Assembly: GCA_016181175.1 (NCBI GenBank)
Contig: JACOZV010000001.1
Span: forward strand, 259,519 to 323,518
Length of the DNA: 64,000 nucleotides
DNA from: Candidatus Yanofskybacteria bacterium
GTDB lineage: Bacteria > Patescibacteriota > Minisyncoccia > 2-02-FULL-40-12 > IGHO2-01-FULL-4-A
Direction: 5' to 3'
Shown: one piece after another, positions 1 through 64,000 of the stretch
Layout of the letters: each line of letters opens with the position of its first letter
Position numbering within the stretch: position 1 is the stretch's first letter
Made by a program: the position numbers and the translations under genes
The notes under the pieces: generated by a model
The model's database searches: none
Told to the model about the DNA's origin: nothing
Seen by the model: the letters and a program-made list of their open reading frames with translations, nothing else

Positions 1-1
1 T

Positions 2-241
2 ATTTCAAACAACAAAGAGATTTTTGAGATTCCGATTTTTTCAAAAAAAGTGATTGATACCGTTGGTGCCGGAGACGCGTACTATTCTTTGGTGGCGCCG
101 TGTGTTCGCGCCGGACTGCCGCTTGAGTTGTGCGGTTTCATTGGCAATGCCGCCGGAGCCATAGCCACAACATATCTGGGTAACAAGACCACCGTAAATT
201 CTAAAATGTTGCTTGGTTTTGTTGATACTCTTTTAGGATAA
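2..241 (+). CDS. PfkB-family carbohydrate kinase, C-terminal fragment (open at window start)
   Basis: Frame open from window start; C-terminal TVGAGDAY motif typical of ribokinase/PfkB ATP-binding loop. Confidence 0.6.
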   Translation: MSNNKEIFEIPIFSKKVIDTVGAGDAYYSLVAPCVRAGLPLELCGFIGNAAGAIATTYLGNKTTVNSKMLLGFVDTLLG

Positions 242-249
242 TATAAAAA

Positions 250-283
250 CCCGCTGTAAAACGGGTTCTTTTTTTTGGCTAGA
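250..283. terminator. bidirectional rho-independent terminator between convergent genes
   Basis: aacccgctgtaaaacgggtt hairpin followed by T-run. Confidence 0.6.
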
Positions 284-284
284 C

Positions 285-872
285 TTATTCGTCCAAATAT
301 TTATGTATTTGGGTAAGACATACTTCCTGTGGTTGCGAAGTATCTACGGCTAAATGTTCAAGCGCTGGCTTTCCTCCGCATCTTGCGTATCTTGCTTTGA
401 ACATATAATAGTCTTCTGGCCGTATCGGAGCTGCTTGGGTATCTTTTAATCTTTCATCTGATCTTTTTTTGATTTCTAGTTCATTGTCGTTAGTAATTTG
501 GCACCATATTATTTTTAGTTTTACTGAATACGATTCAGCTATTTGCTTAAGACGATCTTCCATGGTACCGACATGCCATTTTTTGGTAAGTGACGGCATT
601 TCCACGATCAGCGGCACATTATGGCCCGCACTATTTTTAATCGTTTCAAAGAGTTTATCATATGCTTGGGCGGTTTTCTGGTTTTCTATCGCTTCTTTTT
701 CTTGATTAGTCCAATCTTTTGGTGCCGATAAAACCGGTCCGAATAGTTTTTTCCTTATTTTGTCTAGATTGATAAAAGGAATGCCTGTTTCTTGGGCTAT
801 TATTTTGGCGAGAGTTGTTTTACCCGAAAGCTGGACTCCGAGAAAAATGATTAGTTTTGTCTGCACTGTCAT
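285..872 (-). CDS. P-loop NTPase / AAA-type kinase family protein
   Basis: Walker A GVQLSGKTTLA near N-terminus; 195 aa. Confidence 0.55.
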   Translation of the reverse strand: MTVQTKLIIFLGVQLSGKTTLAKIIAQETGIPFINLDKIRKKLFGPVLSAPKDWTNQEKEAIENQKTAQAYDKLFETIKNSAGHNVPLIVEMPSLTKKWHVGTMEDRLKQIAESYSVKLKIIWCQITNDNELEIKKRSDERLKDTQAAPIRPEDYYMFKARYARCGGKPALEHLAVDTSQPQEVCLTQIHKYLDE

Positions 873-878
873 CTCCCG

Positions 879-2090
879 TCAGATAAAATTAACATTCTTA
901 GGTAAGGAATCCGGTTGGAACGTTTCTTGTACATTTTCCGGTCCTGATTGGCGTTTCGTTTCCAAATCCCAGAGGGCTTCATTTACAAAATGCATCCTGC
1001 AATTTTTGCGGCAGGCCGAAATGTCAAAGTTTTTCATAAATTCAATGTGCTGGCGACGGCGTTCTCCCCACCAAATTTCTTTGAAGGTCTTATCTGTAAT
1101 GTTGCCGAGGTCAAAATCCGGGTTGCTGTTGTGGGCGGCACAGCTGATTATCATACCGTCCGATTGTAGATATGCCCACGACATGGGTGTAGCCAGACAT
1201 TTTTCGTATTCCCGTTTCGGCTTTTCATAGCTTAGTATTGTATTCCACCTGAAAACAACTTTAAAATTTGCATCATTCAGTTTTTGCAGTTCACCATCCA
1301 TTTTTTCAAATTCCTTCAGGAAGCCGGTATATTTCATGTCCCCATATCTTTGCATGGTTCCCAAGCTATAGGGATTTTGGCCGTATGGTTTAATCACTAC
1401 ATGATCTAACCCTGTTTCTTTGGCTTTTTTTGCCAAGTCAATAGCTTCATGCCAGTTGGCCGGCACAACCGTGCCGTCTAAATCTAGCGTGTCATTTACC
1501 AGAAGCACTGTTTGACAGCCGATTTCGCACGAATATCCGAATTTTGTTCTCATTTCTACCGCTTTTCCGAGATTGCGCCAGATTGTATCCCAATGATTGG
1601 GTCCAGCTTTGTGTATTTTTGTGTAAGTCTCTTTTTTACCGGCGTTAACGCTGGCCTTAATCCAGCTTAGGTGCGGTAGGGCGGGGTCAAGAAATTTTTC
1701 AGTTAAACCGGTGGCGTTGGTAGTGAGAGCGCTTTCAATGCCGCATCTGGCAGTTTCTGCGATAACTTCGGCCAGGTCTTTGTAGAGTGTAGGTTCACCT
1801 TCGCCCGCGTGCATTAAGCTTCTTACGCCCAAACCATCAGGGTCTTGAGATCTCAACCATGCCAGTTCTCGGATAAACCCAATCAGCCTCTCTTTAGGAA
1901 TACTTCTGTCGGGATAGCCCATTACTTCCTTGGCGCAGAAGGTACAGCGATGATTACAAAGACCAATGGGGGATATTTCGATATAAATTGGTGGCGTTGA
2001 AAAAGGATTATCTAACCATCGTTTCAACCAAGCTGGGTGATATGAAATTTTTTGACTATCAAATTGGGTGTCAATTCGTGGAGTTTCCAT
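879..2090 (-). CDS. radical SAM protein with C-terminal SPASM-like Cys-rich domain
   Basis: CNHRCTFC (CxxxCxxC) cluster; C-terminal extra cysteines (CAAHN...CRKNCRMHF). Confidence 0.75.
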   Translation of the reverse strand: METPRIDTQFDSQKISYHPAWLKRWLDNPFSTPPIYIEISPIGLCNHRCTFCAKEVMGYPDRSIPKERLIGFIRELAWLRSQDPDGLGVRSLMHAGEGEPTLYKDLAEVIAETARCGIESALTTNATGLTEKFLDPALPHLSWIKASVNAGKKETYTKIHKAGPNHWDTIWRNLGKAVEMRTKFGYSCEIGCQTVLLVNDTLDLDGTVVPANWHEAIDLAKKAKETGLDHVVIKPYGQNPYSLGTMQRYGDMKYTGFLKEFEKMDGELQKLNDANFKVVFRWNTILSYEKPKREYEKCLATPMSWAYLQSDGMIISCAAHNSNPDFDLGNITDKTFKEIWWGERRRQHIEFMKNFDISACRKNCRMHFVNEALWDLETKRQSGPENVQETFQPDSLPKNVNFI

Positions 2091-2216
2091 TGTGTTTCCT
2101 GTATTTTTTGTGAAATAGCTTTTGTGAGTTTATAACAATCTTGACGTATTGGCAATATACCACTTTTGTGATATTGACTTAGACAAGTTCGTTGACAAAT
2201 AATTCAGGAAAATCAT

Positions 2217-2966
2217 ATGGCCGTTTCTGTGAGCGTGGTGATGCCCGCTCACAAAGAAGCGGGCAATTTAGAGGGTGCGGTCGGGTATGTCACCGACAAC
2301 ATGAATATTTTTATCCAAAACGGGAAAGTCGTGGACTGGGAAATTATAATTGTTGATTCTCTTGAACCGGATGGTTCAAGTGATGGCACGCCAGAGCTTG
2401 CCGATAAGTTGGCAAGGCAAAATCAGCATATACGCGTTATCCACAATCAGGCCTTCGTCAATTTAGGTTTTAAATATAAGCAGGGATTAGCCATGGCGCG
2501 ATTTGGTTACTTTATGATGGTGCCTGGTAAAAATACTTTGCACGGCGATTCTTTGAAAAACCTTTTCGGTTGCCTGGAACATGCTGATGTCGTCATTGGC
2601 TATCAAGCCGATATGAGCCGCCGGCCATTTGGACGACGCCTGATTTCCAAAACATTTACCGTGTTCATGAATTTAATTTTTGGTTTGCGCCTTCGTTATT
2701 ACAATGGCACGACGATTATCCCGACCCAAATACTACGCGAGCTTAATCCCGATGCCGACGACTTTGCTTACATGGCCGAAATTTTGGTGATGCTTTTGAA
2801 AAAATACCGTCTGTCCTATGCAGAAGCGCCATTTTATACCCGCGGCCGCCGTAAATACGGTCGAACCAATGCCACAAGAATTGATAATGTTATAAGCGTT
2901 GCCAAGACCGTGCTTAAACTCATAAAAAAAGTCTATTTTTCTGGCAGGATGGGTAGAAATGTTTAA
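2217..2966 (+). CDS. family 2 glycosyltransferase (dolichyl/polyprenyl-phosphate sugar transferase-like)
   Basis: N-terminal VSVVMPAHKE GT-A fold start, internal DxD-like region; paralogue of 10634..11368. Confidence 0.75.
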   Translation: MAVSVSVVMPAHKEAGNLEGAVGYVTDNMNIFIQNGKVVDWEIIIVDSLEPDGSSDGTPELADKLARQNQHIRVIHNQAFVNLGFKYKQGLAMARFGYFMMVPGKNTLHGDSLKNLFGCLEHADVVIGYQADMSRRPFGRRLISKTFTVFMNLIFGLRLRYYNGTTIIPTQILRELNPDADDFAYMAEILVMLLKKYRLSYAEAPFYTRGRRKYGRTNATRIDNVISVAKTVLKLIKKVYFSGRMGRNV

Positions 2967-3495
2967 ATCAATGCTTCGTGAAGCGGTTGTGCGCTTGAAA
3001 CATTTTATTCCCTGGCTGTCGTATGAAGACAGATTCAGATTTTACGAGGTAGAAGCGGGCAAGTTATACCGTTCATCTCAACCCGCACCTGAAGCGTTGT
3101 CTTATTTCTTCAAAAAATATGGCATAAATTCCATTATTATTTTGTTAAAACATGCCGAGGATTGGGAATTTGATTGGGCTTTGTCTCACGATCTTGCCGT
3201 TTTGCAAATTCCCATATCAGGCCGCGCTCCTAGCGACGATGAAATAAACAAATTCATTGAATTTGTTTCCTGTAAGTCTAACCAGCCAGTTTTAATTCAC
3301 TGCGTTCATGGCAGGGATCGCACCGGCTGCCTCTGTTTTTTATACAGAGTTGAAGTGATGGGCTGGGATGCCAAAGATGCCTGGCGCGAGATGAAGAAGC
3401 TGGGCTATTGCAGTTTGCCATGGCACTTTCGAGAGCAAACGCAAATAAATATCACAAGGTGGTTGGAAAATAGATATAGAGTTCAGCTCAAATAG
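2959..3495 (+). CDS. protein-tyrosine/dual-specificity phosphatase
   Basis: HCVHGRDRTG = C(X)5R P-loop signature. Confidence 0.75.
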   Translation: MFKSMLREAVVRLKHFIPWLSYEDRFRFYEVEAGKLYRSSQPAPEALSYFFKKYGINSIIILLKHAEDWEFDWALSHDLAVLQIPISGRAPSDDEINKFIEFVSCKSNQPVLIHCVHGRDRTGCLCFLYRVEVMGWDAKDAWREMKKLGYCSLPWHFREQTQINITRWLENRYRVQLK

Positions 3496-3544
3496 TGCGC
3501 ATTGACGCACTTTTTTCTTGACAAAATACACGCTTGATTTGTTG

Positions 3545-3580
3545 CCCCGGCGTGTTATATTAGCACCAAATGTTATTTAA
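3545..3580 (+). promoter_or_regulatory. candidate sigma70-type promoter (TTGATT N16 TGnTATATT) upstream of TPP-enzyme gene
   Basis: cttgatttgttgccccggcgtgttatattag with extended -10. Confidence 0.35.
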
Positions 3581-3597
3581 TAATTTGAGGAGGGCCA

Positions 3598-5439
3598 ATG
3601 AAACTCTCGGATTACGTGATTCATTTTTTGGCCGATTTGGGCTTGAAACATGTTTTTGTGCTGACGGGCGGTTATGCCGTTAATCTGATTGACTCATTCC
3701 ACAAAGAACCGAGATTGAAACATATCTGTGTTAATCATGAACAGGTTGGGGCCATGGCGGCCGAGGCCTACTCTCGTTTTGCCGGTTTTGGCGCTATGAT
3801 CAGCACTAATGCGCCGGGGGCACTGAATCTGCTTAATGGCATAGATGGCGCGTGGAATGATTCTATTCCCTGTATTTTTATCTGTGGGCAGGTAGTTAGG
3901 GAGAGATGGAACCGCAGCAAAGACGTTACTTCACATGGCCGCGAGATTGTAGATATGGTTACCATTGCCGGTTCGGTTACCAAGTATGCCCAATATGTGG
4001 AAGACCCGGAGAATATAAAATATTATATGGAGACAGCCGTTTCTATTGCCAACGAAGGCAGACCGGGACCGGTGCTCCTTGAGATTCCTTTGGATGTGCA
4101 AAAAGCAAATGTTGAGCCGGAAAAACTGGTTGGTTTTAATCCGGATCCGGATGCGCATTTAAGATTGCAAAAAGTTGGACCGCAAAACCAAGACAAGATT
4201 TCCACTAAAATTACAGAAGCTCTGGCAATGATTAAAGAAGCCAAACGTCCAGTTGTTTTGCTGGGCGGCGGGTTAAGACTATCAGGCACAATTGAACAGG
4301 CGCGAATATTTATTGAATCTCTCGGCATTCCAACTGTTGCCACTTGGGCCGCTTTTGACAATATGCCGCATAACCATCCGCTTTATCTGGGCAATATTGG
4401 CAGTTACGGGAACAGGCGGGCTAATTTTACCGTTCAAAACGCAGATTTGGTTATTGCTCTTGGAGCGCGCTTAAATGTCAGACAAACCGGCGGCAGTCCG
4501 AACACATTCGCGCGAGACGCTAAAAAAATCATGGTTGATATTGATGAATTTGAGCTGGCAAGGGCGAGAGTCAAAGTTGACCTGCCAATCAAATGCGATT
4601 TGCGTGACTTCTTTGACCTTTTGTTCGGTCAAAACAAATATCTCCCAAAGCTTAATATTGACTGTTGGCGCAATCAAACAACGACTTACAAAATCTTATA
4701 CACGGAAGTTTTACCTGAATATTATAAGCAAAAAAATTCTGTTAACGTTTATGTTTTTTTAAAAACACTTTCTAATATGATAGATGCTTCTGTTCCGGCA
4801 GTTACGGACTGCGGCGGAAACCTTATCTGGACAATGCAGGCCTTTGAGGTAAAAGATGGCCAAAGAGTTTTTTCTAATATGGGTTTGTCGTCCATGGGCT
4901 ATTCGCTTGCCGCGAGCATCGGTGTTTGCCTTGCCAACGACAAAAAACCAACTGTTTGTATAATCGGAGACGGGGGATTCCAGGTTCACATACAAGAATT
5001 GGAAACTATTAAGCGGTTGGGGCTGCCGATTAAAGTTTTTGTTTTGAACAACCACAGCTACGGAATCATTAAGCAGACAATTGAGTCGTGGTTTGGTATT
5101 GCAAGCACGGAAGAGCTTGAAAAAAGATGTTTGGCTGTATCATCGCGCGACGGTTATAGTTGTCCTGATTTTTTAAAAGTTGCCCGGGCTTATGGCATTG
5201 CCAATCTTAGGATCGGTAGTCATGCCGAAATGGAATCAGGAATAAGAGAAGCTTTGGATTATAATGGTCCAATCGTTTGTGATGTGGTGCTGGATGAACA
5301 TCAAAAAATCACTCCGCGGCTGGAATTCGGCAATCCGCTTGAAGACCAGCATCCGCTGTTGCCAAGGGAAGAATTAAAAAAGGTTATGCTAATTGATGTT
5401 TTGAAAAATAATGAAGAAGAGTGGATGCAGGGGATATAA
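3598..5439 (+). CDS. thiamine-pyrophosphate enzyme of acetolactate-synthase/sulfoacetaldehyde-acetyltransferase family
   Basis: 613 aa; TPP-binding GDGGFQ...(27 aa)...NN motif; three-domain length. Confidence 0.8.
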   Translation: MKLSDYVIHFLADLGLKHVFVLTGGYAVNLIDSFHKEPRLKHICVNHEQVGAMAAEAYSRFAGFGAMISTNAPGALNLLNGIDGAWNDSIPCIFICGQVVRERWNRSKDVTSHGREIVDMVTIAGSVTKYAQYVEDPENIKYYMETAVSIANEGRPGPVLLEIPLDVQKANVEPEKLVGFNPDPDAHLRLQKVGPQNQDKISTKITEALAMIKEAKRPVVLLGGGLRLSGTIEQARIFIESLGIPTVATWAAFDNMPHNHPLYLGNIGSYGNRRANFTVQNADLVIALGARLNVRQTGGSPNTFARDAKKIMVDIDEFELARARVKVDLPIKCDLRDFFDLLFGQNKYLPKLNIDCWRNQTTTYKILYTEVLPEYYKQKNSVNVYVFLKTLSNMIDASVPAVTDCGGNLIWTMQAFEVKDGQRVFSNMGLSSMGYSLAASIGVCLANDKKPTVCIIGDGGFQVHIQELETIKRLGLPIKVFVLNNHSYGIIKQTIESWFGIASTEELEKRCLAVSSRDGYSCPDFLKVARAYGIANLRIGSHAEMESGIREALDYNGPIVCDVVLDEHQKITPRLEFGNPLEDQHPLLPREELKKVMLIDVLKNNEEEWMQGI

Positions 5440-5448
5440 ATACTTTAG

Positions 5449-5485
5449 ACGCCTCACAATAGTGAGGCTTTTTATTTTTTTAAAA
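5449..5485 (+). terminator. rho-independent terminator
   Basis: gcctcacaatagtgaggc hairpin + T-run directly after stop. Confidence 0.7.
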
Positions 5486-5512
5486 TATAATACTATTCCA
5501 TTAAAAACCCCC

Positions 5513-5670
5513 GCTCGCCATAGAACCTTTTGGGAATTTCGAAAACCTCCAGCGAGGTTTTCTCATCTTTTGTGATTGCCGCCATTTGTCAAGACACTCA
5601 CTTCGTTCGGTCATTGACAAAACCGTGCTGGCGGCAACCCCAGAAGTCCCAAAAGGCACTATGGCTCGCT
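5513..5670. repeat. divergent member of the family-1 terminal-inverted-repeat element (contains ccagcgag box)
   Basis: ends ctcgccatagaacctttt / aaaaggcactatggctcgct; shared ccagcgag box. Confidence 0.4.
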
Positions 5671-5831
5671 AAATTTTTGAAATAATAGATATCGCTAGAG
5701 ATCCTTTCGTGATTTCTTAAAAGTGTCTTTGGTATCGGCTTGGGGTTTGTAATTTTTGCACCCTTGACACATCGCAAATTCATATGCTAACCTATTACAA
5801 TATTAGTAACTTTAAAAATCGGGGGTTTTAA

Positions 5832-6212
5832 ATGTTAGAGCAAGCAGCCGAAGGTAACTTACTAATTGAAAGAAAGCCAATTGAGGTCTTGCTTTCAAAA
5901 ATAGAGAAATTAAAAAAGAGCAAAGAAAAAGAAGTAGCCGATTCGCTAAAAGCAGTAAAGAGAAGATTTCTCATGTGTATTTTTTGGTATACAGGTAAGG
6001 AGTATTCTTTAGATTACTTATGTATGGAATATTCTTCTGGTCTTTCGCGCCAAGAAATAATAATACAAGAAGTAATAATAGATGTACTTAGAAAATTTTC
6101 AGATCAAGAACTAGTAACTTTAGCGACCCATCTAATCCAGGAATCCGTCAAAAGGACGGATTACATTAAAAAAACCGGAAAAAGGTGTTGGTATTGTCGT
6201 TATTTACGCTAG
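5832..6212 (+). CDS. hypothetical protein
   Basis: 126-aa ORF, no recognisable motif. Confidence 0.35.
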   Translation: MLEQAAEGNLLIERKPIEVLLSKIEKLKKSKEKEVADSLKAVKRRFLMCIFWYTGKEYSLDYLCMEYSSGLSRQEIIIQEVIIDVLRKFSDQELVTLATHLIQESVKRTDYIKKTGKRCWYCRYLR

Positions 6213-6420
6213 GAATATATTGGTGCTACCTTACTCGGAATTTTGTTTATAGTTTTGGTTTAATAATTAGCAATTTGGACAAATTCAATGTTACTCCCCT
6301 CCAAGTACTAGAGGAATTTCTAAACGAGTAGCGTAAAAAACTAGAGTGAGATAGAGTTGTAACAGTGTCTTGACTTGAAAAGAAAAATTATTTACCGCCA
6401 TTGCTGGCGGTTTTGTTTTT

Positions 6421-6837
6421 TCAAAACAAATACAAAAATAAAATTGCGCCGGTGAAGTTTAATGCAAGGTCAAATAAACCATCCTTCCATTCGTAATTCA
6501 CGCTTTTAAGTCTGAATTTACTTTTTATGTATCTTGAAAGCGTCGGAGCAGACGCAATCAAAAACTCCGCCGATTCCCACAAAATGCTGATGATACCAAG
6601 ACTTATTAAAATCAAACTGACGGAGCTGAAAAAACTTGAGAAAAACATAGCTACAAAAAACCCGCCCAAAAAATGCAATGTCTGGAAAAACCAGTAATGC
6701 CGAACACCAAAACCGTAGTACATTCCCACAACCAAATTGAGAACAAAAATACCCAATAGTATGGCAACCGATGCCATCATCGTGGCAAGATTTATGTTTT
6801 CCATATTTTTATTATACAAGAATACGAGCTTTCTCAA
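6421..6837 (-). CDS. hypothetical membrane protein
   Basis: 138 aa, several hydrophobic helices. Confidence 0.45.
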   Translation of the reverse strand: MRKLVFLYNKNMENINLATMMASVAILLGIFVLNLVVGMYYGFGVRHYWFFQTLHFLGGFFVAMFFSSFFSSVSLILISLGIISILWESAEFLIASAPTLSRYIKSKFRLKSVNYEWKDGLFDLALNFTGAILFLYLF

Positions 6838-6907
6838 AAATTACAAACCAAGCTCACCCTCTGATTTTCTTACAACGTCATGCCTTTCTGCAAATTTTCC
6901 TCACCGT

Positions 6908-6989
6908 GCTATTGTTCCTGGCAATTTGCGGTTATCCATTCCCCCTTCGTCTTCTGACTCCGGGGCCCGCAAATTGCCAGCGGAACAAT
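6908..6989. repeat. 22-bp inverted repeat with 35-bp spacer in divergent intergenic region
   Basis: ctattgttcctggcaatttgcgg ... ccgcaaattgccagcggaacaata. Confidence 0.6.
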
Positions 6990-7125
6990 AAACGCCCGGT
7001 TCGTTAATTTACTAGTCGGCAGACGAATGACGAAAATCAAGAGGTTTCGCTTGCCTTTGGTTTGTAATTTTTTAGCGAACCATTGTGCCTTTTGTGATTT
7101 TTGTGGATAGCAAAATGGAAAAGCG

Positions 7126-7334
7126 AGGCCATTATGCCTCATAGCACCGTCAAAAGAGTGGATTGTCCCGATTCTGCTTTGCAGAATCGAGGATCCTCGA
7201 TTTTCATGAATGAAAATCGGGACATGGTTTGCGAGCAGTATAATATTTCCTCACTGCGAGCAAAATCCACGCTTTTGACGGAATGTAGAATTCTCGCTGG
7301 GAATTCAAATGGTGATAGGAGGTATAATGGCGAG
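7126..7334 (-). repeat. family-1 TIR/stem element, copy with internal palindromic insertion, followed by tandem partial duplication (7328-7387)
   Basis: reverse complement of 28019-28168 over both ends (ccattatgcctc..tcacc..ccagcgag..ccgtcaaaag.gtggatt). Confidence 0.7.
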
Positions 7335-7462
7335 CTAGTTTTTGAAATTACCAAAAGGCACTATGGCGAGCTGGTTTTTGAATTTGATAAAAATAGTGAT
7401 TCGTGCTATTTTCAATAACAAGTTTTTTAAAAATTAAATTATAGCCGGAGAGGAGGTGGAAT

Positions 7463-9124
7463 ATGGCCGACAAAATTCTTTTTGTTGTAAATAACGTTGA
7501 TTACATTGACCCGATGGGAGTGATGCTAATGTCGGCCTTGGCCAAACGGGAGGGATTCGCGACATTTCTAACCGTTTTAAGTCAGGACGACTTGGGCGAG
7601 GAATTGAAGCGTATTAAACCGGATATAGTCGCGCATTGCAGTGTCAAAACCGGCGAACAACAGTTTTTTCTAAAAGCCAACGACAAAATAAAGGATTATT
7701 CAAAAAGCATCGTTACGATAATGGGCGGTCCTCACCCGACCTTCAACCCTGACATTATTGAAGAAAGCCTAATTGATGCCGTTGGTATGGGCGAATGCGA
7801 TGTTGCCTGGCCCAAACTCCTTAAGGCGTTACGGGACAGAGAAGACACAAGCAACATACCAAATATCTTTACCAGAGATTCCTGGCTTTCTAAATGGAAA
7901 AATGAAACTGAAGCAAATCGTAATCGTTTTAGACACAAATTGACCCACCCTTTGGATGGCCTGCCTTTTTATGACAGAGAGATTGTTTACAGTAAAACTC
8001 ATCTTGGCAAATTTCCAATGCGCTGTTTTATGAGTTCCTGGGGCTGTCCGTTTGAATGCACCTATTGTTTTGAGCCAAAAACGAATGCCCAACAGCGCGG
8101 TCTGGGTCCGATATATAGGAGATACTCTCCAAGACGATTATGCGCCGAACTTAAAGAATTAAAAAATAGATATTCCACCCAGTTCATTAAGTTTTATGAT
8201 GATATGTTCGTTTTGAGCCGGAGCGTTGATCCTTGGCTTGCCGAATTTGCCGAAATTTACCCTCAAGAAGTCGGCTTGCCGTTTTTCTGCTTAACGCGAT
8301 GTAATGTTTTGACCAGAGAGAATCTTACCGTCCTCAAGAAGGCCGGCCTTCATTCAATAACAATGTCCATTGAGTCAGGTAATGATTATATCAGAGAAAA
8401 AGTTATAAAACGCCATATGACTCGGCCTGAAATTGAAGAGGCCTTTGCGCTTTGCAATGAAATGGGCGTAAAAACTTTTGCTAATTCAATTTTGGCTATT
8501 CCGGTAAAAAAGGAAATAATGGCCGAACAAGATAAAACCCCGATTGATTACGATTTTGATTCCCTGGAATTGAATCTCAAATCAAGAGTTACTTTTGGAG
8601 AATTTTCGCCGGTATATCCCTACCCAGGCTGTGAGCTTTCAGAATATGTAGTGGAAAACGGCTGGTTTGACTATACTGACTTTGGAAAACTTCACGCGAG
8701 TTATCAAAACGAGAGTCCGTTAAATTGTTTTACCCCACTGGAAAAAAGAATGCAAAGCAACATGTCGTTGCTGGGAACGGTATTTCTCGCTTTCCCGTTC
8801 TTATATTCCAGGAAATTTGCCGAATTTCTGTTCAAACTGCCGCTGGCAAAACTTTATTTTATTTTATACTTTTTCGTTAAGGGTTATCTAAATGTTTTCA
8901 AAATATATCCGATGAAATTTTCAGTTGTTAGCCTTTTGTTAAATATCCGCAGAAGCATAGCGTTAGAGTACAAGAAACATGCTCCCGGCGAGCGTATTTA
9001 TGAATCCAAGAGGACCATGTCTCAAGCGACTACGCCCATGCTTGGCGGTTTGCCGCAAGGCGGACTGATACCTCCACCGCCAAAGCCAAAAAAGAAAGAC
9101 GACATTTTTAAGATAATTGATTAA
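7463..9124 (+). CDS. B12-binding-domain radical SAM protein (class B)
   Basis: N-terminal B12-binding-like region; CPFECTYC (CxxxCxxC). Confidence 0.75.
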   Translation: MADKILFVVNNVDYIDPMGVMLMSALAKREGFATFLTVLSQDDLGEELKRIKPDIVAHCSVKTGEQQFFLKANDKIKDYSKSIVTIMGGPHPTFNPDIIEESLIDAVGMGECDVAWPKLLKALRDREDTSNIPNIFTRDSWLSKWKNETEANRNRFRHKLTHPLDGLPFYDREIVYSKTHLGKFPMRCFMSSWGCPFECTYCFEPKTNAQQRGLGPIYRRYSPRRLCAELKELKNRYSTQFIKFYDDMFVLSRSVDPWLAEFAEIYPQEVGLPFFCLTRCNVLTRENLTVLKKAGLHSITMSIESGNDYIREKVIKRHMTRPEIEEAFALCNEMGVKTFANSILAIPVKKEIMAEQDKTPIDYDFDSLELNLKSRVTFGEFSPVYPYPGCELSEYVVENGWFDYTDFGKLHASYQNESPLNCFTPLEKRMQSNMSLLGTVFLAFPFLYSRKFAEFLFKLPLAKLYFILYFFVKGYLNVFKIYPMKFSVVSLLLNIRRSIALEYKKHAPGERIYESKRTMSQATTPMLGGLPQGGLIPPPPKPKKKDDIFKIID

Positions 9125-9160
9125 ACAAAGACCCAGATCGGGTCTTTTAATTTAGCAAGG

Positions 9161-9475
9161 GGGTTGACCCCGCACCTTTTCAGCACAATAATCACAGCAT
9201 GCACTGGTTATACATAATTAAAAGTAAGGAAAATGGAGAATTATATATCGGCAGCACAGGAAATTTAGTGAAAAGACTGGCCGAACATAATACTGGCAAA
9301 TCTAGAGCTACGACCAGATATAAACCATGGTTTTTTGTTTATATTGAAGGCTATTTTTCTAAGGATGATGCCTTGCATCGCGAACGGAATCTGAAATACT
9401 TTGGCAAAGTCTATGCCCAATTAAAAAGACGTATTAAAAATAGCCTTCAGGGTGCTGAAAAGGTGCGGGGTTGAC
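9161..9475 (+). mobile_element. family-2 inverted-repeat element enclosing a GIY-YIG nuclease ORF
   Basis: ggttgaccccgcaccttttcagcac ... gtgctgaaaaggtgcggggttgac flank the ORF exactly. Confidence 0.6.
9199..9474 (+). CDS. GIY-YIG nuclease family protein (YhbQ/UPF0213-like)
   Basis: 91 aa; YIGSTGNL...RLAEHN GIY-YIG core. Confidence 0.75.
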   Translation: MHWLYIIKSKENGELYIGSTGNLVKRLAEHNTGKSRATTRYKPWFFVYIEGYFSKDDALHRERNLKYFGKVYAQLKRRIKNSLQGAEKVRG

Positions 9476-9548
9476 TTTGTATTCCATTTTGATTTACTGG
9501 TTATAAATATCAAGGTTCTTTTAAATAAAATAAAAAAGGAGACAAATT

Positions 9549-10472
9549 GTGTCTGACGAAAAAAATGCCATTCCTCTCCAATCGAAAATCAAGCGGGTGA
9601 CCATTAAAACCTTGCATGACATGAAGAAAAAAAGACCGGAGCCGGAAATTATTTGTGCTTTGAGCATCTATGATTCTTTACATGCCCGGCTATTTGACAG
9701 GGCTGGCGGAGATATGATTATTGTCGGCGATTCTGTAGGTATGACTTTGCAGGGTAGAGCTAACACCCTGCCGGTAACAATGGATGAAATGGTTATGTTT
9801 ACCCAAGCTGTAAGAAGGGGCACGGATAGATTATTTGTTGTTGGTGATATGCCCTTGGGTTCGTATGAGGTTTCAAACGAAGAAGCGGTGCGTAATGCTT
9901 TGCGCTTTGTCAAAGAAGCGGGTTGTAACGCAGTGAAGGTGGAAACCAATCTTGATTACATTGACCGCATCAGAGTTATTGCCAGCGCCTGTTTGGTGGT
10001 GGCGCATATCGGTTTAAATCCCAACAAAGCCGAGATGCTTGGAGGTTACAGGACGCAAGGTAAGACAAGAGAAAGCTTTTTGGAATTAAGCAAGGTAATT
10101 GTTGAAGCTGAAAAAGCGGGTGCCTGTATAATTTTAATAGAATCGGTTACGGAAGAAATAGCCGAAATGCTAAAGTCCAAAGTTAATATTCCAGTATTTG
10201 GCATTGCCGCCGGTCGCAAGCTTGATGGCCAGCTTGTCATCAGTTCTGATTTACTTGGATTTTTCGAATGGCCGGGCAACCCCCCGATTCACTTTGAAAA
10301 ATATCTTACAGAAAGACAGGGCATTACGATCGGTGATGTTACCCTGGATGCTTTTCGCTGGTATGTCAAAGCCGTAAAGGAAAAAAGATTTCCAAGCGAC
10401 AAACATGTCCATCACATTTCAGCCGACGAGTTAAGTCAAGTGTTACAAACCAATAACAATTCATCAGCCTAA
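9549..10472 (+). CDS. panB: 3-methyl-2-oxobutanoate hydroxymethyltransferase (PanB)-like protein with C-terminal extension
   Basis: IVGDSVGMTLQG and VVGDMPLGSYE match PanB hallmark GDSLGM / DMPFGSY. Confidence 0.65.
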   Translation: MSDEKNAIPLQSKIKRVTIKTLHDMKKKRPEPEIICALSIYDSLHARLFDRAGGDMIIVGDSVGMTLQGRANTLPVTMDEMVMFTQAVRRGTDRLFVVGDMPLGSYEVSNEEAVRNALRFVKEAGCNAVKVETNLDYIDRIRVIASACLVVAHIGLNPNKAEMLGGYRTQGKTRESFLELSKVIVEAEKAGACIILIESVTEEIAEMLKSKVNIPVFGIAAGRKLDGQLVISSDLLGFFEWPGNPPIHFEKYLTERQGITIGDVTLDAFRWYVKAVKEKRFPSDKHVHHISADELSQVLQTNNNSSA

Positions 10473-10473
10473 G

Positions 10474-10498
10474 ACCGTCTTAACGGTCTTTATTTTTA
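10474..10498 (+). terminator. rho-independent terminator
   Basis: gaccgtcttaacggtc hairpin + T-run. Confidence 0.6.
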
Positions 10499-10592
10499 GC
10501 CGTGCGATTGATTTTCAGAGAATATTGTGTTATTCAATATGCAGAAAACGAGAACTTTAAAAACGTTATCATCTACCACAAGAAGGGGGATT

Positions 10593-10637
10593 ATGCTATT
10601 TATTAGAATGAAACACAAACAGCGATGGAAAAAATGA
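10593..10637 (+). CDS. 14-codon upstream leader ORF (MLFIRMKHKQRWKK) with strong SD, stop overlapping GT2 start (ATGA)
   Basis: aagaagggggatt-ATG; TGA at 10635-10637 overlaps ATG 10634. Confidence 0.3.
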   Translation: MLFIRMKHKQRWKK

Positions 10638-11368
10638 AACCAACATTAACCGTAATAATGCCGGCCTACAATGAGCTTAAAAATCTTAGGGGGGCTTTTA
10701 TAAGCGCAACCGGGGCCCTTAAAATAGCCGGTATTTCTGATTACGAAATAATAATCATAACCAACACGAAGCGTGATGGTAGCCACGACGGTACGCCGTA
10801 TGTTGCCGAACAAATCGTGAAGGAAGATTCCAGGGTTAGGCATATTCATAACAACTCTTACGTGGGCTTGGGTTTTAAATTTAGACAAGGCATTGGAGAT
10901 GCCCGGAAGAGCTTCATAACTTGGGTGCCGGGCGATAATGAAAATATTGAGGAGTCCGTTGCCGGCATCTTCAGACATATCGGCGAAGCCGATATGATTA
11001 CCAGTTATACTTCCAACACTCAAGTCAGGAAATGGAAAAGACGTTTTGTGTCCAGATGTTTTACTGAGTTTTGTAATTTGCTGTTTGGTTTGAGATTGAA
11101 GTATTACAACGGTATTTGTATTTATCCGACGAAACTACTCCAAAAAGTGCCGACGAAGTCCGATAATTTTGCATACATGGCCGAGATTATTATTTACTTG
11201 GTCAAATCCGGAGTTAGATACAAAGAGGTTCCAATGGAAATCAAACCCACTGCAATCTCATCTTCCTTTAAGTTAAAAAGTGTTTTTGAAGCTTTGGGCA
11301 CTATCGCTTTGTTATTTTGGAATATTCATTTTAAGAGGACAAGGATTAAAATTGGTTCAATAAATTAA
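10634..11368 (+). CDS. family 2 glycosyltransferase (paralogue of 2217..2966)
   Basis: LTVIMPAYNE, YNGICIYP, FAYMAEII conserved with 2217 ORF; start chosen at ATGA-coupled ATG (alternative 10625). Confidence 0.75.
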   Translation: MKPTLTVIMPAYNELKNLRGAFISATGALKIAGISDYEIIIITNTKRDGSHDGTPYVAEQIVKEDSRVRHIHNNSYVGLGFKFRQGIGDARKSFITWVPGDNENIEESVAGIFRHIGEADMITSYTSNTQVRKWKRRFVSRCFTEFCNLLFGLRLKYYNGICIYPTKLLQKVPTKSDNFAYMAEIIIYLVKSGVRYKEVPMEIKPTAISSSFKLKSVFEALGTIALLFWNIHFKRTRIKIGSIN

Positions 11369-11431
11369 ATTCAATCGGATTATATCCGATTTTTTATTGT
11401 GAAATAATTTTGCATGTGCTAAGTTGAACTT

Positions 11432-12322
11432 ATGAATTGTATTATTTGCGGCGGAACTTCCCCGCGTTTTTTTAGGGAAAAAGATGGCTGGCAGTTAGTC
11501 GAATGTCCCAATGACGGGCTTATTTACGTTGATCCGCAGCCAACCGTGGAACAATTAACGGAATTTTATAATTCGGGAAAGTACTTTCATTCTGATGATC
11601 ATGGGGTGGGGTATAAAGATTATATCCGAGAAAAATTTTTTATAAACCTCGGGCATAAGCCAATACTTCGCAAGATTTCAAAATATTTTTCAAAGCTGAA
11701 TAAAAAAGAAGGAGCTCCACGCAAATTATTGGATGTCGGTGCCGCATATGGTTTTTTCGTTGAGTTGGCTTCAAAGTACGGGTTTGAAGCTATGGGAAAC
11801 GACATAACGCGGGAAGCGGTGGATTATGCAAAGAGCCGCAATGTAAACGTGGTTTTGGGCAAAACCAAAGAGCTTAATTTTCCGGACGGTTCTTTTGATG
11901 TTGTGACAGTTTTGGGGGTTATTGAGCATTGGTATGATCCCAAGGAAGAGTTATCGGAAATACGAAGAATTCTCAAAGTGGGGGGTCTACTAGTTGTTTT
12001 AACATTGGATACCGGAAACTTTTTAGGGAGAGGTGCGGTTAAAGTGCCGGAACACGTATTCTATTTTTCAAAAAGAAACCTAATCAGGTTTTTATCAGAT
12101 TGCGGTTTTAAAACCATTAAAACTTCAATCAACTGTACCTTTTTCAGTGTTGAAGAATTCTTCTTCCATTTATTTGGGCGTTTTTTCAAAAACGATAGTT
12201 TTGGTTGGTTGGAAAAACTCTTAGTCGGTTTGGCTCAAAAAACTCGTTTAGACAAAGTTCCTTTGCCGGTAATAGACGGCCAGATTCTTTTTATATGCCG
12301 AAAAGAAGGTAGTGCAAAATAA
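11432..12322 (+). CDS. class I SAM-dependent methyltransferase with N-terminal Zn-ribbon
   Basis: CIICGG...C...C ribbon; motif I LLDVGAAYGFF. Confidence 0.7.
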   Translation: MNCIICGGTSPRFFREKDGWQLVECPNDGLIYVDPQPTVEQLTEFYNSGKYFHSDDHGVGYKDYIREKFFINLGHKPILRKISKYFSKLNKKEGAPRKLLDVGAAYGFFVELASKYGFEAMGNDITREAVDYAKSRNVNVVLGKTKELNFPDGSFDVVTVLGVIEHWYDPKEELSEIRRILKVGGLLVVLTLDTGNFLGRGAVKVPEHVFYFSKRNLIRFLSDCGFKTIKTSINCTFFSVEEFFFHLFGRFFKNDSFGWLEKLLVGLAQKTRLDKVPLPVIDGQILFICRKEGSAK

Positions 12323-12401
12323 TCCTCTTTGATTTGACCTTATTTTAGTAATGGTTTATCTTGTTTGGGTGAAAGTTCTTTTATAAAGAAGAGGATAATT
12401 T

Positions 12402-12764
12402 ATGTCGGTTGAAATAAAAAACTTAGACGGAGAAGTTGTTTTTGTTTTTCCCGGTGATTCGTTGGTTGAAGCCAATTTGAGCAATAACAAAAACTTGGGT
12501 CGGGCCGATTTTCGCGGCCAAGACATGAGAAATGTTAACCTTGGTGGCGCTCATTGCCGCGGAGCTGACTTTTCCGGTGCGGATATGTCCGGCCAGAAAA
12601 CCTGCCTAGTTTATGCGCAGTGCCAAGATGCCAAGTTTGTCGGTACCAATCTTGAAGGAGCAGACATGGAAAGAATAAACATATGCGGGGCTGACCTGAC
12701 TGGCGCCAGAAAAAATGGCGCCAGAACATCATATTGGCACTGGGATGAAGATACGAAATTTTAG
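12402..12764 (+). CDS. pentapeptide-repeat protein
   Basis: tandem A(D/N)(L/F)xG repeats. Confidence 0.65.
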   Translation: MSVEIKNLDGEVVFVFPGDSLVEANLSNNKNLGRADFRGQDMRNVNLGGAHCRGADFSGADMSGQKTCLVYAQCQDAKFVGTNLEGADMERINICGADLTGARKNGARTSYWHWDEDTKF

Positions 12765-12769
12765 GGAGG

Positions 12770-13345
12770 GTGAAGAGAATGATAAAAATTCTGCACCGCC
12801 ATACAAGAGAATTGCTTTTTGTTTATCCTCGTGACACGTTTATCGGCCAAGACCTGCGGGGTTTCAATCTGGAGTTTGCAGACTTAAGCGGACAAGATTT
12901 AACAGAAGCAATTATGGAAGGCATGAATCTTGATGAAACCGAATTTTCTTATGCGACCTTGATTGGAGCCAAGATGGCTCGCTGTAGCTTAAGGGAAGCA
13001 ATTTTTGATAGTACCGACCTAACAGAAGCGAAACTGGATAATTGTAAATTTTCAATGACGGCCTTTGTACGAGCTGTTCTTACTCGAGCTGATTTTTCTG
13101 GTTCAGATTTTGAGGGGGTAACAAATTTTACGTACGCGATTGCTATTGGTACGAAGTTTAGGAATATTAAAAAAATTGGTTCACCAATTTTTGAAAATAT
13201 AGACTGTGGTGGCGCCGATTTTACGGGTACTGATTTAACGGTAATTTCGGAAGGCGATATTTTGGACGCAAACTTTGAGGGTGCCGTACTGGACCCGGCA
13301 TCAAAAGAATATTTGGAAAAAATTTTACGGAAGGAGATAAAATGA
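12770..13345 (+). CDS. pentapeptide-repeat protein
   Basis: ADLSGQDLTEA-type repeats. Confidence 0.65.
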   Translation: MKRMIKILHRHTRELLFVYPRDTFIGQDLRGFNLEFADLSGQDLTEAIMEGMNLDETEFSYATLIGAKMARCSLREAIFDSTDLTEAKLDNCKFSMTAFVRAVLTRADFSGSDFEGVTNFTYAIAIGTKFRNIKKIGSPIFENIDCGGADFTGTDLTVISEGDILDANFEGAVLDPASKEYLEKILRKEIK

Positions 13346-13539
13346 CCGATTCACCGTCCCCGCTTTGCGAAAACCATAAAGATACGCCCAAGCTAGAAGA
13401 TTCGGTAAAAATAAAATGCCGTATGTGTTCAACGGGTGATCCCGATTCACTTCGTGATTCATTTTATGAGGATGCCCAGCTTTGTCAGGAATGTCATGAC
13501 AACACGCAGTTCTGTATTATCTGCCAAGAACCCATCTAA
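13342..13539 (+). CDS. small Cys-rich zinc-ribbon protein
   Basis: CxxC...CxxC...CxxC; ATGA overlap with upstream gene. Confidence 0.45.
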   Translation: MTDSPSPLCENHKDTPKLEDSVKIKCRMCSTGDPDSLRDSFYEDAQLCQECHDNTQFCIICQEPI

Positions 13540-13540
13540 A

Positions 13541-13618
13541 TAGGACTTACGCGCATAGTCCTATGTAGGTCCAAATTAAAAACCCTAGCTTAATCTAATT
13601 AGCTAGGGTGTTTTTGTG
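13541..13618. terminator. pair of hairpins (palindrome ataggacttacgcgcatagtcctat; ccctagc..gctaggg + T-run) between convergent genes
   Basis: perfect palindromes followed by T-run. Confidence 0.55.
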
Positions 13619-13619
13619 T

Positions 13620-15290
13620 TTAAACAACGTCTTTAGGCTTTTCTTTGGAGTCAATTTGATCCTTTTGATGTTTGGCGGCTTCTTTCATGCCGGCCCGGAT
13701 ATTATCTAAAGGACTCGCGGGAAAAAGGCGCGGGAAAAAGGTTTTGGCGGCATAGCCCACATTTCTTAAGAACGAACCGTCGCCAATAGATTTTTTTATT
13801 TTCCAGAAAGCGTATCCGGGATTGTGAAGCGGTGAGTAAAATTCGCGATAAAACTTATTATACCAAGCCCGTAAAACTTCGGGTGTTAACTCTGGGTTGG
13901 GATGGCGGAACATGCCTTCTGCCCGATGAATATTATACAGGTCCCAACGTTCACTTAGAATTAATCCGGCTCGTTTCCAATCTTTGAATGCTCGAGTATC
14001 GGGAAAGGGAGTAAATATTGTCGCCTTGGCGAAATCTGGCCGCAACTTTTTGGCAAAATCAATAGTTTTTTGCATTGACCTTGGAGTGTCCTTAGGCGCT
14101 CCGATCATGAAAAAACCGATGGTCTCGACATTAAATTCTTTTAGCAATTTCATACATTCAATGGATTTATCTAGACTTAATGATTTTTGAATAGAATCCA
14201 GCGCGTCTTGGTCGCCTGATTCAAAGCCGGCGCCAAGAGAGTAAAGTCCGGTGCGGGTAGCTAGATCTAAGAATTCTCTGTCTATTCGGTCGGCCCGGAC
14301 TCCATTACCTAGATTTATCGCAAAATGGAGGCCGTGCTCTAACATTTTTTGATGAATGATTTTACCTCTTTTCACGTTGGTTAAATACTGATCGTCGGTA
14401 ATTCTTAATTCTTTGATATTTCTGAATTTGAAATACTTCATCAGTTCAATAACCTTATCCGGACTGAATACCCGATACGCATCTTCGGCTGAACAAAAAT
14501 TGCAATGAAATGGGCAACCGCGGCTGGTCTCAAAACCAATCCAGGGGTGTTCGTGAGCAAGAAGTCTTGGCATTTTGTAAAGATAGTAGGGATACAAGTC
14601 CAAATCCAATGGTGGCAGGTCATCCATTGTCAGAAATTTCCTGGGCGGGGTTTCTAGAACCTCCAATTTAACACTTTGTTCGGGCGGGTACATTGCGTCC
14701 AGAGCAACATAATAAGCAAGCTCGCCAGTCGAGAGGCGACGAATTATTTCATCAGTTGTTGTTTTGATGCTCCGATCATCTTCGCCAGTTCGATAAAATA
14801 CACCCCTAACATCCTTAATTGGCATACCAGAGCAGATATCAGCTAAAGTAGCCTCGCCTTCACCCTTAACGACAACATCGCACAGCGTCTCGCTAAGAGC
14901 TTCACTGGCCAAATTAGATGCGTGAACTCCGCCATGAATCAAAACTAATTCCGGACCCAAAACTTCTTTGGCGATAATGCCGGCTAATTTTGTACTAAAA
15001 AATGATGGCGTTACTACCATTAAGCCCAAATATTTAGGACGTTCCTCAAGCAGAAATCTCTTATAAGTGTGCCAAGCTAATTCTAGCTCAATTATGCCCA
15101 TATCTATCACGCAAGTCTTAAAACCCTTAAGATTAAGTTTTAGATAAGCCGATAACCATTGATAGGCCTGAATTGGAAACACCTGGGTCGCTGCATTAAT
15201 ACGGGTTCCAGTATAAGCGGTAAATATCTCTGGCATAACCGCAAAAGCGATTTTACGTTCATCCAGAACCGGATAGTTCTTTTTATTCAT
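13620..15290 (-). CDS. B12-binding-domain radical SAM protein (class B)
   Basis: SRGCPFHCNFC cluster; 556 aa. Confidence 0.75.
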   Translation of the reverse strand: MNKKNYPVLDERKIAFAVMPEIFTAYTGTRINAATQVFPIQAYQWLSAYLKLNLKGFKTCVIDMGIIELELAWHTYKRFLLEERPKYLGLMVVTPSFFSTKLAGIIAKEVLGPELVLIHGGVHASNLASEALSETLCDVVVKGEGEATLADICSGMPIKDVRGVFYRTGEDDRSIKTTTDEIIRRLSTGELAYYVALDAMYPPEQSVKLEVLETPPRKFLTMDDLPPLDLDLYPYYLYKMPRLLAHEHPWIGFETSRGCPFHCNFCSAEDAYRVFSPDKVIELMKYFKFRNIKELRITDDQYLTNVKRGKIIHQKMLEHGLHFAINLGNGVRADRIDREFLDLATRTGLYSLGAGFESGDQDALDSIQKSLSLDKSIECMKLLKEFNVETIGFFMIGAPKDTPRSMQKTIDFAKKLRPDFAKATIFTPFPDTRAFKDWKRAGLILSERWDLYNIHRAEGMFRHPNPELTPEVLRAWYNKFYREFYSPLHNPGYAFWKIKKSIGDGSFLRNVGYAAKTFFPRLFPASPLDNIRAGMKEAAKHQKDQIDSKEKPKDVV

Positions 15291-15422
15291 CAGTTCTTCT
15301 CCCTGAAGATTTGTTCGTTTTTTAAAGTTCGTATGAATAATTTTAACCTAAATACGGTGGTTGTCAATCTGTTGTGTAGGTAACATTTTCTATGTTAAGT
15401 TTTTATCAATGTAATTTTTATT

Positions 15423-17927
15423 ATGAATAATAAACTTAAAATATTTTTTGTGAGAAAAAACATTACACGTTTTTTTATTTTTTTAACGCCCGTAATAATT
15501 ACACTGGTTTTAATCGGCCCTACTCTTTGGGGCGGCAAGGTGTTTTTGGATTCCGCGCATTCTACGGTTCAATATTCGGCCCTGTTTTCCCTAAAGAGTT
15601 CTCTTAATTCCGGTGTATGGTTTCCGGTTTGGATTTCCCAATGGACAAGCGGATTTTCCCTCTGGCTACTTCCGGCGAATTTCGGGCTATTAAACCCGCT
15701 CCATATTATTCTGACTAAATTTTTAGATTTTGCTTTGGCGTCCCATATTCTTACCCTTTTTTATTTTATAGCCGGATTTTATGCGGCATATTTTTTGGGC
15801 AGGGCGTTGAGTTTATCCAGGGCTGCCTCCCTTATTGTCGCTCTAGCTTATGCTTTTAACAGTTTTAATGTTTGGTGGGGGCTTCTCCTTTCCTTTTCGT
15901 TTCTCTATTTTCTTTTGCCTTTTTTGTTTTTGACGTTGCTTAAGGCTTATCGGGGTGAGCGCAAGTTTATATATTGGTCGGCCCTTTTTATTTTTTTGGC
16001 TTGGCCGTTCGCTCTGCCCCAGATATTTTTATACTCGCTTATTGCGACATTTGCTTTTGCTTTGTATTTAGACTTTGCCAAACGTACGGAAGGTTTAGTT
16101 CAGAAACGCTGGCTGGCCATTAAAAGTTTTTTTTACTTTATCATCCCCGGCACTTTTTTGGCTCTCATTTGGTTGCTTCCGGTTTATGATTTTATTCAGC
16201 TTTCTTCCAGAGCCGGAGGTCTTGCTTTAGAGGCGGCAGGAGAAGGACGGCTTCTACCTTGGGATCTCATTTTTTCATATATCTATCCGTCTTTTTCAAT
16301 GCCCAAACTTATCCGCGAACATTTTTTATATATCGGTATTTTACCTTTTGCTTTAGCCATTTTTTCTTTGGTAAATTTTAGAAAAGACCGGCTGGTTAGA
16401 TTTTTTTTCATCGGTTATATTTTTATTATCTCTGCTTTATTTCCCGGTTCGCCTGTTTGGAGATTATTTAACATTACTCCGGTGCTTAATCTTTTCCGAG
16501 TGCCCCTGCAGTTACTTTTCGTGGGAAATTTTTTCTTGGCGATACTTGCTGGATTCGGTTTAGACGGATTGTCGGAAAACAAAACAATCTCGTATCTAAG
16601 GTTTTTCAAAAATTATGTCCGGGGATTGAAAATAATGGTTATATTTGGACTTGCGACGGCAATGGTTATAGCATTGATTATGAAGTTTTACAGGTCTAAC
16701 CTGCAAAATTTCGGTTATAATTATTTTGTTGAAAACTTGTTGCAATATACAAAATACCGTCCCTTGGAGCACTACTATGCCTTAATCAACGGATATTTTG
16801 ATAAGTTTTCTTGGCACGTATCTTTTCTAAATCCATATTTTTTGACCGCACTGTTTACGTTGAGTGCGGTTTTCGCCCTATTTTATTTTTACAGTCGGGG
16901 CAAACTTACATTTAACAACTTTAAAATAATCGCCGTTATTATTACTGTTCTTGATTTACTTTTCGTTTGGCGTGGCCACTACAGATTTATGCCCAGGGAT
17001 TGGTTAGACCCGGCTCCGGCGGCGGTATTTCTGAATTCAAGGGATAAAGAACCATTTAGGATTTATGTCATTTCCGAAGGGTATTTAGAGCTGGAAAAAA
17101 TGGGCTATGATAAATACGACCTCTCTAATTACAAAAAAGATATGCTTTTTAAACGGAGCCGGATGCTTGGTTTTGGATTAAACGGCGTATCTGGCATACA
17201 AGGTGAAATAACGATGCTTGATACGCGCCGTTATGCCAAAATTATAGATCTTATTACAGATTCAGACGACGGAAGGAGAATAGAACTTTCAACCGCTGAC
17301 AGAATTAAAGCATGGCAATCTTTGCAAAACAGAAATTTGCTTTCAATGATGAATGTAAAATACATTATTTCATCCTTTGACTTTAAGATGCCATGGAAAA
17401 AGATATTTGAAACCAAACCGGTTGAGGACGAGAAAATTATGACTTATGTTTATGAAAATACCGAAGTTTTGCCTAGGGTCTATTTTGCTAATAATGCAAG
17501 TTTTGCAGAACCAGACGAGTCCAGCACCAGTTTAGCCAAGGCCAAACTGGTGCTGGACGAGGCCAAAGCTTTTGACGCGTTACTGGCTATTAAAAACTTT
17601 AAGAACACAACGCTTGTTGAATGTGCGAGCGGGGATTGCGCTTATTCGGGCCAGCCGAATTTCAAAGATAGTCTGGAAATCATTGAAAAAAAAGAAGGCT
17701 ATTTAAAAGTTAAAACGCAAACCAAAAATCCAAGATATTTAGTTTATTCGGAGTCTAATTTGCCGTATTGGGAGGCGAGGATTGATGGGAAAATGTCCCC
17801 GATTCTTATGGCAAATTACGCGTATCAGGCGGTTTTGGTTCCACCGGGGGAGCATTTAGTGGAATTTCAGTATCCCGGCCCAATTACGCAGTTTAAGTAC
17901 TCACTCAAAAAACTGCTTGATTTCTAG
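15423..17927 (+). CDS. large polytopic membrane protein, YfhO-like (glycan/teichoic-acid glycosylation family)
   Basis: 834 aa, >12 predicted TM helices N-terminal, large C-terminal extracytoplasmic domain. Confidence 0.5.
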   Translation: MNNKLKIFFVRKNITRFFIFLTPVIITLVLIGPTLWGGKVFLDSAHSTVQYSALFSLKSSLNSGVWFPVWISQWTSGFSLWLLPANFGLLNPLHIILTKFLDFALASHILTLFYFIAGFYAAYFLGRALSLSRAASLIVALAYAFNSFNVWWGLLLSFSFLYFLLPFLFLTLLKAYRGERKFIYWSALFIFLAWPFALPQIFLYSLIATFAFALYLDFAKRTEGLVQKRWLAIKSFFYFIIPGTFLALIWLLPVYDFIQLSSRAGGLALEAAGEGRLLPWDLIFSYIYPSFSMPKLIREHFLYIGILPFALAIFSLVNFRKDRLVRFFFIGYIFIISALFPGSPVWRLFNITPVLNLFRVPLQLLFVGNFFLAILAGFGLDGLSENKTISYLRFFKNYVRGLKIMVIFGLATAMVIALIMKFYRSNLQNFGYNYFVENLLQYTKYRPLEHYYALINGYFDKFSWHVSFLNPYFLTALFTLSAVFALFYFYSRGKLTFNNFKIIAVIITVLDLLFVWRGHYRFMPRDWLDPAPAAVFLNSRDKEPFRIYVISEGYLELEKMGYDKYDLSNYKKDMLFKRSRMLGFGLNGVSGIQGEITMLDTRRYAKIIDLITDSDDGRRIELSTADRIKAWQSLQNRNLLSMMNVKYIISSFDFKMPWKKIFETKPVEDEKIMTYVYENTEVLPRVYFANNASFAEPDESSTSLAKAKLVLDEAKAFDALLAIKNFKNTTLVECASGDCAYSGQPNFKDSLEIIEKKEGYLKVKTQTKNPRYLVYSESNLPYWEARIDGKMSPILMANYAYQAVLVPPGEHLVEFQYPGPITQFKYSLKKLLDF

Positions 17928-17934
17928 TTCTAAA

Positions 17935-18094
17935 AGCTTGGCAAATACTGCCTTCTATCACCGCTAGCAACCCCAGCGAGATTGCGTCGCTCCGTTGAAA
18001 GCGTGGATTCGCCTCGCAGTTCAACCATTATACTGCTCGGTGACCGTGCAATCCACCCTTTCAACGGTGCTATAAAGCAGTATTTGCCAAGCTT
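17935..18094 (+). repeat. family-1 TIR/stem element
   Basis: aagcttggcaaatactgc...gcagtatttgccaagctt termini; internal tatcacc, cccagcgag, ccgttgaaagcgtggatt / aatccaccctttcaacgg. Confidence 0.75.
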
Positions 18095-18147
18095 TTAGAC
18101 TTGACATGTAATGTGTCCGCATATTAAATTTTATATTACTTAATGCC

Positions 18148-18930
18148 ATGAAAAATTCTATTAATAAAATGTCTATGAGAAAAAACCCAATTTGTCCATT
18201 TGGGGATTTAGCTTGGAAAAAATACTATTGGTTTTATCCCAGGCGCACCCCGCATTATGAAAAAAGTTATTGGGGAGAGGCGGTAGATCCCGATGGAAAC
18301 AAAAGAAATCTTCTGAAAGAGTGGGACCAGCAGGTTAAAAACCGTAAGCATATAGCCGGATTTTTGAAACAGGTAAAACCGGGCAGGATACTTGATATCG
18401 GCTGCGGTCCCGGGTTTTTGTTGTCGGTTTTAGACAAAAAATGGGATAAATACGGGACCGATATTTCCAAGTCCAAAACGGCTCTAGATATCTGTTCTAA
18501 ATACGCGCGGGTTTATCAGGGTGAATTGCCGCGCATTAATTTTAATAAAAAATATTTTGATGTTGTGGTTTTGAATCATGTGATAGAACAGTTGCCTAAG
18601 CCACTCGAATATATTAAAGAAATAAAAAGAATACTTAAAAAAGGCGGCGTCTTAATTATAGAAACTCCTGATTTTGATTCCGGCTGTGCGAGGAGATTCA
18701 AAAAAAATTTCCGCCTGCTTCATGATTCGGATCATGTCAGTTTATTCACTTCGTTTTCCTTGGTAAAGATGCTGGAAGATTATGGTTTTGAAATAATGCG
18801 TGTTGAATATCCATTTTTTGATTCCGCTTACTTTACGAAGGAAAACCTTCTTCGCCTATTTGATAATAAAAAAGTTTCCCCGCCCTTTTACGGCAACAAT
18901 ATTTTTGTTTGTTCACGACTCACCCGGTAA
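18148..18930 (+). CDS. class I SAM-dependent methyltransferase
   Basis: motif I ILDIGCGPGFL. Confidence 0.7.
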   Translation: MKNSINKMSMRKNPICPFGDLAWKKYYWFYPRRTPHYEKSYWGEAVDPDGNKRNLLKEWDQQVKNRKHIAGFLKQVKPGRILDIGCGPGFLLSVLDKKWDKYGTDISKSKTALDICSKYARVYQGELPRINFNKKYFDVVVLNHVIEQLPKPLEYIKEIKRILKKGGVLIIETPDFDSGCARRFKKNFRLLHDSDHVSLFTSFSLVKMLEDYGFEIMRVEYPFFDSAYFTKENLLRLFDNKKVSPPFYGNNIFVCSRLTR

Positions 18931-19011
18931 CGCATAATACCCTTGACGTAAGTTAGTTTGTTTTGTAATTTGAAATTAAGACAGCACCTTGTCAATAAAA
19001 CAGGAGAAAGA

Positions 19012-20064
19012 ATGCCATTTCCGAAGCTTGATCCTAAAAAAGTCCGACAGCTTCCGCTTTCCATGCGTCGGGATAAAATGACCTTTCAGAAAATAAAGTA
19101 TTTGGACGAGCCGGTGCCATCAATTAACAGCCCCGAAGTCCAACAAGAAATTAACGGCCTGGCCAAGAAAATTGCCGAGGCGCACAGGAATAACCGTCCA
19201 GTTATTTGGATGACAGGAGACCACGTCACTTTGAGGCGCGGTAACCAGCGCTATCTTATAGATTTGATGGAACGAGGCATAGTAACCCATCTTGCAGGAA
19301 ATGGTGCCGTTCCAATACACGATTTTGAGCTCGCGCTTATCGGCTCAACACTTGAAGACGTTGAATTTTATATCCGCGATGGCAAGTTTGGAAACTGGGA
19401 CGAAGTCGGTTTTGCAATCAATGAAGCGGCCAAATGGGCTGCTGAATTCAAGTGGGGTTTTGGCGAAACAATCGGCTGGATGATAGAAAATGACCGTTTT
19501 GACTTCAAGTTCCCGCACAAGGATATAAGTATTTTTGCCGCGGCTCATCGTTTGGGAATTCCGGCTACGGTACATGTTCTTATTGGCGCCGACATTGTTC
19601 ACCAGCATCCGAATATGGACGGCGCGGCTACTGGCCAGGCAACTTACACAGATTTACTTATTTTTGCTCGCGCGCTTAGAAATCTTGAAGGCGGGGTATT
19701 TTTAAACCTTGGCACGGCGGTTCACGGGCCTGAAGTATATCTCAAGGCCTTGTCTATGGCCAGAAACGTTGAGCTTCAAGAGGGCCGTGAAAATATTTTG
19801 AATTTTACCACGGCAGTTTTTGACATTTTGGATTTGGGTAACTGGCGTGAGTCACGAAAAGAGATTTACGACTGGCGTCGCGATATGAAAGCCATGGATA
19901 ATGGAGATAAAGAAAATCTTGACTCCAGATATTATTTTCGTCCCGGAAAAACTATTTTAACTCGCACGGTTGCCGGAGGATTCGGACAAAGCTTTTATAT
20001 AAGAGGCGATTGCGGTATTACCGTGCCGAATCTTTATCAGAGCATTATGAAAGAATTGGGATAA
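19012..20064 (+). CDS. hypothetical protein (start moved to SD-preceded ATG)
   Basis: aaacaggagaaagaATG; no confident family assignment. Confidence 0.45.
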   Translation: MPFPKLDPKKVRQLPLSMRRDKMTFQKIKYLDEPVPSINSPEVQQEINGLAKKIAEAHRNNRPVIWMTGDHVTLRRGNQRYLIDLMERGIVTHLAGNGAVPIHDFELALIGSTLEDVEFYIRDGKFGNWDEVGFAINEAAKWAAEFKWGFGETIGWMIENDRFDFKFPHKDISIFAAAHRLGIPATVHVLIGADIVHQHPNMDGAATGQATYTDLLIFARALRNLEGGVFLNLGTAVHGPEVYLKALSMARNVELQEGRENILNFTTAVFDILDLGNWRESRKEIYDWRRDMKAMDNGDKENLDSRYYFRPGKTILTRTVAGGFGQSFYIRGDCGITVPNLYQSIMKELG

Positions 20065-20211
20065 ACTGCAACATAATAAATTTGACAAGGTAGCGGCGCG
20101 AATTATCACGCCGTTTTTATTTACGCATAAACCACTTGGTCAACTAACTATTTTAAAAATCTTAAAGATTGCCATTGGCTCAGAAAATAAAACTATGTTA
20201 TTAATCTAATT

Positions 20212-20796
20212 ATGACCAGAGATAAATTTTTTGAGATAATAGACAAGAAGATGGGCTTTGAAGGTAGAGAGCAGATAGAATGGGCTTATGTGTTGGCTAA
20301 ACAATTTCATAGAGAGCAGGTACGGGATGAGGGTGTAAGATATTTTGAGCATTGTCGTGACGTGGCCCTTATTTTGATAAAGTATGGACCGACTAATCCC
20401 GATGAATTAATTGTCGGACTTTTGCATGATGTTTATGAAGATCAGTTTGTTCCCAGGGGCATGATAAGGCAACTTTTCGGTAATGAAGTTGACGAAGCTC
20501 TGAAGGCTTTATCTCACGAAAAGCTATTCTACAAAAGTCACGGTAAAATTACCAAAACACCAGAAAATAAAAAAGAATATTTTGATTCAATTAAACGTGG
20601 TTCTATTCTAATAAGAAGGGTAAAACTTGCCGATAGATTACACAATCTTTTAACCCTGGAGTTCTGTAAACCAGAGAAACGAATTAGAAAAATTAAAGAA
20701 ACAATGGCGCATATTTTACCGATAGCCCAAGAGACAGACTTGAGGTTTTTAAAAGCCATTAAAAATAGATGCGACTATTGGGAGCGTAAGTCTTAA
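20212..20796 (+). CDS. HD-domain phosphohydrolase, small alarmone hydrolase (SpoT/Mesh1 HD)-like
   Basis: H...LLHDVYEDQ pattern typical of (p)ppGpp-hydrolase HD domains. Confidence 0.55.
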   Translation: MTRDKFFEIIDKKMGFEGREQIEWAYVLAKQFHREQVRDEGVRYFEHCRDVALILIKYGPTNPDELIVGLLHDVYEDQFVPRGMIRQLFGNEVDEALKALSHEKLFYKSHGKITKTPENKKEYFDSIKRGSILIRRVKLADRLHNLLTLEFCKPEKRIRKIKETMAHILPIAQETDLRFLKAIKNRCDYWERKS

Positions 20797-20926
20797 ATAC
20801 CAAATATGTTTTCCTTGACACATAACAGACCAATATGTTAACCTATTTATGTTGTTGGAGAGCCATAAAAAGCCCCAGCAAATTGGTCTTTTTCAATTAA
20901 ATTGAATAGAGGAAGGAGAAGTTAAA

Positions 20927-21622
20927 ATGAATTCTTTGCAACCAACCAAACCAGAAACATTATTTCAAAGGCTTCATAAATCAATTACAAAAACAAGAAG
21001 AAACGCTAAAAAATCTGCTAAATTAAAACTTGAAACCGAAAGCGCAAACGCCAAGAGAGAAGCAGAGGGAATGTATGTGGAAATTGAAATACTTAGAAAA
21101 AAGGCACAAAAAAATTTGGAGAAAACACTTCGTGAATCTCCTAGTTTTAAAAAGTTTTTGTTAAAAAAACTTTCTTCTTCTCCTAGCGGCTTAGAAGATC
21201 GGGAAGAATTTATTCCAAGATTGGGTTTTAAACTTATTCCTAATCAGGATGAGTTTAGCCAATGGTTATCTGATGAGGATATTAAGGATTTGAATAAACA
21301 ATGGTTATCTGAATCTTTATCTAACTATTATGTTACAATAGACGAGAAACTTAGAATTGGTATTATGCATTATGGCAGTCCATTTAAAGATGGGGAAAAT
21401 ATATTCTTGTCTGGGATATGGCACGATCTTGGCTCACATAGAAATGAGTGGCAACTGAAAAACAAAGAAATCTATCCAACATTAAAAAGACTCCTTGAGC
21501 TTTTTTGTAATTCGGAGGCGTTGATCAAATTTTTACTCTATCTGAATTGGACCGACTTGGATTATCTTGGTAAAAATCAAGTTAAATATTTTGGCTTTTA
21601 CTATTTTCCTGAATGCTTTTGA
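20927..21622 (+). CDS. hypothetical protein
   Basis: 231-aa ORF with SD ggaaggagaag. Confidence 0.4.
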   Translation: MNSLQPTKPETLFQRLHKSITKTRRNAKKSAKLKLETESANAKREAEGMYVEIEILRKKAQKNLEKTLRESPSFKKFLLKKLSSSPSGLEDREEFIPRLGFKLIPNQDEFSQWLSDEDIKDLNKQWLSESLSNYYVTIDEKLRIGIMHYGSPFKDGENIFLSGIWHDLGSHRNEWQLKNKEIYPTLKRLLELFCNSEALIKFLLYLNWTDLDYLGKNQVKYFGFYYFPECF

Positions 21623-21807
21623 GTGGGCTGATTCTTTAAGGGGTTAAATACCATTTTGCTTAGGTCACGAAGGATAAGGAATCAATACCCGCTTGATGAA
21701 TGCCCGTCATAATTGATGGGTTTTATTTTCCTAACTATTTGAGCCACCACCAAAACCGGTCTCGGTCAAATTGGCTATAAAAAAACCCGCCAAGTCAGAC
21801 TTGGCGG

Positions 21808-22428
21808 TTATTTATTTTCTTTAGTCAAAAGATAAATATCCAAAATGCAGTCGAGAATGAAAAGGTGGGTTCTTTCGGTGTGACGATAGGCAGTTGATGG
21901 TACCGCATATTTAGTCAGTAATGGCACATAGAAATTAATGTCGCCCATTTGACGCAATCTGTTATTCGACTGAAAACCGGATAGAGTGATTATGGCTAAA
22001 CCCTTAGATTTGGCTGTGGCAACCGCGTTAATAATATTTTGTGATTCGCCGGAACTTGAAATTGCGATTAAAATATCGCCCGCTTGCCCAAAAGTATCAA
22101 GTGGCAGTTCAAAAACTCTTTCCCAACCCATGTCGTTTGCCGTGGCGGTGAGCATGGCCGGATCGTTGAAAGTATGAGCCTTCAAACCGCAAAACTTCCA
22201 AAAACGATTTGCCGTTTCGCTGGCAATTGAGGCGCTTCCACCGTTTCCGATTATAAAAATACGACCGCCGGATTGTTTTAGAACCTTTAACTTTGAGATG
22301 GCCGCAAAAACCACCCTTGAAAATTTTCTTGGAACGTCACAACAATCAGCCTCAATTGAACTAATAGAATCTACACATTGTTTAAAATATTCTTTGCATG
22401 CTGAATCTCGCCAGTCTAAAGTGTCCAT
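21808..22428 (-). CDS. gmhA: SIS-domain sugar-phosphate isomerase (GmhA/DiaA-like, sedoheptulose-7-phosphate isomerase family)
   Basis: IFIIGNGGSASIASE ... DILIAISSSGES. Confidence 0.75.
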   Translation of the reverse strand: MDTLDWRDSACKEYFKQCVDSISSIEADCCDVPRKFSRVVFAAISKLKVLKQSGGRIFIIGNGGSASIASETANRFWKFCGLKAHTFNDPAMLTATANDMGWERVFELPLDTFGQAGDILIAISSSGESQNIINAVATAKSKGLAIITLSGFQSNNRLRQMGDINFYVPLLTKYAVPSTAYRHTERTHLFILDCILDIYLLTKENK

Positions 22429-22548
22429 GCTTTTACCTCGTCAAGTTTTGGATTGTTAATAGTGCTAATAAATGGATACCCAATTTCAGGAATAATTGCA
22501 ATAGAATTTGTAGATGCCCCATTTTCACGACTTTAATTAAGTGTTAAT

Positions 22549-22689
22549 CTAACGGGATGAATCCCGAACGAGACAGCCTTTGCCAACAACAAGGAAGGGT
22601 TACGATGGCTATCTAAACGGGATTAATAAAGTATTTTTAATAGGCACGGAAATGATTTACTCAATAAATCATTTCCTGTCTCGTACGGG
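22549..22689 (+). repeat. family-3 element: gaatcccgaacgagacag / ctgtctcgtacggg arms with internal hairpin, ending at start codon
   Basis: near-identical copy at 30285-30377 (opposite strand). Confidence 0.75.
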
Positions 22690-23652
22690 ATGAGACGATA
22701 CCTATTTTTATTAATTCAGATTGTTGTCAGCGCGATGCTGGTTTTTTTTATTTTTCAAAATATTCATTTCGGTGACCTCTCGGGAGCGTTTAAGAACGTG
22801 CAGATAGAATATATTTTTATTGCTTTGGTGTTTTCCATTCCCGCGTGGCTTGTGGGTATTTTCAAATGGCAATTCCTGGCCAAAACCATCGTGGACAAAA
22901 CCCCGCCTTTTAGATTTTTTATTTCATACTATCTTGTGGGATATTTCTACGCTTTATTTGTGCCAGGCGGCCAACTTCTAGGCGAAGGAATGAAGGCTTG
23001 GAGGATGTCTAACAAGTCAGAATTCAAACCCCAGTTGTATTTATCGGTTTTTGCCGATAAGGCCATAGGTTTTATGGCTCTAGGCTGTCTGGTTTTAATA
23101 TCTTTTTTGACACAGCCTGTTTTATACGGCGACAGATTGAGTATTTTGAGTCTCGCGGTAAGTGCCGCCATTGTGCTGGCCGGTATTATGATTTTCTTCA
23201 GTCGCGTTTTGCTGGAATACTTTTATAAGGTTCCTGAATTTTTAGTCAAATTTTTGCCGTTATTTATAGCCGGCCACGTCGCCATTTTAAAGGGACTTCT
23301 CATTAAATACAATCAGCGCAGAAAATCTACTCTTATAGGTATCGGAATCGGAGCCATTGCACAGCTTATATGGGTTTTGGTTATATATTTTATTGCCCTC
23401 TCATTTAATCTCCATGTACCATTTTTATTTATTGCCTGGACTTTTTTGATAATGTCTGTAGCCACTTTTCTGCCGGTATCCTATGCCGGCTTGGGAGTGA
23501 GAGAGGGAACGTTTGTCTATTTTTTTTCGTTGTTGGGCGTATCCCGTGAGCTAGCCTTAAGCATATCGCTTATGCTATTCGGTTTTCAGGTGCTGGCTGC
23601 TTTAATCGGGGGAGGTTTTGAATTAAAAGAATTATGGAGTAGAATAAAATAA
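22690..23652 (+). CDS. polytopic membrane protein, flippase-like / lysylphosphatidylglycerol-synthase-TM-region (UPF0104) family
   Basis: 320 aa, ~8 TM helices. Confidence 0.5.
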   Translation: MRRYLFLLIQIVVSAMLVFFIFQNIHFGDLSGAFKNVQIEYIFIALVFSIPAWLVGIFKWQFLAKTIVDKTPPFRFFISYYLVGYFYALFVPGGQLLGEGMKAWRMSNKSEFKPQLYLSVFADKAIGFMALGCLVLISFLTQPVLYGDRLSILSLAVSAAIVLAGIMIFFSRVLLEYFYKVPEFLVKFLPLFIAGHVAILKGLLIKYNQRRKSTLIGIGIGAIAQLIWVLVIYFIALSFNLHVPFLFIAWTFLIMSVATFLPVSYAGLGVREGTFVYFFSLLGVSRELALSISLMLFGFQVLAALIGGGFELKELWSRIK

Positions 23653-23658
23653 AATCAC

Positions 23659-25956
23659 ATGCGCGAGCTATTACTAGTCAAAATCACTAAATATTTAGTT
23701 TATGCCACGGCCTTTGTGCCGTTGATTATATTCTCGCAATTCATATCGCCATTCCATTTCGGCAAAGTGGTGGTTTTTCGTTCGCTTGTGGAGATAATGG
23801 CCGTTTTTTATTTTATTCTGATCATCAAAGACAGAGGTTATTTTCCCAAAAAGCATATACTTCTGACAATTTTCTCTCTTTTCACGCTGATTTTTGTCAT
23901 TTCAACTTTTATCAGCGTCAACCCTTATCTAAGTTTTTGGGGTTCGCTTGAACGTATGGGCGGACTCTGGAGTTTTATCCATTATCTTGTCTATTTCATA
24001 ATTCTTATTTCCATATTCAAGACCCGCGAGGACTGGCTGCGGTTGTTTAAGATAGTTATTTTTGTCGGAGCTCTTTCCGCGTTTTATGGTTTTGGCCAAA
24101 AGACAAATATTGAATTTTTCATAGGTTCTGGGAAACGCGAGAGGATATTTGGCACTATCGGCAATGCCGCTCTGTTTGCTGGTTATCAGATTATAATTTT
24201 ATTCCTTGCTTTGTCTTTGGCTCTTTCTTCTTGGGTATCGACTAAACACAGAGGTTATTTTTTTACCGCCGCTCTTATAAACACAGTTGCTGTTTTAATG
24301 ACTGCCGTTAGGGGTTCTATATTGGGTGTTGGCGTAGGTTTTTTACTTTTTGCTTTCCTTTACACTATTTCTTCTCATTCGCGTACGGCAAAAAAGATTT
24401 TATTGGGCTTGGTCGGTTTGGCTGTTATTTTTGTCGGGTTTGCTTTTGCTTTCAAAACCTCCAATTTTGTAAAAAGTTCCGGTTACTTGACGCGTTTGAC
24501 TGATTTTTCATTCCAGACGCTTACGGTTCAAACTCGTTTTTGGGCTTGGCGAGCTGGGTTAACCGGCTGGGTGGAGACACCAAAAACAATTTTATTCGGC
24601 TGGGGTCCGGAAAACTTTAATGTCCCTTTTTCCAAGCATTTTAATCCCAAGTTTTTCCGCGGTATTGGTTCTGAAACTCTTTTTGACCGTGCCCATAATC
24701 AGTTCGTTGAGATTTTAGTAACAATGGGCGCATTGGCATTTCTGCTCTATATAGCCCTGTTTGCTGTAGCCATGCGTTTGTTGTGGAAACGCGTAGTGCA
24801 AAACGGAAAAGAAAGGGCGATTGGTGTGGGTTTGATATCTTTAATTACCGCATATATTATTCACAATTCATTCATATTTGACACCTCGGCTAATTTTATA
24901 ATATTTTTTACGGTTTTAGGTTTTATTGCATGGTTGACCCCGCACCTTTCTGCGGCAGGTAACATGGGCTTGCGCGAAGCGCAGCCGCAGAAAGGTGCGG
25001 GGCAAGCCCCCATTACCAGTTACCAGTTACCAGTTACCAGTTATAAATTAACCGTCGGTCAACAAACCCTATTGTTTCTTTTGCTGATTGGCGCGGCAGT
25101 CCTGATTTATCGGACGAATATCACGCAGTCCAAGGCTAATTACACAACCACACGTGCCATTGTTAGAAGTTGGTCTGGGGATTTTGATGGTGCTTTGGCT
25201 AAGTATAAAGAAGCGTTGGCTTACGATATACCCGGCAAATATGAGTATCGCCACCGTTTTGCCCAGTGGCTTCTTGAATATGCAAATGGCAAAAAACGGG
25301 GAGAAAAAGAAGAGGCCGCTTTGACGTATGCCATACAGCAAGTGCAGAAAAATGCTGATGAGTCTAATCAGGACTATTTACCATATCTTTACATTTCGCG
25401 TGCCTATATAATTTTAGGCAAAGACGATCTGAAATCGCCGTATAACGACGAAGCATTAAAAAATTCTATGAAAGCATTGGAAATTTCTCCAAGTTTTGTA
25501 AGAGCGTATTACGAAGTAGCGCAGGCTTTTCTAAATAAAAAAGATTATAGCAATGCTATAAAATATTTTGAGCAGGCAGTTAAATTAAACCCCGATGTTG
25601 GTTTGAGCCATTGGTACTTGGGGGCAATCCTAATAGAAACGGGCGATATCGAGGGGGGATTAAAGGCGGTTAGCAGAGCCACTGAACTGGGTTATATGCT
25701 TTCCGAATCCGATACCTTAAGACTGATCAACCTTTACATTAAAACCGGCGATCTTAACAAAATAACTTTCCTTTTTGAGAGATTGATTAGTATAAAGCCC
25801 AATAACCCGCAATATCGTGCTTCGTTGGCGGCAGGTTATGCAAAAATCGGAAAAATAGATGAAGCAGTTGAACAGGCACGTGCCGCTGCTCAACTAGACA
25901 AAACTTTTGAAAGTGAAGCTCGTTCGTTTGTGCGGAGTTTGGGCAGGGAGTGGTAA
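23659..25956 (+). CDS. O-antigen ligase/polymerase (Wzy_C)-like membrane protein with C-terminal TPR repeats; carries in-frame repeat insertion
   Basis: multi-TM N-terminal domain, TPR-like C-terminal; palindrome + heptamer repeat at 24942-25043 inside CDS. Confidence 0.6.
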   Translation: MRELLLVKITKYLVYATAFVPLIIFSQFISPFHFGKVVVFRSLVEIMAVFYFILIIKDRGYFPKKHILLTIFSLFTLIFVISTFISVNPYLSFWGSLERMGGLWSFIHYLVYFIILISIFKTREDWLRLFKIVIFVGALSAFYGFGQKTNIEFFIGSGKRERIFGTIGNAALFAGYQIIILFLALSLALSSWVSTKHRGYFFTAALINTVAVLMTAVRGSILGVGVGFLLFAFLYTISSHSRTAKKILLGLVGLAVIFVGFAFAFKTSNFVKSSGYLTRLTDFSFQTLTVQTRFWAWRAGLTGWVETPKTILFGWGPENFNVPFSKHFNPKFFRGIGSETLFDRAHNQFVEILVTMGALAFLLYIALFAVAMRLLWKRVVQNGKERAIGVGLISLITAYIIHNSFIFDTSANFIIFFTVLGFIAWLTPHLSAAGNMGLREAQPQKGAGQAPITSYQLPVTSYKLTVGQQTLLFLLLIGAAVLIYRTNITQSKANYTTTRAIVRSWSGDFDGALAKYKEALAYDIPGKYEYRHRFAQWLLEYANGKKRGEKEEAALTYAIQQVQKNADESNQDYLPYLYISRAYIILGKDDLKSPYNDEALKNSMKALEISPSFVRAYYEVAQAFLNKKDYSNAIKYFEQAVKLNPDVGLSHWYLGAILIETGDIEGGLKAVSRATELGYMLSESDTLRLINLYIKTGDLNKITFLFERLISIKPNNPQYRASLAAGYAKIGKIDEAVEQARAAAQLDKTFESEARSFVRSLGREW
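24942..25003 (+). repeat. family-2 inverted repeat (ggttgaccccgcacctttctgcggc...gccgcagaaaggtgcgggg) inside CDS, in frame
   Basis: same arms as 9161/9455. Confidence 0.75.
25014..25043 (+). repeat. heptamer tandem repeat (accagtt)x4
   Basis: direct reading; related heptamers at 47691-47768. Confidence 0.8.
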
Positions 25957-25969
25957 GCGTGTTTTGGGT

Positions 25970-26968
25970 TTATATGACTTTTCCCTTGGCTACTAACTTC
26001 ATATCCGATTCAACCATCATTTTGACCAAATCTTTGAATTTTGTTTTGGGTTTCCAGCCGAGAATTTTGCGGGCTTTGGAATAGTCGCCAATTAGTAGAT
26101 TGACTTCGGATGGACGAATGTCGGCTGAATTATTCCATACGATATATTTTGCCGGATTAAGTCCGGCAACCCTGAACGCTTCTTCGGCAAATTCTCTAAC
26201 CGAGTGATTTTCTCCGGTAGCGATAACATAATCATCGGGTTTTGGCTGCTGCATCATCATCCACATGGCTTGAACAAAATCCCCGGCATAGCCCCAGTCA
26301 CGCTTAGCGTTTGGATTGCCGAGATATAACTTACTGGCTAGGCCGTGTTTGATAAGCGCGGCGGTGTGAGTAATTTTTCTGGTCACGAATTCTATACCGC
26401 GGCGAGGACTTTCGTGGTTAAAAAGTATGCCGCAAACGGCAAACATCTTAATAGCAGGATGGTTACGGTAGTAGCGCGTCATATGATGGCCGGTAACCTT
26501 GGATATTCCGTAAGGGGATCGCGGGTTAAACGCGGTCAGTTCAGTTTGCGGCACCTCCAGGACGTCCCCGAACATCTCGCTTGAAGCTGCGAAGTAAAAC
26601 TTTGCCTTTGGTACGATTTGGCTTATAGCCGCTAAAACAAAATGCACCCCAGAAACATTCGTGTGCATTGTTGAATGCTCATCTTCAAAAGAGTAAGAGA
26701 CAAAACTTTGTGCGGCTAAGTGGTATACCTCGTCGGGTTTTACTTTGGTTAAAACGTTGCAAATACTCGGGTAGCTTTCCAAGGATGCGCCATGCAGTTT
26801 AATGCGACCAGTTTTGATTAGATGGTTAATCCTGGAAAAGCGGTTATCGCTGTCCTCAAAAGCAACCCGGCGTACCATGCCGTGAACCCGATAGCCTTTT
26901 TTTAATAAAAATTCGGCTAGATAAGAGCCGTCTTGGCCAGTTATTCCCGTTATTAGTGCCTTTTTCAC
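25970..26968 (-). CDS. gmd: GDP-mannose 4,6-dehydratase
   Basis: N-terminal KKALITGITGQDGSYLAEFLL, full-length SDR-extended fold. Confidence 0.9.
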   Translation of the reverse strand: MKKALITGITGQDGSYLAEFLLKKGYRVHGMVRRVAFEDSDNRFSRINHLIKTGRIKLHGASLESYPSICNVLTKVKPDEVYHLAAQSFVSYSFEDEHSTMHTNVSGVHFVLAAISQIVPKAKFYFAASSEMFGDVLEVPQTELTAFNPRSPYGISKVTGHHMTRYYRNHPAIKMFAVCGILFNHESPRRGIEFVTRKITHTAALIKHGLASKLYLGNPNAKRDWGYAGDFVQAMWMMMQQPKPDDYVIATGENHSVREFAEEAFRVAGLNPAKYIVWNNSADIRPSEVNLLIGDYSKARKILGWKPKTKFKDLVKMMVESDMKLVAKGKVI

Positions 26969-27041
26969 TTTTTTAAGTTATTAAACATTGGTTATATTGT
27001 CAATCTTGTTTTTGGATATAAATATGTCATAATTTTTTTGG

Positions 27042-27527
27042 ATGAAACTTAGAGAACATCTGATAATTGGCGTTGTGTCTGTGATTATTTTAACTCCGCA
27101 TTGGGGCCTGTGGCGGGCGCTTTTATTTTGGGGAGCGGAGGTACTGATAGACGCCGACCATTATTGGGACTATTTGTGGCGGAGCAAGTTTCAGGATTGG
27201 AGCGGTTGGCGGATGTTTAGGTATTATAACCGAATAACCGAGCACATGCATGATAAAAACTTTTTTGCAATCAGCATATTGCATACCGTCGAAGTTTTTA
27301 TCGGCGTGTATTTGTTGGCCAGTTATTGGAATTACAACTTTTTTATGACGATTTTTTGGGGGTTGGTGTTTCATCTGATTTTGGATATGATTTATCAGTT
27401 GAAACTCAAATGCTTCTTCGTTCGCGCCTACTCAATAGTTGAGTATTTAATTCGCAAACGTTTAATGCTTAATCGCGGCCTCAACCCCGATGGCTTTTAC
27501 AAAAAAATGTTTGAGCTGTCAAAGTGA
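27042..27527 (+). CDS. hypothetical membrane protein
   Basis: 161 aa, hydrophobic. Confidence 0.4.
   Translation: MKLREHLIIGVVSVIILTPHWGLWRALLFWGAEVLIDADHYWDYLWRSKFQDWSGWRMFRYYNRITEHMHDKNFFAISILHTVEVFIGVYLLASYWNYNFFMTIFWGLVFHLILDMIYQLKLKCFFVRAYSIVEYLIRKRLMLNRGLNPDGFYKKMFELSK
27478..27514 (+). repeat. 37-bp direct repeat, copy 1 (gcctcaaccccgatggcttttacaaaaaaatgtttga)
   Basis: second copy at 27945-27981. Confidence 0.8.
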
Positions 27528-27933
27528 ATTTGACAGTATTTTCACCGGTGCTAGACTAAATGTCATGAAGAAGGATTTAAATAAAAAAGATAAATTAGTT
27601 ACCGAAAGTATTCTAGAGCGGAAACTTAAAAATGCGCTCGAACCTTATGTTACCAAGGATTTCTTGAAGAAAGAGTTTGTCAGACAAAACGAAAGAAATT
27701 TGGCGATTTTTGCGACCAAGCAAGACCTGAAAGAAGGATTGGGTGGGCTAGAAGAAAAAATGAATTGGAAGTTTGATAAATTACTAACTGCTTCAGAAAA
27801 AATATACGCCAAGCTGGAAAAGAAAGAACTTGAGGGTGTGGTGCATAGCTACCTCCACAAATCTGCAGAAGACCAATTGGCTAACCACGACAAACGAATC
27901 ACAAATCTTGAAAAAACTGTCCTGACGCAATGA
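27490..27933 (+). CDS. hypothetical coiled-coil protein within cassette bounded by 37-bp direct repeats
   Basis: ORF lies exactly between the direct repeats; likely true start at internal Met. Confidence 0.35.
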   Translation: MAFTKKCLSCQSEFDSIFTGARLNVMKKDLNKKDKLVTESILERKLKNALEPYVTKDFLKKEFVRQNERNLAIFATKQDLKEGLGGLEEKMNWKFDKLLTASEKIYAKLEKKELEGVVHSYLHKSAEDQLANHDKRITNLEKTVLTQ

Positions 27934-27944
27934 GCTTTACCGCA

Positions 27945-27981
27945 GCCTCAACCCCGATGGCTTTTACAAAAAAATGTTTGA
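27945..27981 (+). repeat. 37-bp direct repeat, copy 2
   Basis: matches 27478-27514. Confidence 0.8.
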
Positions 27982-28018
27982 ATTTTCAAAATAACACTTG
28001 CCCCCATCAAAAATTATC

Positions 28019-28168
28019 GCTCGCCATTATGCCTCCTATCACCATTTGAATTCCCAGCGAGAATTCTACATTCCGTCAAAAGCGTGGATTTTGCTCGCAG
28101 TGTTTTACTATTATACTGCTCGCAAACCGTGCAATCCACTCTTTTGACGGTGCTATGAGGCATAATGC
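28019..28168 (+). repeat. family-1 TIR/stem element
   Basis: ctcgccattatgcctcctatcacc...cccagcgag...ccgtcaaaagcgtggatt...aatccactcttttgacggtgctatgaggcataatgc. Confidence 0.75.
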
Positions 28169-28229
28169 TTTGACCGAATTAGAAAAATAAAAACCGCCTC
28201 AGCCATGAAAGCATCGACGGTAGATTTAT

Positions 28230-28661
28230 TTATAAAGGAAAACGCTTGAACCTATCTTCATAGGTACGCATAAGTTCATTAAACTCCCGTTCGGTTATAC
28301 CAAGTTTTTCCCAAGAAATTTCACCGCAATGCACCCCTTTTCTAATGGCGGTGGCAGATGCTCTTGCATGATAAGGATAGTTTGCTGCACGACGGAGTTC
28401 TTTTAATGCCAAGGGGTAATAAAGAAGCTTGTTTTGTAAAACCAGTTCTTTTAATTTCCCCGGCGTTGTTCCAAGCTCTTCCCATGAAATAACGGCATCA
28501 GAAACAGAAGATAGAATTTCTTGAGCCGAATATTCAGCGTGGAATGGTAACATTCCAAGGCAAAAATGAATCATATTTCGCAGTTGCTTAATATTTTCTA
28601 GTGCTATTCTTTTTCTTTGCTTACGAGTAGGCTTGTTTTGTAATGTTTCACACCTTGTCAT
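28230..28661 (-). CDS. hypothetical protein with internal duplicated ~35-aa motif
   Basis: EISWEELGTTPGKLKELV / EISWEKLGITEREFNELM. Confidence 0.4.
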   Translation of the reverse strand: MTRCETLQNKPTRKQRKRIALENIKQLRNMIHFCLGMLPFHAEYSAQEILSSVSDAVISWEELGTTPGKLKELVLQNKLLYYPLALKELRRAANYPYHARASATAIRKGVHCGEISWEKLGITEREFNELMRTYEDRFKRFPL

Positions 28662-28949
28662 TTTAATCTCCTATTTTTAAAAAACTAGTTTAAAACAGCA
28701 TAGCATAAATAGTGATATGTTGTCAAATTTTTGCTATGTTTCAGAATGCTTTCTCAAAAATTAAAAAACCTAAGCCGTCAACAGACGGCGGTTTTTATCA
28801 CTCCCATAATTGTTAAGGAGAGGATGTCAGTTTCCGGCGCAGGCGGACCCTTTTTGTGAAAAATCCCAGCAGGGTGGATTGAACAAAAAGGGTCCGCGGA
28901 GCCGGAAGATAAACTATTATGCTACCTTATTTTAATTTTTGAGGTCTAA

Positions 28950-30284
28950 CTAGCGGAATGCTTTTTTTAAGAGGATATTTATTGTTTTAAGTAAAATTCC
29001 CAGGTCTAAGATCAATGACCTGTTTTTTATGTAAAACAAATCATGCTGGAGTTTTTCATACGTATCTTTGATGGTCATGCCGCCGCGGAAGTCCAGCTTA
29101 TATTTGATTTGCGCCCAACCGGTCAGTCCCGGCTTGACCAAGTAGCGTTCTTCGTAAAAAGGGATTTCAGATTTTAATTTCTGGTGGAACTCGGGTCTTT
29201 CCGGGCGAGGCCCAACAAATGACATTTCGCCGCGCAATATGTTCCAAATTTGCGGTAGTTCGTCAATTCTTGTTTTGCGCAAAAACTTGCCGACTCGCGT
29301 AGTTCGAGCATCATTTTCAGCGGCCCAAATCGGACCCGTACTTTTTTCAATCTCCTGAAACATTGTCCTGAACTTTATTACGGTGAAAATTTTGCCGATT
29401 CGTCCCATTCGTCCTTGGTGATAGAAAACTTGACCACGCGAATCAAGTTTTATAGCTAAGATTATCAAGGGATAAAACGGCAGGGTCAGCAGCCCTATGA
29501 TTATGGTGCCGATTAAATCTAAAATTCTTTTTCCAGTTTCGTATCCGCGTCGGCTACCCTGAGAGAGGTTTTCCAAAAACCAAACCTGATCTATAGTTTC
29601 CAGTGGTATTCTTCCGGCAACTCGTTCATAAAAATCGGACAAGTTGAAAAAATTTATCCCAAAACCTACCAGGTGGTAAAACACGTCTATTATGTGCGGT
29701 ATCTTATAAACCGTCGGAGCCAGAACCAATGTCCGGATATTTTTTCTCTTAATCAGGTTGTCTAAAATTGCAGAAGCGGTTTTATCTCCAATATCAAGTA
29801 TGCCTAAGACGCCGTATCCCAGTTGTGGATTATTCAACAAAAAGTCGTAAAGCTCTTGAGATTGTTGACTCAAGCCGACTATTAATGTATTATTTTTGTA
29901 GCCGTTTTTGGCGGTGAGCCGATTAAAGAAAAAGCGCCAAAATCCTTGTAAGGCTGCAATAATGACAATAAAAACAAATAAGTTGGTTTTGGGGGCGATT
30001 CTAAAAAACTGGACAAAATAGAAGAAAAAAATAGAGATAGACGAAATAACGGCAATTGTATAAAAAAGATCGGAAAAAAAGCGGGCGTTATTTTTAGAAA
30101 GACCTATTTCATACAGATTGGAAATATAAAAAACTATTACCCAAACAACAAAAATAATGGTGAACGGTAGAAAGTGCATGCTGATCTGCTCGTCAAAACT
30201 ACGCCCATACCTTGCATAGAGGGTCAAAAAAAGCGCTAGATATAGGGTAATAATGTCGCCCAAGAAGAGTAAAAATTTACGCAT
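28950..30284 (-). CDS. polyprenyl-phosphate sugar phosphotransferase (bacterial sugar transferase, WbaP/PglC-like)
   Basis: C-terminal [25 protein letters not shown]; N-terminal TM helices; start moved to ATG abutting family-3 repeat. Confidence 0.8.
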
Positions 30285-30377
30285 CCCGTACGAGACAGGA
30301 AATGATTTATCTGAGTAAATCATTTCCGTGCCCATTTAATCTACTTTATTAATCCCGCCTAGATAACCATCGTAACC
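30285..30377 (-). repeat. family-3 element copy (lacks left arm), abuts sugar-transferase start
   Basis: ~90% identical to 22592-22689. Confidence 0.75.
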
Positions 30378-30391
30378 ATTTCGGTATTGGA

Positions 30392-31345
30392 ATGGTGGGG
30401 GAACCGATTAAAAGGTGGTTTGAAGAAAACCAAAAATATAGACGCGGAAAGGAACTGTTTTGTTACGATGCCGATCCCAAAAAGGGTTATAGCGATGACG
30501 TTAATTTGGCTGATATTATTTTTGTTGCCGTACCGACACCAACAAATCCTGATGGTAGCTGTAATGTTTCTATTGTACAAAGCGTTACCTCAACAATTAA
30601 TGACGGTAAGATCGTGATTATTAAATCTACAGTGCCGCCGGGGACAGTGGAGGGGCTGCAAAAGAAATATCCTAGCAAGAAGTTTGTTTTTAATCCGGAA
30701 TTTTTAACCGAGTCACAAGCTTGGCTTGATTTTATAAAGCCAAGCCGTCAGATTCTTGGCCACACAGCCCGAAGCTATGCTGACGTAAAAGAAATTATGG
30801 CTTTGCTTCCTCAAGCGCATTTTGAGCGCCCCTGGGCGAGTGATTATAGCAAGAAAGATATCAACGCTACCGAAGCGGAACTTGCCAAATATGCCAGCAA
30901 CGTTTTTGGCTATATCAAGGTAATTTATGGCAATATTTTAGCTGATCTGTGCCATGCTCTCGCAGTCAATTTTAAAAACAATAAAATAAATTCGGAAGTT
31001 ACCTACGAAAATATAAAAGAAGTTATTTCTGCAGATCCCAGAATCGGCCCGGCATGGCTCAATGTGGAGCATGGCAATTATTGCGGAGCCGGCGGATATT
31101 GTTTTCCCAAGGATATGAACGCCCTGATAAGTTTTGCAGAAAGTTTGGTTAAAGACTTGTCCAAGAATAAAAAGAACTTGGATTTGGTCACTTCTTTAAA
31201 AAAGGGTGTAGCTGTTTTAAGGGCTGTTACGGATTACAATAAGTCAATTCTTAATTTGCAGGGATTAACCATTGAAGATGTCTCGCGTCACGATAAAGAA
31301 ATTATTACGCTAAAACGCAAGCCGATACGAGTTAGAAAATCATAA
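30392..31345 (+). pseudogene. UDP-glucose/GDP-mannose dehydrogenase family protein lacking N-terminal ~45 aa (GxGxxG NAD-binding turn)
   Basis: begins at the GEPI...EPGL-equivalent region; ADIIFVAVPTP and catalytic-domain C motifs present; the missing 5' region is occupied by family-3 repeat and divergent gene. Confidence 0.5.
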
Positions 31346-31349
31346 AAAA

Positions 31350-32369
31350 ATGATCGATCAAATTATAAAAAAACGAAAAAAAGCAGTGGTAACCGGCGGG
31401 GCTGGTTTTATCGGGTCGCACTTAACGGACGCGTTGATAAAAGACGGTTTTGACGTTGTGGTTTTGGATAATCTTTCAACCGGCAAGAGATCGCAAGTCA
31501 ATAAAGCAGCCAAGTTCGTCAAAACAGATATCCGGAATCTTAAAAAAATCAAGCCATATTTCAAAGGAGCGGAATTGGTTTTTCATACCGCGGCTCAAGC
31601 GCGAATGCAGCCATCAATAAAAGATCCGACCCTTACTTTGGATAATAACGTAACAGGAACACTCAATGTTTTAATTGCGGCTAGCGATGCCGGAGTTAAG
31701 CGGTTAATTTACTCGGCTTCGTCTTCTTTTTACGGCGATCAAGAAACAGTGCCGTTTCATGAAGAAATGACACCAAATTTTAAAAATCCTTACGCGCTAT
31801 TCAAATATGTGGGTGAAAAACTATGCCAGCTTTTTACCGATTTGCATGGCTTAGAAACCGTTTCTTTAAGATATTTTAATGTCTATGGTCCGAGGCAATT
31901 GTCATCCGGTAATTATGCCACGGTAATTGGTATTTTTCTAAAACAAGAAAAACAGGGTAAGCCCCTTACAATTGTTGGTGATGGTAGAATGCGTCGAGAT
32001 TTCACACACGTTTATGATGTGGTAAGGGCAAATATGCTGGCGGCCCAATCCAAGAAAGTAGGCAGGGGTGAAGTAATAAATATCGGACCCGGCAAAAGTT
32101 ATTCAATAAACGAAGTGGCGGCAATGATTTTGGCACCAGATACATTCCAGTCGATGGGCGGTTCGCAGGCCAGAACCGTTGCAATTGAAAATTCACAACC
32201 CGAAGTTGTGCTTGCGGCCGCTCTTAAAAGTAACCGTGCTAAATATATTCCCCCGCGTATTAATGAATCTCAGCGCAGTTTAGCTAATAACTCAAAAGCC
32301 CGTGAACTTCTCGACTGGAAACCAACAATTTCATTTGAAGACGGCTTGGCGATGTTAAAAAAAATTTAA
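31350..32369 (+). CDS. NAD-dependent epimerase/dehydratase (UDP-sugar 4-epimerase/decarboxylase-like)
   Basis: VVTGGAGFIGSHL; YxxxK. Confidence 0.8.
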   Translation: MIDQIIKKRKKAVVTGGAGFIGSHLTDALIKDGFDVVVLDNLSTGKRSQVNKAAKFVKTDIRNLKKIKPYFKGAELVFHTAAQARMQPSIKDPTLTLDNNVTGTLNVLIAASDAGVKRLIYSASSSFYGDQETVPFHEEMTPNFKNPYALFKYVGEKLCQLFTDLHGLETVSLRYFNVYGPRQLSSGNYATVIGIFLKQEKQGKPLTIVGDGRMRRDFTHVYDVVRANMLAAQSKKVGRGEVINIGPGKSYSINEVAAMILAPDTFQSMGGSQARTVAIENSQPEVVLAAALKSNRAKYIPPRINESQRSLANNSKARELLDWKPTISFEDGLAMLKKI

Positions 32370-32436
32370 TTTATCTACTTTGAAGCAATTAAAAACCGGC
32401 TAGGCCGGTTTTTAATATTAGTGTAAGATTATTAGA

Positions 32437-34212
32437 ATGGAAAATAAAATTAAGTTGTACACTGTTTCTATTTTTGTATTTTTTATTTCGGTTTCTTTTA
32501 GCGCGAGTGCAGATACTCTTGGCCAAAATCAGCGGTTTTTTATCAGTTCGCAATATGACGCTCAATCACGCGAGTCAACTTCGGCTACCCTTAGGCATGT
32601 TTCAGAACACGCCTATTTTTATATTGCTGATGACTATTGGAATGTCATAAGTACGAATGCGCGTAATCAGGTTTTGAACAAAGTAGAAATTATTGCTCGT
32701 GAGTTCGACGGACGTATTTATCCTATTGAGACTCAATTTTTCGGTTCCGAACCCAATCCGGGTATTGATGGCGATTCTCGTATTACGATTCTAATGGCGC
32801 CGCTTATAGAAAACGCCGGTGGTTATTTTGATGCGGTTAATCAGTATAGCATTTCCGAAGCCAACAACTCTAACCAGAGGGAGATTATTTATCTGAACGT
32901 CAAAGAAGTGGCTGATCAAGCCAGGATGTTTATTTTTCTAGCCCATGAATTTCAGCACCTTATTTCTTTTAATCAAAAAGAAAAACTCCGAAATATCTAC
33001 GATGACATTTGGCTCAATGAGTTGAGGTCGGAATACGCGCCCACCCTGCTTGGTTATAACGATATCTTCCTGGGTTCAAATTTAGAAAAGCGTAGCCTTG
33101 ATTTATCAGATGCGCCATCCGACAGTTTAACCGAATGGAAAAACCTTCCGGCAGATTACGGTCAGATTGGCATGTTCAGTGAATATATAGCCGAACACTG
33201 GTCGCCTCAAGTAATAGCCGATACACTGAAGAATAATCTTAAAAGTATACCCAGTTTTAATTATGCGCTTTCGCAAAACGGATTTTCCGACAACTTCACT
33301 GATGTTTATCGAGATTGGCTTATTTCTAATTACTTGAACGACGATTCTTATAACGGTAAATTTGGTTATTCAAGGATAGACTTGGCCAATTTCAAGGTGT
33401 CAGCCACAAAAACCTTAAGTAATCTTGACGATAATGCTGCATTTCTTGTTTCTGGTTCTATAAAAGATTGGCAAGGCAGATGGTACGATCTTATTCAACT
33501 TGCGCCTGGTCAGAAGAACGTCTTGAAGATTTCTTTTACCTCGTCGTCACTGGCCAGTTTTTACGTTCCTTATGTTGTTTTTGATTCTACTGGTAAACAT
33601 CAATTATACATTTTCAATCCTACGCCTAGTTCTAACGCTATTTATGTTTCAAACATAGGAGCCGATGTTAGAAGAGTTTTGATTTTGCCTATTAAAAAAG
33701 ACAAACTTTCCAATTTTTTTATTAATGAAACGTCCGTACGGTTGGATACTACTTTTGAACGTGTTGCTTCGGTGCCGTCAATCATTTCCGCACCCGTTTC
33801 TGTAATGGCTGATTCTGTGCCATCTGTGTCTGATACTAAATACGAAATACCTAAAAATAATTTTCCCGACGGTTCTTTGATCCGCGCGCGCGGAGATTAC
33901 AAGGTTTATGTCGTAAAGGGTAAATGGCGAAGACACATAATAGATTCAAGGATTTTCAATTTTTATCCCGGACTTGGTTTTGAAAAAGTAACGGAAGTTG
34001 AACCGTCTATATTAAATCAGTATCAGGAAAGCGACCTTGTCCGTTATGCTGATAGCCAGCGAGTTTATAGTATTGATAAGATTGGTGTCCGCCACTGGTT
34101 AGATATAAGCGGCGCGCAATTCACTGCTTCTGGCCGTGCGTGGGACGCTATTTTTGAAGTTAATATAAGAGAGTTGAATTTCTACAAGATCGGGACTAGT
34201 ATAGTGGAATAG
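32437..34212 (+). CDS. secreted protein with HExxH zinc-metallopeptidase motif
   Basis: N-terminal signal peptide; FLAHEFQHLISF. Confidence 0.5.
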   Translation: MENKIKLYTVSIFVFFISVSFSASADTLGQNQRFFISSQYDAQSRESTSATLRHVSEHAYFYIADDYWNVISTNARNQVLNKVEIIAREFDGRIYPIETQFFGSEPNPGIDGDSRITILMAPLIENAGGYFDAVNQYSISEANNSNQREIIYLNVKEVADQARMFIFLAHEFQHLISFNQKEKLRNIYDDIWLNELRSEYAPTLLGYNDIFLGSNLEKRSLDLSDAPSDSLTEWKNLPADYGQIGMFSEYIAEHWSPQVIADTLKNNLKSIPSFNYALSQNGFSDNFTDVYRDWLISNYLNDDSYNGKFGYSRIDLANFKVSATKTLSNLDDNAAFLVSGSIKDWQGRWYDLIQLAPGQKNVLKISFTSSSLASFYVPYVVFDSTGKHQLYIFNPTPSSNAIYVSNIGADVRRVLILPIKKDKLSNFFINETSVRLDTTFERVASVPSIISAPVSVMADSVPSVSDTKYEIPKNNFPDGSLIRARGDYKVYVVKGKWRRHIIDSRIFNFYPGLGFEKVTEVEPSILNQYQESDLVRYADSQRVYSIDKIGVRHWLDISGAQFTASGRAWDAIFEVNIRELNFYKIGTSIVE

Positions 34213-34237
34213 TTTTTTCAAAATTGGGAGGATAAAT

Positions 34238-35176
34238 ATGAAGTTGCCGGACTTTATAAGACAAAATGTTCCATTGGCCGGCTACTCTACGCTGGGAGTG
34301 GGCGGTACGGCTGACTATTTTACTGATATCAAAAGGATCAAAACATATAATTCCAGGTCTGAAGAAACTTACATTCAGGAAGCCAAGGCGGAGTTTTTTG
34401 TTAATCTGTGCGAAACTCATGAATTTGCAAAAGAAAACGGACTTGATATTTTTGTTCTTGGGCGTGGTTCTAATATTATGTTTGCCGATTCCGGTTTTCG
34501 GGGATTAGTTTTGCGCATGGGCATGTCGCGGGTGCATTTTTACAATGACGAATTATGGGTTGAAGCGGGAGTATTAGTTTCTGAACTGGTTACGCTGTAC
34601 GAAAATGGTTACATGGGATTGGAGTGTTTTGCAGGTTTACCCGGCACTGTTGGCGGTGCAATCTTCGGAAATGCCGGTTGTTACGGCGGACAGTTCTGGG
34701 ATGTGGTTGAGGAGGTTATGTTTTTTGACGGGGAATATTTTAAAACTATAAAAAAAGACCCGGTTCTGTTCGGCTATCGCCAGAGTATTTTTAAAAGAAA
34801 TCCCAACTGGATTATTACTGGCTGTCGTTTAAAATTTGAGCCAAAAGACAGAGAACTAGTTGTAAAAGAAACAAAAAGAATAAGAAAATTGCGCCAGACA
34901 AGTCAGCCAAAATCGCCCAGCGTTGGTTGCATTTTTAAAAATCCGGATGTTGACGGTGAAAAAGTATCAGCCGGTTTGCTTATTGAAAGAGCCGGTCTTA
35001 AGGGTATGTGCATTGGCGGGGCGATGATATCTTACGAGCATGCCAATTTTTTTATAAATCTTGGTGGCGCCATTGCAAGCGATTTTCTTAAGCTGATTAA
35101 AGTTGCCAAGAGCCGCGTTCTTGAACAATCAGGAATTTTACTGGAAGAAGAAATTATTCAAATCGGAGAGTTTTAA
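34238..35176 (+). CDS. murB: UDP-N-acetylenolpyruvoylglucosamine reductase
   Basis: LAGYSTLGVGGTADYF FAD-binding N-terminus; C-terminal MurB domain. Confidence 0.85.
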   Translation: MKLPDFIRQNVPLAGYSTLGVGGTADYFTDIKRIKTYNSRSEETYIQEAKAEFFVNLCETHEFAKENGLDIFVLGRGSNIMFADSGFRGLVLRMGMSRVHFYNDELWVEAGVLVSELVTLYENGYMGLECFAGLPGTVGGAIFGNAGCYGGQFWDVVEEVMFFDGEYFKTIKKDPVLFGYRQSIFKRNPNWIITGCRLKFEPKDRELVVKETKRIRKLRQTSQPKSPSVGCIFKNPDVDGEKVSAGLLIERAGLKGMCIGGAMISYEHANFFINLGGAIASDFLKLIKVAKSRVLEQSGILLEEEIIQIGEF

Positions 35177-35352
35177 CCCGCCATTAAGGCGGTTTTAATT
35201 TGCCGCCAAGTTATCCACTTTTTTATAATAAAAAAATTTTTTCGTGATATAATTAATAAGTAAGTGGAAAATATTTTTGATAACAAAAATATTTTTGAAA
35301 ACTTTTGACGGCTTGGTCAGTCGTCATATTAGGAGGGCGAGATAACTGATCG

Positions 35353-35370
35353 CTAGAAACTAGTTTCTAG
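35353..35370. promoter_or_regulatory. perfect 18-bp palindrome ctagaaactagtttctag (operator-like)
   Basis: self-complementary. Confidence 0.4.
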
Positions 35371-35465
35371 GAACTAGCAAAAAGTTGTCTCGTGACTTCA
35401 AAGCCAAATGGCAAAGAAAAAGAAGGCAAAGAAGAAGAAGAGAATATAAGCTTCTTCGCGCCGGA

Positions 35466-35498
35466 AGGCGTACTCCGAAAACCCCGCGTTGCGGGGTT
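35466..35498 (+). terminator. rho-independent terminator
   Basis: aaaaccccgcgttgcggggtttt. Confidence 0.65.
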
Positions 35499-35531
35499 TT
35501 CAATTTGTTTATTTTGTGATAAATTATAGGG

Positions 35532-35690
35532 GCTTAGCGAATAATACCTTCTATCACCATTTGTCGCCCCAGCGAGGCGACTGCATTCCGTCAAAAATAT
35601 TAATTTTGATTTTGTTGAAGAAATATTGTAACAAAATCAAACCATGCAATTAACACTTTTGACGGTGCTATAAGGTATTATTCGCTAAGC
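35532..35690 (+). repeat. family-1 TIR/stem element
   Basis: gcttagcgaataatacc...ggtattattcgctaagc termini; tatcacc, ccccagcgag, ccgtcaaaa / ttttgacggtgctata. Confidence 0.75.
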
Positions 35691-35700
35691 CCGTTCATAT

Positions 35701-36036
35701 ATGCGTACAATGATTCATACTAAAAACCTGGAGCTGACTCCGTCAATAGAAATTTTTGTTAAACAAAAGATGGATACGATTGCCAAGCTTTTTAAGCCAG
35801 GTGAACAATTAACCGAGGCGCGTATTGAAATTGGTAAGCCCTCTAGTCATCACCAAAAAGGCCCGGTTTATTATGCCGAGATTAACCTCAAAATAGGCGG
35901 CAAGTTATTGAGAGCTACTACCGAACACGTGGATCTTCGAACCGCCATTGACTTTGCTAGGGACGAAGTTGAACGTCAAATCAAAAAATTTAAATCTAAA
36001 ATTAGAGATACACAGAGGATTCCAAAACGGTCATGA
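35701..36036 (+). CDS. hpf: ribosome hibernation-promoting factor / RaiA family
   Basis: MIHTKNLELTPSI... typical S30AE family. Confidence 0.8.
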   Translation: MRTMIHTKNLELTPSIEIFVKQKMDTIAKLFKPGEQLTEARIEIGKPSSHHQKGPVYYAEINLKIGGKLLRATTEHVDLRTAIDFARDEVERQIKKFKSKIRDTQRIPKRS

Positions 36037-38768
36037 ATTTATTATCCAAAATATTCGGTGATGCCAATCAGCGGACAGTTGATAGTTACAAGCCGATTGT
36101 CCAGAAAATAAACGAGCTCGAACCGACGTTCGAGCGTTTTTCATTTGATGAACTTCGGAGCAAGACAACTGAATTTAAACAACGGCTTGCTGGTGGTGAA
36201 TCACCAGATGACATATTGCCTGACGCCTTTGCTATGGTCCGTGAAGCATCCAAGCGCACGCTTGGCCAGAGGCACTTTGATGTTCAGCTGATGGGTGGCG
36301 TAGCGCTTCATCAAGGTAAAATTTCTGAAATGAAAACCGGTGAAGGCAAGACTTTGGTCGCAACTCTGCCAGCCTATCTCAATGCGCTTACTGGGCGCGG
36401 TGTCCACATAGTAACCGTTAACGATTATCTTTCACGACGCGATGCGGTTTGGATGGGTCAAATATATCACTTGCTTGGATTAACTGTGGGATGTATTAAC
36501 CACGAATCATCTTTTGTATACGATCCGCTACATAGTGAAATTCAAAATGATAATTTAAAATTTAAAAGTGAAAAGGAAAATGAAAAATCAGAAAAGTTAG
36601 ATGAAATACGCGATACAACCGGTTCATTTCGGGTTGTGCATGAATTCTTAAGACCGGTTACAAGACAAGAGGCTTACGAGGCGGACATAACCTATGGTAC
36701 CAACAATGAATTCGGTTTTGATTATCTGCGTGACAATATGGCTTATGAGCTGGTGCAAATTGCACAAACTAAATCCCACAATTACGCAATAGTAGACGAG
36801 ATTGATTCCATTTTGATAGATGAAGCGCGCACTCCACTCATTATTTCCGCGCCAGACTCCGATTCAACCAAACTTTACGAAACTTTTGCCAAAATCGTTC
36901 CGCGTCTTCATGAAAACGAAGATTACAATGTTGATGAAAAATTAAAGGCCGTGTCAATTACCGAGAAAGGTATTGAAAAAGTTGAAGGCATGCTTAACTT
37001 AAAAAATATTTACGAAGAAGGCGGTACTCGCTATGTCCACCACCTTGAGCAAGCGTTAAAGGCGGAAATACTTTTTCACCGCGACAAAGACTACGTTGTT
37101 AAAGATGGAGAAGTTATTATAGTTGATGAGTTTACGGGGCGTTTGATGCCGGGCCGACGCTGGTCGGAGGGATTGCATCAGGCCGTGGAGGCTAAGGAGG
37201 GCGTTTACGTGCAGAAAGAATCGCGCACATTTGCCACGATTACTTTTCAAAATTATTTTCGTTTGTACAAAAAACTGGCAGGCATGACCGGTACGGCGCA
37301 GACATCTGCTGAAGAATTCCACAAAGTTTACAAACTTGATGTTGTTTCAATTCCGACAAATAAACAAATGGTTCGTAACGATTTACCCGATCGCATTTAC
37401 AAAACTGAAGCCGGCAAATTAAGGGCGATTGTCGCTGAAATCAAAGATCGTCATTTGAGGGGTCAACCGGTGCTTGTCGGCACCGCGGCGATTACCAAGA
37501 ATGAACTTTTATCGGTTCATCTCAATCGGGAAGGTATTCCGCATAAAGTATTAAATGCTAAAAATCACGAGCAGGAAGGTGAAATCATTGCTCAAGCTGG
37601 TCGTCCGGGTGCCGTAACGGTAGCGACCAATATGGCGGGAAGGGGAGTTGATATTATTCTTGGCGGCAATCCGCTAGACACAGAAGAAGCAATCAGGGTT
37701 CGCGAATATGGTGGTTTGCACGTTATGGGCACTGAGAGACACGAGGCGAGACGGATTGACAACCAATTGCGCGGGCGCGCTGGTCGTCAAGGCGATCCCG
37801 GTTCCTCACAATTTTTTGTATCCACCGAAGATGAATTAGTGCGCATATTCGGCGGTGACCGTTTAAAGAACCTCATGGATCGCTTGGGAGTGGGCGAGGA
37901 TGATGTTATTGAAAACCGATTTATTTCACGCGCTATTGAACAAGCGCAATCCAAGATTGAGGGCAACAACTTTGACATAAGAAAATACGTCTTAGAATAT
38001 GACGATGTAATGAATAAGCACAGAACAGCGATTTATGGATTGCGCAACGATATACTTAGATCGGCTAATACCAGAGAAAAAACACTAGATTATGTCCACA
38101 ATCAAATTGATAAAATTTTGCAATTCCATACAAGTGTCACTTCGGAATCTTTTAGTGAGGGATGGAATATTGAAGAAATTGCCGAAAACATCAAAACTAT
38201 TATACCCATTGAAAATGACCTGCACGGCAAGTTAAAAGAAATTTCAACCACAAAGGACCCGAACCAATTATCAGAATTTTCTCACAAAATAATTGATGAT
38301 GCCTATGCTGCACGTGAAAAGCAGGTTGGTGTTGAAGCAATGAGGCATCTTGAAAAAATGGTTTTACTACGTGTGATTGACGAATTGTGGGTTGACCATC
38401 TTGAGCAAATGGAATATCTGCGTGATTCGGTGCGTTTACGCGCCTACGGTCAGCGTGACCCGTTGGTTGAGTATAAAATAGAAGGCCAGAAAATGTTCAA
38501 CCAATTGCAAGAGGCAATCGGCGCGCAAGTCGCCGGCATGATTTTTAAAGTAGGATTTGTTCACCCCGAACGAAGCCGTAAGGGAACGCAGCATGCTCTT
38601 GCTTCATCTGGAGTTCAGAAATCGAATGCTATGGTAATTGAAGAAAAGCGTCGCAATGATCAAGAACAAAGTCGGTTGGCAAATGTTCATGACCATAATA
38701 AAATAGGCAGGAATGATCCCTGCCCTTGCGGGTCTGGTAAAAAATATAAGAAGTGTCATGGAAAGTGA
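36033..38768 (+). CDS. secA: preprotein translocase ATPase SecA
   Basis: 911 aa; MKTGEGKT Walker A; C-terminal CPCGSGKKYKKCHG zinc motif. Confidence 0.95.
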   Translation: MNLLSKIFGDANQRTVDSYKPIVQKINELEPTFERFSFDELRSKTTEFKQRLAGGESPDDILPDAFAMVREASKRTLGQRHFDVQLMGGVALHQGKISEMKTGEGKTLVATLPAYLNALTGRGVHIVTVNDYLSRRDAVWMGQIYHLLGLTVGCINHESSFVYDPLHSEIQNDNLKFKSEKENEKSEKLDEIRDTTGSFRVVHEFLRPVTRQEAYEADITYGTNNEFGFDYLRDNMAYELVQIAQTKSHNYAIVDEIDSILIDEARTPLIISAPDSDSTKLYETFAKIVPRLHENEDYNVDEKLKAVSITEKGIEKVEGMLNLKNIYEEGGTRYVHHLEQALKAEILFHRDKDYVVKDGEVIIVDEFTGRLMPGRRWSEGLHQAVEAKEGVYVQKESRTFATITFQNYFRLYKKLAGMTGTAQTSAEEFHKVYKLDVVSIPTNKQMVRNDLPDRIYKTEAGKLRAIVAEIKDRHLRGQPVLVGTAAITKNELLSVHLNREGIPHKVLNAKNHEQEGEIIAQAGRPGAVTVATNMAGRGVDIILGGNPLDTEEAIRVREYGGLHVMGTERHEARRIDNQLRGRAGRQGDPGSSQFFVSTEDELVRIFGGDRLKNLMDRLGVGEDDVIENRFISRAIEQAQSKIEGNNFDIRKYVLEYDDVMNKHRTAIYGLRNDILRSANTREKTLDYVHNQIDKILQFHTSVTSESFSEGWNIEEIAENIKTIIPIENDLHGKLKEISTTKDPNQLSEFSHKIIDDAYAAREKQVGVEAMRHLEKMVLLRVIDELWVDHLEQMEYLRDSVRLRAYGQRDPLVEYKIEGQKMFNQLQEAIGAQVAGMIFKVGFVHPERSRKGTQHALASSGVQKSNAMVIEEKRRNDQEQSRLANVHDHNKIGRNDPCPCGSGKKYKKCHGK

Positions 38769-38810
38769 GGATAAAAAACCGTTGGTTGGACCAACGGGTG
38801 ACAAAAAAAT

Positions 38811-39107
38811 TTACTCTCTAATTGGGCAGACAATTCTAGTTTCTTTGCCATTATTTTTAATGTGCCTATCTTGAGGATTTTGGAGGTCAATTGCCGATTT
38901 GCAGTTGGGGCAAGTCTTCAGATTGTTCGGGTAAACAAATTGCCCGCATTCCGTACACCATTCCACAATAGTGCCATTGCGCTTTATTCCATAGCGGAAA
39001 GGAGAATTGCCGCAGAGCGGATGGAAGCGTCCTTTGTTGGGGCACAGGTCTTTAATTCCTAAGCTGCGTGCATCTTCCTCAAGCTCACTAAGCATTTTAG
39101 ACCTCAC
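38811..39107 (-). CDS. Cys-rich double zinc-ribbon protein
   Basis: CTECGQ...CPNCK. Confidence 0.4.
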   Translation of the reverse strand: MRSKMLSELEEDARSLGIKDLCPNKGRFHPLCGNSPFRYGIKRNGTIVEWCTECGQFVYPNNLKTCPNCKSAIDLQNPQDRHIKNNGKETRIVCPIRE

Positions 39108-39167
39108 CTGATTTTAAGCCGCTTTCATGTTTAAAATTAACTGTTAATATTAATAGAGTCAACCCCG

Positions 39168-39240
39168 TTAGAAGTCTCGCTCGTGCCTAATGGCACGAGT
39201 CCGAAGGACATCGGCGAGGCCACTTCTAACGGGGTCAACC
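39168..39240. repeat. family-2 inverted repeat, ORF-less (gtcaaccccgttagaagt...acttctaacggggtcaacc)
   Basis: arms share gttgaccccg core with 9161 element. Confidence 0.7.
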
Positions 39241-39276
39241 CGTCCCCACTTGGAAAGCATTTGCTTTTTATCTTTC

Positions 39277-39720
39277 ATGAAAAACAAAAATAAAATTATT
39301 ATAGTCGTGTCAGGCGGTATGGATCCGCTTCATCCGGGCCACATACGTCTTTTCCAGGAAGCCAAGAAGTTGGGCGATGAGCTTGTTGTCATTCTAAATA
39401 ACGACAACTGGTTGAAAAAGAAAAAAGGTTACGTGTTTATGTCTGAAAAAGAACGCAAGGAAGTCATTGAGGCAATCAAGGGGGTTGATCGGGTAATTCT
39501 TACTAAACATTCGTCTAAGACGTTAGATATGAGTGTGCGTGCCGAACTGAAAAAAATTCGGCCCCACATTTTTGCAAACGGCGGCGACAGAAACGAAGGT
39601 AATATTCCAGAAATTGCTGTTTGCAAAAAAATAGGATGCAAGGTGGTTTTTAATGTCGGACGAGGAGGCAAAATCGCTTCAAGTTCTAAACTTGTTGCCG
39701 GCTTTGCAAAAGAAAGTTAA
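39277..39720 (+). CDS. cytidylyltransferase-like nucleotidyltransferase (HxGH; glycerol-3-P cytidylyltransferase/heptose-1-P adenylyltransferase family)
   Basis: IIVVSGGMDPLHPGHIRLF. Confidence 0.75.
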   Translation: MKNKNKIIIVVSGGMDPLHPGHIRLFQEAKKLGDELVVILNNDNWLKKKKGYVFMSEKERKEVIEAIKGVDRVILTKHSSKTLDMSVRAELKKIRPHIFANGGDRNEGNIPEIAVCKKIGCKVVFNVGRGGKIASSSKLVAGFAKES

Positions 39721-39724
39721 TAAT

Positions 39725-39847
39725 GAATCCCGAACGAGACAGCTAATTTTTACCTTGCTAAATAATTGCCGTGTTATTAGTTGTCATTTATGGCGGGATT
39801 ACTTATAATCAACGGAAATGCATAAAGCATTTCCTGTCTCGTACGGG
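39725..39847 (+). repeat. family-3 element spanning the whole intergenic spacer (arm after stop, arm before ATG)
   Basis: gaatcccgaacgagacagc ... ggaaatgcataaagcatttcctgtctcgtacggg-ATG. Confidence 0.75.
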
Positions 39848-40408
39848 ATGAATATTCAAAAAGTAATTTCGGAGACGAGAGATATATTTCTCAAGTCGGA
39901 CGTGTCTTTACCGCTTTTGCTTAAAATAAAAACCACCGAGCTGGTTTTGAATCTTATGGCCCATCAAAAAAATTTTGGTCTTTTTATAATACTTGGCTGG
40001 CAGGATAAATGGCAGGAATATACGGATATTTCTGATGCCGCTCAGGATATTTTTGTTGCTCACCGCATAAACCTGAACGATATAGAAAATCACTCTGATT
40101 GGTATCTTGAGGTGGAGTCTACGGTTGGTTTTGACGGTGCTATCCTGATAGATGGTAACGGCGTGATACAACACTCCGGCGTTATATTGGAAGGTTTGCG
40201 TCCCCGAATGGTTGCCGACGCGATAAATCCGGGTCAGTTCAAGGACTTGTCAGAACAGTTTGGTTTCAAGCAAAAAGTCCATTCAAGACATCTTTTTGCC
40301 ATTACTTCTTCTCATGTTTTTAAAAATACCGCCGTTTTTACTGTTTCTGAAGAGAACAACACTTTCCACATTTTTGAAGCCGGAAAGATTGTTTACTCAA
40401 CAGACTGA
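39848..40408 (+). CDS. hypothetical protein, possible DisA_N/diadenylate-cyclase-like domain (tentative)
   Basis: FDGAILIDGNGVI...RHLFAIT weakly resembles DAC DGA/RHR motifs. Confidence 0.3.
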   Translation: MNIQKVISETRDIFLKSDVSLPLLLKIKTTELVLNLMAHQKNFGLFIILGWQDKWQEYTDISDAAQDIFVAHRINLNDIENHSDWYLEVESTVGFDGAILIDGNGVIQHSGVILEGLRPRMVADAINPGQFKDLSEQFGFKQKVHSRHLFAITSSHVFKNTAVFTVSEENNTFHIFEAGKIVYSTD

Positions 40409-40794
40409 TGCAATTTAAACCTCCTAAAAACGACGATAAATACCAGTGGACTAACCATGTTAAAGGCAAGATGGTTTATTACGGGATTTCTGAAAGTTTA
40501 ATAAAACGTATAACTAGATTTCCTAAACGTAAAGAAGTTGGCATTGCGACCAATACCGTTGCAGTTATGCAGTCGACTAGCAACAAGAATAAACCGCAAG
40601 AAGTGTGGGTGATGTTTCAACCCGTGGGTTCTGGACGCACAAGTAACAATAAGTCACCGGTTTTTGATTTCAAGCAAAATAAGATAAGAATAATTTCCGC
40701 GTGGCGTTACCCCGGCGTAAGTCCGGTTGGCAAAACCGTACCCATACCCGATGAAATTTTACAGGAACTTAGCAATTTGATAGAGTTGGCTTAA
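40408..40794 (+). CDS. hypothetical protein
   Basis: 128-aa ORF overlapping upstream stop. Confidence 0.4.
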
Positions 40795-40795
40795 C

Positions 40796-41476
40796 ATGAA
40801 AATTTTAGTTTTACTTTTCGCAATAGCGGTCGTAGCCCTTGGTGGTTATTTTGCCATGAAGAAAGGTGGTGGCGTCAATGTAAGCGCATCGCCAGAGCCG
40901 TCACCGACACCGACTGCTCCTGTAGACATTCAGTCACAAGAACCATTGCCAGATGTAGTCAAAGCCATACTGGTAACCGCTCGCGGCAATATTGAGCTTG
41001 AACTTTACCAGAAAGTGGCGCCCAAAACCGTTGCTAACTTTGTAAAATTAGCCGCATCGGGTTTCTACGATGGCACCAAGTTTCATCGGGTCATTGACGA
41101 TTTTATGATACAAGGGGGCGATCCATTATCTAAAACTGACGATCCTCGCGTGGGCACAGGCGGGCCCGGTTATCAATTTGAAGACGAAATTAACCTCAAA
41201 TCACTTGGCGCTCCGGATGAACTAATTGCCCAATATGAAGCGCAAGGTTATAAATATAGCAACATCCTTCAGTCATTGCCTGTGGATCCGGGTTACATTG
41301 CCATGGCTAATGCCGGACCTAATACCAATGGCAGTCAGTTTTTTATCGTGACAACTAAACCCCAACAACATCTCTATGGCAAACACACGGTATTTGGCAA
41401 AGTGGTTAAGGGAATGGATGTGGTGTTAAAAATCAAACAGGGAGATTTATTAAAGAAGGCAGTTGTTAATTTTTAA
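40796..41476 (+). CDS. cyclophilin-type peptidyl-prolyl cis-trans isomerase, membrane-anchored/secreted
   Basis: [22 protein letters not shown]. Confidence 0.85.
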
Positions 41477-41525
41477 ACATTGATATTTATTTAAAAATTA
41501 AAAATTGGAAATTAAAAATTCTTGA
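41476..41525. promoter_or_regulatory. AT-rich repeat motif ttaaaaattaaaaattggaaattaaaaatt (shared with 49060-49139 in opposite orientation)
   Basis: ~30-bp near-identical block. Confidence 0.5.
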
Positions 41526-42233
41526 ATGTCGTTTGTAAGAACCTCAAAACTACTAAAAATATCCCGCGCCAATATTCAGCTGATGAAAGAATGTCCGCGC
41601 TGTTTTTGGTTATACAAGCATAAGGGTATCGGTCGGCCGCAGGGCTATCCGTACACGCTTTCAATAGCAGTAGACCAGTTGCTTAAGCATGAGTTTGACG
41701 AGTATCGGGAGAGGGGAGAGATGCACCCGGTTTTAGTTGGATTTGATGGGCTGGCGGAAGCTCATCTTTTTTCTGACCAAGGACAGCTTCAAAAGTGGCG
41801 CAATAATTTTGAAGGACTTAAATACCACGACGAGGGTCTGGATGCCACGCTTTTCGGTGCGGTTGACGATATGTTGGAGTTTTCCGATGGTTCGCTTGCG
41901 GTGATAGATTATAAATCTTCAGGTGCCAAGGAAATATCCGTTTATGATGATTACAAAATGCAGATGGATGTCTATACGTATATTTTGGAACAACTCGGTT
42001 ATAAGACTGCCCGAAAAGGGTATTTCGTATTTTTTCAGGTAGACAAAACAGACGGTTTTAGAGGGCGTTTGCCGTTTCGTGGTGAAATACGTGATGTGGA
42101 TGCTGATCCAAGCTATATTTATGATCTTTTTGCTAAGGCCGTTACCTTGGCTCGTTCAGACAATCCACCTCCGTCTCATGCCGAGTGTCAATATTGTATG
42201 TATGCGGAGCACCATAAACATATAAATGAATAA
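41526..42233 (+). CDS. PD-(D/E)xK nuclease, Cas4/RecB-nuclease-like with Cys cluster
   Basis: N-terminal CPRCFWL, VIDYKS (D-x-K), C-terminal CQYCMY. Confidence 0.6.
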   Translation: MSFVRTSKLLKISRANIQLMKECPRCFWLYKHKGIGRPQGYPYTLSIAVDQLLKHEFDEYRERGEMHPVLVGFDGLAEAHLFSDQGQLQKWRNNFEGLKYHDEGLDATLFGAVDDMLEFSDGSLAVIDYKSSGAKEISVYDDYKMQMDVYTYILEQLGYKTARKGYFVFFQVDKTDGFRGRLPFRGEIRDVDADPSYIYDLFAKAVTLARSDNPPPSHAECQYCMYAEHHKHINE

Positions 42234-43689
42234 AATGGTTGATAAAAAACCAAAACTTACCGGCGAACATTTTTATAAATTTTTCCAATGTCCGCATTGG
42301 ATTTGGTATGATATCTATGCCGATCAAACCAAAAAGGGTGGAATTCCTCCTCTGATAGAGATGATTCACCGGGGCGGTCTCAAGCATGAAAAAGAAATGA
42401 TCCAGACGCGCAAGTTTGAAGAAATAAAGCCGGAACTTTTTCGCGATCTTGATGAAGCTTTTTTGTCTACGCTTGAGCTGATGAAACAAGGGAAAAATAT
42501 CTACCACGGTGTGTTGATGGATCAGAATTGGGTTGGCATTCCGGACCTGCTTGAAGCGCGGCCAGTGGAGAAAGGAATGAAATCTAACTTTGGTGACCAT
42601 TACTATGTTGTATATGATGTTAAAACCGGCAAAGAAATGCGTGACGAATACAAATTCCAGCTGGTTTTCTACAGTTTAATTTTGGAACGACTGCAGGGGG
42701 TTTTGCCGCGCGATGCTTTTATCGTCAACTCTGACGGCGAGGAGCGTTCATTCATGGTTGATGACTTTCTTGACTATTTTCACTTGACCAGGGAGAGAAT
42801 TGAACGAGTTTTGGCCGGCGAAAAACCGCCACCATTTCTTAAAAGTGGCTGCAAGCAATCGCCATGGTATTCACTTTGTGTTGATGAGACAAAGGGTTGC
42901 GACGATGTCTCGTTGATTTACAGGTTGAGCCAGAACGACCAACGGCGTTTTTATGAACTTGGTATACATAGCGTAAAAGATTTGGCTTCAGCCGATTTGG
43001 ATAACTTACGTTCGCGGCTTGAAGACTGGCCGTTTGATAAAATCCTGCGTTTTTATAATCAGGCCCAAGTACTGGTTTCAAACGAGCCAAAAGTTCTCAA
43101 GAAAAGCGAGTTTCCTCAAGTAGAAAACGAAATATATTTTGATATTGAATCTGATCCAACGGAGGGCATCGATTATCTTTTTGGGATGCTCATAAAAAGC
43201 GGAAACAAAAAACCCGAATACAAATATTTTTTGGCACAGGATAAAAAGGACGAGGAAAGGGTGTGGCGTGATTTTTTGGATTTTCTCGAATCTCTTAATG
43301 ACTTTGTCATTTATCACTATTCTTATTACGAAAGAGAAGTTTTTAAGCGTTTGGGCAATGAATATGGTATTTCAGTGGCGCTTGAAGATAAGTTCAAAAA
43401 TAATACAATTGATTTACACTGGAAATTTATTGAAGCAGCAGTTTTGCCAATTTATTTTTACAGCCTAAAAGATGTTGCCAAGTATCTTGGCTTCAAATGG
43501 CAGGCCGATGACGCTGGCGGAGCAGAATCGGTGGTTTGGTACAATGATTGGTTGCAGAAGCATGACCAAAAAATCATGGACAAAATCATCAAATATAATG
43601 AGGACGATGTAAAAGCTACACTGTTTCTCAAGGAGTGGTTGGATAAACAAAAACCCCGAACAAGCAAGGAGCGACTGCCGGAAGACTAG
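42226..43689 (+). CDS. RecB-family nuclease (TM0106-like) with C-terminal RNase-H-like 3'-5' exonuclease (YprB-like) domain
   Basis: CPHWIWY, YDVKTGKEMRDEYKFQL; IYFDIESDP...YHYSYYE. Confidence 0.55.
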   Translation: MNKMVDKKPKLTGEHFYKFFQCPHWIWYDIYADQTKKGGIPPLIEMIHRGGLKHEKEMIQTRKFEEIKPELFRDLDEAFLSTLELMKQGKNIYHGVLMDQNWVGIPDLLEARPVEKGMKSNFGDHYYVVYDVKTGKEMRDEYKFQLVFYSLILERLQGVLPRDAFIVNSDGEERSFMVDDFLDYFHLTRERIERVLAGEKPPPFLKSGCKQSPWYSLCVDETKGCDDVSLIYRLSQNDQRRFYELGIHSVKDLASADLDNLRSRLEDWPFDKILRFYNQAQVLVSNEPKVLKKSEFPQVENEIYFDIESDPTEGIDYLFGMLIKSGNKKPEYKYFLAQDKKDEERVWRDFLDFLESLNDFVIYHYSYYEREVFKRLGNEYGISVALEDKFKNNTIDLHWKFIEAAVLPIYFYSLKDVAKYLGFKWQADDAGGAESVVWYNDWLQKHDQKIMDKIIKYNEDDVKATLFLKEWLDKQKPRTSKERLPED

Positions 43690-43778
43690 TGTTTATATTA
43701 AAACAAGAAAAAAATCAGCTTATGCTGATTTTTTGGTGACTTGATTTTTAAATAATAGTATTTTACTATCAAATTTAA

Positions 43779-43891
43779 TCCCGTTAGAAGTCGCCCTAAC
43801 GGGTTCGCGGTCATAATTAGCAAATAATTTAAAGTCTTATTGTTTAGCCGTAACTTATGTATAAGGCTACACAGTAGCGACTTCTAACGGG
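43779..43891. repeat. family-2-related inverted repeat, ORF-less (cccgttagaagtcgc ... gcgacttctaacggg)
   Basis: arms share ccgttagaagt with 39168 copy. Confidence 0.65.
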
Positions 43892-43895
43892 ACAA

Positions 43896-45287
43896 GTGTT
43901 ACGTAGATTTACTCCATTGATAATTTTAGCCGTTGCTCTGTTTTTGGGCGTTTTTGCTTATCCTCAAGGTTGGGATATGGGCGCGGACATAGTAAATTCA
44001 AAACTCAAAATCCAAAATTCAAAATATAAGATTCCACGTATGTTTAAAATTCCGCCATTTCGTCTTGGTCTTGACCTGTTGGGCGGTACCCACTTAGTTT
44101 ATCAAGCCGATTTGTCTGGAACCGAGGGTCAAAGCGCTGGTGACGCTATGTCTGGTGTGCGTGACGTTATCGAGCGCAGAGTTAATCTTTTTGGCGTTGC
44201 AGAACCGTTGGTGCAAATTGAAGGCAACGATCGTCTTGTGGTGGAATTGGCCGGCATCAAAGATGTAAATCAGGCAATACAGATGATTGGTCAGACGCCA
44301 TTTTTGGAATTCAAAGAAGAACGTCCGTCAGAAGAGTCGCAAAAAATTATTGAAGCCCAACAAAAAGGTTCATCCAGCACCAGTTTGGACAGCCCCGAAC
44401 TGGTGCTGGACAAGCAACAGTTTGAAGATCCGTATTTTAAGCCAACCGGTTTAACCGGTCGATATCTTAAGCGTTCCCAATTGACATTTGATCAGACAAC
44501 ATCACAACCGGAGGTTTCGCTGGAATTAAACGACGACGGAGCAAAATTATTTGCTGAAATTACAAAGCGAAATATTGGGAAGCGTGTTGCAATTTATGTT
44601 GACGGCGTGGGCATAAGCGCACCGACGGTTCAAAGCGAAATTCCAAGCGGTCGTGCCGTGATCAGTGGCAGTTTTTCCATAAAAGAAGCCAGGGATTTAG
44701 TTAACAATCTTAATGCCGGGGCACTGCCGGTACCGATAAATTTAATTTCACAACAGACGGTGGGCCCTTCTTTGGGGCAGGAATCACTGCAAAAATCATT
44801 GACGGCCGGCTTATACGGATTGCTTGCGGTAGCCATTTTCATGATATTGTTTTACCGTTTGCCCGGCCTTGTGTCAGTTGTCGCTTTGTTGGTGTATGTT
44901 GCAATTGTTCTGACTGTCTATAAAGTAATTCCGGTAACGCTGACTTTGGCCGGAATAGCAGGTTTTATATTGTCTTTGGGTATGGCTGTGGATGCCAATA
45001 TTTTGATTTTTGCCAGAATGCGCGAAGAGTTAAAGGCTGGCAATTCTTTAGCACAGTCATTTGCAAGCGGTTTCCACCGAGCTTGGTACTCAATCCGTGA
45101 CAGTCACGTTACAACTTTGCTCGGCGCTTTTGTGCTGTATGCTTTTTCAACATCTGTGGTTAGGGGATTTGCTTTGACGCTTGGAATCGGAGTTTTGGCA
45201 AGTTTGTTTACGGCCATTGTTATTACTAAATCATTTTTAAGGTTGTTTATTGGACACAAAATGGAGAAAACAAAGTGGATGTTTTAA
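43896..45287 (+). CDS. secD: protein-export membrane protein SecD
   Basis: 463 aa; N-terminal TM, periplasmic domain, C-terminal 6-TM RND-like block. Confidence 0.9.
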   Translation: MLRRFTPLIILAVALFLGVFAYPQGWDMGADIVNSKLKIQNSKYKIPRMFKIPPFRLGLDLLGGTHLVYQADLSGTEGQSAGDAMSGVRDVIERRVNLFGVAEPLVQIEGNDRLVVELAGIKDVNQAIQMIGQTPFLEFKEERPSEESQKIIEAQQKGSSSTSLDSPELVLDKQQFEDPYFKPTGLTGRYLKRSQLTFDQTTSQPEVSLELNDDGAKLFAEITKRNIGKRVAIYVDGVGISAPTVQSEIPSGRAVISGSFSIKEARDLVNNLNAGALPVPINLISQQTVGPSLGQESLQKSLTAGLYGLLAVAIFMILFYRLPGLVSVVALLVYVAIVLTVYKVIPVTLTLAGIAGFILSLGMAVDANILIFARMREELKAGNSLAQSFASGFHRAWYSIRDSHVTTLLGAFVLYAFSTSVVRGFALTLGIGVLASLFTAIVITKSFLRLFIGHKMEKTKWMF

Positions 45288-45291
45288 ATAT

Positions 45292-45570
45292 GAATCCCAA
45301 ACGAGACAGCAAAACCATGTTTTATACATATGTTTTAAGAAATAAAAAAAGCCGCTTTTATGTTGGTTTTACTTATGATTTACGGAAACGCTTCAATGAA
45401 CATAATAATAAAAAATCAACTTATACAAAATATCGTGGCCCATACGAACTTATTTACTATGAAGCTTGTCTTGATGAGAATGACGCTCGTTAAAGAGAAA
45501 AGTATTTTAAATCTGGAACAGGTAAACGCTACTTCAAAAACAGATTGAAGCGTTTCCTGTCTCGTACTGG
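45292..45570 (+). mobile_element. family-3 arms enclosing a GIY-YIG ORF, inserted between secD and secF
   Basis: gaatcccaaacgagacagc after secD stop; ttcctgtctcgtactgg immediately before secF ATG. Confidence 0.6.
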
Positions 45571-45571
45571 A
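45317..45571 (+). pseudogene. GIY-YIG nuclease (YhbQ-like) interrupted by in-frame TAA at codon 59; would otherwise end ATGA-overlapped with secF
   Basis: FYTYVLRNKKSRFYVGFTYDLRKRFNEHN...YELIYYEACLDENDAR-stop-REKYFKSGTGKRYFKNRLKRFL. Confidence 0.6.
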
Positions 45572-46461
45572 TGAAACCCATATATACAATTATGTTTTTT
45601 ATTTCCATGGCGCTGACTGTCGCGGCCGTTATTTTGGTGGCAGTTTTTGGTTTGCGTTTTGGGGTAGATTTCAAGGGCGGCTCTTTACTGGAAATTGCCT
45701 TTGTTAATCCTCGTCCATCAACCGGAGAAATACAAAATATTATAAGCGGGATTGACGGTGTCAAAAACATAAATGTAAATCCGGTGGGTGACAACGGTGC
45801 TTTAATAAGGCTAAATGATATCAATGAGCAGACTCATCAAGATATTTTAACTAAGATTTCCGGAAGTTTTGGTGAGATAATGGAAAATCGCTTTGATTCC
45901 ATAGGTCCTGTAGTCGGCAATGAGTTGAGAGATAAGAGCGTTAAGGCAATAGTAATTTTATTAATAGCTATAATTATTTATCTCGCTTTTGTTTTTAGGA
46001 AAATTTCACGCGTTCTTTCCTCTTGGGCTATGGGTTTAGCTGCCATTGTTGCGCTGGTTCATGATGTTATTATACCCGTTGGCGTTTTTGCGTTACTTGG
46101 GCATTATTATGGAATTGAGATTACGGCAATTTTTGTGGCGGCCGCATTAACTATTTTGGGGTATTCGCTTTCTGACTCCGTTGTTATTTTTGATAGAGTA
46201 AGAGAAAACGTGCTTCGTTTGGGCATTTCTCATCAAAGTTTCGGAGCACTTGTCCACAAAAGTGTCTTACAAACCCTGGTCCGTTCCATTAATACGACCC
46301 TCACAACGCTATTTTCTCTGATTGTGATTTACTTTTTTGGAGGAGAATCAATAAAATACTTTTCTTTAGCCCTAATTATAGGTATTTTTTCAGGCGCTTA
46401 TTCTTCAATTTTTGTTGCTTCTCCGATTCTAGTTTGGCTTAGCAATCGACGCAAGAGTTAA
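45571..46461 (+). CDS. secF: protein-export membrane protein SecF
   Basis: 296 aa, 6-TM SecF pattern. Confidence 0.9.
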   Translation: MKPIYTIMFFISMALTVAAVILVAVFGLRFGVDFKGGSLLEIAFVNPRPSTGEIQNIISGIDGVKNINVNPVGDNGALIRLNDINEQTHQDILTKISGSFGEIMENRFDSIGPVVGNELRDKSVKAIVILLIAIIIYLAFVFRKISRVLSSWAMGLAAIVALVHDVIIPVGVFALLGHYYGIEITAIFVAAALTILGYSLSDSVVIFDRVRENVLRLGISHQSFGALVHKSVLQTLVRSINTTLTTLFSLIVIYFFGGESIKYFSLALIIGIFSGAYSSIFVASPILVWLSNRRKS

Positions 46462-46628
46462 AAAATATGGTGGTATTGACATGTCAGGCGCACGGTTATA
46501 TGTTGATATGTTAAGCAGTTGACCCATTTAAAACTATATGGTATCTTTATAAATAACAACCAACTAATGGTTAGAAAATAGTAATAATTAGTTTACTTTT
46601 TACTATTATTTGTTGGCATAAGTGATAC

Positions 46629-47684
46629 TTGACAAATTTGAATAGTACAATCAGGGGGGTAGTCGGACAGGTGCTTTATGTTTTAAACACCAGAAATAAG
46701 GATGTGATATCCCGGCGTTTTGGTTTGAAAACCGGCAAAAAAGAGACGCTGGAATCGATTGGTAAAAGCTACGGTATTACTCGTGAAAGAGTCAGGCAGA
46801 TTGAAGAAGCATCGCTAAAGCAGATTAGGGAAAATTTAAATTCCAGCCTGGCCAGTAAGGTGAAGCCCTTTGTTGACCTTGCTGAAAACACTCTTGAACA
46901 AGCCGGAGGTGTAACCAGCGAAGATAATCTTTTTGCAAAGTTTTCGGGTGTTGCTAAAGAAAATCCGGCCAATGCTACACTAGTCTTTTTTCTTTCTTTG
47001 GATGGCAGACTCAGGAAATTTATTGAGACTGATGATTTTAATACTTTTTGGGCATTATCCGATCAGCATGCCGAATCATTTAATAAGTCCATTTTTGCTT
47101 TTATCGACGCTCTAAAAAAGTTAGGGACGCCAATTGCCGAATCGGCAGTTGTCGATTTTTATAAGAAATCTGGTGCCACCCTCAAAGATGTAACGTCTGC
47201 AACTGTTGCTTCTTTTATTTCAGTTTCTAAGAATATTGCCAAAAACAACTTTGGCCAGCTTGGTTTGACTAGTTGGCCTGACATAAAACCTCGTGGCGTA
47301 AAAGATAAGGCCTTTCTTGTGCTTAAGCGTGATGGTAAGCCCCGACATTTCAGGGAAATAACCCAATTGATTAATACGTCAAGTTTTGGTAACCGCAAGG
47401 CTAATGTACAAACAGTTCACAACGAACTAATCAAGGACAAAAGATTTGTTTTAGTTGGCCGCGGTTTATACGGTTTGACCGAATGGGGATATAAGGCGGG
47501 AACCGTTAAAGATGTTATAGTTGACATATTGCGTTCTACCGGTCAGCCCATGCATAAAAAAGACATTGTAACCCAGGTTTTATCTAATCGTATGGTTAAA
47601 GAAAATACGATTCTTTTAAATTTACAGAACCCCAAAGTCTTTGAAAGAAAAGGCAATGGAGTCTACGCACTTAAAGAAGCATAA
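46629..47684 (+). CDS. sigma-70 region-4-like HTH protein with C-terminal HARE-HTH-like domain
   Basis: ETLESIGKSYGITRERVRQIEEASLKQIR; C-terminal KKDIV...GVYALKE. Confidence 0.55.
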   Translation: MTNLNSTIRGVVGQVLYVLNTRNKDVISRRFGLKTGKKETLESIGKSYGITRERVRQIEEASLKQIRENLNSSLASKVKPFVDLAENTLEQAGGVTSEDNLFAKFSGVAKENPANATLVFFLSLDGRLRKFIETDDFNTFWALSDQHAESFNKSIFAFIDALKKLGTPIAESAVVDFYKKSGATLKDVTSATVASFISVSKNIAKNNFGQLGLTSWPDIKPRGVKDKAFLVLKRDGKPRHFREITQLINTSSFGNRKANVQTVHNELIKDKRFVLVGRGLYGLTEWGYKAGTVKDVIVDILRSTGQPMHKKDIVTQVLSNRMVKENTILLNLQNPKVFERKGNGVYALKEA

Positions 47685-47690
47685 ATGCTT

Positions 47691-47768
47691 CCAGTAAACG
47701 GTAATCAGTAACCAGTAATCAGTAATTTATTTTTTGATTTTTCCAGTTACCAGTTACGAGTTACTAAT
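47691..47768. repeat. inverted arrays of agtaacc/agtaatc heptamers around a T-run
   Basis: taatcagtaaccagtaatcagtaat ... ccagttaccagttacgagttactaat. Confidence 0.7.
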
Positions 47769-47779
47769 TACTTTGTATT

Positions 47780-49057
47780 TTGTTCTACGACGTTTTTAGT
47801 CCACTAAAAACCGCTTTTTCTCTTATCTTGCTCTATTGGTGGATTTTCACCCCGTTTTTATTTTTTTTCGGCGCACTTGACGGCTGGCTTTTTTATAAAA
47901 GAAAAAAGCACCTGCTCTCCATCAGGTGGGTTTTACTTGAGGTTAAGCCTCCACCTGACGTCCAAAAAAGTCCCAAAATAGCTGAAAATATATTTTCTGG
48001 CCTTCACGCTGTTTATTCGGGACCAAAAAGCTGGAAGGACAAATTTTTTAAAGGCGAAGTTCAGCCCTGGTTTTCGTTTGAAATCGTTGGCAATGGCGGT
48101 GAAATTAACTTTTATGTCAGGACACCAGAAGACCTGCGCAACTTAGTCGAAGCTCAAATTTTCGCGCAGTATCCAGACGCGGAAATTAAAATTGCTGATG
48201 ATTACATAAGCCAACTTCCCGAGCATTTGCCCAACAATGACTATGATATGTTCGGCACCGAACTCGTATTTTCAAAACCAAACGCCTATCCAGTCAAAAC
48301 GTATCCGTTTTTTGAAGAGGAGTCCGGCAAGGACGAATTCAGGCGGACGGATCCACTGGCACCGCTTGCAGAAATAATGAGTGCGTTGGAATCAGGCGAG
48401 CACATCTGGGTGCAGCTTTTAATAAGGGCTACTGGCGATGCGTGGGTTAAAGAAGCAAAGATTGAGATAGACAAACTAGTCGGCAAAGAGCCAAAAATTG
48501 AACGCGATGCGCTTGGCAAAGCTGTTGACTTTGTGGACCAGCTTTTGCCTGGCGGAACACCACCGCAGGAAGAAAAGAAAAAAGAAGATTTTTCACCGCA
48601 AAAACTTACGCCGGGTCAGAAATTTACTCTTGAACAGGTTGAAAATAAAATTTCAAAACTGGGCTTCAAATCCGGTTATAGATTTTTTTACATTGCGCGC
48701 AAAGACCGTTTTCATGGGTCACATATTTCAGCGGTTATGGGCATGTTCAAACAGCTTTATTTCAATAACCTTAACAGTTTCAAACCCAATAAAAGGGTTA
48801 TTACCAAGGACAAAGGATGGTTCCCATGGCTTTTCCCTTCGGAAAAAGGATTTTTTTATCGTGAACGTGAATATAGGCGCAAGGAGTATCTTTATCAGAA
48901 ATACCGCGAGAGGGCTTTTGTCGACCAGTTTATAATTTTAAACACTGAAGAACTAGCCACATTATTCCATTTGCCTGGCATTGGCGTGAAGGCGCCGGCA
49001 TTTCCAAGGGTTGAAGCGAAGAAGGGGCAACCGCCTGCCGGTTTACCAACAGGGTAG
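47780..49057 (+). CDS. hypothetical membrane-anchored protein
   Basis: N-terminal TM helices; 425 aa. Confidence 0.45.
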   Translation: MFYDVFSPLKTAFSLILLYWWIFTPFLFFFGALDGWLFYKRKKHLLSIRWVLLEVKPPPDVQKSPKIAENIFSGLHAVYSGPKSWKDKFFKGEVQPWFSFEIVGNGGEINFYVRTPEDLRNLVEAQIFAQYPDAEIKIADDYISQLPEHLPNNDYDMFGTELVFSKPNAYPVKTYPFFEEESGKDEFRRTDPLAPLAEIMSALESGEHIWVQLLIRATGDAWVKEAKIEIDKLVGKEPKIERDALGKAVDFVDQLLPGGTPPQEEKKKEDFSPQKLTPGQKFTLEQVENKISKLGFKSGYRFFYIARKDRFHGSHISAVMGMFKQLYFNNLNSFKPNKRVITKDKGWFPWLFPSEKGFFYREREYRRKEYLYQKYRERAFVDQFIILNTEELATLFHLPGIGVKAPAFPRVEAKKGQPPAGLPTG

Positions 49058-49059
49058 AA

Positions 49060-49139
49060 TGTTGATAATTTTTAATTTCCAATTTTTAATTTTTAAACAT
49101 TAGAAATTATTTATAAAATTAAAAATTTAAAAATTTTTC
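49060..49139. promoter_or_regulatory. AT-rich repeat motif (inverted copy of 41476-41525 block)
   Basis: aatttccaatttttaatttttaa. Confidence 0.5.
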
Positions 49140-50828
49140 ATGAACGTAGTGAATGACAATCCAGTCGTATTATTTGGTGAAACTAACTTTCGCAATAAGA
49201 AAGTGACTTTTGGTGTTAAGATGGATGACCGCCGCCGCCATATGTATGTAATCGGTAAAACCGGTATGGGCAAATCAGAACTGCTCAAAAATATTGCCAT
49301 ACAGGATATTCAGGATGGCAGGGGGCTTGCTTTTGTTGATCCGCACGGGGATCCTGTTGAAGACCTGTTTGATTACATTCCAGAAGACAGAATAAAAGAT
49401 GTTATTTATATAAATCCTGCCGATTTGGAATATCCGATTGCTTTCAATGTCATGGAACAAGTTGATCCAGACAAGCGCCACCTGGTTGCTGACGGTGTGA
49501 TGGGCGTATTCAAAAAAATATGGGTTGACGTATGGTCGCCGCGCATGGAATACATCCTCAATAACACCATCTTGGCTTTGTTGGAAACTCCGGATGCGAC
49601 ACTGCTTGGCATTAATAGAATGCTTGCCGAGAAGGAATATCGGGCAAAAGTTGTGAATCAGCTAACTGATCCGGTTGTAAAAGCGTTTTGGACTGAAGAA
49701 TTTGCCAAATACGCCGACAGATTTGCTTCGGAGGCAACAGCGGCGATACAAAACAAAGTTGGTCAGTTCGTATCCTCATCTTTAATCCGCAACATTATTG
49801 GCCAATCGAAATCCACGCTTGATATGCGAAAAATTATGGACGACGGTAAGATTCTGCTGGTCAATATTTCAAAGGGAAGAATCGGCGAAGATGCCTCGCG
49901 ATTGCTTGGTGCGTTGATTATCACCAAAATTCAGCTTGCGGCAATGTCTCGTGTTGACATGCCAGAGCGGGAGCGCAAGGATTTTATACTTATGGTAGAC
50001 GAATTCCAGAATTTTGCCACTGCTTCATTCGCCAATATTTTATCGGAGGCCCGCAAATATCATTTAAGTTTGGTTATTGCACACCAGTATGTTGCACAAA
50101 TGGACGAAGGTGTCAGAGATGCGGTTTTTGGCAATGTGGGAACAATTGTTTCTTTTAGAGTGGGCGCAGAAGATGCAGAATTACTGGAAAAAGAATTAGC
50201 GCCGGAATTCATGGCAACCGATATAGTTAATCTAGGCAAAAGGCAGATATATTTGAAGCTTATGATTGACGGTGTGGCGTCGCGCGCTTTTTCAGCAATG
50301 ACGATGGATACAATTAAACGCTTACCCATCGGTTATCGCCAAAGAATTATCGACTATTCAAGAGAACATTATTCTGCTCGCCGTGAAGATGTGGAGAAAA
50401 AAATTGCTGACTGGCATGCCCCGGTAACTGCTGATATTAGCAGATTCGACAAATCCACCGCGGGCAGATTTTATGATGAACGTCCGCAACGCGAAATGCG
50501 TTCGCCACGCCCAAATTATGGCGAGTCAAACCGATTCGATACTCTTCCAACACGATTTGAACCCAGACCCCAAGTTTTTCAGCATCGTCCCGCACCCAGC
50601 GAGGTTAGGGCCGTGCCTGGACCCATGCGATCTAATCCCATTGCTTCATCTAAACCACCAATTAAACCAATTTCTTTTTCAGAAGCCATAAAAAGCGGTC
50701 CTGTTGATTTTAAGGGGCGCAAACTTGAGCCAAAAACAGTTGTGCCGCGACCAAAAGTTGAAGTTGATGTCGGTGGATTGCGTAAGATTCTGGAAGAGAG
50801 CATGAACAAAGAAGAAAGCCCTGATTAG
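49140..50828 (+). CDS. FtsK/HerA/TraD(VirD4)-superfamily P-loop ATPase with Pro-rich disordered C-terminus
   Basis: GKTGMGKS Walker A, VDPHGD, ILMVDEFQNF Walker B. Confidence 0.6.
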   Translation: MNVVNDNPVVLFGETNFRNKKVTFGVKMDDRRRHMYVIGKTGMGKSELLKNIAIQDIQDGRGLAFVDPHGDPVEDLFDYIPEDRIKDVIYINPADLEYPIAFNVMEQVDPDKRHLVADGVMGVFKKIWVDVWSPRMEYILNNTILALLETPDATLLGINRMLAEKEYRAKVVNQLTDPVVKAFWTEEFAKYADRFASEATAAIQNKVGQFVSSSLIRNIIGQSKSTLDMRKIMDDGKILLVNISKGRIGEDASRLLGALIITKIQLAAMSRVDMPERERKDFILMVDEFQNFATASFANILSEARKYHLSLVIAHQYVAQMDEGVRDAVFGNVGTIVSFRVGAEDAELLEKELAPEFMATDIVNLGKRQIYLKLMIDGVASRAFSAMTMDTIKRLPIGYRQRIIDYSREHYSARREDVEKKIADWHAPVTADISRFDKSTAGRFYDERPQREMRSPRPNYGESNRFDTLPTRFEPRPQVFQHRPAPSEVRAVPGPMRSNPIASSKPPIKPISFSEAIKSGPVDFKGRKLEPKTVVPRPKVEVDVGGLRKILEESMNKEESPD

Positions 50829-51077
50829 GCAAACCCTGGAGTTACATCAAAAATTACAAATTTAATTAGCAAAAAAGATTATTTGCCGGCTACGCGCACG
50901 TGTTTTGCTGGCCCTCTTGGACAGGCGCAAAACGCGCGCGCCTCCGCCGGTAAGTAACATCCTCTGCTTAGCAATTATGGGAGTGATAAAAACCGCCGAT
51001 TGGTATCGGCTTTTGTTTTGTAATTTTTGATGATAGCAATTTGATTTTTTGTATTTTTTGATATTTAATCAAAGGTA

Positions 51078-52364
51078 ATGGCTACTCATAAATGGATTCC
51101 GTGGCCGGGCATAGGACAGGTGGACAAGGGGAGCATCTCTCCGGTTGTAGACAATCATTTTTTCCGACGTTTGAGCGATAAGCGCCAGCTCGCTTTCAGT
51201 TACTTGGTTTTTCCCGGGGCGACACATGACCGCCGTCAGCATTCAATGGGCGCTTACATTAAAACTTGCGAGTTTACCGCGCGGATGGTTGAGCGCGGTT
51301 TTTTAACCAAAAAACAAGCCTTGAACCTCGGCCTTTACGCACTGTTACACGATATCGGCCACGGTCCCTTTTCTCATATTATAGAACCGTTTACCAAGAT
51401 TAACCACAAGGAATACGGCCTTAAGATTGTGGATAGGATGACGGATGATATTAAAAAATGCGGCGGTGATATTAAGCTGATAAAAAGCTATATGAAAAAA
51501 AAGGATCCGGCTTGGCGGATAGTCAGCGATAAGAATTTTGGCATGGAAAAAATGGATTACCTGGTTCGCGATCAAGAAGCGACAGAATTCGGCCCTAATA
51601 TACGTCGCTGTGTGGAGAGCGTTTTTAACCATTTGGAATATAAAAACGGCAGTCTTACGGTTGATTTAAAAGCGTTGGATGCGGCTATTGAAATACAGAG
51701 AGCTTACATCTATTTTTACAGAAACGTTCATCTGGAGAAAAGCGCCTATTTAATCCAGCGTTTTATGCAGAAGCTGATGTACAGATTACTCAATACGCCC
51801 AAAAAACTCGGTGGGATTACCGAAGACGAGCTGTGGGAGATGGTAGACGGCGACTTGATTCATGCTTTGAAAAAATGCCGTGACGAGACCGTCAGAAATG
51901 GCATAGCGATTTTTGATAACGGTGTGCGCCATTTTCCAAAGACTGCTTTGGCAATCCGTTTAACAGGATATAAGTGGCTTGAACGGCGCGCTGGCAAGCA
52001 GATAAAGGTTGTTGAAGCTGATAAGAAATTTTTTGATAAGTTTTTTGTAAAATCCAGCGCCGCCGATTTGGAAAAAATAGAAACAGCAATTGCCAAATTG
52101 TTGGGCATAGAAAGTTGGAAAATGGCCGTAAGCCATATAGTGGAGAAAAACCGCTTTATTCCAGAGGATATTTTATTTTTTGACGGACCGAAAACTTATT
52201 CATTAAAACAGCAAGATCCGAGTTATTTTGAACTTCTTGAAAAAGAATTGGATAAATATTTGTGTGTCAGGGTCTGCGTGGTGCCTGAACATCGCCAGGC
52301 GCTATATTCCAAATGGAAAGAAGTTTTTGATCTTGTTTGCAAATATGTTGGTCATAAACCATAA
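51078..52364 (+). CDS. HD-domain phosphohydrolase (dGTPase/SAMHD1-like)
   Basis: H...HD...LLHDIGHGPFSH. Confidence 0.7.
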   Translation: MATHKWIPWPGIGQVDKGSISPVVDNHFFRRLSDKRQLAFSYLVFPGATHDRRQHSMGAYIKTCEFTARMVERGFLTKKQALNLGLYALLHDIGHGPFSHIIEPFTKINHKEYGLKIVDRMTDDIKKCGGDIKLIKSYMKKKDPAWRIVSDKNFGMEKMDYLVRDQEATEFGPNIRRCVESVFNHLEYKNGSLTVDLKALDAAIEIQRAYIYFYRNVHLEKSAYLIQRFMQKLMYRLLNTPKKLGGITEDELWEMVDGDLIHALKKCRDETVRNGIAIFDNGVRHFPKTALAIRLTGYKWLERRAGKQIKVVEADKKFFDKFFVKSSAADLEKIETAIAKLLGIESWKMAVSHIVEKNRFIPEDILFFDGPKTYSLKQQDPSYFELLEKELDKYLCVRVCVVPEHRQALYSKWKEVFDLVCKYVGHKP

Positions 52365-52398
52365 AACCGGCTTAAGCCGGTTTTATGGTTTATGAGGG

Positions 52399-52447
52399 TC
52401 CGTCCACCAGGAATCGAACCTGGAACCTTCTCCTTAAAAGGGAGCTG
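52399..52447 (-). repeat. duplicated 3' half (anticodon stem to 3' end) of tRNA-Lys, not a complete tRNA
   Basis: 49 nt identical to 52489-52537 region of the full gene. Confidence 0.8.
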
Positions 52448-52488
52448 TCCTGGTTTTGTAAACAAAATCGAGGATTCTCGATACAAAG

Positions 52489-52561
52489 TCCGTCCACCAG
52501 GAATCGAACCTGGAACCTTCTCCTTAAAAGGGAGCTGCTCTACCAATTGAGCTATGGACGG
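52489..52561 (-). tRNA. tRNA-Lys (anticodon UUU)
   Basis: manual fold: acceptor CCGTCCA/TGGACGG, U8, D-loop AATTGGTA, anticodon loop CUUUUAA, T-loop TTCGATT. Confidence 0.75.
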
Positions 52562-52639
52562 ACTTTGTATCGGAACTCTTCCGGGGAATTTTTTGACGGA
52601 AATCGAGACGATTTCCTAAAATTACCGTCAAAGCCAAGC

Positions 52640-52678
52640 AGTTGGTTTTGACCCAACTGAGCTAAGGGCGGAAAGTAA
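52640..52678 (-). other. tRNA-like 5' fragment (GCCCTTAGCTCAGTTGG...) without matching 3' half
   Basis: acceptor/D-arm-like sequence, no GAGC/T-arm. Confidence 0.25.
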
Positions 52679-52704
52679 CATTCTAGCATAGAAAACGAGT
52701 TTAC

Positions 52705-52745
52705 TCAATAAAAAAGCCTCGTGTGCATGAGCTACACGAGGCTTG
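52705..52745 (-). terminator. rho-independent terminator of SPFH gene
   Basis: gcctcgtgtagctcatgcacacgaggc + T-run on minus strand. Confidence 0.6.
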
Positions 52746-52864
52746 CCAGTTCAGTATGGAACTTGACGGTTTACTGCTTGGGGCTTGTCCGAGGAATACT
52801 CATGTCTAGCCCGAGCTCTCTTGCCGTTTTGGTGGATAGCACAGTCAGCACTATCCTGTTGTGA

Positions 52865-53692
52865 TTACTTTTGTGGCAATTGGAGAAAAGGAATAGCTCC
52901 ACCACCATTGTAGGTCGGTAGGTTGCCGTTCCATTTGACGATCGCCTGGCCTTGTAGCTCTAGGCGTCGCCACTCCAGGAGTGTTGGCGAGAGCGAACTC
53001 GTGAGGATCTTGTTTGACTCCGCTTCGCCTTCGGCTGCTGCGATTCGTTTCTGTGCCTCTGCCCTAGAGGTTCGCAATTGGTTCTCCGCCATGATGGCTT
53101 GCTGGATGGCCCTTACCTTTTCGTTGATTGCGTCCACAACTGCTTGAGGTGGTCGTGGTGCACCAATGAAACCGAACTGATCGAGAATTACCCCCTGCGG
53201 CTCCAGTTCTTCTTGGAGGGCCTTCCTGGTATCTGCCAGGAACTTAGCGTTGTCGCCCATGATGTCCTCTATTTTATACTTGCCGGCTATGTTGTCGAAC
53301 TTCTCGCGGGCCATGTTACGGAGAAAACCGTGCGTAAACGTTTGCAGATCGTCAGACCTGAACTTGACGTAAAATGCAGGCACTTTCTCTGCAACGAGAT
53401 GGTAGGCCAAACTGATGTCCGCGTCCACCTTCATCTGGTCACCGGTGGTGAACGTAATTTCCTCATTCACCGGATTTCCTTCTTCAAGCGACTTTGTCCA
53501 GGCCACTGTTTGGACGAAGGTAGGATATTCCTCAATTTCTGTCGAAATCGGGTTGTAAAATACCCAGCCCGTTTTCAATGTGAAGTCCTGAACTCCACGC
53601 TGGCTGCCAGCAAGATCCACTTCAATCCCCACATGGCCAGGGCCGATCCGCGTACAGCCACTGCCGGCTAGCATTGAAGAAGCAACCGCCAA
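52865..53692 (-). CDS. SPFH/band-7 (prohibitin/HflK-like) protein; upstream in-frame extension to 53938 contains TGA at 53909-53911
   Basis: SPFH domain with coiled-coil C-terminus; GC-rich (~55-60%) versus ~40% surroundings. Confidence 0.7.
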   Translation of the reverse strand: MAVASSMLAGSGCTRIGPGHVGIEVDLAGSQRGVQDFTLKTGWVFYNPISTEIEEYPTFVQTVAWTKSLEEGNPVNEEITFTTGDQMKVDADISLAYHLVAEKVPAFYVKFRSDDLQTFTHGFLRNMAREKFDNIAGKYKIEDIMGDNAKFLADTRKALQEELEPQGVILDQFGFIGAPRPPQAVVDAINEKVRAIQQAIMAENQLRTSRAEAQKRIAAAEGEAESNKILTSSLSPTLLEWRRLELQGQAIVKWNGNLPTYNGGGAIPFLQLPQK

Positions 53693-54065
53693 AATAATGA
53701 CGGCTGACCTTACGTTGTCTTCCCTCTGCTCGCCAGTCAGGCATGGCTTCAGTATCCTTTTGCAGTAGTAGAATCCGCAAATTCCGACTGTGAGCAGAAT
53801 CGCTACACCCTCGACGACGCCAGCGTCGCTCGGTGAGTTGATCAGAGCGAAAGCGAAGTTAACGACCCGGATGGCGACAAGACCTAAAACGATCGTCAGA
53901 ACAACGGTTCAGACACTAAACTTCTTTCGTATCCGCATGAGATTTCTCCTTCTGCTATTTTTAGGCCTTTTGCCTCGGCATAGCTACCAGTTTGGTTGTC
54001 AGCGAACTACTTCTACATTCTAACAAACAGCTACATTTTTGTCAAACAAGACAACGACTCAAAAA

Positions 54066-56072
54066 TTATAACTGTTTTCGGAGCTTAAGCATCTGTTCCC
54101 GCAGATACATCGCCTTTTCAAATTTGAGTTCTTTGACTGCCCGTTCCATTTCTTTTTGCAGGCGTTCTACTTGCATTGTGGGCGTTAGATGTTCTATTTC
54201 TTTTTCTTTGTCGGATAAATCATAACTATACCACTTGCTGATTCGTGCTTTTTTTGCCGAAGGTAAATCCGAGCGTTTAACCGCTTTTTGTATGGATGTA
54301 GGAGTAACGCCATGCTTGCGATTATATTCTTCCTGCACCTTGCGCCTGCGTTCCGTTTCTTTTATTGCATTAGCCATTGAACGCGTTATTTTGTCGGCAT
54401 ACATAATGACATGGCCGTCCAAATGCCGTGCCGCACGGCCCATGGTCTGTATCAATGTGGTGGCGTTGCGCAGAAAACCTTCTTTATCGGCATCCAAAAT
54501 TGCGATCAATGAGACTTCCGGTAAGTCCAACCCTTCCCGAAGCAAATTAACGCCGACAATGACATCATAGTTACCAAGTCGCAGGTCATGTATAATCTCA
54601 AGCCGTTGGAGAGTTTTGATTTCTGAATGTATGTAGTTGACCTTGATACCGTTGTCGGCCAAGTGTTCCGACAAATCCTCGGCCATTCTTTTGGTAAGTG
54701 TTGTAACCAAAATTCTCTGGCCATTAGTTATACGTTTTTTTATTTCACCGAGCAGATGTTTTATTTGATTTTTGGTTGGTCTGATTTCAATAGTCGGATC
54801 AAGTAGTCCGGTAGGTCGTACCAGTTGCTCGGCTATACCCTTTTTGCCGGATTTCTTGAGCTCATATTCCTTGGGAGTGGCTGACATATATATTGTCTGG
54901 CCGACATTTTTTTTGAATTCATCAAAACGGAGCGGACGGTTATCCAGCGCCGATGGCAAGCGGAAGCCATATTCAACTAGCGTGGCCTTGCGGGAGTAAT
55001 CGCCGGCATGCATGCCGTTTAATTGTGGGATCGTGAGGTGTGATTCGTCTATGATCGTCAAAAAGTTGCTTTTAGTTTTGAAGAAGTCAAGCATTGTAAA
55101 AGGTGGTGCGCCGGGGGTGCGGAAATCAAGGTGGCGCGAGTAATTTTCAATGCCATGGCAGTAACCGGTTTGTTTTATCATTCGGATATCGCGTTCAGTG
55201 CGTTCTTTTAGCCTGGCTGCTTCAAGGGCTAGCCCATTTCGTTCAAGTTTTTTTATGTGCCACTGAAGCTCGGTTTTTATGTTTTCAATAGCCAGATCTA
55301 TTTTATCGTCTGCGGCTATCCAGTATTTGGCCGGAAAAATTTTAGTTTCAATGATTTTCTCATATGCCGGATCTGTATAAATAAGAGAATCCAAATCCAC
55401 GCCATCGGCAACGGCGATTTTTTCTATGTGATTGTTTTTTGTTTTGATCCTTGTGATTTTGTTGCCAGTCGCCGAAACTATTTCTATTTCATCAGTTGAT
55501 TTACGAAATGTTCCTCGCTTGAGTTCTATGTCCTGGGCGTATTGTAATTTCAGTAGGGAGAATGCCAATTGTTTTAAATTTATTTTTTGTCCTTCAAAAA
55601 GGTGAAGCGACATTTTCTGGTAATCTTCGGGCGAGCCGAGGTTATAAATGCAGGAAACCGAAGCTATTACTATGACGTCATCGCGAGTCATAACTGCCTG
55701 AGTTGCCGCGTGGCGCAAGCGGTCTATTTCCTCGTTTATGCGGGCATCCTTTTCTATGTAAGTGTCGGTGTGGGGAATGTAGGCCTCGGGCTGATAGTAG
55801 TCGTAATAACTGACAAAGTAGTGAACGGAATTATGGGGGAAAAACTCCCTGAATTCCTGATAAAGTTGTGCGGCTAATGTTTTGTTGTGGGAAATGATAA
55901 GCGTCGGCTTTTTGATGTTGGCGATTACGTTAGCGATTGTGTAGGTTTTACCGCTACCAGTTACGCCGACCAAAGTTTGATGTTTTGCGCCGCGCTCAAG
56001 CCCACGAGTTAGTTTTGCTATGGCATCAGGCTGGTCGCCAGTCGGCTTGAATTTTGAGTTTAGGTTAAACAT
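54066..56072 (-). CDS. uvrB: excinuclease ABC subunit B
   Basis: GVTGSGKT Walker A; helicase motifs; C-terminal UVR domain. Confidence 0.95.
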   Translation of the reverse strand: MFNLNSKFKPTGDQPDAIAKLTRGLERGAKHQTLVGVTGSGKTYTIANVIANIKKPTLIISHNKTLAAQLYQEFREFFPHNSVHYFVSYYDYYQPEAYIPHTDTYIEKDARINEEIDRLRHAATQAVMTRDDVIVIASVSCIYNLGSPEDYQKMSLHLFEGQKINLKQLAFSLLKLQYAQDIELKRGTFRKSTDEIEIVSATGNKITRIKTKNNHIEKIAVADGVDLDSLIYTDPAYEKIIETKIFPAKYWIAADDKIDLAIENIKTELQWHIKKLERNGLALEAARLKERTERDIRMIKQTGYCHGIENYSRHLDFRTPGAPPFTMLDFFKTKSNFLTIIDESHLTIPQLNGMHAGDYSRKATLVEYGFRLPSALDNRPLRFDEFKKNVGQTIYMSATPKEYELKKSGKKGIAEQLVRPTGLLDPTIEIRPTKNQIKHLLGEIKKRITNGQRILVTTLTKRMAEDLSEHLADNGIKVNYIHSEIKTLQRLEIIHDLRLGNYDVIVGVNLLREGLDLPEVSLIAILDADKEGFLRNATTLIQTMGRAARHLDGHVIMYADKITRSMANAIKETERRRKVQEEYNRKHGVTPTSIQKAVKRSDLPSAKKARISKWYSYDLSDKEKEIEHLTPTMQVERLQKEMERAVKELKFEKAMYLREQMLKLRKQL

Positions 56073-56086
56073 GTTATTATAAAGAC

Positions 56087-56677
56087 ATGATTGGCTATAT
56101 ATCAGGCACAATTCAGGCGATTTCAGGTAAGTATGCCATTGTTGATGTCCATGGCGTGGGTTATCGCGTGACTATGCCAACTAAAAGCCTGAATAGTATA
56201 GCAAAAATAGGGGAGACAGTCAAGCTTTTTACGCACTATCAAACCAACCCCAGAGACGGTTCGGTAGAGTTATATGGTTTTACCACACCCGAGGAACTGA
56301 ATTTCTTTGAATTGCTTACTACTGTGTCAGGTATTGGCCCAAAATCAGCCCAAGCAATATTGGCTTCAGCTGAATTGCAGACTCTACAAATTGGCATAAT
56401 CCGTGGTGACGGCGATTATTTACATAAAGTATCCGGAATTAGTGAGAAAACCGCCCACCGGCTTGTGCTTGAACTTAAAAACAAAATTATGACCGCCGAC
56501 GTCGGTGTTGTCGCAGATTCAGATGCTGGCACGGATTCGGATGCCATAGATGCTCTTGTAACTCTTGGTTACTCACAGTATCAGGCCAGAGACATACTTA
56601 AGCATGTTGGAAAAACCGCCAAGACATCGGAAGAAAAAATAAAAGAAGCACTGAGAATTCTTGGGTCTAAAAAATAA
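56087..56677 (+). CDS. ruvA: Holliday junction branch-migration protein RuvA
   Basis: MIGYISGTI...VDVHGVGYRV. Confidence 0.9.
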   Translation: MIGYISGTIQAISGKYAIVDVHGVGYRVTMPTKSLNSIAKIGETVKLFTHYQTNPRDGSVELYGFTTPEELNFFELLTTVSGIGPKSAQAILASAELQTLQIGIIRGDGDYLHKVSGISEKTAHRLVLELKNKIMTADVGVVADSDAGTDSDAIDALVTLGYSQYQARDILKHVGKTAKTSEEKIKEALRILGSKK

Positions 56678-56759
56678 AAAGCCGCATTTCTACAGAAGTA
56701 TACTTTGCGGCCATAGGTGTGCCTACGCCAAGAGTAACTTTTGGCAGGTTCCAGGTTTG

Positions 56760-56855
56760 TTACTGGAACAATGCCCAAACAACTACTGCTATTGAGGCAA
56801 TACCTGCGAGAGCACTAATGATCGCGGCCCACCTTACTAATTCTTTGTTATTCAT
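56760..56855 (-). CDS. 31-aa single-TM small protein
   Basis: strong SD aaagaggaggggg 6 nt upstream of ATG; hydrophobic core. Confidence 0.3.
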   Translation of the reverse strand: MNNKELVRWAAIISALAGIASIAVVVWALFQ

Positions 56856-56903
56856 TTAGCCCCCTCCTCTTTGTTAGTATTAGTATATCAAATAAGTTAC
56901 GAT

Positions 56904-57818
56904 ATGTCAATATTTCTGCAATCCAAACAATGGATGGAATTTCAAAAGTCGCTGGGGCGGGAGGTTTTTGAATATGAGAAAGGGGGGATATCAGCCAAGA
57001 TAATAAAGCATGATTTACCACTCGGCAAGAATTACTTATACATTCCCTATGGGCCGGATATGGATTTTAACCAAATGATCGGCGGGTTCAAAAATCCGGT
57101 TGCTAATTTTGTCGGGTGGCTGCGCGAAGAAGCCAAAATGCGCAAATCTATTTTTGTAAAAATTGAACCGATGACCGACGGCGTGGCACAGGTATTGGCT
57201 GAACATAAATTTAAAAAATCTAAAAAAGAAGTCCAGCCTAGCAAAACTGTGGTTATTGATTTAAGCAAAGGCGAGGAAGAGTTACTTGCCGAGATGCACC
57301 ACAAAACCCGCTATAACATTGGGGTCGCTGACAGGCACGGCGTGGTTGTTGGCGAGCATAGCGACTCAGATTCTTTCTTGGGCTTACTTAAAAAAACTAC
57401 TAAAAGAGATAAGTTCAATCCGCACCCAGCTGATTATTATAAAAAACTTTTTGATTGCAGAGAATTGCAAACCAAACTATATTTTGCCAATCACAACGGT
57501 AAACCTGTTGCGGCGGCTTTAGTTTTAGTTTTTGGCGATACCGGTTACTATCTCCATGGCGCGTCAGACTATGAGTATCGGTCGTTGATGGCGCCCTATG
57601 CCCTTCATTGGCACATAATTAAACAATTAAAAACTGAAGGATTGAAACAGTATGACTTTTGGGGTATAGATGCCCGTAAGTGGCCCGGCGTCACCCGTTT
57701 CAAGCTGGGCTGGGGAGGTAAAACCGTTGAATACCCGGGTTCATTCAATTTGCCTATTTCTAAGTTTTGGTATATGGTTTATAAAATAACTCAAAAGTTG
57801 TCAGTAATACGCATTTGA
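56904..57818 (+). CDS. FemAB-family peptidoglycan interpeptide-bridge aminoacyltransferase-like protein
   Basis: N-terminal FLQSKQWMEFQK; Fem fold length. Confidence 0.65.
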   Translation: MSIFLQSKQWMEFQKSLGREVFEYEKGGISAKIIKHDLPLGKNYLYIPYGPDMDFNQMIGGFKNPVANFVGWLREEAKMRKSIFVKIEPMTDGVAQVLAEHKFKKSKKEVQPSKTVVIDLSKGEEELLAEMHHKTRYNIGVADRHGVVVGEHSDSDSFLGLLKKTTKRDKFNPHPADYYKKLFDCRELQTKLYFANHNGKPVAAALVLVFGDTGYYLHGASDYEYRSLMAPYALHWHIIKQLKTEGLKQYDFWGIDARKWPGVTRFKLGWGGKTVEYPGSFNLPISKFWYMVYKITQKLSVIRI

Positions 57819-57879
57819 CGAATCAAGCCAGTTCTCATATGCTTTTTTATTATTAGTACTTTTATAACTGGAGAGTGAT

Positions 57880-59703
57880 ATGCCGGAACAGACACAGCCA
57901 CACCCGCTGCGCAGATTTATTATTTCCCTTAAGTTATACAGGGCACACATAGGATTGGGTAGTAACGAAAAGCTTATTAAGTTTGTTGATGAGCTTGTTC
58001 AAAGTGCTGAAAGAATTGAAACAAGGCAGGAGGCATCGGGCAGATCGGTTGGGTTAAGTTTTGAGTTTTTAGATTCAGTTTGCGGTTTCCTTTATAACCA
58101 ACTGCAAAAAGTAACAGCAGAAAACAATAAAAATAAGGCCGAAGCCAATAAATTATTGGAAAACCTGAAAAGTGCCGTTGAAGAAATAAAAGCTCTTCAA
58201 CGCCCTCCCCATTCGTTTGTTTTTTTTCAGAAGTTGGAAGAAAGAGGTGGCGAATTTTGGATTCGTACAAAAGATAGTACTGCTTTAGTATTTTCAGACG
58301 AATTGGTTGAGAAACTAAAAACCGCCAAAGCGGGCCAAAAGGTTCGGCTCAACGAATCCGGTGTAGCCATAGAATTGTTGGACGAGTTTGATAAAGACGG
58401 CGACATGGTGCAAGTTCTCGAGTTGTTGGGTGACAACCGATTGAGGGTTAGCCAAGAAAATAGGGGTGAAAGCATAGTTTTTATTTCTCCTTGTGTCCAA
58501 GAGGCGGATCTCAAAATAGGCGATAAGGTTTTACTTTCGCGATATAACAATTTAGTTACTGAAAAATTGTCCAGCTCCGAAGTAACCGAACTGGTTTTGC
58601 ATAAAGTTCCTAATTATACCTGGGATGATATTGGTGGTTTGGAAGAACAAATTGGTGCGTGGCGGGACGAAGTTGAAACCAACCTGGTTGATCCCGAATC
58701 AGCCAAAATTTACGGAATTGAGCAAACGAAAGGCGTTTTAATTACCGGTCCGCCCGGAGTCGGTAAGACTTTTCTCGTAAAAGTCGCGCTTAGCGAAACC
58801 GTAAAGTTTGTTAATCAGCAAACAGGCAGAAATATCGAGGGTTTTTATATCCTTGTAAACGGTCCAGCCGATATTTTGCGCGGTATTGTGGGGGATTCGC
58901 CGCGGCGAATCCAATATCTTTTCGCTGAAGCCAAAAGAAGGGCCAAGGAAGGCCATTTGGTTTTTATAATTTTGGATGAGTTCGAATCGTTATTTAGAAT
59001 ACGCGGCTCAATGGTTTTGGATGCCGGGGTTGGCAATGAAGATGTTAACCAGTTAAATGCTGAAATGGACGGCATTGAAGAATTGGATGGCGTACTGGTT
59101 GTGGCTTTGTCAAACAGGGCTGACCTAATTGACCCCGCCGTAATCAGACCCGGCAGGTTTGATCTCAAGATAGAAATTCCGAGATATGATAAAAAAACTG
59201 CCGCCAAAGTCTTTAGCAAATACATCAAACCGACACTCAAGTTCCATCACCAATATAAAAATCAAGACCCGGAACAAACTGCAAACCTGTTTGTTAACAA
59301 CATCGTTGATCTGTGTTATGACAGTCAGAGACCAGAAAATCAGCTGGCAGAAGTCATAGATGATGACTCCGGAGAATCTATCGTGTTCACTATTGGCAAC
59401 TTTATGTCCGGAGCTTTGATTAAAAACATAGTTTCAAGGGCAAAAAAAATTGCCCGTCGCCGGTTTGTGAATATTCCCAAAGAACAAGGCGAGAAAAGAG
59501 AATTAGAAGGGCTTATGTTGGACGACTTTTTCCAATCCATTGCAATAATTATCAGAAGCGAAATTAAATTACCGACCGGCGAGCAGGCACTAGAAGAATG
59601 GCTTCAAATTGAAGGTTATCAACACAGAAAAATAAGAAGAATGCGTTTTCTTTTGGACAAGAAAGATCCGTCCCGGACACCGGAACGCAGGGTCATGTCT
59701 TAA
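57880..59703 (+). CDS. proteasome-associated AAA ATPase (ARC/Mpa-like): coiled coil + OB-like region + AAA module
   Basis: GPPGVGKT Walker A, IILDEF Walker B, N-terminal coiled coil. Confidence 0.75.
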   Translation: MPEQTQPHPLRRFIISLKLYRAHIGLGSNEKLIKFVDELVQSAERIETRQEASGRSVGLSFEFLDSVCGFLYNQLQKVTAENNKNKAEANKLLENLKSAVEEIKALQRPPHSFVFFQKLEERGGEFWIRTKDSTALVFSDELVEKLKTAKAGQKVRLNESGVAIELLDEFDKDGDMVQVLELLGDNRLRVSQENRGESIVFISPCVQEADLKIGDKVLLSRYNNLVTEKLSSSEVTELVLHKVPNYTWDDIGGLEEQIGAWRDEVETNLVDPESAKIYGIEQTKGVLITGPPGVGKTFLVKVALSETVKFVNQQTGRNIEGFYILVNGPADILRGIVGDSPRRIQYLFAEAKRRAKEGHLVFIILDEFESLFRIRGSMVLDAGVGNEDVNQLNAEMDGIEELDGVLVVALSNRADLIDPAVIRPGRFDLKIEIPRYDKKTAAKVFSKYIKPTLKFHHQYKNQDPEQTANLFVNNIVDLCYDSQRPENQLAEVIDDDSGESIVFTIGNFMSGALIKNIVSRAKKIARRRFVNIPKEQGEKRELEGLMLDDFFQSIAIIIRSEIKLPTGEQALEEWLQIEGYQHRKIRRMRFLLDKKDPSRTPERRVMS

Positions 59704-59745
59704 TAAAATAAATAAAACCTCGCTTTACTTGGCGAGGTTTTTTAC
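59704..59745 (+). terminator. rho-independent terminator
   Basis: cctcgctttacttggcgagg + T-run. Confidence 0.6.
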
Positions 59746-59789
59746 TTAGAGTGGTTTAATTAGTGCAGATCTTTAAAAACGAGAGGAAT

Positions 59790-61445
59790 ATGAGTATTAA
59801 AAAAATTGTTGGAATAGAAACCGAGCTAAGACTTGACTGCGTCGATCCCGAAAATGACAAAAACCGAAAGAATTCTGGAGAATTGGAAGATTACGTGCTT
59901 CCGGGGAGTGTTGTTAAAAACGCGTTGAGCCAATCTGGTGGAGTTGTCGCCGTTGGTTCCGACACGCAACCCGCAAATTTGCAAAAAAATTTGGCGATTG
60001 TGGAAAATTTAAAAAAACTTTATCCGTCGTCACAAAAAGCCATACAAGAGCATTTGGAAAACAGAAGCGCAAGAAAGCGGGACCGTGGCATATCTGAAGA
60101 AGACTGCCTTGATACATATCAAAGATTTGGCCTTTCGGGCGGTTATACGTTTTCGGGTTTTAGGATTTATGTTGATGGAACTCATCCCGAAGTGTCAACG
60201 CCTGAATGTGCCACTCCTTTTGATTTGGTTTGCCGGCAAAAAGCCGGGGAAAGGATCATAGAAGAGGGCAGAAAGAAAACCGAAGAAGAAACCGGACGAC
60301 GGATTACGCTTTCGGCTGACAACAGCGACGGTTTGGGGGGAAGCTGGGGTTCTCACGAAAATTACCTTGTAAGCGATGAGCTTTTCGAGAGCCTTACTGA
60401 GGAAGGATGCCACCGTCACGATTTTCGCAGAACCCTTAATTCATATCAGGACTTTTGGGCCTCTTTTTTGGTGACACGTTTTGTATTTTGTGGTTCTGGC
60501 AAAATGGGCAGTGAAATTGACCAGGATTTGGAAAATAAATTTTTGATTTCGCAAAGAGCGGAGTTTATAAGCTGTAATTTTAGTCATAGAACCATGGAAC
60601 ACCGTCCCATTATAAATCTGCGCGATATTCCTTATGTTGGACCCGGATTTGGCCGGAGGCTGCACGTAATAATTGGTGACTCTAACATGTGTGAACCGGC
60701 AATTTACCTAAAAGTTGGCACGGCGATGATAATGCTGATGATGTTAGAAGATAATTTTATTTCTGAAGGTTCTTTCCCTATTTTTGAAAAACCGGTTAAA
60801 GCCTTGCAAACCGTCATGTCTGACGTTGATTGCTCCAATCTCCTAGATGTCTATGTTGGCGGTCAGTTTAGACACATGACCGCGATAGATATACAGAAGT
60901 TTTTTTGCGAATTGGCGGCAAAATGGCTTGAAGAACGTTTTAAAAATACCAGCGACAAAAAATCTGTTTCTTGGGTTTCGGAAGTTTTGTTCAGATTAGA
61001 TCAAGTTTTGACCAAGTTAAAAAATGATCCCATGGATCTTTTTGGCACAATTGACTGGGTGACCAAGTATGGCTTATGTTGTTCTGAACTTGAAAACCGA
61101 AATGCTGGTTGGACAGACGTAACCTCGCGTTCGAACCCGCTATTTCGCCGTTTGATCGGGATATGCGGCGCATATCATAGGTTAGACGAACTTGGCATAT
61201 ACAATAAATTAGAAGAAGCTCAAGAAGTTGAACGTATTGTTCAGGACGTTAATATTCACATTGCTTGTCTTGAGCCGCCGCAAGGCACCAGGGCTTTTGA
61301 GAGGGGCAAATTTCTTAGACATTTCAGGGACGACATATATCTTGTAAACTGGAACCTCATTTGCATTAAACGCAATCCTTACAAAATATTTCTAAACAGT
61401 CCATATTCATTTTCACCCGCTTTAGATGTGGAGCAAGAATCATGA
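59790..61445 (+). CDS. Pup-ligase/deamidase (PafA/Dop) family homologue 1, divergent N-terminal motif
   Basis: IVGIETELRL (instead of ETEYG), HPEVSTPECATPFD; SD gagagga. Confidence 0.65.
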   Translation: MSIKKIVGIETELRLDCVDPENDKNRKNSGELEDYVLPGSVVKNALSQSGGVVAVGSDTQPANLQKNLAIVENLKKLYPSSQKAIQEHLENRSARKRDRGISEEDCLDTYQRFGLSGGYTFSGFRIYVDGTHPEVSTPECATPFDLVCRQKAGERIIEEGRKKTEEETGRRITLSADNSDGLGGSWGSHENYLVSDELFESLTEEGCHRHDFRRTLNSYQDFWASFLVTRFVFCGSGKMGSEIDQDLENKFLISQRAEFISCNFSHRTMEHRPIINLRDIPYVGPGFGRRLHVIIGDSNMCEPAIYLKVGTAMIMLMMLEDNFISEGSFPIFEKPVKALQTVMSDVDCSNLLDVYVGGQFRHMTAIDIQKFFCELAAKWLEERFKNTSDKKSVSWVSEVLFRLDQVLTKLKNDPMDLFGTIDWVTKYGLCCSELENRNAGWTDVTSRSNPLFRRLIGICGAYHRLDELGIYNKLEEAQEVERIVQDVNIHIACLEPPQGTRAFERGKFLRHFRDDIYLVNWNLICIKRNPYKIFLNSPYSFSPALDVEQES

Positions 61446-62956
61446 AACCACTAACCAGTTTTGCATGTGAGCTGGACCGGATTTACGGTACGGAAACAGA
61501 ATACGGCCTCTATTGGAATACCAATAAAACCGACATTTTTGATTTGATGGATAGAAATTTTGCTCTATCCATTACGGATTATGAAAACCTTTTTAACTGT
61601 TTTGATAACTTAAATTTTAGTCGATTGTCCGAATTTTTTGTTCAAAATGGCGGTTTAATCAAGAAAGATAATCCAAATGATTACTGTGATTGTACGCCAG
61701 AATTTGCCACACCGGAATGTAAATCAGCCAGAGACGCGGTTTGTTGGGAAAAAGCCGGGGAAATAATAATGCGGGGCTTGTTCGATCTTTCAGGTGCGAA
61801 TAATTCTGTTTTTTTGATGGTCAAGCACGGCCGCGGCATGGCAAATTATTGGGGTTTGGACGGCACAGTAGTGGAAGTTTCTTGCGGCCATCATGAAAAT
61901 TATTCATATGACGAAGAACTTAAAGCAAGATTAAAAAAAGACAGCTGGGAATCCTGCGTATTTGTTTCGTTTCTTGCCTCGCGTATTCTATTTAGCGGAG
62001 CAGGTTGGTTGGATTCAAAAGGTTTGGGTTATAAGTTAAGTCAACGGGTTGATTTTTTAGAACAAATTAAAGGTTTGAGCACAACCGAAAAACGAGCCCT
62101 GATTTGTACTCGTGATGAACCATTGGGAACACTAAGTCCGCCACGATTGCATCTTATTGCCGGCGATCATTTAATGTCGGAAGTGGCCTTGTATTTAACC
62201 CTTGGATCCACGGGTTTGGTTGTGAGGATGTTGGAATCGGGATACGATTTTGCCGGTGTGCCAATTTTGGAAAATCCGATTTTGGCCTTGCGTATATTTA
62301 ATTCGGACCCGTTGTTAAAAAATAAGGCAATGCTTAGCGGACTCCAAAAAGAAATAACTGCTCTTGAAATTCAGGAATATTTTTGTGCCAGAGCCGGTGA
62401 GTTTATTAATTGTAACCCGTCGACTGAAGAAGAAAATGATATTGTAGCCTATTGGGCAAGCGTGCTGAAGCGTCTCAAAAAAGATATTTACTCTCTTTAT
62501 GGTGAACTCGACTGGGTTACCAAATTGTGTTTAATGGAATCTTATTTGGAAAAATACGGCATTTGTCCCGAGAGGATTAGGGAGACCAATGGTTTGCCGC
62601 TAGAAACTTTAAATTGTTGCATGAGCCTTGATCTGACATATCATTTTATCACGCCTGACGGCCTGTATAACAAACTTAAAGAAGCGGGTTTGATCAAAAG
62701 GCTTCTGTCTGACGAAGAAATAACTCATGCCGTGACCAATCCGCCGCAAGATACCAGAGCAAGAATTAGGGGAGAAATGATTCAACTTATGAAGTCTGGC
62801 AAAATAGAAGGCCGAGTTGGCAATTGGAATAGCTTTAGCTTAAGTGGTCTTCCGCCGCACCAGCGTTTGGTTAGATCCGTCATAGGCATGGAAGATCCTT
62901 TTGATTTTTATTGCAAAGTATGGCAAGATCAAAAAAGATCATTAGGCTTCTCTTAA
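61442..62956 (+). CDS. Pup-ligase/deamidase (PafA/Dop) family homologue 2
   Basis: YGTETEYGLYW and TPEFATPECKSARD match PafA/Dop N-terminal signatures; ATGA overlap with homologue 1. Confidence 0.7.
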   Translation: MKPLTSFACELDRIYGTETEYGLYWNTNKTDIFDLMDRNFALSITDYENLFNCFDNLNFSRLSEFFVQNGGLIKKDNPNDYCDCTPEFATPECKSARDAVCWEKAGEIIMRGLFDLSGANNSVFLMVKHGRGMANYWGLDGTVVEVSCGHHENYSYDEELKARLKKDSWESCVFVSFLASRILFSGAGWLDSKGLGYKLSQRVDFLEQIKGLSTTEKRALICTRDEPLGTLSPPRLHLIAGDHLMSEVALYLTLGSTGLVVRMLESGYDFAGVPILENPILALRIFNSDPLLKNKAMLSGLQKEITALEIQEYFCARAGEFINCNPSTEEENDIVAYWASVLKRLKKDIYSLYGELDWVTKLCLMESYLEKYGICPERIRETNGLPLETLNCCMSLDLTYHFITPDGLYNKLKEAGLIKRLLSDEEITHAVTNPPQDTRARIRGEMIQLMKSGKIEGRVGNWNSFSLSGLPPHQRLVRSVIGMEDPFDFYCKVWQDQKRSLGFS

Positions 62957-62967
62957 GAGGTGATGAA

Positions 62968-63150
62968 ATGTCGCAGGAAGAAAAAACCAAAAAAAGGCCT
63001 GGCGATAATCGCGAACCGCAAGAAGAATCAAGAAAAAAAGCAGAACGAGAGCGAAGATCAAAAAAGCATAAAGACATTCTTGAAGACCTTCAAGATGTAA
63101 TAGGTGAAACGGAAAAACAAAGGCAGAAGGGCCGCAAGGGCGGTCAGTAA
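62968..63150 (+). CDS. prokaryotic ubiquitin-like protein (Pup/UBact-like), 60 aa, C-terminal GGQ
   Basis: disordered K/R/E-rich N-terminus, ILEDLQDVIGETE helix, ...KGRKGGQ-stop; SD agaggtga. Confidence 0.65.
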   Translation: MSQEEKTKKRPGDNREPQEESRKKAERERRSKKHKDILEDLQDVIGETEKQRQKGRKGGQ

Positions 63151-63151
63151 A

Positions 63152-63177
63152 GCGGATTTAATCCGCTTTTTTTCTTG
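63152..63177 (+). terminator. rho-independent terminator
   Basis: agcggatttaatccgct + T-run. Confidence 0.6.
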
Positions 63178-63241
63178 ACTTCAGCATGGTATCTAGGATA
63201 AACTTTTAGCAACTTGCTGTTTGAAATTTATAGGGGATATT

Positions 63242-64000
63242 ATGGAATTTCTAACCGCCGAAGAGGTTTTTGATAAATCTAGTGCTGAAGCGTTTAAGGG
63301 GTTAAATGATACAAATGGCGTCAGTATTGCTGACATTGGAAAGTTTTTATTGCACGGCACGACTGATTTAGCCATTCTTTTTGAGAGCGGGATAGTGTTA
63401 GCTACAGACGGCCGAGCCGCCGGACAAGATATGCATATCGGAGATGAATTTTTTGACAAAACATGCATGCTTGATAGTCACTCCCTGATTGCAATTTCTG
63501 GCGTTCCCGGGCTGGGTTTTTCCATGGCGAAACTAATAAGAGCAAGATTCATGTTTTCAGCAATGGACCACGAAAACCTTCCGCTTCCTGCCGAGACCAA
63601 AGCCAATGTCGTTGCCGCAAGCATCAGGGATAATTTGGGTTTGGTGTTAACTCACAAACTGGTTGTTCAGCCAATTTTGGCAATTTTTGATTTAAGTGAA
63701 TCCAAACCGTGCGGTAAAATTTTTAGCATCTGGATTGACGGAACGGTGCAAAAAGGAAACCGCTACGTTACTTGCGGTTCTGGCGGTCAAGTCGCGGACG
63801 TTGTTCTGGACCTGGCCCTTAACGTTATAAAAAAGAAACCGGACCAACTTTCACTCCAGGATGCCCAACATCTAGCGGTCTTAGCGCTTGAGTATGCCCA
63901 CAAAAGAGATGCGGCCACCGGAGGAAAGATATTTATGCGCGTTATTACCAAACACGGCGTAGAGTCCGTTTCGGAAGAAGAGATAAGCGGGTTTAGCGAA
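63242..64000 (+). CDS. prcB: 20S proteasome beta subunit (partial, runs off window)
   Basis: propeptide then HGTTDLAILFESGIVLATDGRA (N-terminal Thr nucleophile context); ORF open at window end. Confidence 0.75.
   Translation, partial: MEFLTAEEVFDKSSAEAFKGLNDTNGVSIADIGKFLLHGTTDLAILFESGIVLATDGRAAGQDMHIGDEFFDKTCMLDSHSLIAISGVPGLGFSMAKLIRARFMFSAMDHENLPLPAETKANVVAASIRDNLGLVLTHKLVVQPILAIFDLSESKPCGKIFSIWIDGTVQKGNRYVTCGSGGQVADVVLDLALNVIKKKPDQLSLQDAQHLAVLALEYAHKRDAATGGKIFMRVITKHGVESVSEEEISGFSE

Follow-up and report, generated by a model that had tools for sequence, protein, structure and literature searches.

A 285-bp GIY-YIG nuclease gene with complementary ends that sits on host start codons: a probable autonomous mobile element of Patescibacteria

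Introduction

In the stretch of DNA analysed here (hereafter the window, 64,000 nucleotides of a Candidatus Yanofskybacteria MAG), the same short sequence runs directly into the start codons of four long ORFs, at 22690, 39848 and 45571 and, on the minus strand, at 30284. What is this sequence, and how did it come to end exactly where the translation of unrelated genes begins? A sequence-only reading had described it as a hairpin leader whose partner arm follows the stop codon of the upstream gene, so that whole spacers are filled, and had offered two interpretations: an RNA structure for translational coupling or regulation, or a mobile element that targets spacers. We consider it probable that the copies belong to a new autonomous mobile element of Patescibacteria (CPR) and its MITE-like derivatives, which inserts at start codons and owes its mobility to the nuclease that it encodes.

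Four copies in the window

Four copies (c1 to c4) were found by reading the sequence and by a motif search. The search with ATCCCGWACGAGACAG, allowing up to 3 mismatches, returned seven arm matches where 0.34 are expected, a number that none of 100 shuffled sequences reached; a relaxed scan of the window found no further copies. Paired with each other, the two arms of a copy make up a terminal stem, P1; another helix, P2, adjoins the 3′ strand of P1 and is stacked directly on it. In all four copies the right end reads ...TGTCTCGTAC(G/T)GG, also written ...CCTGTCTCGTAC(G/T)GG, and the next three bases are the ATG of an ORF of 320, 186, 296 and 444 codons for c1, c2, c3 and c4, respectively. The set comprises one decayed full-length copy (c3) and three miniatures with internal deletions (c1, c2 and c4), each of which keeps P1, P2 or both.

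The full-length copy c3 (45290–45574, plus strand) is a 285-nt GIY-YIG ORF that runs from its ATG to a TGA overlapping the ATG of secF (45571–45573). It has decayed, with an in-frame TAA at 45491–45493 and substitutions in both arms, and is still recognized by Pfam as GIY-YIG (PF01541, 1.7e-14, 54 bits against a cut-off of 22.6), with 80% identity to the intact protein P0001. Its left arm, ATCCCAAACGAGACAG (45294–45309), and its right arm, CTGTCTCGTACTGGAT (45557–45572), carry one mismatch each. The 5′ strand of P2, GGAAACGCTTCAA (45384–45396, codons for RKRFN), pairs over a long range with the 3′ strand, TTGAAGCGTTTCC (45545–45557, codons for LKRF).

The miniature c1 spans 22557–22693 (plus strand), including both flanking ATGA repeats, and lies 5′ of a flippase-like ORF of 320 codons (22690–23652). 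Its left arm, ATCCCGAACGAGACAG (22561–22576), corresponds to codons 2–7 (NPERDS) of the parent gene; the hairpin P2, GGAAATGATTTA / TAAATCATTTCC (22648–22676), stacks directly on the right arm, CTGTCTCGTACGGGAT (22676–22691), the final two bases of which are the AT of the host ATG (22690–22692). The predicted RNA fold has an energy of −45.8 kcal/mol (z = −6.6). Scanning c1 for promoters and terminators found nothing, so there is no evidence of a promoter supplied by the element. Immediately upstream, TCTAACGGGATGA (22548–22560) is identical to the final 13 nt of the right end of the other arm subtype (V/L-type), and may be the remnant of an older copy at c1's start codon: it contains nine extra matching bases at the exact position, for which the chance is about 4e-6. 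When the 130 nt upstream of c1 were aligned locally with all elements, the overall match was no better than that of shuffled sequences, and an origin from the element appears convincing for the terminal 13 nt only.

The miniature c2 (39723–39851, plus strand) lies between a nucleotidyltransferase-like gene and a DAC-like ORF of 186 codons (39848–40408). Its left arm (39727–39742) was located by the motif search; its P2 hairpin, GGAAATGC / GCATTTCC (39814–39834), corresponds to the long-range P2 of the full-length gene in a collapsed form, and its right arm (39834–39849) leads into the host ATG at 39848–39850 (fold z = −5.1). The last copy, c4 (30282–30380, minus strand), is a miniature of the c1 type which has lost its left arm and retains the right arm (30283–30298), P2 (30298–30327) and the interior; it adjoins the ATG (30284–30282) of a sugar-transferase ORF of 444 codons. 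The repeat matches I4 (88% identity) and I13 (100%) support this assignment. Miniatures with the same type of deletion recur across loci and genomes (c1, c4, L030, L063 and L126).

The location of the motif at the four start codons was thus correctly described in the sequence-only reading, since each copy is followed by an ATG and a long ORF. The partner arm, which it had placed at 22549, 39725 and 45292, exists in c1, c2 and c3; it was implied for c4 too, where it is absent. That this arm comes right after an upstream stop holds approximately for c2 and c3, whose upstream stops (TAA at 39718–39720 and 45285–45287) lie 6 nt before the arm, with the four nucleotides ATGA in between, and fails at 22549: no co-directional gene precedes c1, the neighbour (21808–22428) is divergent, and c1 therefore covers only 137 nt of a spacer of 261 nt, contrary to the idea that the element fills whole spacers. 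Where a spacer does look filled, it is because stop and start were adjacent or overlapping before the insertion. Nor is there a local hairpin in every copy, since in c3 the equivalent structure is the long-range helix GGAAACGCTTCAA / TTGAAGCGTTTCC, which encloses most of the ORF.

A minimal GIY-YIG nuclease whose gene is the whole element

The autonomous form is 285 bp long and contains exactly one ORF, which codes for a minimal GIY-YIG nuclease of 94 amino acids of the Slx1/UPF0213 type. The arms are the first and the last seven codons of this ORF (ATG AAT CCC GAA CGA GAC AGC and TTC CTG TCT CGT ACG GGA TGA), which are mutually complementary. The earlier description had not recognized the arms as the two ends of a GIY-YIG ORF.

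The nuclease belongs to the GIY-YIG superfamily. Y14, Y24, G26, R32, H38 and E58 are invariant in 30 relatives, and include the catalytic Tyr, Tyr, Arg, His and Glu. Its nearest branch, by sequence and by fold, is that of the minimal Slx1/UPF0213 proteins (COG2827): a profile search against the PDB matches the UPF0213 structures 1zg2 (9.9e-10) and 1ywl (1.4e-5), then SLX1 (7wme, 0.008), and the top Foldseek matches of the AlphaFold model (pLDDT 86, with residues 1–6 disordered) are 1zg2, Slx1–Slx4 (7cq3/6seh), 1ywl and 4xm5, with TM scores of 0.51–0.58 compared with only 0.33 for UvrC. The length varies between 85 and 94 residues, which corresponds to the bare catalytic domain with no auxiliary or DNA-binding domain. 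With a dN/dS of 0.08 (dS 1.4) over eight intact copies, the nuclease core is under purifying selection and functional.

Two helices constrain the coding sequence

P1 is a stem of 16 bp between arms of 16 nt, ATCCCG(A/T)ACGAGACAG, which are complementary at 15 of 16 positions and form imperfect inverted repeats. In the full-length gene, about 150 nt of coding sequence lie inside P2, which in the miniatures is a short hairpin.

Both helices covary inside the coding sequence. The variants of the arms change jointly (GAGACAG/CTGTCTC, GAGTTA/TAACTC, GAGCTAG/CTGGCTC, GAGAT/ATCTC), and so do those of P2 (GCCTCAA/TTGAGGC, GCTTCAA/TTGAAGC, GCCTTAA/TTAAGGC, GTTTGA/TCAAAC). In 17 full-length copies 95% of the cells are paired, compared with 26–45% when the partners are slid; two-sided changes are seen in seven pairs, compared with 0–2 in the slid controls, and none of 500 shuffles reaches the observed covariation, which supports the pairing of the arms that had been proposed from the sequence. 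The folding z-scores range from −5 to −7. Even in L136, L140, L146 and L155, where the nuclease is not in frame with the first ATG, the arms are retained. The constraint on P1 and P2 acts at the level of the nucleic acid, and the covariation of amino acids (E/R, V/L, L/R, F/K) is a consequence of base pairing. The element is a clear natural case of a dual constraint on one sequence, by a protein and by a nucleic-acid fold. P1 is not simply optimized for pairing, since an A.A mismatch at its position 7 is conserved in the main subtype.

Are these helices made of RNA or of single-stranded DNA? The two strands fold equally well and the excess of G.U (13) over A.C (4) is small, so that the two are not told apart by folding. 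It could be argued that P1 and P2 are signals for the processing of a transcript rather than for transposition: the stack of P1 and P2 would be cut at its base, by RNase III or by the nuclease of the element, which would either free a leaderless host mRNA, starting on its AUG or beside it, or take the whole element out of the RNA. Such processing would account for the exact position of the element's end on the start codon. P1 ends precisely on the AU of the host AUG and forms with P2 a quasi-continuous helix of about 28 bp; the wobble pairs, such as the G.U in P1 of L175 and in P2 of L137, favour the sense strand; a Shine–Dalgarno sequence is not needed in these genes; and the miniatures keep P1 and P2 while their interiors differ completely from one miniature type to another. 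There are also GIY-YIG ORFs in non-intron insertions of CPR rRNA genes, whose removal necessarily occurs at the RNA level (PMC11270868). On the contrary, the element has no conserved catalytic core, c4 cannot form P1 without a left arm and yet precedes an intact ORF of 444 codons, the 16-bp P1 has a conserved internal mismatch, and RNA processing leaves the movement of the DNA unexplained. At the gathering score, the only match of Rfam 15 in the window is a tRNA, and no match was obtained with E up to 1 at three loci with full-length and miniature copies. We regard RNA processing as an unlikely purpose of the helices, although one to be taken seriously; it concerns what the helices are for and is partly compatible with the reading of the sequence as a mobile element.

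The insertion site

Orthologous loci without the element exist in related Yanofskybacteria. Homologue searches, followed by a look-up of the gene context, gave secD–secF junctions of related Yanofskybacteria that read ...TAATTTTATGAAAAAT... and ...ATATTTTATGAAACCT..., compared with ...TAAAT[ATGA-element]ATGAAACCC in the window; the nucleotidyltransferase/DAC junction (the c2 locus) is likewise empty in relatives. The empty loci (for example TTTTATGAAACC) have a single ATGA, and the window has ATGA-element-ATGA. At both junctions, therefore, related genomes differ by the presence or absence of the element at a precise site.

In a census of metagenomes and genomes with a pattern that does not itself include ATG, all 34 distinct genuine right ends, counted by scans with exact arm words and hence biased to close relatives, are followed by an ATG and an ORF which has 67–570 codons or is open to the end of the contig; the copies, which include those of the window and of the genome scan, are in the same orientation as the host gene in 34 cases out of 34. 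Five chance matches had no ATG and ORF behind them, and, as a control, an ORF of 86 codons or more begins at 18% of the ATGA sites in these loci. The scan of genome contigs with the 16-mer arms returned mostly chance matches in high-GC genomes, the real copies being L030, L062, L063 and L065. More diverse members (L161, L164, L174, L175, L179 and L184) overlap the next gene by ATGA in six cases out of six, and one diverse member lies between dnaG and rpoD. A variant with altered termini (L121/L131) is found on a stop codon instead of a start codon. The scan of viral contigs gave three chance matches, in contigs of 60–71% GC, and none for the V/L-type end, hence no sign of a phage vector. Identical nuclease proteins are found on many contigs and could be mistaken for multiple recent copies; they always mapped to one locus in many samples, so that we see no very recent burst.

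The census shows a positional bias to start codons. The earlier reading's suggestion of a mobile element is supported by the empty orthologous sites, by the more than 30 unrelated sites and by the existence of full-length and miniature forms; what has to be given up is the spacer as target, since the element sits on the start codon itself. The other suggestion, a native cis-regulatory leader shared by a regulon (similar to a riboswitch, an attenuator or a thermometer), has next to no chance of being right. A stable and conserved fold immediately 5′ of start codons is indeed what such a leader would look like, but the empty sites contradict this suggestion: what precedes the start codons is a nuclease gene or what remains of one, is absent from orthologues, has no match in Rfam, and stands before unrelated host genes (secF, rpoD, CCA-adding enzyme, glycosyltransferases, phosphatase and others).

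The site ATGR occurs once in the empty alleles and twice in the filled ones. The repeats to the left and to the right are ATGA/ATGA in most copies, ATGG/ATGG in L065 and L146, and GTGA/ATGA in L138, and the left junction is shorter by one base in five copies. The flanks would fit a 4-bp duplication, a 2-bp duplication next to an AT that ends the element, or no duplication at all. The sequences could equally be read as a 2-bp duplication (GR) beside the ends 5′-ATCCCG...CGGGAT-3′, the terminal AT rebuilding the ATG. The flanks of the 34 host sites have nothing in common beyond ATGR, and a target of 4 nt cannot explain an exclusive location on start codons. A host Shine–Dalgarno sequence left behind at the left junction was considered and rejected: SD-like tetramers are not enriched there (4/33, compared with 16% at random).

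Could the element be moved by the enzymes of a known system? Its imperfect terminal inverted repeats of 16 bp, the short direct repeat (ATGR or GR) and the miniatures at many loci would suit an ordinary MITE or IS, whose ends would be bound by an unlinked transposase (of the DDE type, for example), the short repeat being a target-site duplication and the GIY-YIG ORF a passenger or a captured gene. We find this improbable: the ORF spans the full-length element from the first to the last base, so that a second gene would not fit, none of about 40 loci has a linked transposase gene, position and orientation are invariant in the 34 copies, and P2 is internal and split, its 5′ strand lying about 80 nt in from the left end, as suits a folded single strand but not a duplex end bound by a protein. 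A classical free-standing homing endonuclease gene, which would spread only into one cognate site by a double-strand break and homologous repair, is also a nuclease gene located between host genes and present or absent in related genomes. This reading is very improbable, since the element occupies 34 or more unrelated host sites whose only common sequence is ATGR, their flanks show no recognition site longer than 12 bp, the protein consists of a bare catalytic domain of 85–94 residues that lacks a DNA-binding domain, and neither structured ends nor non-coding miniatures at new loci are features of such genes.

Proposed mechanism

Our preferred explanation remains that of a mobile element that depends on its own nuclease. 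The nuclease, a relative of structure-specific junction nucleases, would recognize its own coding sequence in single-stranded form, folded into the P1/P2 junction, and would cut it at the P1 base, leaving a short stagger; repair or ligation by the host would then complete excision and insertion. GIY-YIG enzymes hydrolyse DNA and we know of no strand transfer by any of them, so that the nuclease alone cannot be a complete transposase. How the element moves, and how it finds start codons, is our inference.

After insertion, the original host ATG opens the nuclease ORF or a short uORF. The stop codon TGA of the nuclease overlaps the rebuilt host ATG (ATGA), and the insertion would be tolerated because of this rebuilt ATG and of the stop/start overlap, the host gene probably being translated by coupled termination and reinitiation. 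The translational coupling suggested in the sequence-only reading is therefore plausible, since the ORF of the element ends in a TGA that overlaps the host ATG. Translation from upstream would melt P1, which may otherwise bury the host AUG. The uORF opened by the native ATG ends 55–124 nt short of the host ATG in most miniatures, whose tolerance is therefore not explained by simple coupling. Nor are in-frame fusions of miniatures to the host protein a general explanation, since most of the spacings from the left to the right ATG are not divisible by 3 and stop codons intervene.

More tentatively, since the odds are in our opinion somewhat against it, the element could represent a new superfamily among the mobile elements of prokaryotes, and the smallest that is autonomous, with a Slx1-like GIY-YIG protein of about 90 residues as its only encoded function, a folded three-way junction within its own coding sequence as its cis-acting ends, and an integration directed to start codons either by a feature of the initiation region or by RNA processing that yields leaderless mRNA. 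If so, even essential genes such as rpoD and secF could be colonized in streamlined genomes, and the cost would be low.

Significance

If the proposed reading is correct, a Slx1-like GIY-YIG protein joins the short list of enzymes that drive DNA mobility, and 285 bp becomes the new lower limit for the size of an autonomous mobile element. The element would also illustrate how a parasite can enter essential and densely packed genes without killing its host: it takes the start codon, rebuilds an ATG at its own end, and passes the ribosome on through the ATGA overlap. Thousands of CPR genes annotated as "hypothetical excinuclease / GIY-YIG", and many "intergenic spacers", would be re-annotated, and the start-codon calls next to such genes could be corrected. 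An insertion activity that seeks start codons would be of interest as a tool.

Comparison with known systems

We searched the literature and found no description of such an element, and a new kind of autonomous mobile element is the best reading of the data. Several known systems nevertheless resemble it in part.

A homing endonuclease gene has one cognate target of about 12–40 bp and spreads only to the homologous empty allele; the element has 34 distinct host sites and no single long cognate target. The free-standing GIY-YIG homing genes (seg of phage T4, and fungal mitochondrial ORFs at gene ends) are, likewise, selfish nuclease genes located between host genes, which use host expression signals and are present or absent between relatives (PMC2988022, PMC1564403). 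Their enzymes, which are of the UvrC/I-TevI lineage, possess DNA-binding domains (PMC1564403), and the genes have one long cognate site, neither structured nor inverted-repeat ends, and no miniatures at other loci. The present element, on the contrary, encodes a minimal Slx1-like domain, has P1/P2 ends and derivatives similar to MITEs, and occupies no fewer than 34 sites with only ATGR in common.

Bacterial MITEs such as the Correia elements of Neisseria are about 100–160 nt long, have terminal inverted repeats and a short duplicated target, lie next to genes, and their repeats fold in the transcript. The element resembles them in size, terminal inverted repeats and proximity to genes, and its short direct repeat may likewise be a duplicated target. 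MITEs of this type derive from IS parents with DDE transposases, and occur in both orientations and at variable distances from genes, whereas the parent of the present miniatures is a nuclease ORF of 285 bp, no transposase being found between the same ends, and position and orientation at the start codon are exact.

The IS200/IS605 elements, their palindrome-associated derivatives and the REP/RAYT system depend on HUH (Y1) transposases that form covalent intermediates, and each of their ends has its own hairpin; they insert 3′ of a short, specific site, which is not duplicated. They are like the present element in that they are very small, with a bias in strand or orientation and non-autonomous hairpin derivatives, and perhaps also in their folded single-stranded ends and in a tetranucleotide target that resembles the far end. 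They differ in having no stem that joins both ends and no link to start codons; in the present element, P2 is a hairpin at the right end, P1 joins both ends, the ATGR of the left flank and of the right end can be read either way, and the sole ORF between the ends, which fills the whole element, codes for the 94-residue GIY-YIG protein and not for a HUH (Y1) transposase.

The Slx1/UPF0213 proteins (YhbQ, BH0048, EF2693), a family of structure-specific nucleases that cleave branched DNA, are the best matches of the nuclease in sequence and fold, and share its minimal GIY-YIG domain. The known members are regarded as vertically inherited, housekeeping repair enzymes (PMC1564403), and no complementary termini, multi-copy state or mobility are known for them. 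Last, the rRNA genes of CPR contain insertions that encode GIY-YIG proteins and are neither group I nor group II introns (PMC11270868). They have the host phylum and a GIY-YIG protein in common with the element, and are located inside rRNA genes, not on start codons; it may be that the element also explains these non-intron insertions.

Copies in the window

The 16-mer ATCCCGWACGAGACAG, searched with at most three mismatches, matches the window seven times against 0.34 expected, a number that was reached in 0 of 100 shuffles. The matches form inverted arm pairs in copy 1 (22557-22693, plus strand; arms at 22561/22676), copy 2 (39723-39851, plus strand; 39727/39834) and copy 3 (45290-45574, plus strand; 45294/45557), and a solo right end at 30283 in copy 4 (30282-30380, minus strand); a relaxed scan with either end found no further copies in the window. 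All four right ends read ...CCTGTCTCGTAC(G/T)GG and run directly into the ATG of an ORF (320, 186, 296 and 444 codons). The sequence-only reading, which described a motif abutting start codons, was therefore correct, with exceptions. The partner arm that it placed after the stop of the upstream gene is present in copies 1-3 and absent from copy 4, and copy 1 has no co-directional upstream gene, its neighbour (21808-22428) being divergent. The hairpin attributed to every copy is, in copy 3, a long-range helix.

The nuclease gene

Copy 3 holds one 94-codon frame, which runs from an ATG located before the left arm to a TGA that overlaps the ATG of secF, and whose translation (MNPKRDSKTMFYTYVLRN...KRFLSRTG-stop, with a single internal TAA) matches Pfam GIY-YIG (1.7e-14). 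The left arm makes up codons 2-7 (NPERDS) and the right arm the final codons (FLSRTG-stop). Aligned to this gene, copies 1, 2 and 4 match parts of it and show frameshifts as well as large internal deletions; copy 2 keeps ...YGGITYNQRK..., a remnant of the YxGxT.DLRKR motif. An intact 94-aa version is found at L062, a locus outside the window (as are all those designated by L-numbers) in a Yanofskybacteria MAG.

Protein searching yielded over 1,900 relatives; all the named ones are from Patescibacteria. Alignment of 30 relatives shows invariant catalytic residues (Tyr, Tyr, Arg, His and Glu), and the termini read MNP(E/V)RD... and ...RFLS(R/L)TG. The enzyme belongs to the Slx1/UPF0213 branch of the GIY-YIG superfamily: its profile retrieves, among PDB sequences, 1zg2 and 1ywl, two bacterial UPF0213 proteins, followed by SLX1, and its AlphaFold model (pLDDT 86, residues 1-6 disordered) best matches 1zg2 and Slx1 structures, UvrC scoring far lower. 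The Slx1-like branch is the minimal form and is vertically inherited, while the known selfish GIY-YIG enzymes derive from the other, UvrC-like branch (PMC1564403).

Insertion at host start codons

The window belongs to a Candidatus Yanofskybacteria MAG. The SecF orthologues of two other Yanofskybacteria genomes (75-77% identity) are encoded directly after secD, without the element. The secD-secF junction reads ...GTGGCTGTTTTAATTTTATGAAAAATATT... in L159 and ...GATATTTTATGAAACCTGTATATAAAATCATG... in L160 (both empty), and ...GTGGATGTTTTAAAT[ATGAATCCCA...GTACTGG]ATGAAACCCATATATACAATTATG... in the window (filled, the element being between brackets), which shows that the ATG at the right end of the element is the native start of secF; the protein begins with MKPIYTIMFF in the window and MKPVYKIMFF in L160. 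ATGA occurs once at the empty junctions and twice at the filled one. Similarly, at the site of copy 2, whose host protein is 100% identical to HYT61_01490 (374-kb contig), the nucleotidyltransferase-like and DAC-like genes of the relatives abut or overlap (GGTAATGACGG; AAATAATGGAAAA) and there is no element. Both empty-site relatives carry the family elsewhere in their genomes (L030 in JACPNJ01, L063 in JACOZZ01), so the difference is one of site occupancy.

Metagenomes were scanned with the 18-mer TTTCCTGTCTCGTACGGG, from which the ATG was deliberately excluded, and 37 loci were obtained. The census consists of these loci, the window and four loci from a genome scan, minus duplicate flanks and left arms read in reverse. 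An ATG and an ORF (67-570 codons, or open to the contig end) follow 34 of the 34 distinct genuine right ends, and element and host gene are co-oriented in all 34; five chance matches lack this pattern. As a control, only 18% of all ATGA sites in the census loci are the start of an ORF of 86 codons or more. It is important to note that scans with exact arm words sample close relatives, and that distant members come from only six protein look-ups; all of the latter (L161, L164-173, L174, L175-178, L179, L184) have the 4-nt ATGA overlap with the next gene, and the element ATG of L174 and L175 is itself overlapped by the stop of the gene upstream.

The host genes are mutually unrelated; among them are secF, rpoD (immediately after dnaG), genes for a CCA-adding enzyme, glycosyltransferases, an Exo_endo_phos phosphatase and a 7TM protein. 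The elements fall into three size classes, of 285 nt (full-length), 238-247 nt and 127-140 nt (miniatures), and non-coding miniatures with the same type of deletion are present at different loci and genomes (copies 1 and 4, L030, L063, L126). The empty orthologous sites and the many unrelated host sites support the mobile element that the sequence-only reading had offered as an alternative, which we retain in place of its regulatory leader. Comparison of these loci shows a mobile insertion that, in its autonomous form, consists of a single nuclease ORF.

On the left, the usual junction is ...ATGA followed by ATCCCG, and on the right CGGG followed by ATGA.... When the fourth base of the host is G, ATGG is found on both sides (L065, L146), which suggests a duplication of the target. 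L138, a single case with GTGA on the left and ATGA on the right, fits a 2-bp (GA) duplication beside the termini 5'-ATCCCG...CGGGAT-3'; the terminal AT of the element would then rebuild the ATG. The left junction is one base shorter in five copies (L134, L140, L146, L155, L174), where ATG precedes ATCCCG or ATGG precedes TCCCG, and the cut positions deduced from the junctions are only approximate. The left flank of copy 1 (TCTAACGGGATGA, 22548-22560) is identical to the last 13 nt of a right end of the other arm subtype, which suggests that this start codon had an earlier occupant, hence serial insertion at one start codon, and that the rebuilt ATGA stays a target.

A conserved fold at the ends

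The ends of the element are a conserved nucleic-acid fold and not a protein motif. The first ATG of L136, L140, L146 and L155 either does not share the nuclease frame or meets a stop seven codons later, so that an internal Met must start the nuclease, giving 85-aa forms; such forms are present among the relatives found by protein search. The arm sequence is kept in these loci despite the unusable first ATG. The arms, which form a 16-bp terminal stem (P1), change subtype on both sides together: CCCGAACGAGACAG/CTGTCTCGTACGGG, CCCGTTAGAGACA/TGTCTCTAACGGG, ...GAGTTA/TAACTC..., ...GAGCTAG/CTGGCTC... (with a G.U pair) and ...GAGAT/ATCTC.... These two-sided changes produce the amino-acid covariation between the protein termini, of E with R and of V with L.

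A second helix (P2) is located immediately 5' of the right arm. In full-length copies, the RKR(L/F) codons pair with the L(R/K)RF codons about 150 nt downstream, and the strands covary (GGAAACGCCTCAA/TTGAGGCGTTTCC, ..GCTTCAA/TTGAAGC.., ..GCCTTAA/TTAAGGC.., ..GTTTGA/TCAAAC.., ..GTTTTAA/TTAAAAC..). In miniatures, P2 is a local hairpin with compensated variants such as GGAAATGATTTA/TAAATCATTTCC, GGAGATGATTTAC/GTAAATCATCTCC, GGATTAGCTA/TAGCTAATCC and GGATTATGTTTT/AAAACATAATCC. Over 17 distinct full-length copies, standard pairs make up 95% of the cells in the 28 P1 and P2 pairs, versus 26-45% when the partners are slid; two-sided changes affect seven pairs (24 cells), versus 0-2 pairs (0-6 cells) in the slid controls, and the observed covariation was reached by 0 of 500 shuffles.

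Conservation at third codon positions averages 0.87 for the left arm and 0.98 for the 5' strand of P2, both outside the search pattern, versus about 0.71 elsewhere. The nuclease core has a dN/dS of 0.08 (eight intact copies; dS 1.4, saturated). Together these values indicate that the protein is functional and that the ends are separately constrained. In predicted folds, P1 is the closing stem and P2 stacks on it (z = -5 to -7), both strands folding equally well. The wobble pairs of P1 (13 G.U and 4 A.C) lean to the sense strand, which is only suggestive. An A.A mismatch at P1 position 7 is conserved and marks the main subtype.

Tolerance, mobility and target choice

The aligned loci show that the element lands on start codons in the orientation of the host gene, with ATG on both sides, that its stop overlaps the host start and that its ends form conserved helices. 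The host initiation region would now drive the nuclease ORF, and ribosomes would reinitiate at the ATGA overlap to translate the host gene, whose AUG would be buried by P1 unless upstream translation melts this stem. Shine-Dalgarno-like tetramers are not enriched upstream of the native starts (4 of 33 element left flanks, versus 16% at random), and the Yanofskybacteria genes carrying elements seem to initiate without them.

Two miniatures keep a 43-codon ORF across the whole element. In eight, an ATG inside P2 (GGAAATG, where full-length copies have GGAAACG) opens an 11-15-codon ORF ending in the ATGA overlap, and four have an ATG in frame with the host ATG. The ORFs starting in P2 (22652, 39818 and 30335 in the window; L126, L127, L132, L134, L138, L143, L152) are short and end in the overlap or run in frame into the host ORF. 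As the miniature copies are not independent, their ORFs are weak evidence on how insertion is tolerated. Because of the ATG in P2, ORF calling puts starts at 39818 and 30335, which, judged by the NCBI annotation and by orthologues, are 10 and 17 codons too early.

Branched DNA is the substrate of Slx1-type enzymes, and the cuts of GIY-YIG enzymes typically have 2-nt 3' overhangs. The nuclease may act on a folded single strand, cutting it at the base of P1, or make a staggered cut at AT^GR in duplex DNA; once ligated or repaired by the host, either cut would yield junctions like those observed. That only start-codon ATGR sites are occupied may reflect real target recognition of initiation regions. 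It may also be survivorship, if only precise loss of the element is viable at these positions. A third possibility is an RNA-level role of P1 and P2 that is effective at no other place than the 5' end of an ORF; a message beginning at its AUG would be released by processing at the helix base.

Other elements and repeats

A variant miniature with the family arms (L131, 1505-1694, the same as L121) has the termini ACCCCG/CGGGGT and GTTGA on both flanks; it lies on the TGA that ends the upstream gene, with 65 nt left to the next ATG, and holds a nested small palindrome (ATCCCGTACGAAGT...ACTTCGTTCGGGA). A change of termini appears to accompany a change of target. The window has another, distinct GIY-YIG element (9159-9477), with a 91-aa ORF (9199-9474) about 37% identical to the start-codon family, a perfect 20-nt inverted repeat (ACCCCGCACCTTTTCAGCAC) at its ends and GGGGTTGAC on both outer sides. 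It is intergenic and not on a start codon: a terminator-like hairpin (9128-9149) precedes it, and 72 nt separate it from the next gene. Targeting of start codons therefore belongs to the studied family and its termini, not to all such elements.

The window also contains a separate intergenic family of about 170 nt (7130-7335, 17929-18099, 28019-28167, 35530-35692), made of long imperfect palindromes, 61-94% alike and not on start codons, and short TTACCAG heptamer arrays (24999-25057 and 47688-47770). Positions 52398-52447 and 52488-52561 hold a minus-strand tRNA-Lys(UUU) together with an exact copy of 50 nt from its 3' part, at a distance of 90 nt, which is the trace that integration of an element into a tRNA gene leaves. 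In Clostridia MAGs (L013, L024, L061, L098), the 16-mer occurs within an unrelated repeat (...AAAAATCCCGAACGAGACAGTAC...GTTCGGGAT), a hairpin recurring in several gut Clostridia contigs; this match is a chance of composition.

Comparison with known systems

We found no description of a start-codon-inserting GIY-YIG element in the full-text literature searched, and the element matches no Rfam family. The nearest published observation that we found, compared by description only, is that of scattered GIY-YIG-encoding insertions in the rRNA genes of CPR bacteria, which are neither introns nor homing-like (PMC11270868). A classical homing endonuclease gene is rejected on the grounds of the many unrelated sites, the lack of a DNA-binding domain, the structured ends and the miniatures. 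A DDE-type insertion sequence or MITE is rejected as well: no transposase gene is linked to the element in any of about 40 loci, its position and orientation do not vary, and one of its conserved helices is split and lies inside it. By the features tested, the element falls outside every described class of prokaryotic mobile element. It is not of the IS200/IS605 type, since the HUH enzyme is absent, but it would resemble that type in its dependence on folded ends and a tetranucleotide.

Follow-up and report, generated by a model that had tools for sequence, protein, structure and literature searches.

A translated palindrome in a Wzy_C-TPR gene of a Candidatus Yanofskybacteria bacterium, a probable gene-less miniature of a GIY-YIG unit

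The window, by which we mean the whole 64,000-nt stretch of Candidatus Yanofskybacteria DNA that was analyzed, contains a 765-aa ORF whose reading frame runs through a palindromic element and a heptamer array. The features of this locus are as follows.

23659 to 25956, plus strand: Wzy_C-TPR host ORF, 765 aa (ORF list and Pfam)
24938 to 25002, no strand assigned: 65-nt palindromic element with perfect 19-bp arms and an asymmetric 27-nt interior
24971 to 24983, no strand assigned: internal mini-hairpin TGCGC-GAA-GCGCA, adjoining the right inner stem
25003 to 25011, plus strand: junction CAAGCCCCC, which together with the last GGG encodes G-Q-A-P
25013 to 25043, plus strand: (TTACCAG)x4.4 heptamer array (Tandem Repeats Finder: period 7, 100% matches)

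The host protein comprises a Wzy_C (O-antigen-ligase-like) polytopic membrane domain (Pfam, residues 204 to 365), one further transmembrane (TM) helix, and a TPR domain with repeats from about residue 600. It is 100% identical to an NCBI protein from "Candidatus Yanofskybacteria" and had 722 homologues; its protein cluster has one member, and the genes around it are also present at orthologue loci. An earlier note, made from the DNA letters alone, had described a palindrome and heptamers inserted in frame at 24942 to 25043. Hairpin and heptamers are indeed stop-free within the plus-strand ORF, where the encoded stretch reads ...TPHLSAAGNMGLREAQPQKGAGQAPITSYQLPVTSYKL..., and the end coordinate stands; the start does not, since the stem can be read from 24938 and the palindrome therefore begins 4 nt earlier. 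The array that the note wrote as (accagtt)x4 was recovered by Tandem Repeats Finder with 4.4 copies of TTACCAG, which is accagtt in another phase. The GC content of the host gene is about 0.40, with a peak of 0.68 at the hairpin.

The left arm of the element, CCCCGCACCTTTCTGCGGC (24938 to 24956), has its exact reverse complement at 24984 to 25002, giving a stem of 19/19 bp and a 27-nt loop. With up to three mismatches allowed, the arm 19-mer occurs only at those two sites in the window, compared with 0.03 occurrences expected by chance. The outer 12 nt of the arm (CCCCGCACCTTT) are the terminus of the repeat family described below, and the inner 7 nt (CTGCGGC) are specific to a subfamily. The predicted folding energy is −35.7 kcal/mol for the element as single-stranded DNA (z = −8.2 versus shuffles) and −55.6 kcal/mol for the element plus flanks as RNA (z = −4.1). 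Mini-hairpins like the internal one, of the form GCGC-NNN-GCGC, occur in many family members (L016, L032, L058, L066, L116, and L125) and make the element oriented. The element is translated as TPHLSAAGNMGLREAQPQKGAG; it has terminal inverted repeats (the 19-bp perfect arms), is small (65 nt), and holds no ORF of its own, all of which are characteristics of miniature elements of the MITE type. Rfam returned no family match for 24700 to 25300, only sub-threshold matches resembling microRNA precursors, that is, generic hairpins. A literature search with the arm sequence yielded unrelated primer-type matches only.

In an AlphaFold2 model of the host protein (mean pLDDT of 84), residues 432 to 459 form a coil with pLDDT below 50, flanked by a helix (410 to 434) and a TM helix (466 to 505); pLDDT falls below 50 only at the insert, the remainder of the model being confident. 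The model thus places the insert in a disordered linker, past the Wzy_C membrane domain and ahead of the final TM helix and TPR domain, where the earlier note had located it; together with linker lengths of 64 to 92 residues among orthologues, this marks the insertion site as a loop tolerant of extra residues.

That the palindrome belongs to a repeat family, as had been claimed, is borne out by a second arm pair in the window, at 9168 to 9186 and 9452 to 9470. It belongs to a unit 15 kb upstream of the hairpin, and the two are the only family loci within the 64 kb.

9164 to 9474, plus strand: full-length relative of the element, with direct repeats, inverted repeats, and a GIY-YIG ORF

The unit consists, in order, of TTGA, CCCCGCACCTTTTCAGCAC (9168 to 9186), a 91-aa GIY-YIG ORF (9199 to 9474), GTGCTGAAAAGGTGCGGGG (9452 to 9470), and TTGA; the stop codon of the ORF falls within the right-hand direct repeat. 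Hairpin arms and GIY-YIG flanks are identical over 18 nt (GGTTGACCCCGCACCTTT) at the left end and over 13 nt at the right end. The 91-aa protein is single-domain (Pfam PF01541, residues 1 to 66, E = 5.7e-19); NCBIfam has no specific family for it, and the top PDB matches, to UPF0213 proteins, are weak (E = 3e-4). GIY-YIG homologues in four other genomes (L055, L038, L067, and L057) likewise have CCCC... inverted repeats and 4- to 6-nt direct repeats, and there, as in the window, a single inverted repeat supplies both flanks, one arm each.

A pattern search across genome stretches (CCCCGCRYYTTT-N20-50-AAARRYGCGGGG) found the termini CCCCGCACCTTT...AAAGGTGCGGGG in at least 120 stretches from many phyla, where about 10 were estimated for uniform base composition. 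Family statistics were taken from the 122 copies among the matches listed, the source genome being outside that listing; among these matches, Patescibacteria, Omnitrophota, and Planctomycetota carry several copies per genome. Identical 4-nt direct flanks with the consensus TNNA accompany 41 of the 122 listed copies (about 6 expected), and reverse-complement flanks accompany only 2. Such family-wide flanking duplications are evidence of real insertion events. The copy at 24938 to 25002 lacks such a repeat, its left flank being TTGA and its right flank CAAG, and the junction CAAGCCCCC occupies the position expected for the TNNA repeat. GTCAA or TTGAC lies beside the terminus in several family members, and CGTC does so in only one listed copy (L023).

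Coding sequence is a frequent location: 33 of the 122 listed copies fall within frames open for 150 codons or more, and all six frames of the family termini are free of stop codons. Hosts confirmed by Pfam are a GT4 glycosyltransferase, LytR_cpsA_psr, PGK, a radical SAM protein, riboflavin synthase, trigger factor, a pilin leader, and FolD. The peptides encoded by in-frame copies recur by frame; TPHL...KGAG, PRTF...KVRG, and PAPF...RCGV should be annotated as signatures of the element and not as protein motifs. By its termini, the element at 24938 to 25002 is a member of this dispersed multicopy family.

Orthologues were compared in three sets: an alignment of 50 proteins, 10 loci read as DNA, and 80 metagenome loci. 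The element peptide is present in 3 orthologues besides the query in the protein alignment, the hairpin is at the site in 6 of the 10 loci read as DNA, with junctions common to 4 orthologues, and none of the metagenome orthologues (69 with a readable linker) carries the hairpin family there. Most orthologues thus lack the hairpin. L004 and L005 (80% identical) have heptamer arrays and no hairpin, and the hairpin-less sister L006 (assembly GCA_016185545.1) may retain only a decayed remnant. The junction CAAGCCCCC is kept in orthologues, including L006 and the diverged-hairpin loci L007, L208, and L209. The insertion is an old one, common to a sub-clade and not confined to this genome.

Could the segment instead be a native, fast-evolving linker in which palindrome and repeats arose by chance or from low complexity? 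The linker is hypervariable (64 to 92 residues) and of low complexity in all orthologues. However, chance does not come close to explaining a perfect 19-bp stem; the GIY-YIG flanks, and at least 120 loci in other places, have the same arms; and conservation follows the nucleotides regardless of codon position. The earlier note had named a segment present in every orthologue with a conserved peptide as the mark of a native linker; the alignment shows the insert in only a minority of the orthologues checked and conservation at the nucleotide level. We regard the native-linker explanation as already refuted and give it next to no probability.

The element is 85 to 89% identical between the window and L001 or L002, and identity is equal over all three codon positions, the neutrality that had been suggested as a check; what is conserved is the nucleotide sequence, irrespective of position in the codon. 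In these comparisons, the four-fold degenerate sites of the genes concerned reach only 37 to 46% identity, so that the hairpin has not decayed as neutral DNA would. A recent recombination tract carrying the hairpin was considered and rejected, because the upstream coding sequence (66 nt, compared by eye) shows about 73% identity between the window and L001, which is ordinary for the host gene, while the element is 89% identical to L001. Identity of 85 to 89% across species with near-saturated synonymous sites suggests that such elements are actively maintained.

Strong nucleotide conservation and complementary arms are equally expected of a functional cis-acting element. Under that explanation selection retains the hairpin on behalf of the host gene and its mobile origin is incidental (exaptation); it might act in the mRNA as a structure that pauses ribosomes between Wzy_C and the TM/TPR part, or as a site for processing or regulation. 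The window and six orthologues do have a hairpin at an identical codon position, the fold is very stable, and the arms of L007 and L208, with 5 to 7 double-sided changes relative to the window, remain 84 to 100% complementary. Yet among the closest copies (window, L001, and L002) all 6 of 6 changed pairs are one-sided and uncompensated, and the hairpin is missing from L004, L005, and all 69 readable metagenome orthologues, with perhaps a decayed remnant in L006. The promoter and terminator scan gave no signal at the hairpin or the heptamer array, the Rfam result was as above, and the same element sits inside many unrelated genes. In L003, identical junctions enclose a different interior in the opposite orientation, with the mini-hairpin on the opposite side; replacement by a different member of the family accounts for this better than selection acting on one structure. 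We consider the cis-acting explanation improbable and do not think that the hairpin serves the host gene.

The heptamer array decays into TTATAAA TTAACCG as far as 25057 and encodes ITSYQLPVTSY; its minus-strand unit is TAACTGG. Period-7 repeats number 7 in the window versus 0.2 in shuffles, with other periods at background, and all Patescibacteria loci have 7 to 16 such arrays per 100 kb. The possibility that the heptamers are part of the hairpin element was rejected: a period-7 array lies within 100 nt of the hairpin in 5 of the 122 listed copies, where about 3 are expected, and L004 and L005 have arrays without a hairpin. The array is separate from the palindromic element and part of a genome-wide period-7 phenomenon. 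Intergenic heptamer arrays at 47680 to 47780 were also examined as a possible hairpin, which was not significant (z = −0.7).

Alternatively, the array could be a contingency (phase-variation) switch, in which slippage by one unit truncates the protein after Wzy_C and reversibly removes the TM/TPR part. A one-unit change would bring a stop at codon 462 to 465 and a three-unit change would keep the frame; the host is a cell-envelope gene for a surface-polysaccharide enzyme, and heptanucleotide repeats drive phase variation of the Haemophilus hmw genes (PMC8262952). Nearly all close orthologues have near-perfect, lineage-specific arrays (units TACAAAC, AACCTAA, ACGCTAA, and AAATCCC) at the same place, ending at a conserved Y-x-L-x-x-GQQ, a pattern that would point to ongoing slippage and not to a single old duplication. 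Against this, the array is short (about 4 copies), the one-member protein cluster showed no allele with a frameshift or a different copy number, and arrays of this kind occur in frame within the core protein-secretion gene SecD and within a different ORF of L006, and also in intergenic DNA, which indicates a mutational bias visible wherever it is tolerated. We hold a phase-variation switch to be very improbable, and prefer local expansion of (TTACCAG)n through replication slippage, unrelated to the hairpin and persisting only where the frame would stay intact.

Two further palindromes in the window form the TCCAGCACCAGTTT family.

17516 to 17561, no strand assigned: related in-frame palindrome TCCAGCACCAGTTT..., 38 nt, plus the 4-nt direct repeat CGAG, in an 834-aa ORF
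44373 to 44410, no strand assigned: second TCCAGCACCAGTTT-family palindrome, in frame in SecD (SSTSLDSPELVLDK)

The first, with its CGAG duplication, makes a 42-nt insertion, and the sister genome has the exact empty site. In another clade of the Wzy_C-TPR orthologues, the same linker contains unrelated palindromes, AAGGTTCGACCTT (L159, L169, and L185) and CCTGGTTTCTTCCC (L179).

We think it likely that the hairpin is a gene-less miniature of the GIY-YIG mobile unit, retained in a tolerant loop, and that the heptamers next to it are unrelated slippage. The palindrome would be a MITE- or REPIN-like copy of a small mobile unit whose full-length form is a 91-aa GIY-YIG gene between matching terminal inverted repeats, as in the copy at 9164 to 9474. 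An ancestor of the Yanofskybacteria sub-clade would have gained it in the disordered linker between Wzy_C and the TM/TPR part, where it could survive because its termini are stop-free in six frames and because it lengthened a permissive loop by complete codons only; for the same reasons it would merely be translated, here as TPHL...KGAG. Because junctions are common to species, arms stay complementary, and interiors differ by lineage, we infer that other family members serve as templates for renewing the copies, by nuclease-induced repair or by palindrome-correcting template switching. The GIY-YIG protein would be the mobilizing enzyme. No GIY-YIG enzyme is, to our knowledge, an established transposase; the gene may be cargo and not engine.

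A bolder reading, possible but as a whole doubtful, joins three proposals: that the ~320-bp unit (91-aa GIY-YIG gene, 19-bp terminal inverted repeats) is autonomous; that its gene-less hairpins insert at TNNA with a short duplication and colonize coding sequences in Patescibacteria and several further phyla; and that copy correction triggered by the nuclease keeps them intact beyond the lifetime of neutral DNA, the Wzy_C-TPR hairpin being an active substrate and no fossil. If confirmed as autonomous, the unit would be among the smallest autonomous transposable elements of which we are aware.

For the heptamers, the closest known counterparts are the TAACTGA direct repeats, tandem 7-nt units that are mostly intergenic and that, where they lie in ORFs, always take the "reverse" orientation, which has no stops, and sit at the periphery of proteins or in linkers (PMC4679880). 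The array here similarly has at least 3 tandem copies and is stop-free in one orientation only; its unit TAACTGG matches 6 of 7 positions, one base apart, and encodes LPVTSYQ where the reverse translation of the TAACTGA repeats gives LSVISYQ. That survey (MacGregor 2015, PMC4679880) did not include Patescibacteria, the host lineage here. Heptameric simple repeats are in general excess among bacteria, as cited in PMC4692102.

The comparison that the earlier note drew with the palindromic elements (RPEs) of Rickettsia holds for the palindrome, which is multicopy, has family direct repeats, and occurs in other genes, but not for the heptamers, an independent feature. RPEs and CGTC-tagged REPs are credited to Ogata and Claverie (2002-2003) in a passage of Di Nocera et al. 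2013 (PMC3733652), which also gives REPs within genes for several further species. In both lineages a dispersed palindromic repeat lies in frame in coding genes, where it is translated and tolerated; by this analogy, the hairpin insertion is the same kind of event, a likeness of kind. The lineage and the sequence family differ, the element here is shorter (~65 nt), and RPEs end in CGTC, which is lacking at 24938 to 25002 (flanked by TTGA and CAAG). No paper pairing Rickettsia palindromic elements with Patescibacteria was found in the literature search.

With REP/REPIN-RAYT systems and bacterial MITEs, the family shares short non-autonomous hairpins whose ends match those of a small protein-coding "master" unit, as well as the MITE hallmarks of terminal inverted repeats and target-site duplications. 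In contrast, the protein encoded between the arms is a GIY-YIG nuclease and no HUH/Y1 or DDE transposase, and neither element end has a GTAG tag.

The closest parallel for the nuclease is Ssn (Chenal et al., Nat Commun 2025, PMC11893778), a small GIY-YIG enzyme that cuts SRM/NTS hairpin repeats in Neisseria; the authors point out an IS-like NTS-ssnA-NTS layout and a parallel with REP/RAYT, and the main text does not mention Patescibacteria (PMC11893778). Shared features are a single GIY-YIG domain of ~90 to 100 aa (91 aa here, as read from the gene) and a gene with a hairpin-forming repeat at either end, the repeat occurring elsewhere in many dispersed copies without the gene. However, a flank here amounts to a single arm of a terminal inverted repeat, whereas an Ssn flank is a complete small hairpin, and the SRM motif (HGTCWY-N0-2-YYVSBRH-N0-5-WNVSBRG-N0-2-RNCYNB) had 0 matches on both strands of the window. 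The family here has 4-nt flanking direct repeats and is frequently found within genes, whereas only 2% of NTS are intragenic (PMC11893778). Insertion was only hypothesized from the IS-like layout in the Ssn work; here flanking duplications run through the family. With the present case, translated palindromic repeats are extended from Rickettsia to Patescibacteria (CPR), and the repeat is linked by sequence to a candidate mobilizing gene, a small GIY-YIG nuclease.

The palindrome at 24938 to 25002 is a genuine mobile palindromic element that is read in frame, adjoins an independent heptamer repeat, and sits in a permissive, disordered linker of its host protein. The host is the O-antigen-ligase-like Wzy_C-TPR gene, a 765-aa ORF (23659 to 25956, plus strand) whose product has an identical counterpart among NCBI "Candidatus Yanofskybacteria" proteins, with Wzy_C at residues 204 to 365 and TPR repeats from about residue 600. 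The earlier note had placed both repeats inside this one CDS with the frame intact, and both are indeed read in frame; only the start of the palindrome needs correcting, from 24942 to 24938.

24938-25002: palindromic element with perfect arms CCCCGCACCTTTCTGCGGC (24938-24956) and GCCGCAGAAAGGTGCGGGG (24984-25002) and a 27-nt interior containing the mini-hairpin TGCGC-GAA-GCGCA
25013-25043: heptamer array (TTACCAG)x4.4, ten bases 3' of the palindrome, 100% matches in Tandem Repeats Finder

As single-stranded DNA, the palindrome folds at -35.7 kcal/mol (z = -8.2), and GC reaches 0.68 there versus about 0.40 in the gene. The 19-mer arm has no further match in the window at up to three mismatches (0.03 expected). 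In an AlphaFold2 model built on an alignment of 50 orthologues and confident overall (mean pLDDT 84, pTM 0.82), residues 432 to 459 form coil with pLDDT below 50, after the final Wzy_C helices (410 to 434) and ahead of a long helix (466 to 505) leading to the TPR domain. The linker is the protein's most variable region, spanning 64 to 92 residues in the orthologue alignment.

We read the DNA at ten close orthologue loci of this gene. The same element occupies the same codon in L001, L002, and L003 (78 to 81% amino-acid identity), and these three share with the window the junctions TGG YTR A|CCCC ... GGGG|CAAG[C/T]CCC. The L003 copy differs in its inner stem, has the interior mini-hairpin on the opposite side, and resembles a subfamily of a Saccharibacteria genome (L066). 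Hairpins with quite different arms lie at the same place in L007, L208, and L209, and L210 has two inverted heptamer arrays at the hairpin site. Those L210 (P0009) arrays, CAGGGTC/TAGGGTA... and CCCTATA/CCCTTTA..., are complementary and jointly form a long hairpin (-45 kcal/mol for the linker), the only case of heptamers coinciding with a hairpin. No hairpin was found at the site in the DNA of L004 and L005; judged by eye, the right half of the element may survive in decayed form in L006. Carriers and noncarriers are intermixed in a rough neighbour-joining tree, and we therefore infer an old insertion that later decayed or was replaced. The window's hairpin family is absent from 80 more distant metagenome orthologues. 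In another clade of metagenome orthologues the linker holds palindromes unrelated to this family, which makes it a place where palindromes repeatedly land or are retained.

At four-fold degenerate sites, identity is 37 to 46% when the window is compared with L001, L002, or L003. Identity across the 74-nt element is far higher (85 to 89%, window versus L001 or L002) and equal at all three codon positions, which places the constraint on the DNA of the element and not on its peptide. Changed arm pairs among the three closest copies are all one-sided; against the window, L007 and L208 show 5 to 7 two-sided changes, yet pairing stays at 89 to 100%. We infer that the element was re-templated from other family members or corrected by palindrome-correcting template switching, either of which best fits the common junctions, swapped interiors, and still-complementary arms.

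The outer arms recur, inverted, at 9168 to 9186 and 9452 to 9470, bracketing a gene, and TTGA is directly repeated on either side of this unit (9168 to 9470).

9199-9474: 91-aa ORF, a GIY-YIG nuclease domain (PF01541, E = 5.7e-19)

A scan for CCCCGCRYYTTT-N20-50-AAARRYGCGGGG, with one genome per species, matched at least 120 stretches; about ten were expected by our own estimate, which assumes uniform base composition. By record titles, the matches listed include 48 loci from Patescibacteria, 23 from Omnitrophota, and 17 from Planctomycetota, often several per genome. Identical 4-nt direct flanks (consensus TNNA) occur in 41 of the 122 copies among the matches listed, versus about 6 expected, and reverse-complement flanks in only 2 of the 122; across the family, such direct flanks are the mark of insertions that duplicated their target. 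GIY-YIG homologues occur at four of the family loci listed, each bounded by CCCC... inverted repeats and 4- to 6-nt direct repeats.

Of the 122 hairpins among the matches listed, 33 lie in frames that stay open for at least 150 codons, including 19 of 49 listed in Patescibacteria loci (by record titles). Pfam identifies the hosts as real genes: GT4 glycosyltransferase, LytR_cpsA_psr, phosphoglycerate kinase, radical SAM protein, riboflavin synthase, trigger factor, FolD, and type IV pilin leaders. The family's termini have zero stop codons across six frames and yield recurring peptide pairs, TPHL...KGAG (the Wzy_C-TPR frame), PRTF...KVRG, and PAPF...RCGV. In four pilin genes of Saccharibacteria MAGs (L113, L026, L034, and L067; Pfam N_methyl confirmed for L113), the element lies at the same spot of the prepilin leader, directly before the G|FTLIE cleavage motif. 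The motif is regenerated (K-K-G-F|TPHL...KGAG|F-T-L-I-E), so the inserted peptide would presumably be lost together with the leader.

Period-7 arrays number 7 in the window versus 0.2 in shuffles, and periods 5, 6, and 8 to 15 stay at background level. Every Patescibacteria locus fetched has 7 to 16 such arrays per 100 kb; bacteria are already known to have heptameric repeats in excess (PMC4692102). The arrays show no link to hairpins, and the one in the Wzy_C-TPR gene is independent of the palindrome. Close orthologues carry arrays of differing units at the same spot, always ending at a conserved Y-x-L-x-x-GQQ. In L006, (CAGTTAC)x4.3 (19613 to 19642) is in frame in a 594-aa ORF whose window orthologue (32437 to 34209) has no array. 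Read on the minus strand, the unit at 25013 to 25043 is TAACTGG, one base off TAACTGA, a repeat of Beggiatoaceae, cyanobacteria, and Bacteroidetes that, like the window array, is tolerated in ORFs only in reverse orientation (PMC4679880). A one-unit change would truncate the Wzy_C-TPR protein at codon 462 to 465, and a phase-variation switch is therefore possible, but no variant allele supports it and similar arrays also occur in SecD and in intergenic DNA.

Further repeats were detected in the window.

17516-17561: 38-nt palindrome TCCAGCACCAGTTT...AAACTGGTGCTGGA of a related family plus a duplicated CGAG, in the 834-aa ORF 15423-17927
44373-44410: second copy of the TCCAGCACCAGTTT palindrome, in frame in SecD (ORF 43896-45287), SSTSLDSPELVLDK
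43994-44034: AAATTCA-type heptamer array near the SecD N-terminus, NSKLKIQNSKYKI
47692-47726 and 47743-47764: CAGTAAT and CCAGTTA arrays, between ORFs
41491-41520: TTAAAAA array
49066-49096: TAATTTT array, between ORFs
45317-45550 (locus 45284-45574): second GIY-YIG gene, probably a pseudogene, with an internal TAA stop and a different inverted-repeat family, ATCCCGTACGAGACAGGAAA, on both flanks
22551-22693, 30273-30380, and 39717-39851: gene-less copies of the ATCCCGTACGAGACAGGAAA family
39162-39235: hairpin with 14-nt arms ACCCCGTTAGAAGT / ACTTCTAACGGGGT
7130-7335, 17929-18099, 28019-28167, and 35530-35692: four copies, in either orientation, of an element about 170 nt long that ends in inverted repeats of about 35 nt, another MITE-like family
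27467-27523 and 27934-27990: 57-nt direct repeat, 89% identical, bracketing the 147-aa ORF 27490-27933
52398-52537: exact direct repeat of 50 nt, its copies 90 nt apart, inverted repeats nearby (52352-52395, 52470-52581)

The palindrome and CGAG at 17516 to 17561 form a 42-nt in-frame insertion (SSTSLAKAKLVLDE) with an exact empty site in the 85%-identical L006 orthologue (L006 1630 to 4170), a clean example within the window. Its left arm includes ACCAGTT, the heptamer of the Wzy_C-TPR array, perhaps by coincidence. AAATYCA arrays similar to that of SecD occur in loci of other phyla (L018 and L027). The right arm of 22551 to 22693 provides the ATG of ORF 22690 to 23652, the gene upstream of Wzy_C-TPR, and at least the 17929 copy of the MITE-like element lies just past a stop codon. 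The arms at 39162 to 39235 resemble the terminal repeats CCCCGTTAGAGG of a GIY-YIG unit in a gammaproteobacterial locus (L057). ORF 27490 to 27933 appears to be inserted at the 3' end of a 161-aa gene conserved beside an epimerase in L004, L005, and L006, and the repeat at 52398 to 52537 may represent a duplication of minus-strand candidate tRNA genes.

The nearest known system is Ssn/SRM, in which small GIY-YIG single-stranded-DNA nucleases are associated with hairpin repeats that flank the genes and are scattered through genomes (PMC11893778). The window unit is instead laid out as terminal inverted repeats with direct-repeat flanks, and the published SRM motif has no match in the window. 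The likeness to Rickettsia palindromic elements (RPEs) drawn in the earlier note holds as a phenomenon, that of an in-frame dispersed palindrome. RPEs are CGTC-tagged REPs (PMC3733652). The Neisseria repeat NTS, which starts with CGTC, also appears to be a member of this class, and so the RPE analogy may reflect a real relationship.

Follow-up and report, generated by a model that had tools for sequence, protein, structure and literature searches.

The MITEs and palindromic intergenic repeats described in bacteria include the Correia elements of Neisseria, the Rickettsia palindromic elements (RPEs), REP/BIME and ERIC. Correia elements and RPEs can provide stop codons as well as outward-directed signals for expression, and a MITE is not usually found exactly conserved between lineages that are very distant. 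Cyanobacterial STRRs are heptanucleotide repeats, and 'putative mobile promoters' were reportedly described by Matus-Garcia et al. in 2012. We analysed a 64-kb stretch of the genome of an ultra-small bacterium, Candidatus Yanofskybacteria (Patescibacteria), hereafter the window, in which a 31-nt sequence beside two nuclease genes recurs beside an ATPase gene, and found that this 31-mer is the terminal arm of an AT-rich element of roughly 75–110 nt with imperfect inverted ends of about 33 nt. Like MITEs and small palindromic repeats, the element is a non-coding unit of about 100 nt with inverted ends of about 30 nt, multi-copy, intergenic, found in either orientation, and present or absent between close relatives; like Correia elements and RPEs, it can supply stop codons and putative outward expression signals. 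It differs from MITEs in being extremely AT-rich, in having ends made of tandem 7-nt units of variable number, and in its range, since MITEs are found within one genus whereas exact identity over 23–31 nt of this element spans class- and phylum-level lineages of Patescibacteria. With STRRs it shares tandem 7-nt units in intergenic DNA, and with the putative mobile promoters a homologous upstream sequence that precedes non-homologous genes; it is distinguished from both by its unit sequences and host group, and in that its heptads form both arms of one palindromic unit. No description of the element came up when the literature was searched by keyword and by motif sequence. The repeat appears to be undescribed, and seems to us a more interesting by-product of the analysis than the nuclease pair itself. 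On the reading of the whole locus that we find more likely than not, it combines a nuclease pair with a presumptive role at DNA ends and a 31-mer that is an arm of a dispersed element, with a putative promoter or leader function, and not a private operator.

A 23-nt core of the motif was scanned in species-representative genomes, and the copy counts given here are taken from the matches listed. Among these, more than 120 are exact, mostly in Patescibacteria of many lineages (Parcubacteria, Microgenomates, Saccharibacteria, Gracilibacteria, Peribacteria and others) and with several exact arms per genome, while 2.9 million viral contigs contained no match to the core. The flank of the motif is conserved over about 50 nt upstream, and its 3' edge is sharp. 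Bipartite units number 44 among the matches listed; their modal length is 101–112 nt, each end is conserved over about 33 nt, and one of the two copies in the window (copy B, Table 1) is among them. The arms are built of 7-nt units (TTAAAAA / TTGGAAA) whose number differs between copies, a variation that fits slippage as well as transposition, and tandem 7-nt units are strongly over-represented in intergenic DNA (8 arrays against 0.4 expected). The element fills intergenic spacers in either orientation: among the matches listed, 31 motif copies lie at most 30 nt upstream of the start of a long ORF (mode 7 nt), 30 face a convergent stop codon, four lie 5–17 nt before tRNA-His, tRNA-Val, tRNA-Arg or tmRNA, and eight fall inside ORFs. 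The proteins encoded downstream of the motif are diverse, with 84 Pfam families in 35 proteins and none of the families seen more than twice. A sigma-54 reading of TTGGAAA was considered and rejected, the GG-N10-GC signature not being present on direct reading.

Table 1. Genes and repeat copies of the locus, with positions in the window
Feature	Position	Strand	Basis
Cyclophilin-type PPIase gene (upstream neighbour of ORF1)	40796..41476	+	Pfam Pro_isomerase, E=3e-47
AT-rich repeat element, copy A (half element)	41466..41520	+	Sequence reading, repeat scan, nhmmer
ORF1, RecB/Cas4-like PD-(D/E)xK nuclease, 235 aa	41526..42233	+	Domain profiles, alignment A1, AF2 model
ORF2, TM0106-family nuclease, 487 aa (484 aa from ATG 42235)	42226..43689	+	TIGR03491, RNase_H_2, alignment A3
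DUF8128-family membrane-associated protein, 425 aa	47780..49057	+	Precomputed PF26449 on orthologs
AT-rich repeat element, copy B (short complete bipartite unit)	49067..49136	.	Sequence reading, repeat scan, nhmmer
VirD4/TraD/HerA-like P-loop ATPase, 562 aa	49140..50828	+	TrwB_AAD_bind, DUF87, TraG-D_C

A sequence-only reading of this DNA had noted a motif of about 30 bp upstream of the nuclease genes that recurs in inverted form near the ATPase gene. The repetition is exact, with a 30-mer at 41491–41520 (+) and 49067–49096 (−), and on reading the sequence the identity of the two inverted copies extends to 31 nt (41490–41520 / 49067–49097). The window holds no further copy of the 30-mer at up to 3 mismatches. 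Copy A consists of a 12-bp palindromic stub (TTAATTTTTAAA / TTTAAAAATTAA) followed by a canonical right arm that includes the exact 31-mer; this arm is in sense orientation, points into ORF1 and ends 5 nt before its ATG, and the last codons and stop of the PPIase gene (..AAT TTT TAA) fall inside the copy. Copy B, about 70–75 nt long, carries the exact 31-mer as its left arm (49067–49097) on the minus strand, antisense and 42 nt before the ATPase ATG, aimed at the stop codon of the DUF8128 gene, together with a degenerate right arm at about 49101–49136 (ATTATTTATAAAATTAAAAATTTAAAAATT) that stops 3 nt short of the start codon of the ATPase gene (49141 as the end projected by the tool). An nhmmer model of the element matched copy A at 41461–41520 (E=1.5e-7) and copy B at 49099–49067 on the minus strand (E=7.6e-5) and 49078–49127 on the plus strand (E=0.8). 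Chance low complexity was rejected as the source of the motif, given that the 30-mer was matched in 0 of 100 shuffles, that the viral contigs were without matches, and that the matches in other genomes are mostly from Patescibacteria and in most cases have the conserved flank. No target-site duplication was recognisable by reading the AT-rich flanks of the window sites and of the counterpart in the closest relative. Rfam gave no family at either site, and on the plus strand the motif regions folded as RNA no more stably than shuffles did (z=−0.7 for copy A, −0.3 for copy B), the minus strand of copy B giving a modest value (z=−2.3); a structured-RNA reading was dropped because folding is near the shuffle level.

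The element is present at these orthologous sites in one genome and absent from them in close relatives. The motif is missing from both intergenic sites in relatives 93% and 86% identical, and the element model found no match in 702 kb covering 80 syntenic loci. In the closest relative (L010) the PPIase stop overlaps the ORF1 start (TAATG), leaving the site empty, and a different, GC-rich palindrome precedes the ATPase gene; in L001, other heptamer arrays stand at both motif sites. We propose that the element landed at two gene junctions of this genome where close relatives lack it, and that its insertion would have replaced translational coupling, as suggested by the TAATG of the closest relative, with an AT-rich spacer lacking an SD. 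An outward-facing arm may then serve as promoter or leader, its TAAAAAT, a −10-like sequence, standing 5–7 nt before the start codon, and a promoter so placed would yield leaderless or near-leaderless transcripts. A TTTAAA-N17/18-TAAAAA(T) arrangement is readable in the arm, and a consensus scan flagged 49092–49119 only. Promoter activity could explain only part of the pattern, since half of the exact arms among the matches listed point at the 3' ends of genes. As a tentative generalisation, to which we give somewhat less than an even chance, undescribed AT-rich elements of about 105 nt with inverted, heptad-built ends may colonise gene junctions throughout Patescibacteria and spread between lineages, their outward arms giving SD-independent and possibly leaderless signals to the next gene, tRNA or tmRNA. 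If this is true, the element would be a portable 'gene-boundary cassette' common to a very deep bacterial radiation.

Two further readings of the motif have to be weighed against that of a dispersed junction element. It is unlikely, in our judgement, that the element is nothing more than a strong promoter conserved in Patescibacteria, one that is kept by selection and does not spread, with UP-like A-tracts, a −35-like TTTAAA and a −10-like TAAAAAT. The architecture is bipartite with inverted ends, the putative −35/−10 spacer is as conserved as the hexamers while the heptad number varies, orthologous sites in relatives are without the element, and most other genes of the window have ordinary TTGACA/TATAAT-like and SD-like upstream sequences instead. 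Although the sharp 5–7-nt spacing to start codons, the tRNA and tmRNA genes 5–17 nt downstream, the conservation of both arms across lineages and a spacer too short for an SD would all suit such a promoter, arms face convergent stops as often as they face starts (30 against 31 among the matches listed). The sequence-only reading had taken the motif as a hint of co-regulation, which would make the 31-mer a shared operator or promoter that controls the nuclease pair and the VirD4/FtsK-like ATPase as one DNA-processing system. An exact identity of 31 nt is indeed unexpected by chance, both copies are intergenic and near two gene starts, and in many relatives no more than about 6 kb separates the ATPase module from ORF2; yet the arm is sense at 5 nt from ORF1 and antisense at 42 nt from the ATPase gene, the 93% and 86% identical relatives have the motif at neither site and the 80 syntenic loci lack it, dozens of unrelated genes and tRNAs are flanked by it in other genomes, and genes for SecDF and a sigma-like protein lie between the two copies. 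Co-regulation is thus largely refuted, and we regard a shared operator as very improbable. The motif does not link the nucleases to the ATPase because it is an arm of a repeat that stands at gene boundaries in many unrelated Patescibacteria. Outside this genome the motif is generic, which the sequence-only reading had itself named as counter-evidence: the 23-nt core recurs exactly at more than 120 sites elsewhere, in front of unrelated genes and of RNA genes.

The protein assignments of the sequence-only reading fared better, namely a Cas4-like, cysteine-bearing PD-(D/E)xK nuclease, a TM0106-type nuclease with an RNase-H-like exonuclease domain and an FtsK/HerA/TraD-like ATPase, all of which were borne out by profile searches. 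ORF1 matches PDDEXK_1 (PF12705) with 39.2 bits (cutoff 22) and, marginally, Cas_Cas4 (PF01930) with 23.3 bits (cutoff 22.7). In alignment A1 its residues C23, C26, C221, D58, D115, D128-Y-K130, Q146 and Y150 are invariant, and C224 is replaced by Gly in 5 of 27 homologs. Its AF2 model (pLDDT 86) has as top PDB folds the AdnAB nuclease domain, Cas4 SSO0001, MGME1, lambda exonuclease, ACE1 and Exo5, the Foldseek matches to RecB-fold exonucleases having E=5e-6 to 1e-2 and TM about 0.4–0.55; a PDB sequence search gave no match at E<=1. ORF1 is a predicted stand-alone RecB/Cas4-fold nuclease in which the PD-(D/E)xK and QxxxY catalytic residues are all conserved. It shares the RecB fold and the D...D-x-K and QxxxY motifs with Cas4, AddB, AdnAB, lambda exonuclease, MGME1 and Exo5, but its cysteines are arranged 2+2 as CxxC...CxxC, the fourth not being universal, whereas those of Cas4 and AddB are 1+3, and the C-x(n)-C-x2-C-x5-C pattern of the latter is absent from the alignment of 27 sequences. 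It is further set apart from Cas4-type nucleases by a score below the cutoff of the TIGR00372 cas4 equivalog (32.7 against 65) and by the lack of cas neighbours and of a helicase partner.

TM0106 corresponds to COG2251 and to family F.13 of a survey of the RNase H-like superfamily (PMC3985635). ORF2 scores 321.8 bits against the family model TIGR03491 (cutoff 97.45) over profile positions 4–462 of 462, and its C-terminal half matches RNase_H_2 (PF13482) with E=2e-35; it is a member of this family, with a Cas4-like domain (one N-terminal and three C-terminal Cys) and an intact domain of the DEDDy 3'-5' exonuclease type. In alignment A3 (26 sequences), C19, C206, C215, C222, D104, E107, D128 and Y146 of the N-terminal domain and D303, E305, D393, Y454 and D458 of the C-terminal domain are invariant, Q142 is nearly so (at least 90%), and the Lys of the D-x-K motif varies across the family (K/R/Q), being Gln or Arg in some homologs. 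The C-terminal half of the structural model has a pLDDT of 85–95 and the N-terminal half is of low confidence; Foldseek with the full model found no more than weak and partial similarity to Cas4, Dna2 and RNase H (E>=0.013), a PDB sequence search gave no match at E<=1, and the TIGR00372 cas4 equivalog gave a score of 35.0, under its cutoff of 65. The 100%-identical NCBI protein is already called 'TM0106 family RecB-like putative nuclease'. ORF2 matches the family model end to end, including the 1+3 Cys domain, the DEDDy residues of PF13482 and the lack of CRISPR association, and nothing structural sets it apart within a family that has neither a characterised member nor a solved structure. The 1+3 pattern is also that which binds a 4Fe-4S cluster in Cas4 and AddB. 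What distinguishes ORF2 from other TM0106 proteins is its place in a Patescibacteria-specific syntenic block, where in part of the lineage it is adjoined by a second, stand-alone nuclease.

The two nuclease genes are co-oriented and tightly packed whichever start codon of ORF2 applies. An 8-nt overlap, as had been described for the pair, holds if ORF2 starts at ATG 42226; with ATG 42235, which matches the conserved start in the ortholog from L001 (86% identical), it gives way to a gap of 1 nt after ORF1. The gene order is PPIase-ORF1-ORF2-SecD-SecF-sigma-r4/HARE-HTH-DUF8128-VirD4-like ATPase, and this PPIase-to-ATPase block, including both nuclease genes, is vertically inherited. A PPIase gene lies upstream of the ORF1 homologs in L001, L007 and L010, in 36 of 57 loci SecD follows ORF2 at a distance of at most 1.2 kb, and DUF8128 and the ATPase were found in 23 and 15, respectively, of 33 syntenic loci. 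A same-strand ORF1 ortholog is located upstream of ORF2 in 36 of 59 loci and directly adjacent in 17, so that the adjacency of ORF1 and ORF2 is restricted to part of the lineage. The DUF8128 gene is conserved as the neighbour upstream of the ATPase gene and as its partner; the DUF8128 product had no match in the Pfam copy searched, and its orthologs in L001 and L010 carry precomputed PF26449 (DUF8128). The ATPase scores 37.3 bits against TrwB_AAD_bind (cutoff 20.5), also matches DUF87/HerA, TraG-D_C and the PADLOC model mad8 (E=6e-17), and falls far below cutoff for all NCBIfam conjugation equivalogs. Neither in the window nor in L001 did a VirB4-type or T4SS cluster appear in its vicinity. 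In these respects the ATPase resembles the VirD4-like homologs of CPR bacteria, of which 5,713 have been reported, most without a T4SS cluster beside them (bioRxiv 10.1101/2025.01.22.634366), these orphan homologs likewise having TrwB_AAD_bind and TraG-D_C; it differs from them in always standing behind a DUF8128 membrane protein, within the SecDF/sigma block.

Such a neighbourhood might suggest that the nuclease pair, DUF8128 and the VirD4-like ATPase form a machine for DNA import or DNA processing, for example one that degrades or trims translocated DNA for nucleotide salvage or recombination. In many loci with an ORF2 identity of 61–86%, the genes for ORF2, SecDF, sigma/HARE, DUF8128 and the ATPase keep one order on a single strand, and the thousands of orphan VirD4-like genes of Patescibacteria have no known role (bioRxiv 10.1101/2025.01.22.634366). 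We consider this machine improbable, since four unrelated housekeeping genes lie in between, L004 has the nuclease pair but no ATPase within 10 kb, the DUF8128/ATPase pair is missing from about 10 of 33 loci with room for it, and genes can stay in order in small genomes that rearrange slowly without sharing a function. A CRISPR-independent anti-phage defence module of Cas4-like nucleases is less probable still, to the point of being very doubtful. PADLOC Cas4 models do match both ORF1 and ORF2 (E=1e-11 to 1e-8), but each is under the Cas4 equivalog cutoff, the window is without a complete defence system, and the two genes lie in a stable, vertically inherited housekeeping block, not in a variable island. 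Repeat scans detected no CRISPR-like array in the window and the 54 window ORFs, scanned for protein families, yielded no Cas family beyond the weak Cas4-like matches, in agreement with the earlier statement that CRISPR arrays and cas genes are lacking here; neither was found in the related loci examined. The TM0106 family is not known to be associated with CRISPR systems, and we infer that the pair is not a CRISPR or defence module.

ORF1 and ORF2 are real, already-annotated genes of housekeeping type that belong to known but uncharacterised families. Judged from their domain families, DNA-end processing or repair is their most likely role, in which the two proteins would trim the 5' and 3' strands of DNA ends in repair or recombination. 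We know of no obvious RecBCD/AddAB-type machinery in Patescibacteria, which makes the TM0106 nuclease, conserved and accompanied by a second RecB-fold nuclease in part of the lineage, a reasonable candidate for DNA-end processing, one that could be tested in the now-tractable Saccharibacteria. As originally posed, the finding of a nuclease pair carries little weight, its regulatory link to the ATPase having fallen away. The junction element, near-identical in distant Patescibacteria and standing 5–7 nt before starts and RNA genes, could serve as an expression signal for genetic tools, and could mark sequence exchange among Patescibacteria. The Rfam scan of the whole window returned a single tRNA, plus a sub-threshold Phe_leader match.

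An exact 30-nt motif at 41491-41520 (+), ahead of the PD-(D/E)xK nuclease gene ORF1, recurs at 49067-49096 (-), ahead of the VirD4-like ATPase gene (49140-50828), and the identity reaches 31 nt when the sequence is read directly. The sequence-only reading had described a motif before the nucleases that recurs inverted before the ATPase gene, and this was confirmed, with no match to the 30-mer in 100 shuffles of the sequence; the window has no further copy, even when up to 3 mismatches are allowed. An nhmmer model built from the element, the AT-rich repeat unit whose terminal arm is the motif, has just three matches in the window, at 41461-41520 (+), at 49099-49067 (-) and a weak one at 49078-49127 (+), and no match at E ≤ 1 across the 702 kb that make up 80 syntenic loci. 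In L010, a relative at 93% identity, the stop codon of the PPIase gene and the ORF1 start overlap (TAATG), so that there is zero spacer between the two genes, and a different, GC-richer palindrome lies ahead of the ATPase gene; in the 86%-identical relative L001, other heptamer arrays occupy both orthologous spacers. Judged by these sequence comparisons, the two exact copies are lineage-specific insertions. The two L001 spacers (9967-10006 and 18247-18286) share, as inverted copies that are 75% complementary over 40 nt, the heptamer TTTGGAT/ATCCAAA, a pair that is probably not specific to them, since units of this family are frequent in the rest of that locus.

A 23-nt core of the motif, TTAAAAATTGGAAATTAAAAATT, has at least 120 exact matches in a species-representative genome collection and none in 2.9 million viral contigs. 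The matches listed are mostly from Patescibacteria, among them Staskawicz-, Moran-, Nealson-, Taylor-, Zambryski-, Nomura-, Kuenen-, Falkow-, Buchanan-, Doudna-, Davies- and Shapirobacteria, Saccharibacteria, Gracilibacteria and Peribacteria; in most of these listed copies, the 45-50 nt upstream of the core are also conserved (..AATTTTTAAACATT..ATTATTTAAAAA), and the 3' edge of motif copies is sharp. A few listed matches from Bacteroidia lack the conserved flank and look, from their sequence, like independent heptamer arrays. Some listed matches with the typical flank are in MAGs labelled Gammaproteobacteria or Bdellovibrionales, which means either that the element is present beyond Patescibacteria or that the labels of these bins are wrong. 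Thirteen contigs are labelled "uncultured Gammaproteobacteria" or "Bdellovibrionales" (L016, L021, L022, L035, L037, L048, L052, L055, L069, L080, L104, L116, L118); in most of them, the element comes with the flank typical of Patescibacteria, and L035, L048, L069 and L080 carry the bare 23-mer only.

Among the matches listed, two arms stand back to back as one unit in 44 loci, with a modal length of 101-112 nt, both ends conserved and the centre more variable (consensus AATTTTTAATTTT(g/a)TAATTTTTAAATAAT ... AATGTTTAAAA ... TTATTTAAAAATTAAAAATTGGAAATTAAAAATT). Each arm consists of successive 7-nt units (TTAAAAA, TTGGAAA, TTGAAAA, TTAGAAA, TTACAAA), which differ in number and sequence from copy to copy. 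Of 113 evaluable exact copies among the matches listed, 31 have the start of a long ORF no more than 30 nt downstream, 30 point towards the stop codon of a convergent ORF, 8 are inside ORFs and 44 are in other contexts. The distance from arm to start codon, again among the matches listed, peaks sharply at 7 nt (5-7 nt in 17/38), the distance to stop codons spreads from -9 to +12 nt, and four copies are followed after 5-17 nt, on the same strand, by tRNA-His, tRNA-Val, tRNA-Arg or tmRNA. These positions relative to starts, stops and RNA genes show that the element takes up whole spacers and can lie either way round. The narrow range of distances to starts and RNA genes, together with the lack of room for a Shine-Dalgarno sequence, suggests that the outward arm carries a putative expression signal; it could be read as TAAAAAT in the role of a -10-like element, preceded at 17-18 nt by TTTAAA, an arrangement that would place the predicted transcription start at the ATG or just before it. 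Most other genes in the window are preceded by ordinary TTGACA/TATAAT-like and Shine-Dalgarno-like sequences. In its design, the element is similar to MITEs or Correia-like elements; no description was found in the open-access literature by keyword or sequence string, and no Rfam family covers it.

The proposal that the motif hints at co-regulation of the nucleases with the ATPase was not borne out, because the two copies differ in strand and in position relative to their genes, are lineage-specific, and belong to a motif that accompanies unrelated genes across the radiation. Nor is the motif special to nuclease or ATPase genes, as in the wider group it lies upstream of unrelated ones: among the matches listed, 35 proteins downstream of copies carry 84 Pfam families, none more than twice, with EF-G, GyrA, DnaE, MreB, Tgt, RRF and FolD as examples.

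Coordinates of genes and repeats in the window (L010 where stated)
Feature	Position	Strand	Length	Remarks
ORF1	41526-42233	+	235 aa	PDDEXK_1
ORF2	42226-43689	+	487 aa	TIGR03491 + RNase_H_2
Site A, half unit	41466-41520			left end gives PPIase stop codon; exact arm ends 5 nt before ORF1 ATG
Site B, short complete unit	49067-49136			exact arm points back at DUF8128 stop codon; degenerate arm stops 3 nt short of ATPase ATG
Second junction-filling family	22557-22693, 39723-39851, 45290-45574
Second junction-filling family	30282-30380	-
Third family, palindromic repeats	7223-7335, 28019-28131, 17945-18079, 35541-35677; L010 8310-8372		~70-113 nt
Tandem 7-nt arrays	25009-25043, 36552, 43998-44034, 47692-47771

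Domain and family model matches show that the two nucleases and the ATPase had been correctly identified. ORF1 scores 39.2 bits with PDDEXK_1 (Pfam cutoff 22), is marginally above the Pfam cutoff for Cas_Cas4 (23.3, cutoff 22.7) and, at 32.7, stays well below the 65 required of a Cas4 equivalog. Since C23, C26, C221, D58, D115, D128-Y-K130, Q146 and Y150 are invariant across 27 homologs, ORF1 is apparently an active RecB-fold nuclease; its fourth cysteine, C224, is Gly in 5/27, and its CxxC...CxxC arrangement is unlike the 1+3 pattern seen in Cas4 and AddB. Top fold matches of its AlphaFold model (pLDDT 86.4) are the AdnAB nuclease domain, Cas4 SSO0001, MGME1, lambda exonuclease, the Argonaute-associated Cas4-like ACE1 and Exo5. 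With 879 matches at E ≤ 1e-3, ORF1 belongs to a widespread Patescibacteria PD-(D/E)xK family.

ORF2 is covered end to end by TIGR03491, the TM0106 family (321.8 bits, cutoff 97.45), and matches RNase_H_2 at E=2e-35; a 100%-identical ORF2, encoded on a 374,535-bp NCBI contig, already bears the name "TM0106 family RecB-like putative nuclease". Homologs place the window in Candidatus Yanofskybacteria (Patescibacteria). Across 26 homologs, the cysteines C19, C206, C215 and C222 (1+3 pattern), the residues D104, E107, D128 and Y146 and the DEDDy set (D303, E305, D393, Y454, D458) are invariant, and Q142 is nearly so (≥90%). ORF2 is an ordinary representative of a family that is known but uncharacterised, the COG2251 architecture (PF13482 + DUF83) having been listed as a presumed 3'-5' exonuclease family in a 2014 survey of the RNase H-like superfamily (PMC3985635). 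Sequence searches of solved structures returned no relative of either nuclease, and the predicted ORF2 model gave weak and partial fold matches only.

The two genes are co-oriented, and the reported 8-nt overlap stands if ORF2 starts at ATG 42226, a codon also found in L010; L001 lacks it and starts ORF2 at the equivalent of 42235, which would leave a 1-nt gap. Either arrangement may be the true one, and both imply a single transcription unit. The window, L001 and L010 share the order PPIase, ORF1, ORF2, SecD, SecF, a sigma-region-4/HARE-HTH protein, DUF8128 and VirD4-like ATPase; the related locus L004 keeps ORF1-ORF2 and lacks the downstream block, and L007 has an ORF1 homolog (55% identical) after PPIase without a TM0106 neighbour. 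In 80 metagenome loci encoding ORF2 relatives (61-86% identity), SecD is the steadiest neighbour, lying within 1.2 kb downstream in 36/57 loci with room; DUF8128 occurs in 23/33 and the ATPase in 15/33. A same-strand ORF1 ortholog is upstream of ORF2 in 36/59 loci and directly adjacent in 17/59 (11/17 at ≥70% ORF2 identity, 6/42 at 60-70%). On these counts, the ORF1-ORF2 "pair" is a lineage-limited adjacency within a larger, stable housekeeping block. The order from ORF2 through SecD, SecF, sigma70 region 4/HARE-HTH and DUF8128 to the ATPase (window 43896-50828; ORF2-relative loci L131-L210) persists to 61% ORF2 identity, and it includes an unusual 351-aa protein with sigma region 4 fused to a HARE-HTH domain (46629-47684).

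The nucleases most likely serve in metal-dependent DNA-end processing, as inferred from their sequences: ORF2 would join a Cas4-like nuclease to a proofreading-type 3'-5' exonuclease, and ORF1 would act as a second RecB-fold nuclease. A role in defence is less likely, since the genes sit in stable housekeeping synteny and PADLOC shows no complete defence system; as noted previously, there is no CRISPR array (repeat scans of the window) and there are no Cas proteins among 54 window ORFs (PADLOC and Pfam scans). DNA import by the nucleases together with the VirD4-like ATPase is likewise less well supported than end processing, since other genes intervene between them and some loci lack the ATPase, which argues against a dedicated import machine. 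VirD4-like genes that stand apart from any T4SS are reported to be general in Patescibacteria (bioRxiv 10.1101/2025.01.22.634366). Elsewhere in the window, two ORFs match Pup_ligase (best E=9e-93), and other ORFs have PADLOC matches to E1-E2/E2, viperin-like radical SAM, mad2/mad8 (two each) and a type IV methyl-directed restriction enzyme.

Further repeats were observed. Copies of a second junction-filling family have ATGA on both sides and 16-nt inverted repeats (ATCCCGAACGAGACAG/CTGTCTCGTACGGGAT), the right-hand GGGATGA giving the downstream gene its ATG; the copy between SecD and SecF contains a 72-aa GIY-YIG-like ORF (45275-45493) and the remaining copies are non-coding (~130 nt), a picture that suggests full and miniature versions of one element targeting overlapping stop/start (ATGA) junctions. 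Third-family repeats contain ..CCTTCTATCACC..CCCCAGCGAG.., two copies being 94% complementary over 113 nt, and a related palindrome occupies the DUF8128/ATPase spacer of L010 at exactly the place of the AT-rich element in the window. Tandem 7-nt arrays number 8 in the window against 0.4 ± 0.6 in dinucleotide shuffles, with no enrichment over such shuffles for periods 8-12; among their units are TTACCAG/CAGTAAT, ahead of the DUF8128 gene, and AAATTCA, within the SecD reading frame towards its 5' end, and L001 has similar arrays, some inside SecA and SecD. A 50-nt exact direct duplication (52398-52447 and 52488-52537) overlaps a tRNA region, and because Rfam calls a single tRNA there (52489-52561, minus strand), the upstream copy could be a piece of a tRNA gene, for example an integration scar. 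Lastly, a 103-nt inverted repeat (28754-28856 and 50928-51030, 83% complementary), one arm of which lies just downstream of the ATPase gene, contains a TTGGTATCGGCTT..GTAATTTTTG motif that is also present at 5729-5758.
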